Below, piece by piece: positions 1 to 64,000 of a stretch of DNA of 64,000 bases; positions within the stretch are counted from its first letter, which is position 1; every line of letters begins with the position of its first letter. The stretch is from positions 1-64,000 of the IMG/VR virus record IMGVR_UViG_3300023174_000145; one strand, written 5' to 3'. The DNA comes from a virus. Position numbers and translations under genes: made by a program. The notes under the pieces were generated by a model. It was not told the origin of the DNA. It worked only from the letters and a program-made list of their open reading frames with translations, and did not search any database.

Positions 1-159
1 AAACTCGGCAGTAAAATTATTGATTTTATGTGGTCCTGCCGTATATACTTCAATGCGTGGGTCGGTAGGAGTAATATTATCCTCAATAGCCACTACTAAT
101 CCACGCATAAATGTTGCATAATCTTGAAACTTATCTGTTCCATATACTAAAATTCTCAT
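1..159 (-). CDS. Partial hypothetical protein (MRILVYGTDKFQDYATFMRG...), runs off the window
   Basis: Manually translated; open frame from ATG at 159 to position 1, preceded by an AAGGA RBS and a promoter; not in the ORF track. Confidence 0.7.
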   Translation of the reverse strand, partial: MRILVYGTDKFQDYATFMRGLVVAIEDNITPTDPRIEVYTAGPHKINNFTAEF

Positions 160-181
160 AGTAAATCCTTTCTGGACTTAT

Positions 182-210
182 ATTATATCAGGTTTTTATG
201 GGGTTGTCTA
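182..210 (-). promoter_or_regulatory. Sigma70-type promoter TAGACA-N17-TATAAT
   Basis: Near-consensus hexamers, 17-nt spacer, TG before the -10, upstream of the ORF at 159. Confidence 0.65.
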
Positions 211-288
211 TCCCTATGTTAGCATTTTGTAGACAATCACCATACGTTTCATGGTCTTGTGTAGGACAACCTATACGACATTTAGACA

Positions 289-2871
289 TTAGGTTAACCT
301 TGCCCAATGAACTGCTGCTGGTGCGACTGATGCTGTAACTGATGTTGCACTAATATCAGTGTTACCTGATGATGCTCCTCCCATCTTAGGGTTAGCGAAC
401 GAGATTGTTGATGCTACTGTTGAACCTGCTATTGATGGAGTTGTCGTGATTGTTCCATTGGAATACCACAAGAACAAAACTGCGTAGGTTGTGCCAGCAG
501 TAAGGTTCACTGTGCTATCGAGTGCAATAGTTGTTAGACCAGTAGCGGTAGCGAAACCAGTAGTTTGTGCAGTCCTTGCCAAAATTGTGTAAGTAGAAGT
601 TCCGTCAAAACTTGCCAAAGCAAACCGACCAAACTCTGTTGTTGAACCAGTTGTAGATTTGGTGGCGGTTACAATCACACTAACGTTGCTGACACTAATG
701 TTTGACATTGGCACAAACGTTGTAGTGCGGATAGTTCCAGAAGTCATGGCAGTACTAGCAGTAGTACCTAAAGCATTAAACCTTGGATACAAGTCCAGAC
801 CTGTTGTTGATCCATTCAAATAACCGTTCAGGTCGTTTTGGCTAATAGCACCGAGATTTGTTCTTGCAGCACTTGGATTAATAGCACCAGTTCCACCATT
901 TGCTACTGGAACGCTAACAACTGTACCTAACAAACCACTAGCAGCATTAGTAACAATACCAGCAGTGTTTAGTCCTGTAGATGTTAAAGTTGTAAATCTT
1001 CCAGTACCTGCTGTTGTTGCACCAATATTAAAGTTATCTATTGTTCCAACAGTTCCACTAGATAAAGATATTGATCCAGGTGATCCATTAGATGTTGCTG
1101 ATGTTGATATATAAATGTTTCCACCAATAGCACCGCCGACCCCTGAAGCTGATGTAAAAATAGAAATATTTCCACCATTAGCATCTCTTAGTGATGATGC
1201 AGTAGCCGTAGATGAAATAGTTATATTGCTTCCAATGGGTCCATTAGCTGCTACATTGGCTGACGCAGACGATGTAATAGAAATAGTTCCACCAGTGGTA
1301 TTTGCAGTTGACATAGAAGATGAAATGTTAAATGGAGATGTTGAAGAAGATGTGCTAACACTTAAAGATGTTAAGCCAGAAAGAGATGTTGCTGTTCCAG
1401 TACCCTGTGAAATAGTAATTGGAGTTGTTCCAATATAAAATGTTTGACCTGTTGTTGCAAGTGTTCCTGTAGATGAAGGTAGTGTAAATGTCAATGCACC
1501 AGTATTAGCATCTGTTGGTTTTATAATTGAAGTTCCTGTTGCAGCAGATTTTAAAGTTATTTGTCCAGTAGTACCATTTAAACCTATGGCAAGAGATGTT
1601 GCAGATAAAACATCTGTTGTATTTATCTTTAATGTTTTACCAGATGCTAAATCAATATTTTCAGATGATGTCCAAGATGAAGTAGAATTAACCCAGTTAA
1701 ATGTTTTATCAGTAGTGCCTTTTAGAGTTATACCACCACCATCTGCGGTGGTATTGGTTGGAGAAGCAACAGATCCTAGTTCAATATTCTTATCATCAAC
1801 CGTTAATGTTGTTGAATTAATGGTAGTTGTTGTTCCATTAATTGTTAAGTCTCCAGAAAGGGTTAAAGATGTTGCAGAAATAGCACCAGTAAATGCAGCC
1901 CCAGAAAGTGGTGCATAACTAGAAAGATCAGATGTTTTTGCAAGTGTTCCAATACCTGTAGGTAATGTTAATGTAGCATTTCCCAATTCAGATGGCATTA
2001 AAGATGTTTGAGTTGCAGCAGCAGTAGTAAATCCTATTGCTGGAGTAAAAGATCCCATACTTCCAAGAAGAACAGCTTTATTTCCTTGCAAATAATCGAC
2101 AGTTATCATATTTTGATTATTTACTTTAACAACTTTTAATGGTTCACCACTTATTGTAGTATCTGATACCGATATTAATCCAGCTTCGGCAGGTGTTTGA
2201 TTTTTCCACAATGTTGTGGCACTGTCATATGCCAATACTTCATTATCTGCAATACTTGCATCGGCTTCTAAACTAACATTATGTAGTTCTTCTAATTCAA
2301 ATCCATTTTGAACGTGAATATATATTTCACCATTACCAGCACTTTTCTTTGTCATTACACCAAGATAAACTAAATGATATGGTGCTGATGGCTTATTTGC
2401 TAATCCATAAATAACACCACCTGCTACTGTTGGAGATAACCACATAGCATCACCAGCATTTGCACCATTAACATTTGTATTTAATCCAGAAAGAATACCA
2501 TCTGTAGCAACATAACCCATACCACTATTTGCAGCAAGATCGGTTTCAAGGAAGCCAAGAGTCTTGCTAGAAAGACCTTCCATATTTGCCTGTGCTAAAT
2601 CAACAGTAACATTTGTTCCATCAGAACCATTAATATAAACTACTGACCCTTTTGGTAATATATTAGATGTACCATTTTTTACATAAATATGAACCTGTGT
2701 AGCATCAGTGGTAGTAGATGTTCCTGATGCCAAACTTCTCCAAGCACCATTAATATATGAACGAATCTGCAAAAGGGTAGTATTAAAATACATATCTCCT
2801 TCTGAACCTGTGGCTGGATCAGAATTAAGATTAACTAAATTAATTGGAACTTGGAACTTTTTATTAGGCAT
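289..2871 (-). CDS. Tail fibre / virion appendage protein
   Basis: 860 aa, G/S/T-rich beta repeats (GGTISITSS, GGNISIFTS, GGNIYISTS), plus GDLTINGTTTTINSTTLTVDDKNIELG and PVANGGTGA motifs typical of phage fibres. Confidence 0.7.
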   Translation of the reverse strand: MPNKKFQVPINLVNLNSDPATGSEGDMYFNTTLLQIRSYINGAWRSLASGTSTTTDATQVHIYVKNGTSNILPKGSVVYINGSDGTNVTVDLAQANMEGLSSKTLGFLETDLAANSGMGYVATDGILSGLNTNVNGANAGDAMWLSPTVAGGVIYGLANKPSAPYHLVYLGVMTKKSAGNGEIYIHVQNGFELEELHNVSLEADASIADNEVLAYDSATTLWKNQTPAEAGLISVSDTTISGEPLKVVKVNNQNMITVDYLQGNKAVLLGSMGSFTPAIGFTTAAATQTSLMPSELGNATLTLPTGIGTLAKTSDLSSYAPLSGAAFTGAISATSLTLSGDLTINGTTTTINSTTLTVDDKNIELGSVASPTNTTADGGGITLKGTTDKTFNWVNSTSSWTSSENIDLASGKTLKINTTDVLSATSLAIGLNGTTGQITLKSAATGTSIIKPTDANTGALTFTLPSSTGTLATTGQTFYIGTTPITISQGTGTATSLSGLTSLSVSTSSSTSPFNISSSMSTANTTGGTISITSSASANVAANGPIGSNITISSTATASSLRDANGGNISIFTSASGVGGAIGGNIYISTSATSNGSPGSISLSSGTVGTIDNFNIGATTAGTGRFTTLTSTGLNTAGIVTNAASGLLGTVVSVPVANGGTGAINPSAARTNLGAISQNDLNGYLNGSTTGLDLYPRFNALGTTASTAMTSGTIRTTTFVPMSNISVSNVSVIVTATKSTTGSTTEFGRFALASFDGTSTYTILARTAQTTGFATATGLTTIALDSTVNLTAGTTYAVLFLWYSNGTITTTPSIAGSTVASTISFANPKMGGASSGNTDISATSVTASVAPAAVHWARLT

Positions 2872-2902
2872 ATTTACATTTTACCATAAATCTAGTAAAT
2901 AC

Positions 2903-3112
2903 CTATTTATTCCACTGCTTAAAAGACCTTAAATAAACAATCATATATGCGGTAGCCATTACGATAAATCCATATTGTTTTGTGAATAATGCATAGGCAA
3001 TCCAGATACATTCATTTACTGTTAAAACCAGCCAGCCCCATATTGTTTTTTGACCAACTAGGAATATGCCTGTTACTCCAATTACCGCCAAAATCCAAGA
3101 CCAATAACTCAC
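2903..3112 (-). CDS. Small membrane protein, PnuC/nicotinamide riboside transporter-like fragment
   Basis: 69 aa, three hydrophobic segments, K-x2-WGW and W-x2-Y...QYGF pattern. Confidence 0.5.
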   Translation of the reverse strand: MSYWSWILAVIGVTGIFLVGQKTIWGWLVLTVNECIWIAYALFTKQYGFIVMATAYMIVYLRSFKQWNK

Positions 3113-3243
3113 TTGTTATCAGTTTCTTTTTTATAACAATCTGGACATAAATACTTAAAATTAAATGCCTGTGTTTCAAGATTCATTTTATCTTGTAAAG
3201 CATAATATGCATCGTTTTCACATTTATCTATTTGACAAATCAT
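3109..3243 (-). CDS. Small zinc-binding hypothetical protein
   Basis: Likely start MICQIDKC overlapping the upstream stop; Cys pairs CQIDKC and CPDC. Confidence 0.5.
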   Translation of the reverse strand: MICQIDKCENDAYYALQDKMNLETQAFNFKYLCPDCYKKETDNK

Positions 3244-3653
3244 TAAAAGTTTCCATAATCTACTTGTAAACAAGTCAAGCCAATAGAACGCCACATATCA
3301 ACAACTCTTTGTCTATCATCAAGCACACAAACTACATCAAAGTTTGGTTTAATTAGTTCTTCATAAATCTCACGCTTAACGACACCATCATTTCTGGTAT
3401 CACCAGTTTTACGCATAAATAATTTCATAAAAGGCGGGCAGTGCAAACGAAGCCATTCAAATGTATCGTCATAACAGATATCATCTCTAGCAGAAACAAA
3501 GATAATTTTATGTCCTGCTTTCCATAAACAGTTTACAACTTCAATTACATCTGGCTTTGGAGCATCATCAAGAACCTTAGAATAATCATATGGATCACGA
3601 TTAGTTCTAGTTGCTACTGTGCCATCAATGTCTACAATTACAGCTTTTTGCAT
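3243..3653 (-). CDS. HAD-family phosphatase (T4 PseT/polynucleotide kinase 3'-phosphatase domain)
   Basis: DIDGT motif I, SAR motif, MRKTGDTRND..VK, and DDR..VVDMWRSIGL.CLQV. Confidence 0.88.
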   Translation of the reverse strand: MQKAVIVDIDGTVATRTNRDPYDYSKVLDDAPKPDVIEVVNCLWKAGHKIIFVSARDDICYDDTFEWLRLHCPPFMKLFMRKTGDTRNDGVVKREIYEELIKPNFDVVCVLDDRQRVVDMWRSIGLTCLQVDYGNF

Positions 3654-3789
3654 TTTTTCTTTTCTTTCTTTTTTTATTTGCCGAGTACTCTTCTTTTATT
3701 CCTAAAAATAGTGTTCCTATTAAAAAAAATGCGGTTCCACTTAAAAGCAATGTTATAAAACCGCCAAGAACATTATCTACACTACACAT
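3625..3789 (-). CDS. Small membrane protein
   Basis: One TM helix followed by a basic tail; start trimmed to the ATG overlapping the upstream stop. Confidence 0.45.
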   Translation of the reverse strand: MCSVDNVLGGFITLLLSGTAFFLIGTLFLGIKEEYSANKKRKKRKNAKSCNCRH

Positions 3790-4264
3790 TTGTTTTCTCC
3801 TTATGAGTTGTCCAATAATAATTACAACGCTCACAACAAACACTATCACGATATGTATGAAATGCTTCTTCATATTGTGGATAAAGTTCTGGTGCTTTTG
3901 CGTATAGCCGACCACGATGAGTTACAACTACTTTATCAAACTCATCTGTTGACATCCAGTCTGGAAGAATAGCAGATTCCTGATTAGGGAAATGCTGTTT
4001 GTGAACACGCTCAATAACTTCCCAGTTATTTTCCCACTTGTATCCACGTTTTTCCATTTCGTCACGAATAGCAGAAAGGTACATATATAGCACACCCTCT
4101 GAACCTGCGAACATTTTAACCGCAGGATGATTTCTCCAACCTGCCGATTCACCAGAAAGTGTCTGTAAGATCTGACGACCTTCTAGTAATTGCTTAACTA
4201 ATCTTTTAGTATCAAGAACACTTGCACATTCAGCAAATGTATATTCAGATAAAAATACCTGCAT
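3782..4264 (-). CDS. Pyrimidine dimer DNA glycosylase / DenV-like (MSMEG_6728 family)
   Basis: MQVFL...LDTKRLVKQLLE.RQIL, GWRNHPAVKMF, H...L..K.PE.Y. Confidence 0.8.
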   Translation of the reverse strand: MQVFLSEYTFAECASVLDTKRLVKQLLEGRQILQTLSGESAGWRNHPAVKMFAGSEGVLYMYLSAIRDEMEKRGYKWENNWEVIERVHKQHFPNQESAILPDWMSTDEFDKVVVTHRGRLYAKAPELYPQYEEAFHTYRDSVCCERCNYYWTTHKEKTNV

Positions 4265-4292
4265 AACCGTCCTAAGTTTGTTGTGAGATTCT

Positions 4293-4321
4293 AGTATACC
4301 TAATTAATAGGAGAATGTCAA
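4293..4321 (-). promoter_or_regulatory. Sigma70 promoter TTGACA-N17-TATACT
   Basis: Consensus hexamers with a 17-nt spacer. Confidence 0.75.
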
Positions 4322-4839
4322 GAGAGTTTAAGGAATGAGCCATTCCAAATATTGTCAGACTTTGCTGTAGGCTCTACAATTTTTTCTTCTGGGATAATCC
4401 ACATTTTGCATACTGCTTCTGGTTCAATAGCACCCTCTACAATCATACATTGATTGCCTGTATTGTCATTAAAGAAGATACAGTTTTGGCACATAAGACC
4501 TGTAGCCTTAAATGGATTAGCACTTGCAGGTGCATAATGAGCACCATCAGCTTTTGATGTTTGATTAAACATACCATATTCTAAAACTATTTCAAATAGT
4601 GATTCGGCTTGTTCTTGTTGTCTTTCATTAAGACTATCCCATTCATCTGCTTGGTCAGAAGGTTCTGGTGTTTCTGGTACTACCGCTTTTGCTACCTTTG
4701 CTTCTGATGCATACAATGCTCTCTGTTGAGCAATAGCACTTTTGCGGGATTTATGACAAGCAACAACTTCATTAGTTGAGTCTTTAACTACTGCATATCC
4801 CGATCCACATCGTGAATCTTTTTTAACTGACCAAGGCAT
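4318..4839 (-). CDS. Hypothetical protein with C-terminal HiPIP-like four-Cys domain
   Basis: CQNCIFF-x7-C-x12-CKMW resembles HiPIP Cys spacing; N-terminal MPW..K...C.GYAVVK module seen in phage head-associated proteins. Confidence 0.55.
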   Translation of the reverse strand: MPWSVKKDSRCGSGYAVVKDSTNEVVACHKSRKSAIAQQRALYASEAKVAKAVVPETPEPSDQADEWDSLNERQQEQAESLFEIVLEYGMFNQTSKADGAHYAPASANPFKATGLMCQNCIFFNDNTGNQCMIVEGAIEPEAVCKMWIIPEEKIVEPTAKSDNIWNGSFLKLS

Positions 4840-4854
4840 AGTATTATTATACTA

Positions 4855-5145
4855 CTATTCTCCGAATAATGCTTTTTTAAGTGCTGGCTTTGGTTTAGCA
4901 CCAATAACCTGTGCTGTCTTAGAGCCATCAACATATACAGAAATAACAGGAATACTTGTGATATTAAATGCATTTGCAAGTTCCTGATTTTCATCAACAT
5001 TGATCTTTAACAACTTTGCACCAGTTTCCTCTGCAAGTTGCTCCAATACAGGTGTAACCATTTTACAAGGACCACACCATTCTGCCCAGAAATCTACAAT
5101 AGTAGTTCCCTTTTTAACTTCTTCTACAAAGTCTGCAATATTCAT
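4855..5145 (-). CDS. trxA: Thioredoxin
   Basis: DFWAEWCGPCK active site, cis-Pro SIP, GAKPK. Confidence 0.95.
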   Translation of the reverse strand: MNIADFVEEVKKGTTIVDFWAEWCGPCKMVTPVLEQLAEETGAKLLKINVDENQELANAFNITSIPVISVYVDGSKTAQVIGAKPKPALKKALFGE

Positions 5146-5168
5146 AACTTTCTCCTTTTTAATATAAC

Positions 5169-5267
5169 GGTGACAGGAAGACCTTTATTTACCTACACTG
5201 GCAAACGTGTCTCTCTGGACTCGTAACTGTAACTATCAACCATCACTAAGGACGACTTCCTGCCACC
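5169..5267 (-). ncRNA. Putative structured RNA closed by a 12-bp terminal stem
   Basis: GGTGGCAGGAAG pairs with CTTCCTGTCACC (one G-U on the minus strand); starts 3 nt after tRNA-Thr; no convincing ORF. Confidence 0.45.
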
Positions 5268-5270
5268 AAG

Positions 5271-5342
5271 AGCCTCGTATCCGATTTGAACGGATGACCC
5301 TCGCTTTACAAGAGCGATGCTCTACCACTGAGCTAACAAGGC
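5271..5342 (-). tRNA. tRNA-Thr(UGU)
   Basis: Cloverleaf; anticodon arm TCGCT-CTTGTAA-AGCGA; T loop GTTCAAATC. Confidence 0.92.
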
Positions 5343-5355
5343 GTGTTTGAAAAAA

Positions 5356-5463
5356 TTACTTTTTCCAAAACTTTTTAAAATTAGGATGCAAAAATGCCAG
5401 ACCAACTACTCCAGAAAGTCCAGTAATAATTTTCTTTATTGTGTAATGCCTACCCTTATTCAT
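5356..5463 (-). CDS. Small hypothetical peptide (35 aa) with hydrophobic stretch
   Basis: Strong AGGAGG RBS before MNKGRHYTIRKIITGLSGVVGLAFLH. Confidence 0.5.
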   Translation of the reverse strand: MNKGRHYTIKKIITGLSGVVGLAFLHPNFKKFWKK

Positions 5464-5474
5464 AACGCCTCCTA

Positions 5475-5705
5475 TTATTCTACTACAATATCAACTACAC
5501 CTGCGGTACGCAGATAGTTAAAAGTAGCCGCTAAATATTCACGAGTATGACAAACGTGACAACCACAATACAATGCTACATCGTCAAGATACTCTGGTAA
5601 ATCTTCACCTTCATAATCAATTACTTCATAGCAACGATCCATATGTGAGTCTACAGCATTTTGTAGTGCTGTTGCCTGTCCATCTGTTAAACTAATTTTT
5701 ATCAT
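5475..5705 (-). CDS. Hypothetical protein
   Basis: 76-aa ORF with CGCHVC motif directly behind a consensus promoter. Confidence 0.65.
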   Translation of the reverse strand: MIKISLTDGQATALQNAVDSHMDRCYEVIDYEGEDLPEYLDDVALYCGCHVCHTREYLAATFNYLRTAGVVDIVVE

Positions 5706-5711
5706 AACTAT

Positions 5712-5740
5712 ATGGTATCAAATCTAATCGATTTTGTCAA
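5712..5740 (-). promoter_or_regulatory. Sigma70 promoter TTGACA-N17-TACCAT, probably leaderless
   Basis: -10 hexamer ends 6 nt before the ATG at 5705. Confidence 0.7.
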
Positions 5741-5742
5741 TA

Positions 5743-6189
5743 CTAATCTGATGTTTCTTTTACGACTGCACCTAGCATCCAATGCCATCTTTGGTGCATA
5801 TCCTGACGCTCTGCAAAGAAGTTTGCCAAAGCATTTTGCTTCAATTCTGTGGCTAAATCAAAACCTCTAATAAGTTTGACAGTCACAGCATCATTTGCAG
5901 CCAATAGGTCTGAAGCCATAGAAACTGGATCTGAAGTTACATCTGTTTCTGGAAGGTCAGAATATGCAATAAATCTAGAAAGTTTATATGGTGCATAATC
6001 ACCAAGTTTTCTCAACCATTCAGCAAAGGTGTCAATAGAGCTATCATAATCTTGATAGATATCTTCAAAAAACTCGTGATACTGAGGGAAATCATCGCCC
6101 TCTACATTCCAATGATAACCGTGTGCCTTAAACTTAAGAGCAACCATATCAGATAGGGCAACTCTAAGTATTTGCAACAATTCTTCCAT
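5743..6189 (-). CDS. dps: Dps / ferritin-like DNA protection protein
   Basis: HGYHWNVEG.DF.QYHEFF..IY, D.FAE.LRKLG, HWML. Confidence 0.93.
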   Translation of the reverse strand: MEELLQILRVALSDMVALKFKAHGYHWNVEGDDFPQYHEFFEDIYQDYDSSIDTFAEWLRKLGDYAPYKLSRFIAYSDLPETDVTSDPVSMASDLLAANDAVTVKLIRGFDLATELKQNALANFFAERQDMHQRWHWMLGAVVKETSD

Positions 6190-6231
6190 TTCAGTCTCCT
6201 TAGATTTATAATATTATTATACATTATTTTG

Positions 6232-6302
6232 CTCCCCACCGTAGATTCGAACTACGATTGCTAGTGCCAAAAACTAGAGTCCTGCCATTAGACGAATGGG
6301 GA
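6232..6302 (-). tRNA. tRNA-Gln(UUG)
   Basis: Anticodon arm CTAGT-TTTTGGC-ACTAG; T loop GTTCGAATC. Confidence 0.9.
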
Positions 6303-6306
6303 TTAG

Positions 6307-6379
6307 TGGAGAATAGGCGACTTGAACGCCTAACCCCTGCCTTGCAAAAGCAGTGCTCTACCGATTGAGCTAATTCCCC
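6307..6379 (-). tRNA. tRNA-Ala(UGC)
   Basis: Anticodon loop TTTGCAA; G3-U70 pair in the acceptor stem. Confidence 0.93.
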
Positions 6380-6383
6380 TTTG

Positions 6384-6456
6384 TACCCCCAGTAGGACTT
6401 GAACCTACGACCCACAGATTAAAAGTCTGCTGTTCTACCAACTGAACTATGGAGGC
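6384..6456 (-). tRNA. tRNA-Lys(UUU)
   Basis: Anticodon arm GCAGA-CTTTTAA-TCTGT. Confidence 0.93.
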
Positions 6457-6457
6457 T

Positions 6458-6534
6458 TGGTACAGGTAGGTGGACTTGAACCACCGACCCCCACATTATC
6501 AGTGTGGTGCTCTAACCGACTGAGCCATACCTGT
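6458..6534 (-). tRNA. tRNA-Ile(GAU)
   Basis: Anticodon arm CCACA-CTGATAA-TGTGG; encoded CCA end. Confidence 0.93.
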
Positions 6535-6537
6535 ATA

Positions 6538-6690
6538 TTATAGATTAGTTATTAATGTGTAACCAACCCATAAACCAACAATACCCATAACGCCAGACAT
6601 TACTGGCGGTGCAGGAACTGGAAGTTTAAGCAATGCAAATACAATACCACAAACAGAACCTGTCAATGTTGATAAAATAATTTCTTTCAT
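6538..6690 (-). CDS. XapX/DUF1427-family small membrane protein (50 aa)
   Basis: Manual translation: G.VFALLKLPVPAPP...GV.GIVG.WVG signature; AAGGA RBS; below the ORF-track cutoff. Confidence 0.8.
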   Translation of the reverse strand: MKEIILSTLTGSVCGIVFALLKLPVPAPPVMSGVMGIVGLWVGYTLITNL

Positions 6691-6708
6691 TTTTTCCTTT
6701 TCTCTACG

Positions 6709-6781
6709 CTCTCCCTACTGGACTTGAACCAATAACACTTCGATTAACAGTCGAATGCTCTGCCGATTGAGCTAAGGGAGA
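6709..6781 (-). tRNA. tRNA-Asn(GUU)
   Basis: Anticodon arm TTCGA-CTGTTAA-TCGAA. Confidence 0.92.
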
Positions 6782-6818
6782 TTGTGAGCAGTTTAGTGTC
6801 TTACTCAGGAACTTTTAT

Positions 6819-7289
6819 TTAGTACCAGCCTTTGCGGTTCCAGAAGGACAAAGCGGAACAAGGTGTTCCATAACGAGCCTTAATGTATTTCAATCCCCAT
6901 TTGATTTGTGTATGAGGATCGTTATACCAATTAGGACCTGCGCTTGCCATTTTATTTCCTGGAAGTGATTGTGGGATACCGTGAGCACCAGATGATGGGT
7001 TATGAGCATTTACTCTCCAACCGCTTTCTCTGTTCCACAACGTTACTAAACAAGTATATTGACTACCACACCAGCCATATTTATTAGCCATATAGGTTTT
7101 AGCAAAACGCTTATTGTAAGCAGGTTTTGCATAGGGCAGCCTTTGATAACTCCGTGATGCTGTTTTAGAAACAACACACCGAGTATGTCTTTCATTAGCG
7201 TTGGCTTGACTCTGGGCTATTGGTAGCGATACAAGTAAACTTGCAAGAAGCGCAATAGCGGGAATCAAAACCTTGGTTTTGAATCGCAT
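6819..7289 (-). CDS. Secreted lytic transglycosylase (actinobacterial SLT/lysozyme-like)
   Basis: Signal peptide; CL..LWNRESGW...A.NPSSGAHGIPQSLP...QIKWGLKYIKARYG.PC.A...W...GWY. Confidence 0.88.
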   Translation of the reverse strand: MRFKTKVLIPAIALLASLLVSLPIAQSQANANERHTRCVVSKTASRSYQRLPYAKPAYNKRFAKTYMANKYGWCGSQYTCLVTLWNRESGWRVNAHNPSSGAHGIPQSLPGNKMASAGPNWYNDPHTQIKWGLKYIKARYGTPCSALSFWNRKGWY

Positions 7290-7295
7290 ATATCT

Positions 7296-7324
7296 AGTCT
7301 ATCATAGATAGACAGTAAAGTCAA
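7296..7324 (-). promoter_or_regulatory. Promoter TTGACT-N17-TAGACT, leaderless
   Basis: 17-nt spacer; -10 ends 6 nt before the ATG at 7289. Confidence 0.65.
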
Positions 7325-7327
7325 TAG

Positions 7328-7468
7328 TTATCTTCTACCAGAACCACGTTTTACATATCCAGTTTTCTTTTTATTCATACTTCCTGGAGTATTGTATCCA
7401 CTTTTATTTGGTGTATTCTTAATTCTAATTTCAAGTGATTCTTTAATTTTGTCGTGGTGTTTGCCCAT
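7328..7468 (-). CDS. Small basic hypothetical protein (46 aa)
   Basis: Manual translation MGKHHDKIKESLEIRIKNTPNKSGYNTPGSMNKKKTG... Confidence 0.55.
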   Translation of the reverse strand: MGKHHDKIKESLEIRIKNTPNKSGYNTPGSMNKKKTGYVKRGSGRR

Positions 7469-7601
7469 TATTTTCTACTTCCGTCCAAAAATCCATAGTT
7501 TCTTCAATCTTCATCATAGCATCTGAAAATGAAAGATCAGCTAAGTCTTCATAATCTAGACCTATTTTATTTACAAGTCTTAAAAGTTTATGCGTTATCA
7601 T
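7443..7601 (-). CDS. Small hypothetical protein (52 aa)
   Basis: Manual translation MITHKLLRLVNKIGLDYEDL...; GGAG RBS; overlaps both neighbours. Confidence 0.45.
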   Translation of the reverse strand: MITHKLLRLVNKIGLDYEDLADLSFSDAMMKIEETMDFWTEVENNGQTPRQN

Positions 7602-7788
7602 TTTTCTTTACTCCAAATAAAAAGAACTTAATCAGCCCAATAAAGAAGTTAAGAATAACTACTTCTAAATATCCAAGAGCAGGTACTACTGGTAAAAATG
7701 AGTGTACAACACCTGCCGTAATCATAAACACCCAAAATAAAAATACTGTAGCAATTAATGCTGGTACAAAATAGTTATTGTTTTTCAT
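7588..7788 (-). CDS. Small two-TM membrane protein (holin candidate)
   Basis: Two hydrophobic helices and a basic C-terminus; lies near peptidoglycan hydrolases; start trimmed to MKNNNY. Confidence 0.45.
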   Translation of the reverse strand: MKNNNYFVPALIATVFLFWVFMITAGVVHSFLPVVPALGYLEVVILNFFIGLIKFFLFGVKKNDNA

Positions 7789-7871
7789 TGTTTTTCCATT
7801 CATTTGCTTTATATCCAAGAAGAACAGCAAGTATAGTGGCAACCTGACCAACTATAAATCCAAAAATAAAA

Positions 7872-8093
7872 TTAATCATTTAATACACTCACTGTAATTA
7901 GAAATGCTTCTGCAAAAGCCGCATTTTCTACTGCAAGATCTTCAACGTGACCTACATCTAATGTTCTACGAGCAAGATATTCCTGTAACCCAAAAGTATA
8001 TTTAGTAATAAAATCATCTACTGAAATAAACTTATTAGATTCTTTTTTAGATTCTTTTGACACTTTTTCAAATTTCCATTCGTTATAACTCAT
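7872..8093 (-). CDS. Hypothetical protein
   Basis: Start trimmed to MSYNEWK (AAGGA RBS) because the longer ORF overlaps the tmRNA. Confidence 0.55.
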   Translation of the reverse strand: MSYNEWKFEKVSKESKKESNKFISVDDFITKYTFGLQEYLARRTLDVGHVEDLAVENAAFAEAFLITVSVLND

Positions 8094-8105
8094 TATTATC
8101 CTTTG

Positions 8106-8353
8106 TGGAGATGGGCGGATTTGCACCGCCGTCCTTTATATTTTCCATTATACAGTATGTCAGCAGTTTTGTCTAGCGTTTTTTCTTACTTTTTATACGA
8201 CTTTCTGTTCCTATCTAGTCGTCAGACGGCTTTAGTTTATGCAGCTAAAGCGAGAGCGTTTTGTGTTGCGCCATTTGTTTTTATTTAGTTTTACAAGTTA
8301 CTGTCTTGTGCTGCTGTATAAAGTTCCATATAAAGTCGAAACTATACATCCCC
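8106..8353 (-). ncRNA. ssrA: tmRNA, compact (248 nt), tag peptide (A)GATQNALALAA*
   Basis: 5' GGGGATGTATAGTTTCGAC and 3' GGACGGCGGTGCAAATCCGCCCATCTCCA form an Ala acceptor stem with G3-U70; internal frame GGC GCA ACA CAA AAC GCT CTC GCT TTA GCT GCA TAA ends in ALAA. Confidence 0.92.
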
Positions 8354-8361
8354 AAGATTGT

Positions 8362-8790
8362 TTAGCAATCTAATAGTGGTTGTGGATCAATATCACTTGT
8401 AGTGTTCCAGTAAGGTGTTGTATGAACCTCAAAATGAAGATGTGGTCCAGTTACATTTCCTTCTTTACCAGAAAGAGCGATTACTTGACCCTTCTTTACT
8501 CTTTGTCCAACCTTTACCTTTGCTTCAGAACAATGTGCATAGATAGCCCATACTGGTTTTGTACCAATACCGTGTGTTTTCTTTACTCTATGAACAACAA
8601 GAACTGAATGGTGTCCAAAGTTTGGACCCCAAGGTGCACCTACTGCTACAACCCGACCAGACTTTGCAGCCAATACAGGTGTACCAACCTTACAAGGGAA
8701 GTCTACTCCCTGATGATGACCTGCTGACCAGATCTTTCCAGGCTTACCATAAGGTGTGCCAATCTTTCCATCTTTAATAGGCAATGCCAT
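8362..8790 (-). CDS. M23 family peptidoglycan endopeptidase
   Basis: HQGVD (HxxxD), YAH, TGPHLHFE (HxH). Confidence 0.92.
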   Translation of the reverse strand: MALPIKDGKIGTPYGKPGKIWSAGHHQGVDFPCKVGTPVLAAKSGRVVAVGAPWGPNFGHHSVLVVHRVKKTHGIGTKPVWAIYAHCSEAKVKVGQRVKKGQVIALSGKEGNVTGPHLHFEVHTTPYWNTTSDIDPQPLLDC

Positions 8791-8791
8791 T

Positions 8792-9238
8792 TTACTTTCC
8801 TCCGATTTTTTTAATTAGTTTTGTTAAAGGATTCTTACCTGTATATGAGATAAGATGCTTAGGATCTTTGGATCCGCCAACCTGCCAAAATTGTGTTGGC
8901 TGTGCTTCAAGGTGTAGATGTGGATCATTTCTCTTCATACCTTCTCTACCTACATCAGCGATATGCTGTCCTAGTTTTACCTTATCACCTATTTTTACAT
9001 ATACCGCAGAAACGTGACCATAAACTACATACCATTTTCCGTGTTTTATTACTGGTGCATATTGACCAAAAGATGGTCCCCAAATGCCTACCCCAATAAC
9101 AACACCATCAGCAACAGCGTGTACTGGTGTTCCTATCTTTGCACCAAAGTCAATGCCTTGATGCCAACCACTCATCCACTGGGGACCTCTGGTTCCATAG
9201 GCACAAATAACTGGTGCACCTTTAATTGGTTTTGCCAT
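8792..9238 (-). CDS. M23 family peptidoglycan endopeptidase (tandem paralog)
   Basis: HQGID, YGH, PHLHLE; start trimmed to MAKPIK after an AGGAG RBS. Confidence 0.92.
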   Translation of the reverse strand: MAKPIKGAPVICAYGTRGPQWMSGWHQGIDFGAKIGTPVHAVADGVVIGVGIWGPSFGQYAPVIKHGKWYVVYGHVSAVYVKIGDKVKLGQHIADVGREGMKRNDPHLHLEAQPTQFWQVGGSKDPKHLISYTGKNPLTKLIKKIGGK

Positions 9239-9283
9239 AATAATTCTCCTTTTACTAAGTTCAATTTTATTATAACATATTTG

Positions 9284-9356
9284 CACCCCCAGAGAGATTC
9301 GAACTCCCGACCTGTAGGGTAGAAACCTATCGCTCTATCCACTGAGCTATGGGGGC
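9284..9356 (-). tRNA. tRNA-Arg(UCU)
   Basis: Anticodon loop TTTCTAC; T loop GTTCGAATC. Confidence 0.9.
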
Positions 9357-9360
9357 AAAG

Positions 9361-9434
9361 TGGGGTGTGTGGGACTTGAACCCACGACTGGCAGATTATG
9401 AGTCTGCTGCTCTGACCTACTGAGCTAACACCCC
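9361..9434 (-). tRNA. tRNA with CAU anticodon (elongator Met or Ile2)
   Basis: Anticodon arm GCAGA-CTCATAA-TCTGC; G1-C72 paired and no triple G-C, so not an initiator. Confidence 0.9.
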
Positions 9435-9440
9435 AAGCAA

Positions 9441-9665
9441 TTAGTTGCTTGAAGATGATTTCTCGTTGATATATTGTCTTTCGTCAATAATTTCATATGC
9501 AAATTTTTCTAATGCTTTTTCATTCTCAGCATAGTCGTGTCCACAAAAATAAAGTTCTCCGCTCACACCTTTAACAATAACGAACGCCTGTGAGCCACAC
9601 TTGTCGCAACGATCTGCGATTTTTAATTTACGTTCATTTTCAGTAGTTTCCATTATAGTATTCAT
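9441..9665 (-). CDS. Small zinc-binding hypothetical protein (actinobacterial type)
   Basis: DRCDKCGSQA...GEL.FCGH motif. Confidence 0.7.
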   Translation of the reverse strand: MNTIMETTENERKLKIADRCDKCGSQAFVIVKGVSGELYFCGHDYAENEKALEKFAYEIIDERQYINEKSSSSN

Positions 9666-9693
9666 TATACTCCTATGGTAGTAGTGGTTAAAA

Positions 9694-9730
9694 GAGGAAG
9701 TGGACTGTCGTGAGAGAAATCCACTTCCTC
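9694..9730 (-). terminator. Hairpin / intrinsic terminator downstream of gmd
   Basis: GAGGAAGTGGA...TCCACTTCCTC 11-bp stem followed by TTTT on the minus strand. Confidence 0.55.
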
Positions 9731-9762
9731 TATAAATATATTATAGCACTTTTATATAGAAA

Positions 9763-10773
9763 TTACAAGGATTTTGTAATACTTTTACACATATCTTCCA
9801 CAAGTTGCTCAAAAGATAGTTTAGGTTCCCATCCAAGCTTTGTGATTGCTTTTGAGATATTGCCAACTAAAAGATCTACTTCTGCTGGTCTAAAAAACTG
9901 TGGGCTAATTCGAATAACAGTTTGTCCTGTATTAGTATCAATACCTACTTCATCTAAACCCTCACCCTGCCATTCAATATTCATACCAAAATAGTTTGAT
10001 GCGATATTAATAAAGTGCCGTACTGAATTGGTTTGACCTGTTGCAATAACAAAATCATCTGGTTCATCTTGTTGGAGAATCATCCACATAGCCTCAACAA
10101 AGTCTTTAGCGTGACCCCAATCACGCATAGCATCAATGTTGCCGAGATACAAACAATCTTGTTCTTTATTTGATATAGCGTGTAAACCCTTTACAATCTT
10201 TTGTGTAACAAAGTTATCACCACGCCGAGGTGATTCGTGATTAAAAAGAATTCCAGAACAAGCAAACATTCCATATGATTCACGATAGTTTTTTGTAATC
10301 CAATAAGCATAAAGCTTTGCTACACCATATGGAGAGCGTGGATAAAAGTCTGTTGTTTCTGATTGCGGTATCTCTTGTACCTTACCAAACATTTCAGATG
10401 TTGATGCCTGATAAAACTTTGTATTAAGACCAAGTAATCTAATAGCCTCAAGAATACGAAGTGCTCCTAATGCATTAATATCTGCGGTTGTTTCTGCAAA
10501 ATCAAAAGATAGACCAACGTGTGACTGTGCACCAAGATTATAAATCTCATCTGGTTTAATTGAATCAATAATGCGTGTAAGAGATCCAGAATCTGTTAGA
10601 TCTCCATCGTGCATAAAAAAGTTTGGTGTTCCAATTAGGTGATTAATTCTACCACCATTTGGAGTAGATGTTCTACGATTAAGTCCGTGAACCTCGTATC
10701 CTTTTTCTAAAAGAAACTCTACAAGATAAGAACCATCTTGTCCAGTAACTCCAGTGATTAATGCTTTTTTCAT
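9763..10773 (-). CDS. gmd: GDP-mannose 4,6-dehydratase
   Basis: [46 protein letters not shown]. Confidence 0.97.
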
Positions 10774-10788
10774 TTAAATCCTTATCTA

Positions 10789-10819
10789 AAAAGCCCCCAC
10801 AGTAATCCTGTGGGGGGGC
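10789..10819 (-). terminator. Intrinsic terminator
   Basis: CCCCCACAG-GATTA-CTGTGGGGG stem followed by C-TTTTT. Confidence 0.75.
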
Positions 10820-10825
10820 AATTAA

Positions 10826-11167
10826 TTAGTTTGCAGTTTTCTTAGAAGCAGTTTTCTTAACTGGCTTAACTTCTTCTGCTGGTGTCTCAGGGATTTCTGT
10901 TTCAACCTGCGGATCACCAAATACAGCAACTAGAACGTCATAAGATTCTTCAATCCAATTACGAGCAGTATCTGTTTTTGCTTCAATGTCTCCATTGAAA
11001 AGTGCTAGTGCGATTGCACCAGCCATATCGTGCCGATTGAAGATGGTACGAAGAACTGCTGGATACTCATTGGTAGTATCAAACCCTTCTTCTAGGTCAT
11101 CATAACGGCGGTAGTACGATGTTGCCACATAAGCAACCTTGCTATCAAATGTTGTATCTTTTGTCAT
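10826..11167 (-). CDS. Hypothetical protein
   Basis: 113-aa ORF behind a consensus promoter; Lys-rich tail. Confidence 0.7.
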   Translation of the reverse strand: MTKDTTFDSKVAYVATSYYRRYDDLEEGFDTTNEYPAVLRTIFNRHDMAGAIALALFNGDIEAKTDTARNWIEESYDVLVAVFGDPQVETEIPETPAEEVKPVKKTASKKTAN

Positions 11168-11173
11168 ATGTAT

Positions 11174-11202
11174 ATATTATCCTATTTCTGATCGATTGTC
11201 AA
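11174..11202 (-). promoter_or_regulatory. Promoter TTGACA-N17-TAATAT, leaderless
   Basis: -10 ends 6 nt before the ATG at 11167. Confidence 0.7.
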
Positions 11203-11216
11203 TAGTTTTTTAACTA

Positions 11217-11576
11217 TTATTCTTCTATATCTTGTGGTAAATCTACTTTTTTCATAGACTTAATATTGTTCCACTTTTGTCTTGCAAATGAGAAACCTGC
11301 ATCGCCACCCCAAAGATCCCAAGCAACTCTGCCTGGACTTGGATAGCCTTTTTCTCCAGCATTAAAGCCTTCAGCTTTTTTATCAACTTCGTGGCGGGAA
11401 AAGAAAGAAAACATTCTAGCAATAGTAGATTCACTTAATGATTCACCATTTACTATTTGATTTGCTCTAGCAAGACCTACTGATGTTCCACCACGCTTAC
11501 CTTCTTTATGCCATTTTAATGCTCTTGCAGCAGCAGTTTTCATACCTGCCGTTGCCTTATATCCATTTTCTGCCAT
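11217..11576 (-). CDS. Conserved phage protein (head-associated module)
   Basis: GGTSVGLARANQ...RMFSFFSRH...GYPSPGRVAWDLWGGDAG motif familiar from phage head-module proteins. Confidence 0.7.
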   Translation of the reverse strand: MAENGYKATAGMKTAAARALKWHKEGKRGGTSVGLARANQIVNGESLSESTIARMFSFFSRHEVDKKAEGFNAGEKGYPSPGRVAWDLWGGDAGFSFARQKWNNIKSMKKVDLPQDIEE

Positions 11577-11588
11577 AACTATATTATA

Positions 11589-11933
11589 TCAGGATTTCTG
11601 CCTAATATAATTAATTAGGCTTCTTTGTTGCTTTGTTAGGCTTTCTAGATTACAAGAATATGTATTATTATTTGGCATAACAATCCACTCATTAATTTCT
11701 TCCTTGACCGTCATATCTATAAGCCCCATATTCCAAAGCTGAAAAATCACTTCATTTGTTTCTTTAATTTGTTCTTCATAAAACTCTGGAAAAGTAGATC
11801 TAAACTTTTTGGTGGTTTGATACAATGGTTCATCGTTTTCATCATAACCCATTTTTATTAAATACCCATCTTTGACAAGTTGATTAATTATTTCAGTCAT
11901 TTCATCATCGTCATTATTAAATACATCAAACAT
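11589..11933 (-). CDS. Hypothetical protein (possible winged helix)
   Basis: 114-aa ORF coupled to the terminase stop. Confidence 0.6.
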   Translation of the reverse strand: MFDVFNNDDDEMTEIINQLVKDGYLIKMGYDENDEPLYQTTKKFRSTFPEFYEEQIKETNEVIFQLWNMGLIDMTVKEEINEWIVMPNNNTYSCNLESLTKQQRSLINYIRQKS

Positions 11934-13726
11934 TAGACCATCCCCATTCTACTTAAATACTCTCCAAGGTCTTGAGTGGTTTCACTTATTTTATGCCTAT
12001 ATGGTGCTTCAATAACATTGTCTCCAGATTGCTTTATTTCATTTACTTTAAAGTCTCCAAAACTATGTATTTCTATTTCTCTTTCACCCACATTTTTTGG
12101 AGTACCTGCAATAGCATTATAGATTGATCCACAAACAGCATCTGCAAGATCTTTAGAGCCTTTTCTTGGATGATCGACTTTATCTCTAATTAATCTTAGT
12201 TGTAATAATTCTTCTGTTAACAGTGGAATAGCTGGACCAAGTATTCTTTCTTCCGCCACAAGCATAGCCATATCCTCATAATGTTTTTTGGCAACAGATA
12301 ATGTTTCAGTATTCATACCCAAAGATTTTAGTTCATTCATAATATCTAAACTATTCCATCTATCAAATGTTACCTTACGAATGTTAAATCCTCTAGCCCT
12401 AAGTTCTAGAATATAATTTTTTACATCTTTAAATTCTACAGTTTTATCTGCGGTTGGTGTCCACCATCTAACAGCATCTACAACAACATATGGATTAACA
12501 ACATCGTAATCATTAAATGTATTTACCTTTACCCATTTATCAACGTGTGCTAAAGACACCGCACAGTGATCGTGCTTTTGTGCAAGATCAACGTGAACAA
12601 AATATTGTTTTTCTGGATTTGGTTGGAACCATTCTGCAAATCTACCCTCATCATTTACAGCAAGACTAGGACTTCTAAAACAAGCCTCAATCTTTTCTTT
12701 TGAACGGAAGAAAGCATCTACAGCATCTGGTGGCATACAAGCAAAACGAGAAAGGGCATCAATAGGGTTGGTATAGAAGGCAATCTTAAAATCCTCTATT
12801 TTTCTAGTAGGATTAATCTCCCAAGTTGGTCTGCGTAAAGCAAAAACTTTAGGAAAATGATAAGACTCAATTATGTCTTCTTCCCACTGGACAGTAAAAT
12901 AATTGTCTTCTCTGTCTTCTTCTATGTCTTCATCAAGTTTAAAAGTGTGTTCTCTTGTAAGAACATCTTTTGTTGCCACCACCGCATTGTATCTTTGCTG
13001 AATATAATCATTACGATAACGAGGAAATGAAAGCAGAACTACTTTACCAAAATCTGGAAAGCGGGAATCTACAGATGCACGATACATATCATACAGACCC
13101 TGAGCGGTTTTAGCTTGGTCGTGACCAGACGTAGACTCTGTAGCAAAACCAGAAATCTCATCAAGAATTACACAGAGTACGTTATAACCTTCCCAAGACT
13201 CTCTTTCAGAGTGACCAGAGTGACAAGTAATATTTTTATCAAACTTAATAGCACCAGCGGTTGGTGTATACTTTCCTAAAAACCAAGGGGACTTTTCAAT
13301 TCTAGTCTTAAAGCCCTTAAAGAAAACATTCTGTGCCTGTTGAGCATTGATAGCGATATTAAGAATATCAATAGAGTCGCCTGGAGGCTTGCCATAATAT
13401 TTGGCTGGATCTTTAAGACATAACAAAAGATAAACCATATAGGTAACAGCGATGGTAGACATATAATCTTTACCAGAACCTTTACCAAGTTGAAGGATTA
13501 CTTCATTGCAAGTTTGCTTCCATCTTTTATTACCTTCATCTTCACCATAAAGATTAAGCAATGTTTGTTTTTTATAAATCTGACTCATAGCACGAATAGA
13601 TTGATACTGATAATCAGATAGCGGTGGTAGACCAAGATATTCATCAGACACAACAAACTCTTCTAGCATAACTGGTTTTTCATCAAACTCGTCACCGCCG
13701 AGAAGGTCTAGTACGTCTTCAAACAT
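11933..13726 (-). CDS. terL: Terminase large subunit
   Basis: Walker A LGKGSGKD, Walker B VILDE, nuclease motifs HVDLA, FDRWNS, DHP..GSKDLADA. Confidence 0.92.
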   Translation of the reverse strand: MFEDVLDLLGGDEFDEKPVMLEEFVVSDEYLGLPPLSDYQYQSIRAMSQIYKKQTLLNLYGEDEGNKRWKQTCNEVILQLGKGSGKDYMSTIAVTYMVYLLLCLKDPAKYYGKPPGDSIDILNIAINAQQAQNVFFKGFKTRIEKSPWFLGKYTPTAGAIKFDKNITCHSGHSERESWEGYNVLCVILDEISGFATESTSGHDQAKTAQGLYDMYRASVDSRFPDFGKVVLLSFPRYRNDYIQQRYNAVVATKDVLTREHTFKLDEDIEEDREDNYFTVQWEEDIIESYHFPKVFALRRPTWEINPTRKIEDFKIAFYTNPIDALSRFACMPPDAVDAFFRSKEKIEACFRSPSLAVNDEGRFAEWFQPNPEKQYFVHVDLAQKHDHCAVSLAHVDKWVKVNTFNDYDVVNPYVVVDAVRWWTPTADKTVEFKDVKNYILELRARGFNIRKVTFDRWNSLDIMNELKSLGMNTETLSVAKKHYEDMAMLVAEERILGPAIPLLTEELLQLRLIRDKVDHPRKGSKDLADAVCGSIYNAIAGTPKNVGEREIEIHSFGDFKVNEIKQSGDNVIEAPYRHKISETTQDLGEYLSRMGMV

Positions 13727-14241
13727 TAGATAGGCTCTGCCTTATTATTAATCTTAGATAACCTTTCTGCCACCTGCATTTTACAATGATCACAATCAGA
13801 AACAACGTCACGAATAACTGACATAATTACTTCTTGTTTTTCTTCAGACTCAATAATTCTTTCTGCCATTTCATTGTTATCCAGCATACCTGCTTTTTGT
13901 AGCATATCTATTTGCTTTTGCTGAATATCAGCAATTAATTTAAGAGCAGTAGTTTTTTGATTTAGTTGTGCCGATTGTGTTGCTTCTTCGACAACAGACC
14001 AAGCCTCTTTAATAAGCATAGAGTAATGCTGATCAGCTCCTGTGAGAGCCTCTCTAGCACGAATCTGAACCTGTCTATCGCTTTTAATAACATAACGCCA
14101 TTCCTCTAAGTATTCAACAACGTCTGCCCTTTTAAAACCAGTTAACTTGGCAATATCAGTAGGGTTTGTGTTACCCTTCAAAAATTCGGAAGCAACAACA
14201 TTGATGCGTTCCCAGCGGTCAGCAAGTTCTAATTCAGACAT
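13726..14241 (-). CDS. Probable terminase small subunit
   Basis: N-terminal HTH (PTDIAKLTG), helical; directly upstream of and coupled to terL. Confidence 0.65.
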   Translation of the reverse strand: MSELELADRWERINVVASEFLKGNTNPTDIAKLTGFKRADVVEYLEEWRYVIKSDRQVQIRAREALTGADQHYSMLIKEAWSVVEEATQSAQLNQKTTALKLIADIQQKQIDMLQKAGMLDNNEMAERIIESEEKQEVIMSVIRDVVSDCDHCKMQVAERLSKINNKAEPI

Positions 14242-14503
14242 TTTTCTTTTTCCTTTTTCTCTTAGGTTTAATTATACCCTTTAATTGTTCTGGATAAAAG
14301 GAACGGTATCCAGTAGGACCAATAACATCAATCCATTCTGTTCTTGTTTTTGAATTAATTACATACTTCTCAAACTTATATATTCCACGTTCGTATTTGA
14401 TCTTTACTTCTGTTCCTGGAACGAGAATATCTTTTCCGTGTTTATATTCATACCAAATAGTCCAATTAGGATTATATTGGATTTCTATCTTTTTCTTAGC
14501 CAT
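14234..14503 (-). CDS. Hypothetical protein (SH3-like)
   Basis: Start trimmed to MAKKKIE; EWIDV...YRSFY motif. Confidence 0.6.
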   Translation of the reverse strand: MAKKKIEIQYNPNWTIWYEYKHGKDILVPGTEVKIKYERGIYKFEKYVINSKTRTEWIDVIGPTGYRSFYPEQLKGIIKPKRKRKKKNV

Positions 14504-14504
14504 T

Positions 14505-14681
14505 TTAGCCACCTGTACTGTAAAATCCTGGACCATTAAATGTAATGGTAGGAGAGTTGAATGTTCTTTTCATTGGTTTTGAGCATTGCTCACATAAGAC
14601 TTCATTGTCTCTTTCATCAACAGTTCTTTTTAGTTCTTGTGATGAATCACAATCACCACAAACATACTGATATGTTGGCAT
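14505..14681 (-). CDS. FmdB-family zinc ribbon protein (58 aa)
   Basis: Manual translation MPTYQYVCGDC...CEQC..PMKR......FNGPGFYSTGG. Confidence 0.85.
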   Translation of the reverse strand: MPTYQYVCGDCDSSQELKRTVDERDNEVLCEQCSKPMKRTFNSPTITFNGPGFYSTGG

Positions 14682-15025
14682 TAAATATCTTCCTTAAGTT
14701 GATTTTTAATTGCTATCTTTAATAATATTAAATACCCTAGAATATCATCTACAGCATCAATCATACCCTCATTTTCAAAGGTCTGATTATTCTTAATTCT
14801 ATTTAGTTTATCGTCAAGTCTTGCTGATAACTGCTCTACCGCCGTACCTTTACTAAAAATAGATGCAGGATATAGAGCAGAGTTTCCATAAGAGATATTT
14901 TTTTGGATCAGCATCTTAGTAACATATATGGCTTCTGCAAGGATTTCTTTACCTGCTGGTGCCTCTAGAGCAAACTCAACTAGGTCATTTAATCCATAGT
15001 CATTCTTGCCATTATACTCATACAT
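14681..15025 (-). CDS. Nucleotide modification-associated domain 1 (Nmad1/DUF1599-like)
   Basis: KNISYGNS...RLDDKLNRI...D...D..GY motif. Confidence 0.7.
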   Translation of the reverse strand: MYEYNGKNDYGLNDLVEFALEAPAGKEILAEAIYVTKMLIQKNISYGNSALYPASIFSKGTAVEQLSARLDDKLNRIKNNQTFENEGMIDAVDDILGYLILLKIAIKNQLKEDI

Positions 15026-16055
15026 TATTTAACTCCTTATTTATCTTTTTAATTCTAGGGATATGATATTGCTCTACAACACTTTCCCAATTCCATTTTC
15101 TATGAATGTCAAATGACTTTAAAAATGACTCTTCTATGTCGCTCAAGTGATTTTCATAAGCCTTCCTCATATTATACCGCATAGATTCAGTTTTGGGAAG
15201 ATATTTTTCACCAAAATATATTCTTTTTAAACTTTCATCTATAATATTTTCCTGAGCATCTACAAGATCACTATCTATTTTATATTTAATATCATCTTTA
15301 TATTCTGCCCATTCCCAAGTTGAAATAACTGGAATGCCTGTTGCCATAGCTTCAAGGGGTATCATTCCAAATCCTTCGCCCCAAGAAGGATAAACCAAAC
15401 AGTTAACTCTATGTAATATTTTAAGATATTCATTTTGAGTAATATCATTTTCAATGATAATTATATTTTTATAAATTTCTCGGGGATCTACTAAACTACC
15501 GTTTCCATCATCAATTCTTATTGTATGCCCACCTTCATATGCTTTGATTAAAAGTATAACATTTGGATCGTGACCAAATTCTTGAATAAAAGCATCTACA
15601 GTTTGTTGACCACCTTTTCTAACTGATGGTTCTCCACAATGAAAAAAAATAAATTTTTCAGTTACTCTTCTTTTTGCTGGCAACCAATGCCCAGAAACAC
15701 CAAGAGGCATAACATAGACTGGTCTATCTACAGTTTTTCTAAAAGTATCTGCAACCCAAGTTGAAGATGCCCAAACTTCATCTGCTTTATTTAAACATTT
15801 AGTCCATTTATCAGAAAGCATAGTTGTTTCGTGACAAGAATATAAAACATTATATGCACCAGAAAACATTATATGAAGCTCTGGATTGCTATAGGATATG
15901 TTTAATGGAATATTTGGGTTTGCGACTGCAACAGTTATATCATTTTTTTCCATAGCATTAATCATATATTTTGCAGATAAAGCATATCCAGTTATTGGAT
16001 CTTTATATTGCTCTAGTTGAGTAACACCAGAAAAACTTATTATTTCTTTTTCCAA
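15018..16055 (-). CDS. GT-B (GT4-like) glycosyltransferase
   Basis: TGYA, HETT, RKGG, YPSWGEGFGMIPLEAMATGIPVI; start trimmed to TTG because a separate HTH gene occupies 16040-16204. Confidence 0.9.
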   Translation of the reverse strand: MEKEIISFSGVTQLEQYKDPITGYALSAKYMINAMEKNDITVAVANPNIPLNISYSNPELHIMFSGAYNVLYSCHETTMLSDKWTKCLNKADEVWASSTWVADTFRKTVDRPVYVMPLGVSGHWLPAKRRVTEKFIFFHCGEPSVRKGGQQTVDAFIQEFGHDPNVILLIKAYEGGHTIRIDDGNGSLVDPREIYKNIIIIENDITQNEYLKILHRVNCLVYPSWGEGFGMIPLEAMATGIPVISTWEWAEYKDDIKYKIDSDLVDAQENIIDESLKRIYFGEKYLPKTESMRYNMRKAYENHLSDIEESFLKSFDIHRKWNWESVVEQYHIPRIKKINKELNNV

Positions 16056-16204
16056 GACCTTTGATCCCTTACTAATCCAAACTCTACTAAATATCTGTAG
16101 ATAGTTTGATGACTTGTACCACATTCTTTTGCAATATCATCAATACTCATTCTATCAACTAGATACCGTTTTGTCAACCATTTTTTAGACTGATATAGTT
16201 TCAT
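16040..16204 (-). CDS. Small HTH DNA-binding protein (54 aa)
   Basis: Manual translation MKLYQSKKWLTKRYLVDRMSIDDIAKECGTSHQTIYRYLVEFGL. Confidence 0.8.
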   Translation of the reverse strand: MKLYQSKKWLTKRYLVDRMSIDDIAKECGTSHQTIYRYLVEFGLVRDQRSWKKK

Positions 16205-16771
16205 TTATCTCTCCGTCAAGTTCTTATATGCATAATAAGCAATACCCATAGAGTCACCGACATCATTATCGGTTACATCTACTCCATAATTATTGATGAA
16301 ATAGTCCATAGTTTTTTGCTTCCGCCGATTTCTCATCTCTGCTTTATACCAAGAAACGCTTTTTCCTGGAATCTCTTTTTCAAGTGCTGCCTTGTCTGCC
16401 TTTGTTGGATTTTTATTGCCAATAAATGCTTGCCACTGAACAGGAGCAACAGTGATTACCTTTGTGTGCGGGCGCAAAAGTCTAGCAAGAACCGCACCAA
16501 CAATCATAGCAATCTTTAATCCAGCATCAGCAGACCTAACCATTATAGCAGATTCGACTGCAACATAGTCTGGTTCAACAAGTGAAGCAATTACTTGTGC
16601 TTTTTTATTTGCATCTTTGATCTTTTCATAAATGTCAGCACCCTCTATTGGAAGCTTTCCAAACTTTACTGGATTACCATCTTGAAATAAGCAAAAGGCA
16701 ATAGATGCCGTTGATGCATCTATACCTAATACTTTATTTGCTTTAGTTTTTGCTAATTTTGCTAATGACAT
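16205..16771 (-). CDS. ruvC: RuvC-like Holliday junction resolvase
   Basis: VLGIDAS, VAVE, W...G, DNDVGDSMGIA acidic tetrad. Confidence 0.82.
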   Translation of the reverse strand: MSLAKLAKTKANKVLGIDASTASIAFCLFQDGNPVKFGKLPIEGADIYEKIKDANKKAQVIASLVEPDYVAVESAIMVRSADAGLKIAMIVGAVLARLLRPHTKVITVAPVQWQAFIGNKNPTKADKAALEKEIPGKSVSWYKAEMRNRRKQKTMDYFINNYGVDVTDNDVGDSMGIAYYAYKNLTER

Positions 16772-17039
16772 TTAAAATCTCATCCCTTGCTATATTTGCT
16801 TTATTTTTCTTTTTTGCAGTCTGACAGTCTTGACAGATTACATCTGGATTATACCGACTTAACTTATTGCTACAAGTAGAACAAAGTCTTACTTCACCAG
16901 CAAGCCTAGCTTTTTTGGCATAATATTTTTCCATAATCTTTTTATTTGTTGATAACCTACAGCAATCTTTTGAACAATATTTTTGATTATGTGTTTTGTA
17001 TTCAAACTGATTGCCACACTGAATACAGGCTTTGGTCAC
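16743..17039 (-). CDS. Zinc-finger hypothetical protein
   Basis: Four CxxC-type pairs including KYCSKDC. Confidence 0.65.
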   Translation of the reverse strand: MTKACIQCGNQFEYKTHNQKYCSKDCCRLSTNKKIMEKYYAKKARLAGEVRLCSTCSNKLSRYNPDVICQDCQTAKKKNKANIARDEILNVISKISKN

Positions 17040-17809
17040 GAACGAACCTCCAAAGGTTCAATCTTTGTCCTACCGTCTGATGCAGACCAACAATCACCTT
17101 TTACTGGACAATAATTGCAGTTAGAACTATTTTCTTTGAATGGTCGCTTAATGTTTTTCTTATCCTGCCAAGCAGAATAAACTCCACGCATCCAATCCAA
17201 AATATACTCAACATATTTCTTATTTTCATCAGACATTACGATGGGTATAACTGCAATCTCGTGACTATTTTTATTTTCATATAAGAAATAGCCTTCTTGC
17301 AAATCCATAACATACATATAAATCAATAGCTGAACAACGTGACTATCAGAACCTGTAGACGTATCTTTACGGATATCAAAACCCTCTGACTTAATTGTTT
17401 TTATTTCACCGACAATCTCTTCACCGTCAACTTCTGAAATCATATCTGCAAATCCACGAATAGGTGGATCTTCACATAATACTTCACGCTCAAGTTCTTT
17501 TACTAAGCCAGCCTTAAGCAAAGCACCCTGTATTCTATCGTGTGCTTGAGTACCAGCATTCATTGCAGCCATACCTTGTGCAGTAAAACTTGTTTTAAAG
17601 TTTGCACCAGTAAATGCTAGATTCCAATATCTAGGACAGGTTCCATAACCATATCCAATAGTGGATGGCGAAAATGTTTTTTTGACCATAAAGTTGGTTC
17701 CATTTTTGCCATCTAAGTATGCCTTGCCAACGGCAAGTCTAAACTTCTTTGGGTCTATCTTTGTGTCTCTTGGCTTTGTTGTCAAAGTTCCAATTAAATT
17801 TTTTACCAT
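17036..17809 (-). CDS. Cas4-like PD-(D/E)XK exonuclease
   Basis: SPS...CPR, G..AH, GFAD, EIKT, QL.IY, C..C.....C Fe-S staple. Confidence 0.85.
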   Translation of the reverse strand: MVKNLIGTLTTKPRDTKIDPKKFRLAVGKAYLDGKNGTNFMVKKTFSPSTIGYGYGTCPRYWNLAFTGANFKTSFTAQGMAAMNAGTQAHDRIQGALLKAGLVKELEREVLCEDPPIRGFADMISEVDGEEIVGEIKTIKSEGFDIRKDTSTGSDSHVVQLLIYMYVMDLQEGYFLYENKNSHEIAVIPIVMSDENKKYVEYILDWMRGVYSAWQDKKNIKRPFKENSSNCNYCPVKGDCWSASDGRTKIEPLEVRS

Positions 17810-18144
17810 TATGCTCCTAAGTTATATCGTGCTACATACTTGAGAGCATCTACCATTTTGTCGATAGAATCTTTCATTGTATAATACACATTCTTTTTTG
17901 TATTATTAATACTACCAGAAGGTCCTTTTTCAACAGTAGAATACCAAGTTGCCAATACACCAAACTTAGCACTCATTGCTTGCATCTTGTTGATAAGTGC
18001 AACAGCCTGAACAGACGGAATATCTGGCTTCATCATAACCTTGACGATAAGTGCCAATGCTTCGTCTAAGTCTTCATCTTTCATAAATTCGTGCAGGTCA
18101 TTAAACTCTGTCACCTGATTAATATAATCAAGGGTTGATTCCAT
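17809..18144 (-). CDS. Hypothetical protein
   Basis: 111-aa helical ORF in the recombination operon. Confidence 0.7.
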   Translation of the reverse strand: MESTLDYINQVTEFNDLHEFMKDEDLDEALALIVKVMMKPDIPSVQAVALINKMQAMSAKFGVLATWYSTVEKGPSGSINNTKKNVYYTMKDSIDKMVDALKYVARYNLGA

Positions 18145-18433
18145 TTGCTCTCTCCAATAAATCTTCTAGGGCAGCCCATTCAATGACTGCTAATCTTATC
18201 TTTTGTGTTTCACCGATTGCCAATAATAGGGCTGGATATTTATCTTTGCTTGTTTTAAGCGTATCGGTAACTATCTTAGCCCATACCTCTTGGTTTATGG
18301 TGAAACTTTTAGATGCTTCTTTTACATCTACAACAAACTCATCTGTAGAACCATCAGCTTTTTGATATTGTCCACGACCAGAGTTTTTATGTGCCTTTGC
18401 ACCGATCTTTTTTAATTCACCACGTTCACTCAT
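18128..18433 (-). CDS. PD-(D/E)XK nuclease / Holliday junction resolvase-like
   Basis: NSGRG...KAD....VVDVKE..KSF motif. Confidence 0.7.
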   Translation of the reverse strand: MSERGELKKIGAKAHKNSGRGQYQKADGSTDEFVVDVKEASKSFTINQEVWAKIVTDTLKTSKDKYPALLLAIGETQKIRLAVIEWAALEDLLERANGINP

Positions 18434-18621
18434 AGGGTAGCCTTATTAATATGTCCTTGTGGACATACATATTTAAGAATCATATTATCTTCATCAAGTG
18501 ATGCAGAATTAACATTTGCAAAACATTCACCACATATAAAATTTCCACCCATTGTTACTTCATCTTCTTTCTCTACTTCTTGTTCTTTTTTACCGCCGAC
18601 AAACTCTCTTGGATCTATCAT
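18430..18621 (-). CDS. Small zinc-ribbon protein
   Basis: CGEC...CPQGH. Confidence 0.6.
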   Translation of the reverse strand: MIDPREFVGGKKEQEVEKEDEVTMGGNFICGECFANVNSASLDEDNMILKYVCPQGHINKATL

Positions 18622-19625
18622 ATCTTTGCATACACCATACTTTCTAGAGTATCAAATACTTCAGGGTTAGTCCGAACATACTCTACGACCTTTGCACGAC
18701 CCTGTAAACGCTGGTCTAGGATTGTGTACCAAGCACCGCCACGCTCAATGATGCCCATAAGTTCTGCAACGTCAACAAGGTCTGCGACTTTATCTACACC
18801 AACGTGACCGCCCTGAAAATAGAAATCATATGAGCCGTTAATAAACTGTGGACCAGTTTTATTATAGTCAATACTCCAGTTTACTGGACGACCAACTTTT
18901 TGCTCAATTAGTCTATCTCCTACAGCAATCTTATCTTTAATAGAGTTTGCCTCTGCTTCAGAAGACCATAGTTTTACAATAGTGCTACTAAAGAACTTTA
19001 CAGCCATACCACCTGTTGGAATATGTGTAGCGTGCATAGATCCAAAACTATTGCGTTGCTGTGAAATAAGAATAAGCAAAGTGTTTTCATTTGCATAATT
19101 AAGCATCTTAACTGCGTGAGTCATATCCTTTGCTTCTGCACCAATCTGTTTGGTGTCTTGAAGTTCTTTAAGTTCACTTCCATCTTTCTCAAAATAGATT
19201 GCAGGAAGCAAAGCAGAGATAGAATCAACTACAATAATATCTACACCAGCTTTCATCAAATCTACACCAACATCAACCATATCATTGATAGTTTTTGCTG
19301 GAGAGTAAATAAGTTTTTCTGAATCAACACCTAATTGTTCAGCCCATTCTGGAGAATATGATTGCTCAGAATCAATCCAGGCACAAACCTTTCCATTTTT
19401 TTGGGCTTCACCAATCATCTGTAAACAAAATGATGATTTACCCGCTGACTTATTTCCCCATACAAGAACTTGGCGACCATATCCTAGTCCACCCTTTAGT
19501 CCAACATTAAGACTAAGACTTGGTGTTGGTTGTTTTTCTATTTCTACTTCTGTTGCTGACTGTACCCTTTTTCTTGTCTTTGGGTCTAGCCTCGCTAAGA
19601 TGTCTTCCATCTTTGTTTCTGTCAT
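18618..19625 (-). CDS. recA: RecA/UvsX-like recombinase
   Basis: GNKSAGKS Walker A, IDSE, VVDSI, ISQ.R, TGG.AVKFFSS, GAWY. Confidence 0.92.
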   Translation of the reverse strand: MTETKMEDILARLDPKTRKRVQSATEVEIEKQPTPSLSLNVGLKGGLGYGRQVLVWGNKSAGKSSFCLQMIGEAQKNGKVCAWIDSEQSYSPEWAEQLGVDSEKLIYSPAKTINDMVDVGVDLMKAGVDIIVVDSISALLPAIYFEKDGSELKELQDTKQIGAEAKDMTHAVKMLNYANENTLLILISQQRNSFGSMHATHIPTGGMAVKFFSSTIVKLWSSEAEANSIKDKIAVGDRLIEQKVGRPVNWSIDYNKTGPQFINGSYDFYFQGGHVGVDKVADLVDVAELMGIIERGGAWYTILDQRLQGRAKVVEYVRTNPEVFDTLESMVYAKI

Positions 19626-19779
19626 TAAAATGCATCTCCAATATCTTTGCTAAATCTTTTATTTCTTCTTCTCGCATTGTTTCAATCTTTTTAATAATTG
19701 AATACATTTGCTCTTCATTATAGCTTCTTATTACAAGTAGAAGTTCTCCGTCTACCCCTTCTAAAAAGTATCCCTGCAT
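19513..19779 (-). CDS. Hypothetical protein
   Basis: Fills the gap between the MazG-like gene and recA; 3' part overlaps recA. Confidence 0.5.
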   Translation of the reverse strand: MQGYFLEGVDGELLLVIRSYNEEQMYSIIKKIETMREEEIKDLAKILEMHFNDRNKDGRHLSEARPKDKKKGTVSNRSRNRKTTNTKS

Positions 19780-19785
19780 ATTATA

Positions 19786-20124
19786 TCATCCCAATACGTT
19801 ATGCATTTTTGGTCTATTTTGATTAACCAATGTTTTACTAATTAATGTGTCTTCAAGCGATGCATCAACTTCACCTGCAACACGAAGACCTTCATACAAA
19901 TCAACAACACGAATAATAATGTCTGCTAATTCTTCAACTACTTCATCTTTGCCCTTGCTTTTACGCAAAGCCTCTAAAACTTCTGTTGCTTCCGAATGGA
20001 TCATAGCAATCTGTTTTGCATAAAAGATAAAAGTTTCTGATGTTGGTACTGGATACATATAGTCCCAGAAACCCTTGTCTTTTGCATTGTCGTGGACACT
20101 CTTTGCTAAATTATCTAGATTCAT
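19786..20124 (-). CDS. MazG-like nucleotide pyrophosphohydrolase
   Basis: IHSEATEVLEA.RK...EELADIIIR..D. Confidence 0.85.
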   Translation of the reverse strand: MNLDNLAKSVHDNAKDKGFWDYMYPVPTSETFIFYAKQIAMIHSEATEVLEALRKSKGKDEVVEELADIIIRVVDLYEGLRVAGEVDASLEDTLISKTLVNQNRPKMHNVLG

Positions 20125-23100
20125 ACTCTCTCAAACTCCTTTACTGTAGTACTACCTGATTGTGTTTCCTGTAAAACTGGTTTACATTTATTTCCTGGCT
20201 TCAAACTTGCCAACGCTTGTCCATACATATTAGGAAAGATTACGATAGACTTCAAATCTTTATCGGAATCTGCAATAACTGCGTTAGCCATTTTCTGTCC
20301 AGTTTTAGTCTTTCTTGGCGTAAAGCTGATAGTAAAATATTCTCCATCTGCCAAAGGCATTGACTTAGCCTGTAAGTATTTAATGAAAGGATCTTTAGTA
20401 TCCTTCATATTATCCGCCGTTGCATAAGCACCAATACGATTATCTGCAACTAAGAAGATATAGATTTTTCCTGGTTCGATTGTTGTGTCCGACCTGTCAA
20501 AGATGCCAACAGAGCCAGTCTTGTCAACGATTTCGATGCGTGACCAACCGTCTCCTCGTTTGATGGATTTGACCATAGCAATAACGAGAAAGCATCCTTC
20601 TTCGGAGTAATCTTCAAGTGGTTTTGCATAAGCCTCAATCCAGCGTGGCATATCACTTGTAAACTCAGGGATATTAAGGTATTCGTAATAATTTTCTTTT
20701 TCATTTCCAGTCCTTAGATTGTCATTAAATGCTGCCGCACCAACTTTATTAAGTGCATCTATAGCCCTGTTATTTATACCAGAACCTTTTTCACTAGCAA
20801 CTTCTCTTAAATGCTCATAACTTTGATATGGTCTATTAGCAATAATCTTGCTACCAATATTTTCAGAAATGAACTTAATATTACCTAATCCAAATCGGAT
20901 AGAATCACCGTCAAGAGTAAAGTCAATATCTGATTCATTAACGTGTGGAAGTTTAATCGAAATACCCATACGTTTTGCTTCAATTAGATAATCTGTACGA
21001 GTATCTTTATCTTTTTCATTACGAAGAAGAGAATACATAAACTCGTGTGGGTAATACTTCTTTAGCCAAGCCGACCAATATGAAAGCATTGAGTATGCAA
21101 CAGCGTGTGACTTATTGAATGAATAACCTGCGTGTGCTTCAAAGTCTTTCCATAAACCTTCTGCTTGCTTTTCTGTAATATGCTTGGATGCACCCTTTAC
21201 AAACTGCTCACGATATTTGTCAAACTCTCTAGCATCCTTTTTCTTACCAATAATCTTACGAACTTTATCCGCTTCAACCATAGACATACCGCCTAAGTGA
21301 ACACAGGCAAGCATAACTTGTTCCTGATAAAGAATACATCCATAAGTATCTTGCGTAAAGTCCTTTACGATGTCGTGAATATAAGTCACTGGAGATTTAC
21401 CCTTTTTACGCTTAATGTATTCAGCACCGATAGTATTCATAGCTCCAGGACGTACAAGAGCATTGGATGCAGCAAGTTCATCAAATGAATAAACACCCAT
21501 TTTAACAAGCAGGTTTGTATAAGGTGTTGCTTCTGCTTGAAATACGCCCTTAGTAAATCCTGCGGTTAAGTCTGCATAAACTTCTCTATCATCTAGAGCA
21601 ATGCTTGAAAGATCGATATCCTTGCCTTTGCGCTCTTTAATCATATCCAAAGTATCGTGAATTACTGTAAGAGTTTTTAGACCAAGAGCATCAATCTTAA
21701 TTAGACCAATATCTGCTACCTGTTCCATATCTACTGCAACCACCTGCACCCTATCATCGCTTTGTGTATCTTTACGAGTTTCAATAGGTGCATATTTTGA
21801 AATAGCATCTTTAGAAGCAACAATACCTGCGGCGTGCATACCAGTTCCACGAATACGTCCACGCAACTTCTCAGCATACATTACGACCTCTGGATATTTT
21901 TCACGGAAGTCTTTAGAGATTGATGCTGACATAAACTCATCCCAAGTTTCAACACCCTTTAGTGCCTTATTTACTTCTGGAAGTGGAATATGAAAAGCTC
22001 TAGCAACATCTCGGACAACACCCTTATCTTTGAATGTAAGAAATGTAGCAATAGATGCAACGTGCTGATACTGGTCTGAAAGATATTCTTTAACCTGACT
22101 ACGCTTTCTATCTTCATAGTCCGTATCAATATCTGGAAAGTCATTACGCTCTGGATTAATAAATCGGAAAAACAATAAACCATACTTAATTGGATCTACT
22201 TCTGTAATGCCAAGTGAATAGCATACAAGTGAACCAGCGGCACTACCACGACCTGGACCAACCATAATCTCATTGTTCTTTGACCAGTTAATCATATCTG
22301 CAACAATGATGAAGTATGATGAAAAGTTTTTAGACTTAATAATATCTAATTCTTCATTCAAGCGTTCAATATATTCTGGCTTGTCTGCAAGACCACGCTT
22401 TGCCAAACCTTCTAAGGCAATCTTTTCTAATTGATGGTCTGGGTCACGATATTCGGCAGGAAGTAAATCAAGACCCTGCTTGATTTCATATGAACCAATC
22501 TTTTCACTAATCTCAACAGAGTTTTCATACAAATCATCTCGGTCAATACCTTGATCAAGCATTAGTTGCTTAACATCTTTATGACCCATAAGATAGATTT
22601 CCAAGTCTTTAAATGACATAAACCTATCGCCATATAAATAATCAAGGCGTTCAATTAAATCTTTAATCTTACGACTATCTTCAAACTTTGCTTCTTTACG
22701 GATATTAGGATGTGTACCTAGAATAAGCATAATCTCTTCTGCAATCCTGTCCTCTGGTGAGGCATAATGGCAGTCCAAAGTTACGGTAGATTTGACACCC
22801 ATATCATCTGCTAGTTTAAGCATTTGATGATTAAGTTCGGCAGGATTATGGGGCTGTAATTCCATATAGAAGTTATCCCCAAATACATTCTTGAACCAAT
22901 CTGTGTATTCCACCGCCTTTTCCATATTGCCATTTTGGATAGCCTTAGCAATAATGCCATTCATACATCCAGAAATGACTACTAAGTTTGTGGAATGAGT
23001 TTCAAGCGTTTTAAAATCTATGCGTGGTTTTGAAAAGAACCCTTCGTTCCAACCGATTTCAGACAGTTTTGAGAGGTTCTGGAGCCCATTCTCGTTCTGT

Positions 23101-23384
23101 GCTAGGACAATAAGATGGTTATAAATCTGCTCATCTTCTTCTCGGTCCTTTTTAGACCTCTTATCGGTCATATCTGTGGTGAAATAGGCTTCTAGCCCTA
23201 GAATTGGCTTTACATTGGTATCTTTTGCAGCAATAAGGAAATCACGATGCCCACTCAATGTGCCGTGATCAGTAATAGAAAGTGCTGTCATACCCACTTC
23301 TTCTGCTCTTTTAAGAAGTTCTTCTGGTGAGGAAAATCCGTCTAGTAGGCTGTAGTACGAATGTGAATGATGATTATGATACAT
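20121..23384 (-). CDS. dnaE: DNA polymerase III alpha subunit (PHP plus polymerase, no intein)
   Basis: HSHSYYSLLDG, TDHG, GPGRGSAAGS, FPDIDTD, KIDALGL, YSFNKSHA. Confidence 0.97.
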   Translation of the reverse strand: MYHNHHSHSYYSLLDGFSSPEELLKRAEEVGMTALSITDHGTLSGHRDFLIAAKDTNVKPILGLEAYFTTDMTDKRSKKDREEDEQIYNHLIVLAQNENGLQNLSKLSEIGWNEGFFSKPRIDFKTLETHSTNLVVISGCMNGIIAKAIQNGNMEKAVEYTDWFKNVFGDNFYMELQPHNPAELNHQMLKLADDMGVKSTVTLDCHYASPEDRIAEEIMLILGTHPNIRKEAKFEDSRKIKDLIERLDYLYGDRFMSFKDLEIYLMGHKDVKQLMLDQGIDRDDLYENSVEISEKIGSYEIKQGLDLLPAEYRDPDHQLEKIALEGLAKRGLADKPEYIERLNEELDIIKSKNFSSYFIIVADMINWSKNNEIMVGPGRGSAAGSLVCYSLGITEVDPIKYGLLFFRFINPERNDFPDIDTDYEDRKRSQVKEYLSDQYQHVASIATFLTFKDKGVVRDVARAFHIPLPEVNKALKGVETWDEFMSASISKDFREKYPEVVMYAEKLRGRIRGTGMHAAGIVASKDAISKYAPIETRKDTQSDDRVQVVAVDMEQVADIGLIKIDALGLKTLTVIHDTLDMIKERKGKDIDLSSIALDDREVYADLTAGFTKGVFQAEATPYTNLLVKMGVYSFDELAASNALVRPGAMNTIGAEYIKRKKGKSPVTYIHDIVKDFTQDTYGCILYQEQVMLACVHLGGMSMVEADKVRKIIGKKKDAREFDKYREQFVKGASKHITEKQAEGLWKDFEAHAGYSFNKSHAVAYSMLSYWSAWLKKYYPHEFMYSLLRNEKDKDTRTDYLIEAKRMGISIKLPHVNESDIDFTLDGDSIRFGLGNIKFISENIGSKIIANRPYQSYEHLREVASEKGSGINNRAIDALNKVGAAAFNDNLRTGNEKENYYEYLNIPEFTSDMPRWIEAYAKPLEDYSEEGCFLVIAMVKSIKRGDGWSRIEIVDKTGSVGIFDRSDTTIEPGKIYIFLVADNRIGAYATADNMKDTKDPFIKYLQAKSMPLADGEYFTISFTPRKTKTGQKMANAVIADSDKDLKSIVIFPNMYGQALASLKPGNKCKPVLQETQSGSTTVKEFERV

Positions 23385-23402
23385 TTATCTCCAATAATTT
23401 AA

Positions 23403-23444
23403 GGGGGCAGTAATATTATATATTACCGCCCCCGATACTGTCAA
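23403..23444 (-). promoter_or_regulatory. Hairpin overlapping a sigma70 promoter upstream of dnaE
   Basis: GGGGGCGGTAATA/TATTACTGCCCCC stem with TATAAT in the loop and TTGACA 18 nt upstream. Confidence 0.55.
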
Positions 23445-23450
23445 GAGTTT

Positions 23451-24104
23451 TTACCACTCAACAGAAGTGGATGCTGTTTCCTCGGCTTCAAGACCCATAT
23501 AAAATGATTCTTGGTCCGCATACTTAATCTGACGAGTTGCAGTTTTTTCTAGGTCATATGTTTCAAGACCTGTGAAATCAAACGGCTTCTCATCTGTGGT
23601 AACAGGGAACAACGAATAGCTAGTCAGCGTACCAGTTCCATTCCGCTTCAATCGCCAAACAACATTTGACACAGAACCTGTATCTGATGCATATTCAATG
23701 ATTGTGGTAGTAGTTGGTGACTTTGGACCAACACCCTGCGACCAAATCGCTGTGTAGGTTTCACCCTGACCTTCATCTACCAACACATTTGTGTAGTAGC
23801 GAAGACGAGCTTTCCAACCAGCCTTTGGATCTTTACGATGCTGTTCGCAACCGTAACATTTTCCTTCATCATCAATAGAGCACAAAGCCTTACGCTTGTA
23901 ATCTTTCGGATTGGTATGTTCTGCGATAACAATCGCAAGACCCAAATCTTTATTATAATTCTTTGAGTCGGGATCTACTTCGTTAAGAAAACGAATCTTT
24001 ACGCTCTGCCCATCTTCTAACTTGAGCCAACGAGCCTTTGGACCGTCTGAACCAGATGGTCGTTCGATTAGATTTTTGATATTTGCTAATCCTGTAATTG
24101 CCAT
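23451..24104 (-). CDS. Single-stranded DNA-binding protein (gp32-like)
   Basis: L.LEDG.SVKIRFL, C..CYGC, KRNGTG..TSY, acidic C-terminal tail ending in W; next to the polymerase. Confidence 0.75.
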   Translation of the reverse strand: MAITGLANIKNLIERPSGSDGPKARWLKLEDGQSVKIRFLNEVDPDSKNYNKDLGLAIVIAEHTNPKDYKRKALCSIDDEGKCYGCEQHRKDPKAGWKARLRYYTNVLVDEGQGETYTAIWSQGVGPKSPTTTTIIEYASDTGSVSNVVWRLKRNGTGTLTSYSLFPVTTDEKPFDFTGLETYDLEKTATRQIKYADQESFYMGLEAEETASTSVEW

Positions 24105-24161
24105 ATTTTATTTCTCCTTTTAATATTCGGTTCTATAGGTGAACCTTGTACATTTATTTTA

Positions 24162-25115
24162 TCATATTGAGAGTGCTAAGTCAAGTGACTTTATGGAAGA
24201 AAATGCAGACAAAATCTCTTCATCTGTCATATCTCCAATATCCTTTTTACCGTCTGCAATATTCAATACTCTTATATCTTTACCAGATAAGTGCTTGCTT
24301 AGTTTATTTGTCATTTCTGAACCTGCCATATCATTATCTGGTGCAATAATAATTACCTGTGCGTATTTATTTAAAAGTGCTGCTTGGTTTGTACCAATAT
24401 TTGCACCAAGAGTAGCAACGGCAGGAATATCTAATTGCCACAATCTCATAGCATCAAATGACGATTCTACAATAACAATATCATTAAACTTTGAGTTATT
24501 AAGATTAAACAATACTTTGCTTCTGGGTAGTCCATTGGAGTTTTTAAATGATTTACCTTCTACAGACCGCCCCACAAATCCGACACATACACCTGTATGT
24601 GAATAGATTGGAACAGTAACCATATCCTGTTTTTCTGAATATCCTAATTTAAAATGTTTCATTGCATCAACGGTAATATTTCTGCCAAGAAAGTAATTCT
24701 TTGCCCTATCACTTTGCATCAGGGAAGTATGCAAACGGTCAATAAGAGCAGAGTCAAACTCATCAAACTCTTCTTTTGGCTCAATGGACTTTTCAACTTT
24801 TTCTACAAAGTTAATTGACTTTGCTGCATTAGATATAATTCTGGAAGCCTCAAAATAATTACGATTAGTTGTTCTCATAACAAAATCTATAATGGTTCCA
24901 TTTTCACCACAAGAGAAGCAAAGGAATAATCCTTTTTCTTTATCTACTTCACAAGCTGGTGTATGGCGATTATTATGGAATGGACAGAATATTAGATAAT
25001 GTGTTTCTAATTCTGTGCCTATTGTGATTCCGCAGGAAACGATAATTTCTCTGATTTGGTCTGGGTCGTAAGATTCATTGGTATTAGTTTTGTTCCAACC
25101 AGTCCCTTGTAACAT
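24162..25115 (-). CDS. dnaG: DNA primase (CHC2 zinc finger plus TOPRIM)
   Basis: CPFH...CFSC, VGFVGR, IVESSFD, PDND, KDIGD; start uncertain. Confidence 0.9.
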   Translation of the reverse strand: MLQGTGWNKTNTNESYDPDQIREIIVSCGITIGTELETHYLIFCPFHNNRHTPACEVDKEKGLFLCFSCGENGTIIDFVMRTTNRNYFEASRIISNAAKSINFVEKVEKSIEPKEEFDEFDSALIDRLHTSLMQSDRAKNYFLGRNITVDAMKHFKLGYSEKQDMVTVPIYSHTGVCVGFVGRSVEGKSFKNSNGLPRSKVLFNLNNSKFNDIVIVESSFDAMRLWQLDIPAVATLGANIGTNQAALLNKYAQVIIIAPDNDMAGSEMTNKLSKHLSGKDIRVLNIADGKKDIGDMTDEEILSAFSSIKSLDLALSI

Positions 25116-25354
25116 TTTGCCTTTGCTTTCCCTAGGTATATTCCATACCAAGTTATTTTAAACTCAAATACATTACCATTATAGTCTATTGTGAAAACTG
25201 GGTCAAGGTCTAAATGTGGAACATATCCTTTTTCTCTCAAATAACTATCCATTATTTGATCATATTGTTCCCTTAAACGCAGAACATCAGCCTCATCATA
25301 GATCTGACCATCTATGGTAAACTTTTTAATTTTCTTATGTCCTGCAAACTCCAT
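25019..25354 (-). CDS. Hypothetical protein
   Basis: 111-aa ORF, TATAAT 6 nt upstream; GYVP.LDLDP motif. Confidence 0.7.
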   Translation of the reverse strand: MEFAGHKKIKKFTIDGQIYDEADVLRLREQYDQIMDSYLREKGYVPHLDLDPVFTIDYNGNVFEFKITWYGIYLGKAKAKCYKGLVGTKLIPMNLTTQTKSEKLSFPAESQ

Positions 25355-25368
25355 ATAACCATTATAGA

Positions 25369-26598
25369 TTATAAAGAGTCTGCAGGATCTAACATTTCTT
25401 CAAACTTTCCACTATCAAAATCTGCATCAACAAAGAAGTCACCTAAGAAACCGTGACGATTCTTTCTAAATGCAACTTCCAATACACCTGTATTTTGCTT
25501 ACGACCAAATGCAAGTAGCCAGTCAGCATCGTATGCAATCTGACGTGACCAAGCAACCTGACCAAGCTGTGGCACAGATTCTAAATCGCTTGCATCGTCT
25601 GGTGTAGCAGAAGCAATAGCAACAATAGGAACCTGCTCTGAAATGGCAAGAAGTTTTAGTTCTCGTGATAAGTTTTTAATCTTAACAGTTTCATTACCAC
25701 TTGTACCTGCATTATCCTGCATTAACTGTAGATAATCAATAAATACAATGTCTGGTTTATACTGGTCAATCTTTGCTCTAACAACATTTGGTGTTACTTC
25801 GCTACCACCGTCATTTGAAACAATCTTAAATGGTTGCTTTCCAACTAAAGTCTTGTCTGCCCAGTCCTTAAACTCTTCCTGATTTACACGACCAGAAGAA
25901 AGATTACGATGGGAGAACTTTCCGTCACCGAGAATAGTAAAAATACGGTTACGAACTTCTTGTTCTGTCATTTCAAGTGATAGAATCATTGGCACACGAC
26001 CATTCTTCCAAGCCTGAACCGCAAGATACAGAGCCATCCAAGACTTACCAATAGCAGGATAAGCAAGAAGTACACCTAACTGTCCTTTAGCAATACCCAT
26101 CGGTAGACAGATATCAAATGCCACTAGACCTGTACGAATACCAACATCACCATTCATTGCTGACTGACGAGTCTTTTCAAAATGATGTAATGCATCTTCA
26201 ACATCTGTTACATCTAGGTCACGAACCTTGGCGGTAATTCTTGACAATGAAGAAATATCCGTACTCATTGTTGCTAATGCTTTACTAGATTGATTATCCT
26301 GTAAGTGCTGTGCTGCTTTACGAACAGTAGCCCTCAAAGATTCATCAAGAAATGTTTCTTTCAATCTATTAATATGATAAATGGTTGGTCCAGCTTCAAC
26401 CGTCTCAAAATCTCTAAATCTTGTTGTTAAAAGATCGGCAGTTGGAACTTGACGAGTTTCATTGTAATATTCTTTTACAAAGTCCCATACATCGCCACAC
26501 GATTGCATAAGATAATCAACATTGTTTTCAAATAAAACGTGAATATCTTTATTCTCACATACGGCAGATAATACTTCTACTTCTTCACGCATTCCCAT
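25369..26598 (-). CDS. dnaB: Replicative DnaB-like helicase
   Basis: AYPAIGKS, SLEM, IDYLQLM, SRELKLLA, AYDAD, KNRHG. Confidence 0.95.
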   Translation of the reverse strand: MGMREEVEVLSAVCENKDIHVLFENNVDYLMQSCGDVWDFVKEYYNETRQVPTADLLTTRFRDFETVEAGPTIYHINRLKETFLDESLRATVRKAAQHLQDNQSSKALATMSTDISSLSRITAKVRDLDVTDVEDALHHFEKTRQSAMNGDVGIRTGLVAFDICLPMGIAKGQLGVLLAYPAIGKSWMALYLAVQAWKNGRVPMILSLEMTEQEVRNRIFTILGDGKFSHRNLSSGRVNQEEFKDWADKTLVGKQPFKIVSNDGGSEVTPNVVRAKIDQYKPDIVFIDYLQLMQDNAGTSGNETVKIKNLSRELKLLAISEQVPIVAIASATPDDASDLESVPQLGQVAWSRQIAYDADWLLAFGRKQNTGVLEVAFRKNRHGFLGDFFVDADFDSGKFEEMLDPADSL

Positions 26599-26920
26599 TT
26601 AACCACTCTTCTCTCAACTTTGCTAGTTCTGCTCTACGTTCAGCCCTTAACTTTTTATCTAATTCATTTGCATTTACTGTGTCTTTTAATTTATCAAAAT
26701 TATTAAACAACCAAGTCAGTGGGTGACCATCTTTTGACAAGGTGAAGTAATAATCTATAATTGATTTTGCTTCATCAAAGTTGAAGTCCTGCAAGATATC
26801 TCCAGCAGCCCACTTTTCTTTATATTTATTTATATTTGGTTGCTTCCCATAGCGTTCTTTATATTTGCTTGCATAATAAGACAACAATGCAAATGCTAAA
26901 CTTGCGCTATCTTTGGTCAA
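26585..26920 (-). CDS. Hypothetical protein (possible helicase loader)
   Basis: Coupled directly upstream of dnaB; function inferred from position only. Confidence 0.55.
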   Translation of the reverse strand: MTKDSASLAFALLSYYASKYKERYGKQPNINKYKEKWAAGDILQDFNFDEAKSIIDYYFTLSKDGHPLTWLFNNFDKLKDTVNANELDKKLRAERRAELAKLREEWLNGNA

Positions 26921-27123
26921 CTTTTTAGTCCCTTTTCAATCTCTCCGACTTTTTCTACAACCTTTGCTTCTACAAACTTATACACTCTGTCCATAGCAGC
27001 ATTAGTGTTTTCATCCGTTTCACGAACAAAATCCTCTACGCCTAGTTCAACGTGTACGCTTTCATAGTTTCCAAGATTGCGAACAAACTTTAGATTTACT
27101 TTTACTACTGTTTTATCACTCAT
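26917..27123 (-). CDS. Conserved phage hypothetical protein
   Basis: NLGNYES motif. Confidence 0.7.
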   Translation of the reverse strand: MSDKTVVKVNLKFVRNLGNYESVHVELGVEDFVRETDENTNAAMDRVYKFVEAKVVEKVGEIEKGLKS

Positions 27124-27385
27124 CTATATCTCCTGACAATGGAATAAATCCAAATGGTACTGTTTCGTGTACTTCATCTTCTGAAGTAATGGCTACATAT
27201 AAGTCTAGCCATTTATCCGATAATTTAATTAATGTTTCAGAATCTTTCTTTTTCTTTGCTATATGAAAAACCTCATCCAAACATTTCATACTAGCAATGA
27301 TAGCAGCTTCGTCTAGGAATGTAAAGTTCTTTTTTTGACTATTTTCTTCTACATACTTTTTAGTATGCCGACCTTTGTTTTTCAA
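27116..27385 (-). CDS. Hypothetical protein
   Basis: 89-aa coupled ORF. Confidence 0.6.
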   Translation of the reverse strand: MKNKGRHTKKYVEENSQKKNFTFLDEAAIIASMKCLDEVFHIAKKKKDSETLIKLSDKWLDLYVAITSEDEVHETVPFGFIPLSGDIDE

Positions 27386-27912
27386 CTAAACTCCTCTGCT
27401 TTCCATACAGGAACAAAGTTCCCATCTTTGGTTTTTATATATAGCATTTCTTTGCCCTCAAGTATATCCTGTAATTCTCTTTTGGTTGGTATATCTTTAC
27501 CCGCTGTAGTAGCACCGTCATTTCTTGGTCTACCAATATGAACGGTAGCAAAATATTCTCTGATCTCATAAATATCTTTTTCGCTAAAGTAATATATACC
27601 ATTAGTTAGTTTATCTAAAATGAAGGGTTTTTTAATACTACCCTCATTTATGGCTGCCCTAATTCTTGCAGGGTGTCTATTAAACATTTTGGCAACTATA
27701 GATATGGTATACGCTGGCTTCTTAAGTCTTTTATATTCAGTAAAGAGATAGGTTAATTCCTCTTTCTGAATATAGTTATAAGCACGACAAATGTTATTTG
27801 TTCTATCAGCCTGAATAAGCCTATGAAGTTCGTTATTCAAAAAGAATAACTTACTTTTACTTCTTTTTAACCTTTGTATATCTTCTTGTACCGTTGTTTT
27901 TGTTTTAGCCAT
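27382..27912 (-). CDS. MerR-like HTH DNA-binding protein
   Basis: YTISIVAKMFNRHPARIR...G.I..P...YFSEKDI and HIGRPR. Confidence 0.7.
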   Translation of the reverse strand: MAKTKTTVQEDIQRLKRSKSKLFFLNNELHRLIQADRTNNICRAYNYIQKEELTYLFTEYKRLKKPAYTISIVAKMFNRHPARIRAAINEGSIKKPFILDKLTNGIYYFSEKDIYEIREYFATVHIGRPRNDGATTAGKDIPTKRELQDILEGKEMLYIKTKDGNFVPVWKAEEFS

Positions 27913-27955
27913 AATATGTACCCTTACATCTTATCTGCTAATTATAGCCTATAAA

Positions 27956-28765
27956 CTATACCTTAAACAGTTTTCCGTCAACAACACAAGTATAATCTGG
28001 TGAGACGTGAACTAACTGAATGTGTGGATATATTCCATTTTCAATATGAGCAATCGCAAAAGCTTTCTGCCAATTATGATTATTTGTATACATCATACCT
28101 GTTGACTTTTCATCACACATATGACCGATTTCGTAACCACGAAGAGTTTCACCTTTACCGCCATTACGAAGTTCATATGTATTAAAATAAACACCTGCAC
28201 GATGTGAGTGTCCACGAATAAGAGAAACGCCAAAGTTATCTACATCTTTGCGTACAGACTCACCTGCATTTTGTGAGATAGCATTTCCGTGATGAACGTG
28301 AATATCACCAAAGCGTAACTTAGGTGGCTCGTTATAATAAATATAATCATAGCCCAGTGAATCAAGACCCCATAAAGACTCTGGGGTGACAAACTCAATG
28401 TGTTCTGGCAACTTTGCATCTACATAATCAAATACCCGAATATCGTGGTTTCCTAAAGCAGAAAATAACTGTGCCTTTTTTGCAACCTGTCTAGTCCGAG
28501 CATAAAACTCTTTAGCAAGTTTTGCTTCGTGTTGCATTAACGGCACAATCTGATCTCCATTATTATCTTTATACATCTTCAAAAACTCTGCGGAACGACC
28601 TTCTGTATATTTACTATAACAAGCCTGATCGTCTGTGTCGCCTAAATAGTCAACTACATCTGGTTTAAACCATTTCATTACCTTGAACCAAAGTTCAATC
28701 ATCTTATCGTCTTGATAAGGGAATTGCTGGTCAGACGACAGCATCCACTTTAAATCGTTACCCAT
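27956..28765 (-). CDS. Calcineurin-like metallophosphoesterase
   Basis: SD.Q, LGD..D, GNHD, HHG, GHSH; start trimmed to MGNDLK. Confidence 0.88.
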   Translation of the reverse strand: MGNDLKWMLSSDQQFPYQDDKMIELWFKVMKWFKPDVVDYLGDTDDQACYSKYTEGRSAEFLKMYKDNNGDQIVPLMQHEAKLAKEFYARTRQVAKKAQLFSALGNHDIRVFDYVDAKLPEHIEFVTPESLWGLDSLGYDYIYYNEPPKLRFGDIHVHHGNAISQNAGESVRKDVDNFGVSLIRGHSHRAGVYFNTYELRNGGKGETLRGYEIGHMCDEKSTGMMYTNNHNWQKAFAIAHIENGIYPHIQLVHVSPDYTCVVDGKLFKV

Positions 28766-28781
28766 TAAAATCCTTTTTCTA

Positions 28782-29237
28782 TTAAGCGGCTTTTGCTCTA
28801 AGACGACATATCTTAGAACAGTATTTATAATGCTTCTCTGAAGCCGCTGGTATACTATATACATTATCGCAGTATAGACAAGTTTTGTCAATACTTTTTT
28901 TATTCTTACATTGAGAATTACATCTTTTTCTTTTCTTTATTACCGACTCTGAACCATAAAATAAAACCCCGCAAGATTCACATTTTTTAGATTTCCAGTT
29001 TGGTTTGAGTTTAAATAAAGATACATTCTTCATACCGTGTGCCTTATCGTGTTCAAGGCGGGTACAAACAAAAAGATTCTCTATTCTGTTATCAGTTTTT
29101 ATTTCATTTATATGGTGAACTGATTCACCTGATCTTAGGTATCTTCCTAAGTATTGTTCAGCAACAATAATGTGTTCCCAGTAAAGCCCCGCTTTGTTCT
29201 TTTTAGGATGCTGTGGGGCTTTTACTAGGACATACAT
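28782..29237 (-). CDS. Free-standing HNH endonuclease with C-terminal zinc ribbons
   Basis: EH..VAE..LGR.L...ESVHHINEIKTDNRIENL....EH...H, followed by CxxC repeats. Confidence 0.88.
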   Translation of the reverse strand: MYVLVKAPQHPKKNKAGLYWEHIIVAEQYLGRYLRSGESVHHINEIKTDNRIENLFVCTRLEHDKAHGMKNVSLFKLKPNWKSKKCESCGVLFYGSESVIKKRKRCNSQCKNKKSIDKTCLYCDNVYSIPAASEKHYKYCSKICRLRAKAA

Positions 29238-29666
29238 TTATGATACAGATGATCCTATTGCCAAATAATTAACAGAAATATTTAAAGATTTACTAGAAGC
29301 TTTTCCATATTGCTGTATTTTTAAAACACAACTATTTTTATTAATTTGTGTTGGAGTAACAATACCTACAAAATTCATATCGGCTGAAGAATTAATTTGT
29401 GCAAAAACAACAACACCAGCCATAGCAAAGGCTGGACTAAAAGTTACTTTTGCTTCTCCTTTACCATCTTTTACAGTAATACTTTGAGTACCAGTTAAAA
29501 ATTGTACGGTTGAGGCAGTTTTAGTTCCTTTAGTATTTGTAAAGAAATTAAACTTTTTTTGTTTTTTATTTGAAGAAAGCATATCTGTTGCATCTTTTAA
29601 TTCTGAAGCTAAAAGATTTAACCAATCGTATGTTAATGGATTGCCATCTGAAAGTGGACTAACCAT
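29238..29666 (-). CDS. Tail-associated protein (H-type lectin/gp53-like C-terminal fold)
   Basis: VTFSPAF...VV...NYLAIG end motif; last gene of the tail block. Confidence 0.55.
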   Translation of the reverse strand: MVSPLSDGNPLTYDWLNLLASELKDATDMLSSNKKQKKFNFFTNTKGTKTASTVQFLTGTQSITVKDGKGEAKVTFSPAFAMAGVVVFAQINSSADMNFVGIVTPTQINKNSCVLKIQQYGKASSKSLNISVNYLAIGSSVS

Positions 29667-29838
29667 TTGCCTTTTCATCTTCTTCCGTCAAAGCTTTAAT
29701 TTCTGCATCTTTTGCTTCGATAGCCTGATTTGCCTGTGCTTTGAGCACCGCCATTTGTGTTTCATATTGGCTGGTAATCTGACCAATACGGCTTTGAAGT
29801 TCCTGAACAACTAGTTCTAGTGTCTTATCCTGTGACAT
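29659..29838 (-). CDS. Small coiled-coil protein (59 aa)
   Basis: Manual translation MSQDKTLELVVQELQSRIGQITSQYETQMAVLKAQ; AAGGAG RBS. Confidence 0.7.
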   Translation of the reverse strand: MSQDKTLELVVQELQSRIGQITSQYETQMAVLKAQANQAIEAKDAEIKALTEEDEKANG

Positions 29839-29895
29839 ATTTTCTCCTTTGTGTCTCTTGTATATTATACTATTTATCTTCTAATAAAGCAATAG

Positions 29896-32838
29896 TTATT
29901 CTATAGCTAACCAATGAATCGTTATTGTTGCGCTTGAGACTGCCCCACTTTGACCCCATAATCTTACACTAGCCCCTGTTGAAGTCGGCGCAGATGCTGA
30001 GTTTAAAGCAAGAAAATATGGTGTTGATCCTAGTGATGGAGTTAAAATAACTGTTGATGGTGTGAATGGCAAAGTTGATCCAAAAGATAGTGTTGCAGTA
30101 CCACTTGAAAATACAACACTAGCAACTCCATTTGCTTGTCTTTTTACTGTACTTCCATTTAAAGTTATCTTTGGACTAAAAAAATTTCCTTCATCATCTA
30201 TATATGTTTTTAGTGAATTATTTACTTTTGTTTCTAATAAATTTATTAAATCAGATGCGCCTGTTTTTAATGTTATTGATTGATTTAGATTACTACTAAA
30301 TACCGAATCTGTTGGGTATCCATCACCTATTTGTGGTGCTGTAAAATATATTGTATATACGGGGCTTGGGGTATTTCCAGTCCAACTATATGAACTTTCA
30401 TCTATAATAATAAATTCATAATAAGCTCCAGAAACTGCACTTAGTTGAGTAGATAGTTGAGTATATTCTCCACTAGAACTAACGGTATATGAGCCACCAG
30501 TAGATGTATAAAGTAAATTTCCACCTGTTGCAGCATCATATATTTTTACATCAACTCTTGCTGAGATAGAACCTGCTTGAAATGCTCTAGCAAAAACAGA
30601 AAAGGTATATGTTTTACCATTCAGTAAGCCTAATTGCGTATTACTAAATCTTGATGGAGTTGTTCCATTTGTTGTCCATAATGCTTGTATGCCACTAATA
30701 TTTGATGCACCAAATGCTGATGTTTTAATATATCCTAATTGATAAACACCTACATTATAGTTATTTATAATTGTACTTCCATTACTAATAATAGTTGGAT
30801 TAGCACTAAGAGAAGATGCATATCCAGCTTTCCAATATGTAGATGGAGCTAAAGAAAAAGTAACATCATATGGTTGCATATAATTTCTATTGTATGTTGA
30901 TGATATAGAATTTTGACTTAATGTAAATCCTCCAATTTTTCCAGTTATAGCATTAACTGTTCCATTAAATGTTCCACTAGTTGCATTAATTTCACCAGTA
31001 ACAGTTAATTTATCTACACCAGAATCATATTTCATAAAATTATTAGCACTGCCAACTTTAAATTTTGAAACTTGACCATACGAAGATATATAACCTAATG
31101 TATTATTATAAGTTCCAGAAGGAAGCCTTTCTGTTTTTATAGTTATAGATGTTGAATTTGATGACTCTATTTTAAATGTTCCATTTAAACTTGAATTATC
31201 AAAACTAGATAAATTAACATATGAATTTTGAGCAAATATATTATTAGGGATAGAAGAAAAATTTAATGTACAAAGTGAAGAATTAACTGTCTCTGCTACT
31301 TTAAATAATTTAATATTTTGTATATATAAAATTTTATTTAAACCAAAGTTTTCAATTATACCGCCAGTACCAGTAATTGGTTGTGTTAAATTAACATATG
31401 GAGTAATCTCTAGGTTGAGCTTTACTGTTAAGGTATTCTTTTTTCTTACAGTAGAATTAATTGTATTTGTGTTTAATGATATATCTCCACTAGTAGATGT
31501 GGTAATTGTAAATGTATTATCTGTTTTAGTTAAAACTTTCCAGTTTGCACTTGTATCTAATATTCCAAGTGGAGTATTTAATGACTCATTTATTCCATAA
31601 AAACCTTCTAAGCAAACAATATCTCCAACAGACAAATTATGACCTGGAGCAGTAATTGTTGCATTATTTCCAGTTCTTGAAACTGTGGTTACGTCTGTAT
31701 TTAATATCAAAAATCCATTATTAAAAGATGCAAGATTTTGAATTGGATAATTTTCAAGATCTGTTTCTGAAAGTGTATCTGAAACCTGACTAATATCAAT
31801 AGCTGTATTTTTTAATAAATAGTTTCCAGCATCATCACCAAAATCACCTTCAATTCCATCAGAATAGGTTATTGTTGCATAATATTTGTAGTAGGAGGTA
31901 GATGTAGTATCTGAAAGAGTAAATGTACTTGGAGTATATGTTGTGTTCTTATTAAAAGTAAATAAGTAATTATTGTCATCTATAAATAATCCGTGAGCCT
32001 CTGTACCTGCTTCTATAGTTGTTGCAGGTAAAGTATCTGTATCAGAAAATCCAACATTTCCAAAAAGATTTCTTCCTATCGATATAGATGCTTTTTCATT
32101 TCCAGCCGTTATAACACCATCAAATTTTCCATCTGTTGCTTCTATTGTTCCTCTAACAAAAACATTAGAAAAAATAGCATTTCCAGAATTACTAATCTTC
32201 CAACCTTCATTTCCAATAACAATATCTTCTACTGCATCTGTTGTTACATATAATGTAGAGTATTGATTATACCCTCCATAATAATTTTCATTAGAAAACT
32301 GAGAATCTAAATAATCAGAGTTATAGGTATATTGTACTTCACCCGCAGAATCATCTAAATAATAAAATAAATAAACATCTACTTCTCCATTTAAAACAAT
32401 AGAAGTATTATTCAATGCACTTGTAGTTTTTAAAGATAATGTAACTTGACCATTATCATTATTAACAGAAGATATTATGGTTCCATCTTGTATTCCAGAA
32501 CCAGATATAGTCATATTTTTAACAACATCAGTAACGTCATTAATGGTTATTATTGTTGATCCACTTGTACCAGTAGCCGTTTTATCTGTAATGGTGTATT
32601 CAATAGGCGCAGATTCTATTGATGTTACTAAATGCATTCTTGCTGAATATGCTGGATTAGAATCATAAATTATATCACCCTTTGATATATCTTTTGCCAT
32701 TTTTACTATTGTTTTTTTAGGTATTTCACCATCAAAATTTAAAGATTGTAATCCATCAGAAATTAGCGTTTTTGAGCCATTATCTGTAGTATATGTTTTC
32801 AATGAGTCAAACTGCTTTAATGAATGTAAGTTTTCCAT
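29896..32838 (-). CDS. Tail fibre / receptor-binding minor tail protein
   Basis: GW.I...GNA.F.NV.VRG.I.AT.G and G.INATSG.F.G...A..G.IGGF repeats, carbohydrate-binding-like domain, IHWLAI end. Confidence 0.7.
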   Translation of the reverse strand: MENLHSLKQFDSLKTYTTDNGSKTLISDGLQSLNFDGEIPKKTIVKMAKDISKGDIIYDSNPAYSARMHLVTSIESAPIEYTITDKTATGTSGSTIITINDVTDVVKNMTISGSGIQDGTIISSVNNDNGQVTLSLKTTSALNNTSIVLNGEVDVYLFYYLDDSAGEVQYTYNSDYLDSQFSNENYYGGYNQYSTLYVTTDAVEDIVIGNEGWKISNSGNAIFSNVFVRGTIEATDGKFDGVITAGNEKASISIGRNLFGNVGFSDTDTLPATTIEAGTEAHGLFIDDNNYLFTFNKNTTYTPSTFTLSDTTSTSYYKYYATITYSDGIEGDFGDDAGNYLLKNTAIDISQVSDTLSETDLENYPIQNLASFNNGFLILNTDVTTVSRTGNNATITAPGHNLSVGDIVCLEGFYGINESLNTPLGILDTSANWKVLTKTDNTFTITTSTSGDISLNTNTINSTVRKKNTLTVKLNLEITPYVNLTQPITGTGGIIENFGLNKILYIQNIKLFKVAETVNSSLCTLNFSSIPNNIFAQNSYVNLSSFDNSSLNGTFKIESSNSTSITIKTERLPSGTYNNTLGYISSYGQVSKFKVGSANNFMKYDSGVDKLTVTGEINATSGTFNGTVNAITGKIGGFTLSQNSISSTYNRNYMQPYDVTFSLAPSTYWKAGYASSLSANPTIISNGSTIINNYNVGVYQLGYIKTSAFGASNISGIQALWTTNGTTPSRFSNTQLGLLNGKTYTFSVFARAFQAGSISARVDVKIYDAATGGNLLYTSTGGSYTVSSSGEYTQLSTQLSAVSGAYYEFIIIDESSYSWTGNTPSPVYTIYFTAPQIGDGYPTDSVFSSNLNQSITLKTGASDLINLLETKVNNSLKTYIDDEGNFFSPKITLNGSTVKRQANGVASVVFSSGTATLSFGSTLPFTPSTVILTPSLGSTPYFLALNSASAPTSTGASVRLWGQSGAVSSATITIHWLAIE

Positions 32839-34070
32839 TATGTTGCACCTATAATTTCTGTAGCAGATAATATTTTTGAAGCATTTTTTTCATTATTTGC
32901 TGGCAACCATTTTCCAACAAATTGTTTATTACTGTATGTATATCTTGCAACAGCAAATCTGACATATGTTTTTTTAGCACCAAAAGAAGGAGTTATTGTC
33001 TGAGTATCACTTGTTAATTTTTCAACAGTATCTGTTGCATAATAAATACTACAATATGCTGAGTCTGGTCTTTTTTTTAATTGACTTGCACTTAATTTTG
33101 GTGGGCTTGCTGTTGGGTCAAAAACTCCATTTTCTCCTTTAAGTTTTGAACCAGAATCTGAAGTAGATGGTTTAATGCCCTTTCCAGTATCATTAAAATA
33201 ATACCAGTTTTTATTATCTTGTGAAACAAAAAAGAAATAATAATCTACACAACAATCTTCATCGTTTCTAAATTGATTTATAGTTGCTGCCTGTATTGAA
33301 TCTGGAACTTTAGAATATAAAGTACTAGATAGCCTAAATGTTGTTTTAGTTTTAGATTCAGTCGTTATTGAGTCATGATATACAGCTGGTGGATTATATT
33401 CAAAGTATGCACCTTTCCAAAAATTATTACATTTAGAATTACTTTTGTCTTTATATATATCTTTTAATGCAACAAATATTGGATAGTCCCAAAATCCCCA
33501 TTCATTATTTCTTTTTGTTACTGGTGCTAATGCTCCATAAATTCCAATATTTGGATCTAAAACTCCAAGATTAGTACGAATTATTATTTTTTGACCACTT
33601 ATTTCTCCATCAGATATATTTAAATTTAAACTGCTAAAAGATTGATTAAAATTTTCTAGTTGAGTAATGTGTTCTTTTTTTAAATCTTTATCAAATGTCA
33701 ATTCTATTGTTACTTTTAATTTAAATGGATCTGCGGTAGAATCATTTCCACCAGTTACAGTACTTGTTAAATTAGCTTTTTTTAAAGTACTAATTCCTAT
33801 AACTTTGAAAGCACTGTTTCCTTTTAAAGCATAACGTATATTTGTTTCTGTATAGTATCCTGGAGTAGTAATTTTTGGAGTTATTTGAATTTCTTTACTA
33901 ACATCTTTTGATACCCTAGAAGATGTCATATAAGAAGACATTTCTGATGGAAAATTTGGAGTTTCTATAATAAATGATTCTTTTGTGTATGGATCATCAG
34001 CTAGCGATAGCGTTACCCTATATTTTGTATTAACAAATAAATTATTACCAATCAAAGACTTGCTAGCCAT
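32838..34070 (-). CDS. Minor tail / structural protein
   Basis: 410 aa, coupled within the tail operon. Confidence 0.55.
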   Translation of the reverse strand: MASKSLIGNNLFVNTKYRVTLSLADDPYTKESFIIETPNFPSEMSSYMTSSRVSKDVSKEIQITPKITTPGYYTETNIRYALKGNSAFKVIGISTLKKANLTSTVTGGNDSTADPFKLKVTIELTFDKDLKKEHITQLENFNQSFSSLNLNISDGEISGQKIIIRTNLGVLDPNIGIYGALAPVTKRNNEWGFWDYPIFVALKDIYKDKSNSKCNNFWKGAYFEYNPPAVYHDSITTESKTKTTFRLSSTLYSKVPDSIQAATINQFRNDEDCCVDYYFFFVSQDNKNWYYFNDTGKGIKPSTSDSGSKLKGENGVFDPTASPPKLSASQLKKRPDSAYCSIYYATDTVEKLTSDTQTITPSFGAKKTYVRFAVARYTYSNKQFVGKWLPANNEKNASKILSATEIIGAT

Positions 34071-35239
34071 TATGTATCCAAATTAACTGCTAAAACATAT
34101 TCTATATCAATAATTGATCCAGAATCTTTTTCTATAGGATCTGTTAAAACTGTTCTAGACAGCAACCCCTCTGTATTGTCAATAACTTGCTTAGGTTTTA
34201 TCTTAAGACCATCTAATATTATATAGCCAGTAGAATTTGAAGATATTGATATTTTTGCTATTTGTTCCCAATCTAAATTATTATATGATGTGTTTGATTT
34301 TTGTTCTAATGAAACAACATTATATCCAGAAACAAAATTAAAAACATATGAAATAGAAACATTTGCTATGTCGGTAAATGTTAAAGTTACTGTTTTTGAT
34401 GCAGATGACCAGCCAGCAAAAACAAAGTTATCGTATGGATTTATATTTGACAAATCTAATAATTGTTCATCATAAAAAACTGTACCAGCACCAGTTATCT
34501 TTAAAGCATTATTACCAATTCTATAATCATTACTTGTGTCTGATAAAAACAATGATTTTCTTTGAGCTGGGAAAGAAGTATCTGTTACATATACCAAAGA
34601 AGGATTTATTGTTACACTACCAAGAGAAGCCGAAACTCCAGTGCCATTAATACTGGTAGATAGATTAAAAGTATTTGTTTGAGAGTTTACAACATAATAT
34701 GTTGTATTTAATAATAATCCACTTGGCATAGTTCCTGTAAGAGTAACGGCATCTCCATTAGATAATAAATGACTATTTGAAGTAAATACAGATGGACTTG
34801 CAGCACTTACTGAAGCACTAAATGTTGATGGCAATTCTTTTAATAAATCACCCTCTTCAAAATTAAAAACTGTTAATGAATCAATATTTGCAGATTCTGT
34901 TATTACATTTGAAAATACACCAACCTCATATATCTTATATCTTTTTTCATCTTTTATTCTTGCAGAATAAACTAATCCATCACTAGTACCAACATTTCCA
35001 AGAGTTGATGTAAATATTGGATATTTACCAACAGTAAAATCTAAATCATCCATACTTAAAAACGTATCTGTACCATTTGATTTAGTTGAAATTCCGATAC
35101 CTAAAGAATTTGCAAAATATTGATTTTGACCAAGTAAAGATTTTAAAATGTTTGATCTTCCTAAAACTGTTAATTTATTCTTTTGCTCTACTTCAAGTTT
35201 TCCATTTTTATATATTCTATATACTCCATACATACTCAT
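34070..35239 (-). CDS. Minor tail / baseplate protein
   Basis: N.LT..GR, I.EVG.F, PIEK.SG...DIEY motifs; inserted beta-repeat module. Confidence 0.6.
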   Translation of the reverse strand: MSMYGVYRIYKNGKLEVEQKNKLTVLGRSNILKSLLGQNQYFANSLGIGISTKSNGTDTFLSMDDLDFTVGKYPIFTSTLGNVGTSDGLVYSARIKDEKRYKIYEVGVFSNVITESANIDSLTVFNFEEGDLLKELPSTFSASVSAASPSVFTSNSHLLSNGDAVTLTGTMPSGLLLNTTYYVVNSQTNTFNLSTSINGTGVSASLGSVTINPSLVYVTDTSFPAQRKSLFLSDTSNDYRIGNNALKITGAGTVFYDEQLLDLSNINPYDNFVFAGWSSASKTVTLTFTDIANVSISYVFNFVSGYNVVSLEQKSNTSYNNLDWEQIAKISISSNSTGYIILDGLKIKPKQVIDNTEGLLSRTVLTDPIEKDSGSIIDIEYVLAVNLDT

Positions 35240-35250
35240 TATTATACCAC

Positions 35251-36318
35251 CTAAATCTCATCAAATTCTATATTTATTTCATAGTTTTGATATTCTTGTT
35301 TTAAAACATATCTAAAGTCTATAGTATTTCCAGAACTAACACCAACAGAAAACTTATAAGCAGATTTATTGGTTTCAGCGGATATTTTTCCAAAATATTT
35401 ACTCTTTCTAATAAATTTATTAGAACCAAAAATTTCTTGAAGTTCTGCTTTTAATGAACTTAAAATTTCCGCTTTATGAGATACCTCATCTTCTTCTTTA
35501 TTTGTATTCATATCATCAAAATCTGAAAGAGAAAAATCTATAGGCAAGTAGTTGCCAGATTGGTCTTTAACTTGAATCTCATAATCTGGAAGATAATCAA
35601 TGCTTTCATAATTAAAATCAGTTAATAAATCATCACCAGCCTGAATAAGACTTAATTCCATTTTTTCTATAAGTGCATCATCAATAGCTTGATATTCTAG
35701 TGAATTAAATAAAACATCATAGCTTTTAGGTAAAGATTTTATTTCTTTTGGGTATTCTTTTATTGGTTTACTAGATCCGCCAACATACGTTTTTTTTGTT
35801 TTTATAAATCCACTAACATTAGTATATGTTTTGTTTGTTGGTGGTGTTGGTGGGTTAACAGTTTTTGGCTTTTCATATTTAAGTATTGGTGGTGGTTCCA
35901 TTTGATAACTAGAAGGTTTTCCATTAATTTCCCATTTAGATGTTTCAATATTCCAATTTTGTGCAAAACCATGATCGGGATTAGTTTCATCAAAATTAAT
36001 ACCTATCCAAGTTCCTTCTGATGTTGTACCATATTGTTGCATTCCATCTTTTGAAGTCCAAGTTTGTGGTTTATAATTTGATTCAGTAAATGGCTGTATT
36101 CCTAAAGTACTTGGATCAGCATCTCTTGTAGATGGATATAATGGATCATTTCTTGTTTGTAAAATTTGTGGCATTGATAAGTCTTCTTGATACTTTGCAA
36201 TCTTTGTATGTGCTTTATCTAAATACCACTTATTGTCGGAAACATTCCAAAACAAAACTTTTCCATATTGATCTTTATGTTTTTTATTATAATCATATAT
36301 TTGAAAAAAATCTGACAT
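35251..36318 (-). CDS. Hypothetical tail-region protein
   Basis: 355 aa, Pro/Thr linker; position in the tail operon. Confidence 0.55.
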   Translation of the reverse strand: MSDFFQIYDYNKKHKDQYGKVLFWNVSDNKWYLDKAHTKIAKYQEDLSMPQILQTRNDPLYPSTRDADPSTLGIQPFTESNYKPQTWTSKDGMQQYGTTSEGTWIGINFDETNPDHGFAQNWNIETSKWEINGKPSSYQMEPPPILKYEKPKTVNPPTPPTNKTYTNVSGFIKTKKTYVGGSSKPIKEYPKEIKSLPKSYDVLFNSLEYQAIDDALIEKMELSLIQAGDDLLTDFNYESIDYLPDYEIQVKDQSGNYLPIDFSLSDFDDMNTNKEEDEVSHKAEILSSLKAELQEIFGSNKFIRKSKYFGKISAETNKSAYKFSVGVSSGNTIDFRYVLKQEYQNYEINIEFDEI

Positions 36319-36319
36319 A

Positions 36320-39300
36320 TTATATACACTCCTTAAGAGTCAAAGTCATTTCAGGTCCATTATTCTTTACAGAATATGATATACCTGTAATTGTGTATGT
36401 TGATGATTCATCATTATAATATTTATCTGAATATAATAAACCTATTTTATCTCCAAGTTTTAATAAAGGATTTGGAAAAACGCCAACACTTAATGTTTTT
36501 CTTTCTTTTGATAGATTATCAATTACCCACTTTGCCAAATGTTTTGCCTGTTCTCTATCATTAATAAACTGTCCACTAAGTTGTAATTCCTGTGTACCAT
36601 ATAATTTTCTATTAGCATTATATTTATCGTTTATATCAAGTTCATAGTTTTCCTTTTCTAAAAATTCTTTAGATTTAATTGTTCCAGGACTTCTTTCTTT
36701 TAATGGAAAACCAATAATAAATAATGGTGTTCCATTTTCTGTATCTAATTTTATTGAAGAGTTTCCAGTATTATGTACCCAAAAGGTGCCACCGTGATTT
36801 GATAAATTAACATCAGATACTTGATAGTATTTACTTGTTTCCGATAGAGATATAATTTTTGGTGTTAAACCAACGTCTTCAAATCGTATATCAAATTTTT
36901 TAACTTCTCTAGCTAATTTTCCAAAATCTTCAAAATATAAGTAGCTTCCCTTTCCATTTGTTTGTCTTCTATAATTAATTCCAGGTGGCAAGTAACATCT
37001 ATTAAAATCATTTTTTATTTCAGAGAAGTATGATATATCATCTTCGTCATCTTTTCTAGGAACAATTCCCTCTGCACCAGAATAAGCAAATAAATGTTCA
37101 AATATTGCAGATGACTGACCTCTAACAAAAAGACCTATTGTTGATTTTGTATCTGATGTTGAAGTAATTTTATTTTTACTATCCACCGCAGTCATTACAT
37201 TCTGACCTTCCCAAAAAATATCAAACTGGTTTGAACCATTAGAACGAGTTATTGAAATATCTAAGTCAAAAATTATAGCCTGTGATTTTCCATCTTTTTG
37301 TCCTTGTTGTTCTAAACCAGACCAACTTGTATTTGAAACATTTACCCAAGTTTCTGCAATTACTGTTGGAATATACTTTCCATTGTCCTGAGTTATTTTG
37401 TATAGCCTCATATTTCCAAAGTTTGCAGATGCAAGTTGATTGCCATTAATAGTTCCAACATCTTCTACTTCTAAAAAGTATCCAGTAATTCCATTCTTTT
37501 TTACACTAACGTCCCAAGACACACCAGCAATCATGCCAGAGTTTATTGGCTTGTCACCCTTACTTACATTTTTAGGAACATCATATACAAGTTTCATTCT
37601 AGTACCAAACCTATTTACAACAACTTTTGTACCATTTTTATTTTTTATTTGTTTAAAAATTCCAGTAATAATATTTTCTGATGGATCTGATGAAGGTAAT
37701 AAGTTTTTATTAGTTGAACTATATTTTCTATTTTGGGTAACTGTTCCTTTACATTTTGGACCACTAAGTTTTAAGTTTCCAGTATATCCTTGCAAAAACT
37801 TGGTTGTTCTCATAGTTTGATTATTAAAAAATGTTTCTGTTTTATTTGAAACAGTAAGATTGTTAGTTAACATATCTATATTTGCACCCACTCCATACAA
37901 CCTAACTCCAGATCTTTTCCAGTCAGGATTTTGTTCCAAGAATGACTTATGTGTATTTACACCTTTATGTTCAGAAACCTCTGTATTATTTATTCCTCTT
38001 CCATCACCAGTTACTAAAATATCTATTTTTTCTTCATCTAAAGAATTTTGTGTTTCTTCTGTTTGTATATCTAAAATTAAAGCTAAAGGCTCTAATGAGC
38101 TTCCTTGTTTCAAACTTGATTTTGTATAGTTATACTCTTCTGAACTAAATATTATTTTTGTTTTATATGAATTATATTTTGGATTACTAACCAAAAACAT
38201 AATTCCATTATATTTAATTATTTCTTGATCAATTCTTATATAACCTTTATAGGATGATGTAGCAAAAGTATGAATGTAGTTACTATCTAATTTTATCAAC
38301 ATTCTTTTTCTTATATCGTCAGTAGTATGTTCTGCTAAAAATTTAATTAACTGTTCTTTATTTTTTTTAGATTCAAAAGTTAGTAGATTATTATTGTTTA
38401 AATAATCATATATACCAGTAACTGGAATATCCTGTACTAATATTGCTGCACATAAAACATTTTCTGTTTTATCTTTTTTATTACTAGCCTCCCATAAGAT
38501 ACCAAAAGAATTTCTAAAATTTGTATCTGCTAAAGACAAAGAAAATGATGGATCTTCTAGTGCTTTTTTTACAGACTCATTTACATCGCTTTTAGTTATA
38601 AGAGCAGCACTTGGTTGTTTTGCAATGCCAATATCATTATATGCAACATTAATATCTGTAATTGGAGGTTCAAATGTTTCGTTAAAAGACGATATATTGC
38701 TTATGTATGTAATATCATCTTTTATCAAAGAGTTGTCATTTCCATATAACCAAAAATCTTTTGTTTTTTGTTTTGCAATAACTCTTTCTTTAGTCATAGC
38801 TACAAGGTTATTACTTTCATCCATATACATAGATGTTTGTGTTGAAACAGCAAGAGACTCTAAAACCTCCATAACATTTTGTTCTTTTTTTGAATAGAAA
38901 AAATCTAAAATTACATCTTCTTTATCAGCATTTTCATCTGTACCAGTTTTTTCAAAAATAAAATTGTTATATCCTATATTGTCTAAAAGAGTTAACATTG
39001 CAACAGATGTTGGTACACCAGATTTATTTGCAATAAGTAAGTCTGGGGCAGCTCTTTCTTTAAAAAATTTAAAATAATCTTGTAATGATACATTAACTGT
39101 AGAGTTATCTCCTTCATTCCATATGTCTGTATACAATGTTTTTAAAGGAAACCTATATGTTTTATTATCTACAATAACTTTTTGATAAATTTTTACTTCT
39201 ACATTTGGCTTTAATACATCGCATATAATTGAATATGTATTATTTTTACTAAATGCACCATCTGTATTAGAAATTGTTATTGTTCCTGATGTAGAGGCAA

Positions 39301-40276
39301 TAGATCCGACTGGCAGACCATATGCAGAATTAGCCATTTCAGAATCAATATTAAAATCTACCACTGAATTAGTTATGTCAGAAACTAATCTAGGACTAAT
39401 TTCAATTACCTCTAATGGAATATATGCTGAAGACATTTTTGTTGCTTTAAATCTTATACCCTTAATTTTTATTGCACCGCTTACAGAATTATTATATGCA
39501 AGAAAATCAAATACTGTTTTTTCATCTGGTTGATCAACAGCATTAATATAGGCATCCCAACTATTTGATAATGAATCATAATAAATATCTAATACGCCAT
39601 CACTTAAAAGATTTGATGATGTTTTTGTAAATATTGTTTTCCAAGTATCATCAATATAAACATCAATATCAAAATTGGTGGCATATCCTAAATGTTTTTG
39701 TGTTTTTATTGATATTTTATTAATCCATATATCATTTTTATAAATAACATAAGGTGCTGCAAAATCAATATAATTTTGAGAATTTGATGTACCAACAGAA
39801 TATCCTGCTTTTTTTCTACCAGAAGACCAATATTTAAAACTTGATTCATTTCCCATAGGATATAATCTTGGCGATGATGTATTAATATCAAAGATATTTT
39901 TTATTTCTAAGGTGGATGATTGTCCAGATATTGTTTTCTCTTTACCAATCATTGAATCTAAATAAATAGATTTAATAATTCCAGGATTTGGTCTATTTGT
40001 CTCAAATATACTATAAAGAGGAGAATGTTTTTCTCTTACAATATCTTTTACTATATGATCCGTAGAATATTTTATATCTTGGCAACCAGAATCTTTTTCA
40101 TTATAATTATTATATGATCCTATTTCTAATATTGGAGTATATGCATTGTAGTTCCATTCAACAATTATTTGATGATTAGAATCTATTGTAGAATTTGCAG
40201 CAAATTCTTTTTGAATATCTTTATATGTTTCTGGATGAGAAGTAATAAATTTATCGATAGTTTTATTAGTTAACAT
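36320..40276 (-). CDS. Large tail-tip / hub protein
   Basis: 1318 aa, two genes after the TMP; C-terminal F.NP.L.LGD.I motif typical of tail hub proteins. Confidence 0.7.
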   Translation of the reverse strand: MLTNKTIDKFITSHPETYKDIQKEFAANSTIDSNHQIIVEWNYNAYTPILEIGSYNNYNEKDSGCQDIKYSTDHIVKDIVREKHSPLYSIFETNRPNPGIIKSIYLDSMIGKEKTISGQSSTLEIKNIFDINTSSPRLYPMGNESSFKYWSSGRKKAGYSVGTSNSQNYIDFAAPYVIYKNDIWINKISIKTQKHLGYATNFDIDVYIDDTWKTIFTKTSSNLLSDGVLDIYYDSLSNSWDAYINAVDQPDEKTVFDFLAYNNSVSGAIKIKGIRFKATKMSSAYIPLEVIEISPRLVSDITNSVVDFNIDSEMANSAYGLPVGSIASTSGTITISNTDGAFSKNNTYSIICDVLKPNVEVKIYQKVIVDNKTYRFPLKTLYTDIWNEGDNSTVNVSLQDYFKFFKERAAPDLLIANKSGVPTSVAMLTLLDNIGYNNFIFEKTGTDENADKEDVILDFFYSKKEQNVMEVLESLAVSTQTSMYMDESNNLVAMTKERVIAKQKTKDFWLYGNDNSLIKDDITYISNISSFNETFEPPITDINVAYNDIGIAKQPSAALITKSDVNESVKKALEDPSFSLSLADTNFRNSFGILWEASNKKDKTENVLCAAILVQDIPVTGIYDYLNNNNLLTFESKKNKEQLIKFLAEHTTDDIRKRMLIKLDSNYIHTFATSSYKGYIRIDQEIIKYNGIMFLVSNPKYNSYKTKIIFSSEEYNYTKSSLKQGSSLEPLALILDIQTEETQNSLDEEKIDILVTGDGRGINNTEVSEHKGVNTHKSFLEQNPDWKRSGVRLYGVGANIDMLTNNLTVSNKTETFFNNQTMRTTKFLQGYTGNLKLSGPKCKGTVTQNRKYSSTNKNLLPSSDPSENIITGIFKQIKNKNGTKVVVNRFGTRMKLVYDVPKNVSKGDKPINSGMIAGVSWDVSVKKNGITGYFLEVEDVGTINGNQLASANFGNMRLYKITQDNGKYIPTVIAETWVNVSNTSWSGLEQQGQKDGKSQAIIFDLDISITRSNGSNQFDIFWEGQNVMTAVDSKNKITSTSDTKSTIGLFVRGQSSAIFEHLFAYSGAEGIVPRKDDEDDISYFSEIKNDFNRCYLPPGINYRRQTNGKGSYLYFEDFGKLAREVKKFDIRFEDVGLTPKIISLSETSKYYQVSDVNLSNHGGTFWVHNTGNSSIKLDTENGTPLFIIGFPLKERSPGTIKSKEFLEKENYELDINDKYNANRKLYGTQELQLSGQFINDREQAKHLAKWVIDNLSKERKTLSVGVFPNPLLKLGDKIGLLYSDKYYNDESSTYTITGISYSVKNNGPEMTLTLKECI

Positions 40277-40803
40277 TATACTTCCACCAAACTAAGATTT
40301 ATATCCCAAAGATCTGTATCTATGCCCCTAGTTATAATATTATATGAAAAGTTTTCAAAAAATACATTTACTATTTCTACATTTGTTTTAATTTCTGACT
40401 TTAATACTGAAGGATCATTGTCATAAACAAACAATGCCCAAAAACTTCCAGTATGATTGTTATACCAATCTAATATTTGTTGACCACCACCAAACTGATT
40501 TCTTGTATTTGAATATTCAGTTACATAGTCTTTTCTAGATGGAAGTCTTTTCCAAGAAGTAGAATATGTTTTTTTATCTGCAATATGATATGAACGCATT
40601 GTTCCATTTATCATACGTTGTCTATGTTCTATTCTTTCAAAAGCAATAGCAAGATCTGAACGATTATCATCAGATAGATATAAATAATTTGTTCCAAGAT
40701 CCCATTTTCCAGCTCTAGAACCTACACCTTCTACTGGCTTATCTTCTGTAAAAATAATTAATGATGGTCTAGAATATTTTTCTTGTAAGTATCCATATGA
40801 CAT
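40276..40803 (-). CDS. Distal tail protein-like
   Basis: Immediately after the TMP; RMINGTMRSY..ADK and W.I.LSL.EV motifs. Confidence 0.65.
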   Translation of the reverse strand: MSYGYLQEKYSRPSLIIFTEDKPVEGVGSRAGKWDLGTNYLYLSDDNRSDLAIAFERIEHRQRMINGTMRSYHIADKKTYSTSWKRLPSRKDYVTEYSNTRNQFGGGQQILDWYNNHTGSFWALFVYDNDPSVLKSEIKTNVEIVNVFFENFSYNIITRGIDTDLWDINLSLVEV

Positions 40804-43800
40804 TAACAGTAAACACCTCTTGAGTTATTACCTATTGTACCACCCATAGCCTTATTAACGTGACCCATAACCATATCCATACCTGCACCATTAAAGTTAA
40901 AGTGATAAGTTGGGGCATTTGTGTTACCTTCTGCATATCCACCGCCATTATATTGTGCAATAGATGCTATACCAGATGGAGAAATGGATGGTGTTGAAGG
41001 AATACTATATGTAGGAGAAGATGGAACTGAGGTTCGTGGCATTACTCCAACACCACCCCCACCTGCATATCTTCCAGCATTAACAGCATTCATAAATGGA
41101 ACGCCATACTTTGCTACAGAAGAAGCCTTTACTACATATTCCCCATTTGACAACATCGCTGGTATAGAATCGGAAGTTGTGCTTCCTGGACCAACCATAT
41201 GTCCACCATTAGCGGCATATTTAAACCAAGGGAAAAGTCTATGAGTTATTCTAGAACCACCATAATTTGTTACGTTTGAATAATCTTCGCCCTCACCTTT
41301 ACCTGTTAAAATATTGAATAGTGATTGAGCAGAGTCAAATTGATCCAGTTTTTCCGCTGCCTCTGGAACATATTTTTTGGCTGCTTTTCCAACAGGTTTT
41401 GCAGCATTTAATACCGACCTTACTCTATTGCTTTCAATTATTGATTTAATTTTATTAGACTCTGAAAAAGTTTTTAGTTTATTAACATCTGTAACTAAAT
41501 CTATAAGTGTTCCACTAGCATAAACAGCATTTTTTGCATCTATTGTTTTTGACAATAATCCAGCAACTCTAGATGCTTTTGACGCAATAGATGCAATTCT
41601 TCCAACCTGAGCAAATTTTGCAAGCATAGCAGCCTGACCAGCTCCTGGAACAAACATAAGGGCGGTGGTGCCTAATTCTAATAATCCACCACCAAGTGAT
41701 TTAAATCCAGCCTTAAATTCACCTTTTCTAAAATGCCTATACATACTAGTAAAATCATCAACACCCAGTAAATTATTTGCAATTCCAGAGCCAATACCCT
41801 TAATAAACTTTTTAGGATCTTTCATTGTAGATATTGCAAAATTTTCAACAGTATCTGAGATGTCAGAGACGGTGCTTCTTGCTCCATTCCATAAACGTTT
41901 AACCAATCCACCAAATGCAAAGTGTTGAGAATTTATAGAATCTAAGAAAGGTTTTCCATACTTTGATACAGATGATGCTTTAACTACATATTCTCCATCA
42001 GATAACATAGCTGGAATTGAGTCAGATGTTGCTGTTCCTGGACCTGAGATATATCCACCATCTGCCCAATATTTCCATTGTGTAACAGGAGTTTTTGATG
42101 GATCTGTTTTAAGTGCTTTTTTATTGTATGGAGATCCATCAGCATATTGCCATTTTCCACCAACTTCGTAAATTCTTGTTCCATCTTGAGCATATCCAGA
42201 TTTTGCAGTTGATGGTGGGCTTGTTTGTGGAGTTGTTGGTGGATTTGTAATTCCAGGCAAACCATTTTCATTAAGTGTTATGGCATAAGCAAAAGCTGCA
42301 ACAGCTTCTGTAACTCCAGGAGCAGGTGGTTTTTGCAAAAGACCAAATACATCCTTATAGGCTTTAGATGTTTCTGGATCAATACCCTGTGATTGAAATA
42401 TCTTTTTTACATTTGTACTTGCAGCATTTAATCTATCTACTGCATCCATCGTGTCTCCAGCCATAATAGCAACAGCATCATTAAAACCTGATTTTGCAGT
42501 GTTAAATGATTTGATTATACTTTGATCTTTAGTATTAATAGTCAATCCAGTTCCAGCAGAAATTCCTGTCTTTTCTGCTTTATCTGCAGCAGATTGTGCA
42601 GCAAGTATTGCTTTCTGCCAGCCTGGAGTACCAATAGACATACCCTGAGCTTTTTCAATCAAATCTAATGCTTGAGTTATTTGACCAACAGCTTGTGATT
42701 CTTTTTTGCGAAGCAAATCTATTTCTGCATTAATATTATCTATCTCAGCCTGATGTCTGGTATCTTCTGCTTTCTTTCTGTCATCAATAGCCTTTAATGA
42801 ATCATCAAGTTTCTTTTGTTCTGCATCGGCGGTGTCTTGAATATTTTGCATAGACAAATCTCTACCATATTGATCTGCTGCACTTGCTGCCTCTATTTGA
42901 GAACCAATAAATCCAAATACATCTCCAGATGCTATAGCCTTTAATCCAGTTAAACCAGTTTGTCTTTGCTTTGCATAAAAATCCTCTGCTTCTTTTTCTT
43001 TTTGTAATTGCTTTAAATAGTAATCGGTATTTTCTTGCAATATACCTTTTTTGTTATTAATTCTTTCTGCTTCAAGATCTAGATTTTCTAATGCCTTTTC
43101 GTGTCTTTTATCTTCAGTTTCAAGTTCTGCCTGTTTTGCCTCTATTGCAACATCAAATACTTTTTGAATACCTTCTTTTAATTGATTTAGTTGTTTTGCG
43201 GTATCTTCTAGTTGAAGGTCAACATCAGTTTCTATTTTTACAAGAGACATTCTTTTTGCTAATTCTTCTGGAATTTTTTTGCCAAGGTCTGCCTCTATTG
43301 TTCCATTTAAAATTGCTGCACTAAGGTCTTGACCCATACCATTACCTAGAGCAAGAAGTGCAGCTTTTTGTTTTGATTTATCTAGTTTAAAGAAAGCACC
43401 ATCTTTTCCAAAAAAATCAAACAGTGCGCTTCCTTCTCCAAAACCTGCATCTTTAACCATTTGTTGTAGTTGATCTGACAATTTTCCTATATCAGCATTT
43501 TTAAATTCAGAAACTATTAAATTTACTGCTTCTGTGGAAGCAGTTGGATTTTCCGCAGCCATTGCAAATGCAGATTTTAATGTTGCACCTAACTGTGATG
43601 CAATTTGAGTTTTAACTTTATTATCAATTAATACTGGTGCAATTAATGATGTAATCTGCGCTCCACCAAGATAGCCCCAAACACCTTTTGTTCCAAAAAT
43701 TCCCCTTAAGAATTTATCCTTAAGACCATTTCCAGTTGCACCAAGTGCTTCAAACATTACTCTTTGATTTTCAGCACCAGACTTCATAAGTTGGTCCCAA

Positions 43801-46800
43801 CTCTGACCATTCCATTGTGCTTTAACACCAAATTCATTAGATCTCTGTTGTAATAAAGCTGTTTGATTTTTTAATGTTAATATTTGTTGAGCCAGAGCAT
43901 CTGGTGCTGTTTTTATTGTTTTAAGTCTTTCAACTACACTAGCATAAGAATCTAAGGCTTGTCCTTGTCTTGCAATTTCTGCCGTTATTTCTCTTGCTTC
44001 TTTAGCCTTTATACCTCTTTGAATTAAATTGCTATAAACATTAACAAGCTGATTATTCTTTTCTTGCAAACTTTTTGTACTTTTTAATGTGTCAATCAAT
44101 GGACTAAAATCTGTTTTAACTGTTTTTTCAAAAGCTTTATTGTATGCACCAATGCCTTGATCTAAACCAGAAATATTTTGAGCAACTTTATTAAATTTTT
44201 CTACAGCATCTGTTGTAGATTTTAACTGAATACCTAACAATTTTGCAGTTTCTGTAGGTTCAGCAAAAGCTGCTTTTCCAGCCTGTCTTGCTTTTTCCAT
44301 TTCAGCATTATAAATTTCAATACCTTTTTGAATCCCAGTAATTGCAAGATCAATTCCCATACTAACTATAGGATTACTTAAAGCACTTGCAAGTTTGCCC
44401 ATACCAGACCCAACTCCAGATAGTCCCTTTCCAATAAATCTTTTAATAGGACTATTAACAGCTTTTCTAGTTTTAATATCGTAGATATCGGCACTCATTT
44501 CGTCACCTTTATCTTTTAAGGTTTGTCCAAAAGTACCCATACCACTATTTGCAAAGTATTTTAGTCCTTGTGTAGCAGCAGCAATTCCAGCAACCCATTT
44601 TTGTCTGCCATTTTGAACATCAGATGTGAATTGATCCAATACAAACTTCATTTGAAAACCTGATGTTGCCATCATACTGAAAGCTGCAGCAAACTTACCC
44701 ATACTTCCTGGTTGAATATCTCCCATATATACTGGTTCTGTAAAATCTGCCGATGTGCTGTCAAAGTTGTTTGCTCTAAAGTTTTTACCACGAATTAATG
44801 ATGTTCCAAATGGATGAACAATTCTCTTTCTTGCTTCATCTCCTGGACTTGTAACACCTGCTACTCTGCCATCTGGAGTAACCGCCAAAAGTTCACGGCT
44901 TGAAACAGCCATTGGATGACCACTTGCAGATGTGACCAACATATCATCAATAGTGCTTGAAAGAATCTTACCATCAGGAGATACATTAACGGTAGCACCT
45001 GTACCACTAATTCTGTCTCCACCGCCAGCAAATGATGGATAAATAATTTTTGATTTAGAAACTCCACTTGGCATAACAACACCACTTCTTGATTGTGGAG
45101 TTTTTGCATCTTCGTTATATGAAATAACTTTAACTGTTGGCAAGCCTGGTGGCAATGCTCTAGATTGAAGTGTTTCATAGAAGTCACCCTTTAGTCTTTC
45201 TTGCAAACCTGCAACTACCGCAATAGGAATACCTTTTCCATCTTTTGTATTTCTTGGAAACATTCTTGCAAGTTCAAGCATAGTCATAGCACCTTGGCGG
45301 GTAGTTGGATGAATACCCTTAGAAAGATTAGTTAACTGTTCAATTACAACATTCTTTGGTAATCCTGTTTGTGACATAACTGCATCAATAACATATGGTG
45401 CTAATAATCCACCACGACTTTGAATATCGCCTCTGCTTTTAAGTGTTTCAAGGAATGTATTATATACCTGAGATTCTTTTATTAGATTTGCTGCTTCCCA
45501 TATCTTTGTATACACTTCTCCAGTATTTGTTGTTGCAGGATTAATGTGCGCTAATACGTCTAGCATATAATACATAGCTTTTTTATCTGGATTTTCAAGA
45601 CCAGCATCAATTAATGCTTGCATAATTGCTCGTGACTCTGCACCCTTTGTAGCCCAATCAGGCAGTGATCTTAAAACAGTTTCATATTGTTTTGGTGCAG
45701 ATCCCTTTTTGTCCCATTTATGAGTTGCTTCTTTCATAGAGTCTTCTGCAAAATTATTCACTCTGCCGCCAGATTGTAGATGTTCTGGATTTAATAAATG
45801 TGAAACTCCAGTAATGTTTTTACCAGTAAGTTCATCTGTAACGCCAAAAAGTTTTGCAAGAGCAATTTCAATTATATTTGGATAAACTTTTGTTCCTGGA
45901 TTTTTAGCCCTTCTGCGCTCCGTATTATCTCTAGTTTTTGCAAGAGTGCCACCAATTCCCTCAGCCGCTGTTTGAAAAACTGTATAATCAGCTTTTTTCC
46001 TTTGATAAATTTTTTCAGGTAATGGAAAACCTTTAAGTTTTGCTGGCAAATTTTTTAAAGTATATGACCCATCTTTTTCTAGTACATATCCCAAAGCATC
46101 AAATGCTTTATCTACACCAAATGCTCCTAAGTCTGTTCTAACATCAGAAAACTCTCCTCGTTTTTTAAAGTCTTCTATTAGCGACTGAACCTTTTTTGAC
46201 ATTAAAGTTTTTTGATAAAGTTCTGGATCATTAATCATATCGTTTGGATCTGTTTTATTTAATTTGTTAGAAACAAAAGACTGTATTTCTTTAGGATTAA
46301 TTGTTGTTCCAATTTTATTAAACAATGCAGTCATTGTATTTAAAGCTTTTGGTGCATTTATATAATTATACAAATCCATTTCTTTTGCTGATGACTTAGA
46401 AAGCTCACTATTTAATGTTTTTGGTATGTCAAATCCAATAGGATAAAGCAATCTACTTGCTCCAAAACTCATATAAGGTACAGTATGTGCAAATGCTAAA
46501 TTATTAGATTTATATTCTTTTTGATACAAAGATTTATCAGCAAAATTATTTACTCTTCCACCAGATTGCAGCATCCAAGTTGGGAAACCTGCATCTATTG
46601 CCTGTTGACGCTCTGCTGCATCTGCTGCTTTCTTTTCTAATGCTTTTGCTGTAGGAGCAGATTTTGGCTTAACTGGTTCTGGTTTAATGCCAACGTGATG
46701 AGCGTGTATTTCTTTCCAATTAATTTTACTTGCTGCTGACAAATCACCAATAAGTAATTGATACATTGCTTTTTCTTCAGGTGTTAGATTTTGAAGAGCA

Positions 46801-49800
46801 CCAATAGCACCACCAGCATTTGCCTGTGCCTCAGCAATAGCATTTAAGAAACCAGCCTCATATTGCTCTGGTGTCATTGATGCTGCTATACCTGCTGTTG
46901 CTTCTGCAAACCATCTACGAGCACCACCTTTTTGCATAAGGAAATTAATTCTTGCTTGTGTAGCAACATCATACTTTTTACCACTTAATGTTCTTGGCTG
47001 TGATGCTCTATCTGAAACATATGCAGCACCTGTATCTGTAACAATGCTATCAAATAAATTATCTGCTTGAAGGTCGGCATCCCCACGAATAATTGCTGCA
47101 AGTGCTTGTTTAAAGAATGCTTCTGGTGCAATCTGTCCAGATGTTTTAGCAAATCTTGAATCAAACGGTGAACGAACACCAAACATTTGCTGACCAGTTT
47201 GTGGATGTAAGAATTTAATTAGTTCTTGTTGTGGTGTGGTCAAACCAAACATATCTTGAGTTAATTGTGTTCCTCTAGATTCAATAAGGGCGGAATCAAG
47301 TGTGTTATGACCCTTAACAATAAACTTTTGACCATTAATTTCATAAACACCATTAACTCCAGGAATAGCAGAACTAAATCCGCCCATACCACTTTGTCTT
47401 TGACCAACATCAGTTATTGGCATACCAGCAAATCTTCCAGTAGTTGCTTCTAGATGAGCAAGGGCAAGCATTTCTTCAATAGCTGCTTGTTTGTCTGCAT
47501 ATTTTTGTGGCATTAATGATTTAGATTCAAAGTTGTTTACTCTTCCACCTTTTAGATATCCAACTGGACTAAGATCTGGTATATGAGCTGGATATGGTTG
47601 TTTTAGCTGTACATAGTCGCTATTCTCTTCATCCCAAATATCATAGATTGCTTTATTAGATATTGGAGATAGACTAATTCCATCTCTACCAATATTAAAG
47701 TTTGTTATAGTTGCAGGAGACCATTTGATACCTTGATATCCTTCTTTAACTAAATATTCAAAAAATGGGGAGCCAGGACCACTATGTTCTGCTGCACTTG
47801 CTGCATCTCTAAGCCAATGATTTTTATTAAAGGATGGTCCATAATAATCTCTGTCCTGCATTGCTTCTTTTCCAGATTTTGTTCTAGAAAAAGAATTAAT
47901 AAGTTGTATTAATTGTTTACTTGGTTCGTGAAAATCTGTTGTTTCATCATATGCTTCAATATAGCCTTTTCCTCTAGCAACTTTTCTAAAAGCTTCTCTT
48001 GTTTTTGAAATAGTATATTTGAAGCCTCCTGCATAACTATCCCAGCCTTCATCGTGTGTCTTTAAGTTTGATGAAAAATATGTTCCAGGACCTTCCATTT
48101 GAGCTGACCCTCTATCATACTTTTCCATAGTTTGAATACGACTTGGATCTATGGCAAGCATTTGGTCTCCAGCGTGAACCATAAACATTTCCATAAGAGC
48201 TGCTTTCATTCCTGGACTTAACTGATTTGGATCAGTAATATTAAACATACTCATATATCTTCTTAGTATATTTAATTGTGTTTTTTCTTCTTCTGACCGA
48301 CCAACAGCATTAGGAAGCAAAATATGAAGTGCAGTATTTAAAGGATTTGATCCCCATATTTCATCATCTGGATATGGTCTTCTTTTTTCAGACCTTCCAC
48401 GACCAAAACCTTTAAAATTATGAGACTGTAACTCTGTATCTATATATTGAGAAGAAGCCTTTTTTATTTCTTCTTCTGTCCAGCCAACCTCAGCACTCTG
48501 TATTCTTCCACCATTTTGTTTAAAATTAAGAACATAAGGGAATAAATGCTTTTGCTCGTCATAGGCTTTTTGACCACCTCTGAAACTAGATGGCGGTGCC
48601 CACATTTGAGAAACAGAATCTAATACCCCAGAAGTTGTAGCTGTTGCTATTTCTCTTTCCTTTAACTGCTCTCCCATATATTCAGTGCTTTGTGCTATTT
48701 GTGATATAGGAAGCATTGATGTGCCTTTACCAAACAATCTTTCAATCATAACTGTTTGAGGCTCTACACCCATAGGAAGTTGGCTTTGAAGTTCATTCTT
48801 TACCGCCTGAACAGTTTCTTCTCTGGCTCTTCTACCACGATCTATAGCATCTTCAGTAATTGGATCGGTAGGAGATAAACCAATTCTTTTTTGTAAATCT
48901 TCTATTACAAATGGATTATTTGGTTCTCTTCTAAACATATCAACAACATAATTAAATGCATCTAGATTCTTTTGTTTTCTAAGCAAGTCTTCTTGAATAA
49001 AACTTCTACCAGAAAGAGGATTGCTAAATTGTTTTCCAACTAGCCAGTCAAGTGCGTGTTCGCTATATGATTGTGGAGAACCATTAAAGTTAATTTTTCT
49101 TCCAGCAAGACTTAAGAAATCTCCAGATTCTAGTGCTTGCAAAATAGCAAGTTGGTCTGCGTCTGGTATTTCTCCAGGAAGTCCCAAAGATGTTTTTCTT
49201 CTAAGAGTCATCGGGTCTTTAGATGGCTCAAAGTATGACATAAATTTTTGAAGTCTTTCTGGATCTTGTCTTAGATATTGAGTGCTTTGTTGCCAAGATT
49301 CTACTAATGATAATAATTCTGGTGATACTGATTTATCAGCGTAGTTATTTACTCTACCGCCAGACTGGAATATAGGAACTTCACGACCATTTATATTTTT
49401 AGTTGCTCCTGGAAGAACAGAATGAAGCATAAGCATTCTTGTTTTAAGGTCACTACCATATCCAGTAATTGGAATACTCATTCCACCAGGAAGAATAAAC
49501 TCACCTTCATTGCCCCATTGAGTTGTACCTTGAAAAAGTGACTGAACATCTATGCCACCAATATTATTTCCTTTACCAGTCCAAAGGTCGTGTATCCAAG
49601 GAATTAATTCTCCAGCATCTAGTTTTCTTTGACGAGAATCAGAAACCCTTTTATTTTTTGGATCTTGAAATGTTTTAATAAATCTTTTGTAAAATTCTGT
49701 ATCTTGAATATCACTGTATGAAGTAAACCTATCTAATCTTTGCTGATATGGTGCATTTGCCCAATTCAATCTTACATCTCCACGACCACCACGACTGGTA

Positions 49801-64000: not shown

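What the first reader, a model, noticed from the sequence alone, without database searches (positions are those of the whole stretch)
44750..50270. Tape measure protein carries a cassette array of putative host-modifying enzymes, each opened by a conserved GG linker
Seen in sequence: between the TMP core (about aa 1-650) and the TM/coiled-coil half lie about 1,800 aa divided into six 240-320 aa blocks that are dissimilar apart from shared catalytic motifs. Each block starts with a near-identical linker: FQSGGRINGYA (~50082-50114), FQSGGRVNNYAD (~49335-49370), FKQNGGRIQSAE (~48490-48525), YLKGGRVNNFE (~47526-47558), MLQSGGRVNNFAD (~46535-46574), HLQSGGRVNNFAE (~45744-45782). Related sites are FQRGG (50253-50267) and FAGGGDRISG (~45003-45032). 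Established knowledge: TMPs are ejected into the cell during infection and are often proteolytically processed, and T4 injects the ART Alt from its head. Inference: this is a modular effector-delivery polyprotein. The linkers would act as cleavage sites and/or recombination junctions for cassette exchange, delivering ARTs and a kinase before any phage gene is expressed (host takeover or anti-defence).
Basis: partly seen in the sequence, partly recalled or inferred. Interest (0 to 1): 0.95.

Follow-up and report, generated by a model that had tools for sequence, protein, structure and literature searches.

The report
Tape measure protein carrying swappable enzyme modules
A lake phage's 3,814-residue tail tape measure protein carries six inserted modules (a kinase-fold domain, two to three likely ADP-ribosyltransferases, two unknown), each opened by the same short glycine motif, and related phages gain, lose and reorder modules at that motif, which suggests that host-modifying enzymes travel in with the tail protein.

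Summary
Window 40803-52247 (minus strand) is one 3,814-aa TP901-type tape measure protein (TMP). Six GGR[VI][NQ] linkers lie at aa 715, 963, 1246, 1567, 1896 and 2160; none of 20,000 shuffles reached six. Contigs from an independent lake sample bridge all six linkers.

Related TMPs from lake metagenomes delete, insert and reorder modules at the GG.

- **Modules 1 and 2:** distant paralogs. Only Trp, Arg, S-x-S and E-x-E are conserved, which is the R-S-E ADP-ribosyltransferase signature. No profile match and no structural support was obtained (fold prediction failed, pLDDT 38).
- **Module 3:** an ART-PolyVal-like lead only.
- **Modules 5 and 6:** unknown.

Relatives carry a cytidylyltransferase or a HAD phosphatase module instead. 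The linkers differ at synonymous sites, so the peptide is what is conserved, not a DNA recombination site. Cleavage and injection were not tested. The closest known concepts are polyvalent proteins and MARTX-like arrays; I found no report of either in a TMP.

The parts
40803..52247 (-). Whole tape measure protein gene, 3,814 aa
   Evidence: Single ORF. Pfam PhageMin_Tail aa 240-436, E 7.7e-28. TIGR01760 tape_meas_TP901, E 1.4e-32. PHROG TMP families hit both ends. It sits in a tail module between two small ORFs plus a major tail protein and a minor tail protein.
50106..52247 (-). TMP core (aa 1-714): TP901-type core, hydrophobic hairpin at aa 537-590, and the first PAML motif (GG at aa 664, VPAMLEPGEYVV at aa 678-689)
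   Evidence: 86-88% identical among relatives. This is the only strongly hydrophobic stretch of the protein.
49362..50105 (-). Module 1 (aa 715-962): R-S-E ADP-ribosyltransferase-like, with R792, S843-Y-S845 and E914-G-E916
   Evidence: Motif columns are invariant across 13 diverged cassettes. Weak Pfam Scabin-like hit over the ExE region, E 0.095. No fold was obtained.
48513..49361 (-). Module 2 (aa 963-1245): second, divergent R-S-E ART-like module, with R1017, S1060-Y-S1062 and E1197-R-E1199, and a long insertion between the S and E motifs
   Evidence: Linked to module 1 through intermediate cassettes by phmmer. Same invariant columns. A homolog sits at aa 1882-2152 of P0012, downstream of that protein's kinase module.
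47550..48512 (-). Module 3 (aa 1246-1566): conserved H1358, GPGTYFSS at 1386-1393, GY-x-G at 1503-1506 and T-N-F/W at 1515-1517. Possible H-Y-type ART (lead only)
   Evidence: Absent from L003, deleted exactly at the GG. Homologs occur in 13 other giant-TMP sequences at varied positions. The nearest ESM Atlas clusters carry PF18760 ART-PolyVal at score 0.85. PF18760 itself gives no HMMER match.
46563..47549 (-). Module 4 (aa 1567-1895): atypical protein-kinase-like domain, with G-rich loop 1620-1626, K1645, E1656, D1725-x4-N1730 and D1738-T-G
45771..46562 (-). Module 5 (aa 1896-2159): unknown, with a conserved AFAH-x-VP...YP-x-GFD-x-P start
   Evidence: Homologs at about 24% identity in L003, plus hits in P0007 and P0005. 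No Pfam or PHROG match. Weak ESM lead to LPD38, score 0.85 with low recognition. PF18857 gives no match.
45027..45770 (-). Module 6 (aa 2160-2407): unknown helical-looking module with two conserved His (AHIN at 2233-2236, G-x-HP-x-T at 2311-2316). It is the last module in the four relatives that reach the end of the array
   Evidence: 47-65% identical in L003, P0003, P0015 and P0007. Distant homologs sit just upstream of the kinase module in P0037, P0025 and P0019.
44750..45032 (-). End of the array: FAGGGDRISG (aa 2406-2415), a small conserved segment, and a degenerate linker remnant F-R-A-N-N-F-D-S-T-S (about aa 2490-2499)
   Evidence: 75% identical to L003. P0002 has a further GG linker (QNGGKVSSAE) at this point and so a seventh module. 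The remnant was found as DNA repeat D19, 94% similar to the linker at aa 1567.
40806..44749 (-). C-terminal part of the TMP: Gly-rich and charged, helix-like stretches, then two more PAML motifs (IPAMLSDGEYVV at aa 3411-3422, IPAMLSNGEYVV at aa 3695-3706)
   Evidence: Read from the translation. PHROG TMP C-terminal matches. Mosaic 21-95% identity to L003.

Best explanation
This is a siphovirus-type tape measure protein that doubles as a polyvalent effector carrier. Six independently folding modules are inserted between the conserved N-terminal core (with its membrane hairpin and first PAML motif) and the C-terminal helical part. The modules are two R-S-E ADP-ribosyltransferase-like paralogs, one possible H-Y-type ART, one CtkA/HipA/PI4K-like kinase and two of unknown function. 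Each module begins at a short junction peptide, [FLMY]-x-[QK]-x-GG-R-[VI]-N-N-[FY]-[AE]. This peptide is a shortened form of the GG...PAML motif that bounds modules in a much larger family of giant TMPs. Because the junctions mark domain boundaries, in-frame gains, losses and reshufflings that happen there survive, and related lake phages carry different sets.

Shown here: the anatomy, the junction motif, module exchange at the junction, the kinase fold, and conservation of the catalytic residues.

Inferred: TMPs leave the tail first and span the envelope, so the modules probably enter the host with the TMP, most likely threaded unfolded through the tail tube and refolding at or in the cytoplasm, where ATP and NAD+ are available. 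There they would modify host proteins before any phage gene is expressed (takeover or counter-defence). Whether the junctions are also cut is open; I put it at about 30%.
For: - **TMP identity and tail-module context:**
- **Linkers:** six copies, far beyond chance, and found only in this gene.
- **Independent assemblies** bridge all linkers.
- **Module exchange at the GG:** L003 lacks module 3, and its junction reads LNFKQMGG|RINNYESKSLMPE, which is the end of module 2 joined to the start of module 4. L004 has a different, unrecognised module and a third ART-like module there. P0003 has a different order of modules. P0002 has a seventh module. P0012 has the kinase upstream of the ART.
- **Other enzyme modules in the same slots:** a cytidylyltransferase in L003 (PHROG 3041, E 8e-30) and a HAD phosphatase in P0146 (Pfam, E 1e-9).
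- **Kinase fold and catalytic residues:**
- **R / S-x-S / E-x-E** are nearly the only conserved columns in 13 cassettes that share about 20% identity.
- **The linker is predicted disordered:** pLDDT 37 for the first 10 residues of the module 4 model.
- **Synonymous variation in the linkers** points to selection on the peptide.
- **Precedents for virion-delivered enzymes:** T4 Alt and polyvalent proteins (PMC5512222).
Against: - No profile or structural evidence supports the ART assignment. Pfam gives at best E 0.095. PF03496 and PF18760 give no match. hhalign against T4 ModA/ModB gives probability 1.6% (P 0.03), covering only the ExE stretch. AlphaFold of modules 1-3 failed at pLDDT 38.
- Modules 5 and 6 show no enzyme features.
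- Three copies of folded 30-kDa domains cannot fit a tail-tube lumen about 4 nm wide (general knowledge), so delivery requires unfolding or another arrangement that has not been shown.
- Nothing here shows that the protein is in the virion uncut, that it is ejected, or that any module is active.
- The C-terminal half of the TMP is as divergent between relatives as the modules (21-95%). Fast module evolution is therefore not specific evidence of an arms race.
Confidence: 0.58

Rival explanations
1. The modules act at the envelope or membrane during penetration, not as cytoplasmic takeover effectors. The kinase-like module sits right after the membrane hairpin in most distant TMPs, and several of its structural neighbours are lipid kinases. 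It could modify a membrane lipid or a channel or receptor protein to open or stabilise the DNA conduit. This would extend the known class of TMPs with cell-wall-acting domains.
For: In most of the roughly 140 distant TMPs the kinase module lies at aa 720-1020, directly after the hairpin and the first PAML motif. Structural neighbours include MavQ, LepB, PI4KIIalpha and VPS34. Distant giant TMPs of this family also carry OmpA, LysM, CHAP and NlpC/P60 domains, which act on the envelope.
Against: ATP and NAD+ are cytoplasmic, so the kinase and ART chemistry needs cytoplasmic exposure anyway. R-S-E ARTs, a cytidylyltransferase and HAD phosphatases are not typical penetration enzymes. In this phage the kinase is the fourth module, about 1,000 residues from the hairpin.
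Confidence: 0.15
2. The modules work in the producing cell or in virion assembly, for example by modifying phage or host proteins late in infection or while the TMP is bound by its chaperones. They are removed by proteolysis at the GG junctions before or during tail assembly and so are never injected.
For: TMPs of lambda and T5 are processed during assembly (general knowledge). The repeated junction peptide could be a protease site. Removal would solve the problem of fitting globular domains into the tail tube.
Against: No protease domain was recognised in the TMP or among the neighbouring ORFs that were scanned. Late-acting enzymes have no obvious reason to be fused inside the ruler protein, and the fusion is kept in more than 140 sequence clusters.
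Confidence: 0.12
3. The modules are structural spacers that lengthen the tail or fill the tube. The enzyme-like motifs are relics, and the linkers are simple hinges.
For: TMP length sets tail length. Modules 5 and 6 have no enzyme features. No Pfam enzyme family reaches threshold on any module of this window.
Against: Catalytic Lys, Glu, D-x4-N and D-x-G are invariant in kinase modules at 25-35% identity. R, S-x-S and E-x-E are almost the only conserved columns in the ART-like family. This is the pattern expected of active enzymes, not of spacers. An alpha/beta kinase fold is a poor ruler element.
Confidence: 0.1

Closest known systems
Polyvalent proteins of phages and conjugative elements (Iyer, Burroughs, Anand, de Souza, Aravind 2017, PMC5512222)
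   Same: One polypeptide carrying several unrelated enzymatic domains (ARTs, kinases, nucleotide-metabolism enzymes). It is encoded among virion genes and predicted to enter the host with the DNA. Domain architectures are mosaic between relatives.
   Different: Those proteins are described as tied to portal or MuF head proteins, N4-type virion RNA polymerase or conjugation systems. The paper never mentions a tape measure protein (0 occurrences of 'tape'). [quoted passage not shown] No polyvalent-protein Pfam family matches by HMMER. No conserved junction peptide was found in the passages of that paper that I read.
T4 Alt (virion-packaged ADP-ribosyltransferase)
   Same: An R-S-E type ART carried in the virion and delivered with the DNA to modify host RNA polymerase and other proteins (PMC5512222).
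   Different: Alt is a separate head-packaged protein, not part of the tail ruler. Sequence similarity to the T4 paralogs ModA and ModB is limited to the ExE stretch (hhalign P 0.03, probability 1.6%).
TMPs with embedded enzymatic domains (mycobacteriophage TM4 Rpf-like motif, T5 Pb2, staphylococcal-phage TMP lysins); from general knowledge
   Same: Extra functional domains are carried inside a tape measure protein and used on ejection.
   Different: The known cases are one or two peptidoglycan-acting domains. Here there is a six-module array with kinase-like and ART-like chemistry that needs cytoplasmic cofactors, and the modules are exchanged between relatives.
MARTX toxins (multi-effector arrays released by an internal cysteine protease); from general knowledge
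   Same: A tandem array of unrelated effector domains in one giant protein. The set of domains varies between strains by recombination, and the domains are separated by short conserved sites.
   Different: No protease domain was found here and cleavage was not tested. Delivery would be through a phage tail, not a repeat-mediated pore. The target is a bacterium.
Polymorphic toxins (CdiA VENN, Rhs DPxGL junctions) and TMP-related CIS effectors such as Sle1 (PMC13277306)
   Same: A conserved junction motif precedes swappable functional domains. In Sle1-type proteins a TMP-like scaffold carries variable functional modules.
   Different: Those systems have one C-terminal variable domain, with orphan cassettes and immunity genes nearby. 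Here there is an internal tandem array, and no orphan cassettes occur elsewhere in the 74-kb genome.
CtkA / HipA / CotH / PI3-PI4-kinase-like atypical kinases
   Different: 10-15% sequence identity and no Pfam or PDB sequence match. It forms its own family, found here almost only inside giant TMPs, with a conserved helical C-terminal part.

Membership tests
Phage tail tape measure protein (TP901 type) | Profile match to TMP core families | tested here: met
   PF10145, E 7.7e-28; TIGR01760, E 1.4e-32; PHROG 10030, E 2e-107.
Phage tail tape measure protein (TP901 type) | Position in the tail module: after the major tail protein and two small chaperone-position ORFs, before the distal and minor tail proteins | tested here: met
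   PHROG scan of neighbours: major tail / Ig-domain protein at 53018-53716, small ORFs at 52250-52911, minor tail protein at 36320-40276.
R-S-E ADP-ribosyltransferases (C3 / VIP2 / Alt type), modules 1 and 2 | Arg, S-x-S and [EQ]-x-E motifs in this order and conserved across homologs | tested here: met
   R in 13/13, S in 12/13, S in 11/13, E in 10/13 and E in 13/13 cassettes. These are almost the only conserved columns outside the linker.
R-S-E ADP-ribosyltransferases (C3 / VIP2 / Alt type), modules 1 and 2 | Significant profile match to a curated ART family | tested here: not met
   Best is Scabin-like, E 0.095, 13 bits against a cut-off of 27. PF03496 gives no match. A PDB profile search found nothing. 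hhalign to T4 ModA/ModB gives probability 1.6%.
R-S-E ADP-ribosyltransferases (C3 / VIP2 / Alt type), modules 1 and 2 | ART fold (split beta-sandwich with an NAD+ cleft) | tested here: inconclusive
   AlphaFold2 of modules 1-3 gave mean pLDDT 38.4. The model is unusable and no fold search was run on it.
H-Y-[EDQ] ARTs / ART-PolyVal (PF18760), module 3 | Profile match to PF18760 | tested here: not met
   No match in the genome at E up to 10. None in hmmscan of module 3 or its homologs.
H-Y-[EDQ] ARTs / ART-PolyVal (PF18760), module 3 | Conserved His, then G-x-G-x-Y-F-[AS], then an acidic or amide residue on a later strand | tested here: inconclusive
   His and GPG-x-Y-[FST]-[SA] are conserved in 11 of 12 homologs. 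The third position could be the [ND] of T-[ND]-W but is unproven. The ESM Atlas lead of 0.85 to ART-PolyVal clusters is a lead only.
Protein-kinase-like superfamily (CtkA / HipA / PI3-4K-like), module 4 | Bilobal kinase fold | tested here: met
Protein-kinase-like superfamily (CtkA / HipA / PI3-4K-like), module 4 | Catalytic Lys, helix-C Glu, D-x4-N loop and D-x-G metal site | tested here: met
   K1645, E1656, D1725...N1730 and D1738-T-G are present. The equivalent columns are invariant in 13 distant TMPs and in alignments A2 and A6.
Protein-kinase-like superfamily (CtkA / HipA / PI3-4K-like), module 4 | Phosphotransfer activity | not testable with these tools
   Needs an ATP-dependent assay.
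Polyvalent proteins (Iyer et al. 2017) | Two or more domains of disparate biochemical activity in one polypeptide of a phage or conjugative element, encoded with virion or transfer genes | tested here: met
   A kinase-fold module and ART-signature modules lie in one ORF inside the tail module. Relatives add cytidylyltransferase and HAD modules.
Polyvalent proteins (Iyer et al. 2017) | Delivered into the recipient cell with the DNA | not testable with these tools
   Inferred only from the known fate of TMPs.
MARTX-like autoprocessing effector arrays | Internal protease domain and cleavage between effector domains | tested here: inconclusive
   No peptidase family was found on the TMP. Modules 5 and 6 are unassigned. 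Cleavage cannot be tested here.
Polymorphic-toxin-type cassette systems | Orphan cassettes or immunity genes near the main locus | tested here: not met
   tblastn of all modules and a six-frame linker scan of the 74,408-bp record found nothing outside the TMP.

The most novel reading that the evidence does not exclude
The tail-tube lumen of a large, uncultured group of freshwater siphoviruses works as a one-shot secretion channel for an unfolded multi-effector polyprotein. The TMP threads kinase, ART, nucleotidyltransferase and phosphatase modules into the host ahead of the DNA. The GG / PAML junction peptides are the processing or release sites, or the chaperone-docking sites, that make the array modular. 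This would be a phage counterpart of MARTX toxins and type III effectors and a general, overlooked route of pre-transcriptional host takeover.
Probability: 0.25. Interest if true: 0.9.

Novelty: new variant of a known kind. Interest (0 to 1): 0.74.

Why it matters
Tape measure proteins are treated as rulers and channel formers, occasionally carrying a cell-wall hydrolase. This gene, and the roughly 145 sequence clusters of giant TMPs that share its kinase module, suggest that the ruler can also be a delivery vehicle for a changeable set of host-modifying enzymes.

That raises three concrete, testable questions:
- How do 30-kDa alpha/beta domains travel inside a 4-nm tube?
- Does gaining a module lengthen the tail?
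- What do a virion-borne kinase and ARTs hit in the first seconds of infection, for example NAD+- or ATP-dependent defence systems?

It also gives a genuine case of domain-level mosaicism in TMPs. A recent survey saw such a signal but could not confirm any case (PMC10684548). Finally, it supplies a simple junction motif with which TMP cargo could be catalogued across metagenomes. None of these modules has a homolog in PHROGs, and the kinase module has none in 50,697 GenBank phage records, so this is uncharted protein space.

Tried and rejected
**Searches that found nothing**
- blastn of the region against GenBank phages: no match.
- tblastn of the kinase module against the same phages: no match.
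- phmmer of modules 1-6 against PDB sequences: none.
- Profile searches of the PDB with A2 and A4: only chance-level hits.
- Pfam and PHROGs on each window module: nothing above threshold.
- PF18760, PF03496 and PF18857 against the phage genome: no match.
- The search for homologous proteins: modules 1+2 in the 292-930 aa range gave none; module 3 gave one fragment.
- Genome-contig scan with the core profile: no prophage relatives.
- Literature searches for TMP plus ADP-ribosyl or kinase domain, and for the PAML peptide: no report of such arrays.

- hhalign of the ART-like family against T4 ModA/ModB aligned only the ExE stretch (P 0.03, probability 1.6%). This is not evidence of membership.
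- AlphaFold2 of modules 1-3 together failed (pLDDT 38.4), and both fold jobs were then spent. Modules 5 and 6 were never folded.
The metagenomic relatives known only as proteins therefore could not be placed on contigs, and no host was assigned.

**Weak or discounted observations**
- The IMG/VR scan for the back-translated linker found only this phage group plus one lone match with no long ORF, taken as chance.
- MAFFT alignment A3 of modules 1 and 2 misaligned the motifs and was not used for inference.
- In run X2, one contig joins 45702 to 49335, skipping 3,632 nt from just after the linker at aa 963 to just inside module 6. Only 30 letters lie on one side, the skip is not a multiple of three, and the likeness threshold was 85. 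It may come from a relative's similar linker and is not counted.
- A strict junction regex lies near the kinase-module end in 41 of 118 distant TMPs, against roughly 20 expected. This is only a modest enrichment.

**Readings rejected**
- The linkers as DNA-level recombination sites, because of synonymous variation.
- An assembly chimera, because of independent contigs.
Full report
**1. What is there**

Window 40803-52247 (minus strand) is a single 3,814-codon ORF. It is a tape measure protein.
- Pfam PhageMin_Tail matches aa 240-436 (E 7.7e-28).
- NCBIfam TIGR01760 tape_meas_TP901 matches with E 1.4e-32.
- PHROG TMP families match both the N-terminal 650 residues and the C-terminal 400.
- The neighbours form a siphovirus-type tail module: a major tail / Ig-domain protein, two small ORFs in the chaperone position, then the TMP, a 175-aa ORF and a 1,318-aa minor tail protein.

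The window belongs to a 74,408-bp linear IMG/VR record, estimated 67% complete. The DNA recurs in lake and freshwater metagenomes from several studies.

**2.

This divides aa 715-2407 into blocks of 248, 283, 321, 329, 264 and 248 residues.
- In 20,000 shuffles of the protein the motif occurred 0.014 times on average and never six times.
- It occurs in no other frame of the whole genome.
- The DNA repeat finder returns the six linkers as a top-ranked repeat family, D2.
- Contigs from an independent lake sample (X2) bridge all six linkers. Contigs identical to the window from another study (X4) bridge four of them.

The array is real DNA, not an assembly chimera.

**3. Modules are exchanged at the linker**

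IMG/VR and JGI contigs (L001-L012) carry TMPs whose first 712 residues are 86-88% identical to this one. An exhaustive HMMER search gave further relatives, P0002-P0015. I split them all at the linkers and clustered the pieces. The architectures, with A = ART-like, D = module 3, K = kinase, 5 = module 5, 6 = module 6, are:

| Protein | Architecture |
|---|---|
| Window | A-A-D-K-5-6 |
| P0002 (95% identical) | the same plus a seventh linker and module |
| L003 / P0004 | A-A-K-G-5-6 |
| P0003 | A-A-K-E-6 |
| P0015 | A-A-E-6 |
| L004 | A-A-H-A... |
| P0005 | A-D-A... |

In L003 / P0004, module 3 is missing and G is a cytidylyltransferase-like module (PHROG 3041, E 8e-30; HxGH motif).

The L003 junction reads ...LNFKQMGG|RINNYESKSLMPE... 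The left side is the end of module 2 and the right side is the start of module 4, so the breakpoint lies at the GG. The more distant P0012 has the kinase, a HAD-like stretch and a module 2 homolog in that order. P0146 has a module 3 homolog followed by a HAD acid phosphatase (Pfam, E 1e-9).

**4. What the modules are**

*Module 4* is the clearest.
- With a 15-sequence alignment, AlphaFold2 gave pLDDT 85.5 and pTM 0.82.
- Foldseek's best PDB matches are the H. pylori kinase CtkA (E 5.2e-4, probability 1.00), then HipA/HipT, LepB and IRAK4.
- The Gly-rich loop, K1645, E1656, D1725-x4-N1730 and D1738-T-G are present. The equivalent columns are invariant in 13 TMPs that are only 25-35% identical.

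This module is the most widespread element. Of 161 significant hits in 1.84 billion representative proteins, about 145 are to module 4. Nearly all lie in 2,000-4,500-aa proteins, usually at aa 720-1020, directly after the hairpin and the first PAML motif. Sources name several of these proteins 'TP901 family phage tail tape measure protein'. No GenBank phage has it.

*Modules 1 and 2* are distant paralogs, joined through intermediate cassettes by phmmer. In a 13-cassette alignment at about 20% identity, the conserved columns outside the linker are few:
- a Trp;
- R792 / R1017 (13 of 13);
- S843-x-S845 / S1060-x-S1062 (12 and 11 of 13);
- E914-x-E916 / E1197-x-E1199 (10 and 13 of 13);
- a few glycines.

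This is the R-S-E ART signature in canonical order and context (h-x-R-[GAK]-[TM]; [FLQ]-x-S-[FY]-[ST]; [EQ]-x-E-h-h-h). It is the only evidence for the assignment. Pfam gives at best Scabin-like, E 0.095, over the ExE stretch. PF03496 gives nothing. PDB profiles give nothing. hhalign against T4 ModA/ModB aligns only the ExE stretch (probability 1.6%, P 0.03). The joint AlphaFold run failed (pLDDT 38.4). I put the ART assignment at about 0.75-0.8.

*Module 3* has homologs in 13 other giant-TMP sequences at varied positions. They share a conserved His, GPG-x-Y-[FST]-[SA], GY-x-G and T-[ND]-W. The nearest ESM Atlas clusters carry ART-PolyVal (score 0.85, a lead only), but PF18760 does not match.

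*Module 5* has only a weak lead to LPD38, which HMMER does not confirm.

*Module 6* is unassigned. It is the last module in the four relatives that reach the end of the array, and distant homologs sit next to the kinase. It therefore looks like a conserved partner rather than a swappable cargo.

**5. What the linker is**

At the DNA level the six copies differ at synonymous positions. The longest identical run is about 14 nt, and copies are 65-83% identical to the repeat finder's reference copies. The peptide is what is conserved. A DNA recombination hotspot is unlikely, although microhomology plus selection for in-frame, domain-respecting products would still place the surviving junctions there.

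The linker resembles the first residues of a longer motif present three times in this protein (aa 664, 3397, 3681): [FWY]-x-x-GG-x-[VIM]-x-G-P-G-...-D-x-[IV]-P-A-M-L-x-x-G-E-Y-V-V. The same motif flanks modules in the distant TMPs. Module 3 and kinase homologs elsewhere end in Y-A-x-G-G-[ILM]-[IV]-x-G-[YP]. The GG junction is therefore a general domain boundary of this TMP superfamily, shortened in this phage group.

The first ten residues of the module 4 model are disordered. Whether the junction is a hinge, a chaperone or tube contact, or a cleavage site cannot be decided here.

**6. Mechanism**

TMPs are ejected first and form or line the channel through the envelope (established for lambda, T5 and TP901-1; general knowledge). 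Kinase and ART chemistry needs ATP and NAD+, which are cytoplasmic. The most economical reading is that the array is cargo carried in by the TMP, analogous to T4 Alt and to the polyvalent proteins of Iyer et al. (PMC5512222).

One open problem is that three copies of folded 30-kDa domains do not fit a 4-nm lumen. The modules must either travel unfolded or be arranged in an unknown way. As an all-helical ruler, 3,814 aa would give a tail of about 570 nm, or about 320 nm without the array.

The rivals are action at the membrane (several structural neighbours are lipid kinases), action in the producer cell with removal before assembly, and a role as inert spacers. All three are listed with their tests under rival explanations.

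**7. Novelty**

- A survey of phage protein mosaicism saw a signal in TMPs but could confirm no genuine case (PMC10684548).
- TMP-related CIS effectors with swappable C-terminal domains were described in 2026 (PMC13277306).
- I found no report of an ART or kinase array in a phage TMP.

I class this as a new variant of known kinds: polyvalent or injected effectors, and TMPs with embedded domains. It also includes a new, widespread TMP-borne kinase family.

They agree with the motif positions I found, but they are not independent evidence.

Noticed in passing
L003:14511-15098 (aa 1580-1775 of its TMP): In the slot after the kinase module, the relative's TMP carries a cytidylyltransferase-like nucleotidyltransferase with a PPHAGHG (HxGH) motif (PHROG 3041, E 8e-30; Pfam CTP_transf_like, E 0.004). 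Its preceding linker is degenerate (WMLQGGNKN).
   Followed up: partly
P0146 aa 421-501; P0012 aa 1642-1775; 2 of the 13 members of A5: HAD-family phosphatase modules occur inside giant TMPs next to module 3-like or kinase modules (Acid_phosphat_B, E 1e-9 and 3.5e-16; HAD_PNKP, E 2.5e-4).
   Followed up: partly
Alignment A5 (13 distant giant TMPs): Other members of this TMP superfamily carry OmpA, LysM, CHAP, NlpC/P60, a primase zinc finger and RuvA_C domains. The cargo repertoire is therefore broad and includes envelope-acting domains.
   Followed up: no
window 44761-44790 (aa about 2490-2499): A degenerate, GG-less linker remnant (F-R-A-N-N-F-D-S-T-S). Its DNA is 94% similar over 17 nt to the linker at aa 1567. 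It bounds a small conserved segment after FAGGGDRISG.
   Followed up: partly
window 41130-41165, 41982-42017 and 50181-50216: Three copies of the GG...[IV]PAML-x-x-GEYVV motif. I found no Pfam family or paper describing it. It is repeated up to five times in distant TMPs and often flanks inserted modules.
   Followed up: partly
window 30001-40000: G+C drops to 0.27-0.30, against about 0.35 elsewhere, over the large ORFs downstream of the TMP (29896-40276, including the 1,318-aa minor tail protein). This may be a recently exchanged host-recognition module.
   Followed up: no
run X8 (freshwater metatranscriptome): An RNA run holds about a tenth of the sampled words of the module region.
   Followed up: no
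window 55393-56637: A 414-aa ORF whose C-terminal part matches a head-tail adaptor PHROG (E 1e-6). It has the same size in all relatives. Its N-terminal 200 residues are unassigned.
   Followed up: no

Follow-up and report, generated by a model that had tools for sequence, protein, structure and literature searches.

A predicted kinase-fold module within giant tape measure proteins of uncultured freshwater phages

A giant tail tape measure protein (TMP) is encoded in the 64,000-nucleotide stretch of the virus record IMGVR_UViG_3300023174_000145 that was analysed here (the window), and its middle part contains a module with a predicted PKL kinase fold. The reading that we favour, and which we regard as fairly probable when taken as a whole, is that this is an intact PKL module, optional in TMPs, that is carried in the virion and phosphorylates a host target after ejection.

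The carrier protein and the boundaries of the cassette

The carrier ORF (P0001; 40803..52247, minus strand, as are all features described below) is an open, stop-free frame of 3,814 aa. The original prediction had assigned the kinase domain to a tail tape measure protein, an assignment now supported by a Pfam PhageMin_Tail match (PF10145; aa 240-436, E 7.7e-28), by matches to TMP PHROGs (e.g. phrog_10030 at E 2e-107) and by the canonical position of the gene, which follows the major tail and chaperone-like ORFs and precedes the minor tail proteins. The nearest cultured relative is Streptomyces phage Wakanda, with which the gene order is syntenic and whose TMP shares 32% identity with the core of the carrier TMP; the portal is 54% identical to those of Streptomyces phages. 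The carrier TMP also contains hydrophobic segments.

GGRVNN linkers are repeated in the TMP at aa 715, 963, 1246, 1567, 1896 and 2160, and the kinase-fold module is one of six linker-delimited cassettes, located mid-TMP. It corresponds to cassette 4 (aa 1567-1895; 46563..47549), which includes an N-terminal helix and a helical C-lobe and is flanked by the linkers at aa 1567 and aa 1896. The N-terminal linker, LKGGRVNNFESKS (aa 1564-1576; 47520..47558), contains the repeated motif and has a low pLDDT; the C-terminal linker begins with LQSGGRVNNFADKS (aa 1893-1908; 46524..46571). Both cassette junctions are bridged by contigs from two other, independent lake metagenome studies, the N-terminal junction by contigs of runs X2 and X4 and the C-terminal junction by X2 record 3 and X4 record 21. 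The cassette is part of the reading frame of a genuine TMP, and the fusion is real DNA.

Motifs, predicted fold and conservation

All five kinase motifs named in the original prediction are present in the cassette, at coordinates that differ by no more than one base, and in the AF2 model they follow the canonical order b1-b2-b3(K)-aC(E)-b4-b5-aE-catalytic loop-b7-b8-DxG. The Gly-rich loop, GMGGFSSAIPGVNGVY (aa 1620-1635; 47343..47390), lies between predicted beta1 and beta2 (model strands 50-54 and 67-71). The beta3 lysine, K1645 (47313..47315), is contained in FIVKGH (aa 1642-1647; 47307-47324) within predicted strand 74-81, and the helix-C glutamate, E1656 (47280..47282), in ALIESRG (aa 1653-1659; 47271-47291) within predicted helix 84-101. 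The catalytic loop GDADLQADN (aa 1722-1730; 47058..47084), with the arrangement D1725-x4-N1730, directly follows predicted helix 142-155, and TDTG (aa 1737-1740; 47028..47039), with the DFG-equivalent metal-binding Asp, comes after two short strands at model residues 165-170. The order of the motifs, taken with the predicted secondary structure, assigns the Lys, Glu, Asp, Asn and Asp residues to catalytic positions in the model. The Gly-rich loop is of exceptional length, and the spacing from the Asn to DxG is eight residues, shorter than in classical protein kinases.

The AF2 model (me91d94447147) has a pLDDT of 92.1 and a pTM of 0.88, with low confidence at its ends (pLDDT 54 for the block 1-10 and <50 for residues 330-334). 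It is bilobal, with an N-lobe beta-sheet carrying helix C and a helical C-lobe; helices 195-327 are kept in the model and align with kinase C-lobes up to approximately residue 288. The kinase fold that had been proposed for this cassette is upheld by the model and by the structure searches: all Foldseek matches are kinases (CtkA at E 3.8e-4, probability 1.00), and in the VIA wide search PKL kinases fill all of the top 47 of 50 rows, with alignments over model residues 41-288. This core, which superposes on solved kinases in VIA-align, corresponds to aa 1607-1854 (46686..47429), and the leading alignments span 190-220 residues. The highest scores were obtained for CtkA (Z 10.3-11.3; for 3akk_B, Z 11.3, rmsd 4.3, 202 aligned residues) and CotH (5jda; Z 11.0, rmsd 4.0, 218 aligned), followed by MavQ (7m7a; Z 10.5, rmsd 3.8, 214 aligned), PI4KII-alpha (4hnd; Z 9.7, rmsd 4.5, 214 aligned), LepB (Z 9.6), Fam20C (Z 9.5), HipA/HipT (Z 8.2-8.7; for HipA 4pu3, Z 8.6, rmsd 4.6, 199 aligned), actin-fragmin kinase (Z 8.2), PI3K/PI4KIII (Z 7-8), and Bud32 and RIO kinases (Z 6-7). 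The nearest named ESM Atlas clusters, which serve as leads only, are LepB_N, PI3_PI4_kinase and HipA_2. The features of the PKL superfamily, namely the bilobal fold, the beta3 Lys with the helix-C Glu, and D-x4-N with a metal-binding Asp, are all found in the predicted structure.

Cassette 4 is matched by 156 cluster representatives at E<=1e-3. To count conservation, 151 domain copies were aligned with phmmer, most of them sharing 30-37% identity with the window cassette. K1645 (137/137), E1656 (141/141), N1730 and D1738 (both 148/148) show no variation, and D1725 is retained in all but one copy (147/148). The neighbouring residues G1740 (144/148), D1723 and R1721 (141/148 each) are also highly conserved, as are G1623 (132/133), S1625 (130/133), G1633 (137/137) and Y1635 (133/137) in the Gly-rich loop. 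Conservation of the catalytic Asp and Asn in homologues, on which the original prediction had staked its case, is therefore evident and extends to the Lys, the Glu and the DxG Asp. The catalytic loop of the family has the pattern R-[GVR]-D-K-D-L-x3-N; at position 1724, beside the catalytic Asp, the consensus is Lys (129/148), and the window and its closest relatives have Ala. As judged from the alignment, the motif pattern of cassette 4 is far beyond chance, and the full predicted set of nucleotide-/metal-binding and catalytic residues is retained under strong conservation.

An unannotated kinase-fold family

No match to the cassette was found in Pfam, NCBIfam, PHROGs, PDB sequences or GenBank phages, and a Pfam search with the window cassette yielded no family at E<=10. 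Four known families were considered and rejected. HipA_2 was detected in only 2 of 40 members (E 0.025), and hhalign of the family profile against Escherichia coli HipA gave a probability of 0.3%. The PI3K/PI4K family PF00454 was absent from 40 of 40 members, which also lack a DRHxxN loop. There was no match to PF08757, so that the likeness to CotH is one of fold only. The kinase clade of the polyvalent proteins is excluded by the C-lobe helices that are kept in the cassette and by the lack of a conserved His ahead of the catalytic Asp. The original description of the domain as HipA/PI3-PI4-kinase-like is therefore correct for fold and motifs, the best group being HipA/CtkA/PI3-PI4 together with CotH, and does not hold as sequence membership in HipA or PI3_PI4_kinase. 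Cassette 4 represents an unannotated PKL kinase-fold family, which it either founds or belongs to, and is a member of neither HipA nor PI3K. We found no published description of this kinase family in TMPs.

The best structural neighbours, Helicobacter pylori CtkA (PDB 3AKJ/3AKK/3AKL) and Bacillus cereus CotH (5JD9/5JDA), are atypical protein kinases that have in common with cassette 4 the bilobal PKL fold, the Lys, the Glu, D-x4-N and the metal-binding Asp. However, sequence identity to them is only 10-13%, and there is no Pfam CotH or HipA_C match. Their settings also differ: CtkA is secreted as a stand-alone effector that targets human cells, CotH is an assembly kinase that phosphorylates spore-coat proteins, and cassette 4 is a module built into a phage tail protein. 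The HipA/HipT toxin kinases belong to the same fold branch, but the alignment is limited to HipA residues ~122-437, and the N-terminal subdomain of HipA has no counterpart in cassette 4, which also has no antitoxin partner and whose family loop, R-x-D-K-D-L-x3-N, lacks the His of HipA. PI4KII-alpha (4HND), Legionella MavQ (7M7A) and LepB (4JW1) are likewise fold matches (Z 9.6-10.5). The motif style of cassette 4, with a Gly-Ser-rich loop and a hydrophobic-K-P beta3 followed by acidic residues, resembles that of type II PI4K; unlike PI3K/PI4K, the cassette has no helical solenoid.

Distribution of the cassette

The kinase domain occurs almost exclusively within giant TMPs of uncultured freshwater phages and was identified in the TMPs of at least 168 contigs; among GenBank phages, no cultured phage with the domain was found. 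The TMP core of the window is shared by 109 of the 127 long domain-bearing proteins. Among complete core-related TMP ORFs, 29 of 51 contain the cassette, and the existence of close relatives without it indicates that it is dispensable for TMP function. In relatives, the same slot of the TMP is occupied by a HAD phosphatase or an OmpA-like domain.

Proposed function and alternatives

The lumen of the tail is filled by the TMP, which is ejected before the DNA. Three folded 35-kDa domains cannot be accommodated in a lumen of ~4 nm, so that they must either be carried in an unfolded or extended state or be removed before assembly. We propose, from TMP biology and the example of P23-45 gp96, that the virion carries the module in an extended, non-native form. 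At infection the module would leave the tail, refold at the cytoplasmic membrane or beyond it, within reach of ATP, and phosphorylate a host target ahead of any phage gene expression. As in other PKL enzymes, the domain would bind Mg-ATP and pass the gamma-phosphate to a hydroxyl acceptor, the most plausible target being a defence, transcription or translation protein; the GGRVNN linkers may be hinges or cleavage sites. The phage may in this way bring a ready-made kinase into the host along with its DNA. Delivery into the host and the type of substrate are part of this proposal, and an anti-defence role is suggested by analogy with T7 Gp0.7, a kinase that is made inside the host once the phage has entered and does not travel in the virion. 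A broader possibility, which we put forward tentatively, is that giant TMPs are modular effector-delivery polyproteins in which the kinase is the most widespread cargo, phosphorylating host targets before transcription, and the linkers are points of exchange or cleavage. The cargo would then pass unfolded through the tail and regain its fold on the inner side of the host membrane, and an immune sensor, a translation factor or a membrane component would be modified within seconds of adsorption. Such a pre-emptive post-translational attack, launched from the virion, would come from a kinase family not described before.

Several other readings deserve consideration. The module might phosphorylate lipids or small molecules instead of proteins, acting at the cytoplasmic face of the membrane into which the TMP inserts; conceivable substrates include phospholipid head groups, cell-envelope precursors and nucleotide-derived signals. 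MavQ, PI4KII-alpha, LepB and PI3K/PI4KIII are among the best structural neighbours of the module, and LepB_N and PI3_PI4_kinase among the nearest ESM clusters; TMPs insert into membranes, the carrier has hydrophobic segments, and the portal relates the structural module to actinophages, phosphatidylinositol lipids being present in actinobacteria. We nevertheless consider this unlikely, because protein kinases (CtkA, CotH, Fam20C, HipA/HipT and actin-fragmin kinase) are equally close, the PI3_PI4_kinase Pfam match and the DRHxxN loop are absent, and the 74-kb record yielded no WhiB. It is also conceivable that the fold serves other ATP-dependent chemistry, since PKL folds support AMPylation (SelO), glutamylation (SidJ) and regulatory ATPase activity (Bud32/RIO). 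Bud32 and RIO kinases are among the matches, the Gly-rich loop is of unusual length and the catalytic-loop Lys is dispensable in the clade of the window; yet the K/E/D-x4-N/DxG constellation is intact and in canonical order, and SelO, SidJ and other non-canonical enzymes are absent from the best matches, which makes such chemistry very unlikely.

Two further readings remain. The kinase could work in the cell that produces the virions, at a late stage of infection, before the tail is assembled or while this happens, on the TMP itself, on tail proteins or on host factors, possibly with later trimming at the GG linkers. This would accord with the high rank of the assembly kinase CotH, with a lumen too small for folded cassettes, with the repeated GGRVNN linkers as possible processing sites and with TMP synthesis in an ATP-rich cytoplasm. 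However, an enzyme needed there alone has no reason to be fused to a TMP, the same slot in relatives holds effector-type cassettes (HAD phosphatase, OmpA-like and putative ART-like blocks), and the P23-45 enzyme is a TMP-fused precedent that acts after injection (PMC10770324); we therefore consider action in the producer cell quite improbable. Least probable of all is a catalytically dead spacer, which would do no more than lengthen the tape measure or give it a docking surface. A TMP determines by its length how long the tail becomes, and the cassette is optional, but pseudokinases typically lose at least one of the catalytic residues, whereas all five are invariant or nearly so in ~150 homologues at ~33% identity, and seven of the eight strain variants listed in the cassette are synonymous, the other being K->R.

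Implications and precedents among phage proteins

Tape measure proteins are usually viewed as rulers and channel formers. Among the enzymatic domains known in them, cell-wall hydrolases predominate, and the virion RNA polymerase of Thermus phage P23-45 is the one exception. If the kinase does reach the host, effectors that depend on ATP would be carried by siphovirus tails and would widen the set of virion-delivered tools for host takeover and counter-defence. The kinase-like superfamily gains an unannotated branch, and the storage of 35-kDa globular modules in a ~4 nm lumen is raised as a structural problem. As a small, well-predicted protein with obvious catalytic-dead controls, cassette 4 is directly testable.

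The P23-45 polymerase is, to our knowledge, the only cytoplasmic enzyme whose fusion to a TMP has been established experimentally. It forms the N-terminal part of gp96, a 5002-aa TMP (Chaban et al. 2024, PMC10770324), which is thought to be metastable in the tail tube and to be ejected at infection. The two proteins are alike in that a giant TMP is fused to an enzyme needed in the host cytoplasm; they differ in that the gp96 enzyme is an N-terminal RNA polymerase of proven activity and cassette 4 a predicted kinase located mid-TMP. Kinase domains have also been proposed in the injected polyvalent proteins of phages and conjugative elements, which combine several effectors in one polypeptide and enter together with the DNA (Iyer et al. 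2017, PMC5512222). The role proposed for cassette 4 follows the same concept as these kinases and T7 Gp0.7, that of a phage kinase acting on host proteins early in infection. However, the polyvalent-protein kinases are described as having lost the entire C-terminal kinase subdomain and as having a His...Asp phosphotransfer pair with an insert (PMC5512222), whereas cassette 4 keeps the helical C-lobe and has no such His; tape measure proteins are mentioned nowhere in that study. The Wakanda TMP, which is without the kinase cassette, resembles the carrier in having an enzymatic domain within a TMP, in its case an embedded Peptidase_M23 cell-wall hydrolase. Such hydrolases act on peptidoglycan outside the cytoplasm and need no ATP.

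A predicted kinase module in a tape measure protein

Our analysis shows an apparently intact active site of the protein-kinase-like (PKL) superfamily, on a module predicted to be folded, which is fused in frame into a genuine tape measure protein (TMP), bounded by flexible linkers and optional. The carrier is encoded by a single open frame of 3,814 codons (40803..52247, minus strand). Its residues 240-436 match the Pfam family PhageMin_Tail (E 7.7e-28), and the protein matches many TMP PHROGs, the top match being phrog_10030 (E 2e-107). On the coding strand, the portal, head protease, capsid protein, Ig-domain major tail protein and two small chaperone-like ORFs are located on the 5' side of the gene and minor tail proteins on the 3' side, which is the canonical position of a tape measure gene.

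The viral record in IMG/VR consists of 74,408 bases, with a completeness estimate of 67%. It shares its gene order with Streptomyces phages of the Stanwilliamsviridae (Wakanda, for example), whose portals show 54% identity to its own. The TMP of Wakanda (2,088 aa) has the N-terminal core in common with that of the window (32% identity over aa 157-632) but contains a Peptidase_M23 domain and no kinase cassette. The actinophage marker WhiB was not found in this 74-kb, partially complete record. Two other features of the window were also observed. The distal tail and minor-tail genes (ORFs 29896-40276) have a GC content of 0.27-0.30 over positions 30001-40000, versus 0.33-0.39 elsewhere, which may reflect recent exchange of a host-recognition module. 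A 466-aa ORF (61928-63328, minus strand, possibly open to 64000) occupies the place expected for a large terminase, immediately upstream of the portal, but has no match in PHROGs at E ≤ 1e-3.

Conservation of the active site

The original prediction had listed a series of kinase motifs in the fourth cassette of the TMP, and all of them were found, with coordinates that were right to within one base. They are encoded on the minus strand and comprise a Gly-rich segment (aa 1620-1635, 47343-47390), FIVKGH with K1645 (aa 1642-1647, 47307-47324), ALIESRG with E1656 (aa 1653-1659, 47271-47291), GDADLQADN with D1725-x4-N1730 (aa 1722-1730, 47058-47084) and TDTG with D1738 (aa 1737-1740, 47028-47039).

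When 1.84 billion cluster representatives were searched exhaustively with HMMER, the kinase domain was detected in 156 proteins (E ≤ 1e-3), of which 72 reached E ≤ 1e-30; almost all of the 156 have lengths of 2,000-4,400 residues. Although the majority of the aligned domains are only 30-37% identical to the copy in the window, K1645 and E1656 are conserved in all sequences aligned at these positions (137 and 141, respectively), as are N1730 and D1738 (148 of 148 each), and D1725 and G1740 are conserved in 147 and 144 of 148. The catalytic Asp and Asn, whose conservation in homologues had been singled out for checking, are thus retained. G1633, P1672 and Q1714 are also invariant. Since the proposed catalytic residues are invariant across the alignment, a chance motif match was rejected. 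The active-site consensus of the family is R-G-D-K-D-L-x3-N ... A-D-V-G. The Lys preceding the catalytic Asp (position 1724) is present in 129 of 148 sequences and is replaced by Ala, Ser or Asn in the divergent subclade that includes the window, so this position is not essential.

Predicted fold and relationship to known kinases

An AlphaFold2 model of the cassette, based on 40 aligned copies of the domain from loci and fragments in IMG/VR, has a mean pLDDT of 92.1 and a pTM of 0.88 (89-92 for all five models). The predicted N-lobe starts with beta1 (model residues 50-54), a long Gly-rich loop and beta2 (67-71), followed by beta3 (74-81), which bears K1645, helix C (84-101), which bears E1656, and beta4 and beta5. 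A helix (142-155) with R1721 at its end then leads into the D-x4-N loop, two short strands, D1738-x-G and a helical C-lobe. In the model, this order of elements is that of a PKL domain.

A Foldseek search of this predicted model against the PDB returned only kinases, with Helicobacter pylori CtkA first (E 3.8e-4, probability 1.00), in agreement with the kinase fold originally proposed. In the VIA structural search, which is independent of Foldseek and covered 48,161 representative chains, rows 1-47 from the top were all PKL kinases. The best was CotH (5jda; Z 11.0, rmsd 4.0, 218 aligned), followed by MavQ (10.5), CtkA (10.3), PI4KII-alpha (9.7) and Golgi casein kinase (9.5), and, at lower scores, by HipA (8.6), actin-fragmin kinase (8.2), HipT (8.2) and then PI3K/PI4K/PIKK, RIO and Bud32. 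When the Foldseek hits were rescored by VIA, CtkA (3akk_B) reached a Z of 11.3 and LepB 9.6. Classical eukaryotic-type kinases have Z scores of only 5-6. Best Z scores of 7-8 are frequent for unmatched models in VIA; the best here was 11, and the matches form a homogeneous list, extend over the entire core (model residues 41-288) and are consistent with what the motifs indicate independently. The closest named ESM Atlas clusters, LepB_N, PI3_PI4_kinase and HipA_2 (all 0.89), are leads that point in the same direction.

Because the structural searches and the motifs agree, the label of a HipA/PI3-PI4-kinase-like domain is right at the level of the fold branch, but it does not hold for family membership. 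Nothing was detected for the cassette in Pfam at E ≤ 10 or in PHROGs and NCBIfam, and a Pfam scan of 40 aligned family members yielded only chance-level matches (HipA_2 in 2 of the 40, E 0.025). Searches of PDB sequences with phmmer and the family profile gave only spurious helical matches, tblastn against 50,697 GenBank phage records with the window cassette and a typical family member gave none, and hhalign did not match the family profile to Escherichia coli HipA. Membership in the HipA, PI3K or CotH families was therefore rejected. The catalytic loop also lacks the His that is present in HipA and in PI3K (DRHxxN). The kinases of injected polyvalent proteins have been described as lacking the C-terminal subdomain (Iyer et al., PMC5512222). 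In contrast, the cassette retains a helical C-lobe in the model and thus represents a different family. Tape measure proteins are not mentioned in PMC5512222, and no description of a TMP with a kinase domain emerged from our literature searches. Effector enzymes delivered by virions, enzymes fused to TMPs and kinases of the PKL type are each known separately. Neither this kinase family nor its location within TMPs appears to have been described.

Authenticity, distribution and modular organization

At least three studies yielded lake and freshwater metagenomes that contain the stretch. Both cassette junctions are bridged by contigs of two further studies, neither of which is the probable source (X2 records 3 and 5, at 45361-46601 and 46991-48659; X4 records 21 and 22, at 46338-46893 and 46893-47598), and an assembly chimera was rejected on this basis. 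All but one of the eight strain variants listed for the cassette are synonymous, the exception being a K-to-R substitution. The dN/dS ratios against three more distant relatives are 0.38-0.49, with dS near saturation, and weakly support selection on the stretch. A freshwater metatranscriptome from 2015 (X8), whose library may include DNA, contains three short identical contigs that correspond to 47620-48768, in cassettes 2-3 and outside the kinase cassette.

The TMP core is common to 109 of the 127 long domain-bearing proteins, and in most of these 109 the kinase is the first module, located 64-230 residues past the core. Each of the five other cassettes of the window is present in just 3-5 of 150 proteins; the kinase is therefore common cargo and the others are rare. 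At least 168 IMG/VR contigs encode the domain, in loci with a GC content of 33-43%. When the search started from the core, 51 related TMP ORFs had a complete 3' end; the kinase is present in 29 of them and absent from 22, which identifies it as an accessory module. A scan of 185,579 species genomes yielded a single match, a 43%-GC contig labelled as a Bifidobacterium MAG, which is probably a mis-binned phage and thus gives no clue to the host.

The cassette (aa 1567-1895) lies between two GGRVNN linkers, copies of which occur at aa 715, 963, 1246, 1567, 1896 and 2160. In other family members, the corresponding slots contain other cargo and are bordered by linkers with GG and by a widespread motif, G-P-G...P-A-M-L-x-x-G-E-Y-V. 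In two relatives (P0050, aa 1463-1586; P0023, aa 2678-2771), the cargo is an HAD-type Acid_phosphat_B domain (Pfam, E 4e-15) or an OmpA-like peptidoglycan-binding domain (E 1.7e-18), both of which are rare in this TMP family and occur in kinase-bearing TMPs from other metagenomes. The widespread motif, about 50 aa long and of the type G-x-G...(D/S)-x-(V/I)-P-A-M-L-x-x-G-E-Y-V-V, is present in three copies in the window (aa 663-710, 50118-50259; aa 3394-3450, 41898-42068; aa 3677-3730, 41058-41219). It occurs in 80-105 of the 151 collected kinase-bearing TMPs, in which it is the most widely shared element after the core and the kinase, and also matches the C-terminal part of several TMP PHROGs. 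In the relative L086 (IMGVR_UViG_3300010157_000324), the core is 85% identical to that of the window but the kinase cassette only 61%, and the cassette lies ~300 residues nearer the core. This suggests either exchange of cassettes or a more rapid divergence of cassettes than of the core.

Possible function

By established kinase enzymology, K1645 and E1656 would position the ATP phosphates, N1730 and D1738 would hold Mg2+ and D1725 would serve as the catalytic base. As expected from TMP biology, the protein would occupy the tail lumen, leave first and enter the envelope. Since a kinase needs ATP, the module would have to gain access to the cytoplasm or to its membrane face. A lumen of ~4 nm is too narrow for three folded 35-kDa domains per cassette, so they would be either stored extended or removed before assembly. 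The one experimental precedent, by analogy, for a TMP-fused enzyme that acts in the host is gp96 of Thermus phage P23-45. In this TMP of 5,002 residues, the N-terminal part is a virion RNA polymerase responsible for transcription of pre-early genes, and the authors of that work describe TMPs as metastable while inside the tube and as being injected upon infection (PMC10770324).

Several other readings were considered. The structural neighbours include lipid kinases, which would suit a lipid or small-molecule kinase, but they include protein kinases as well, and we regard this substrate class as rather unlikely. There is a small chance that the cassette works in the producer cell or in assembly, in the manner of CotH, and a slightly smaller one that it performs a non-canonical PKL chemistry. 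An inert spacer is highly improbable, being contradicted by the invariant catalytic residues. If the module is a kinase delivered with the TMP, an anti-defence role could be imagined, only by analogy with T7 Gp0.7 and polyvalent proteins.

Matches to the model in BFVD include kinase-like folds in large multi-domain virion-type proteins of cultured actinophages, such as a 1,340-aa protein of Mycobacterium phage Onyinye annotated as an ADP-ribosyltransferase and proteins of Gordonia phages, as well as in 'portal' and 'head morphogenesis' fusion proteins of uncultured phages. These predicted folds hint that the range of kinase modules carried by virions may extend beyond TMPs.
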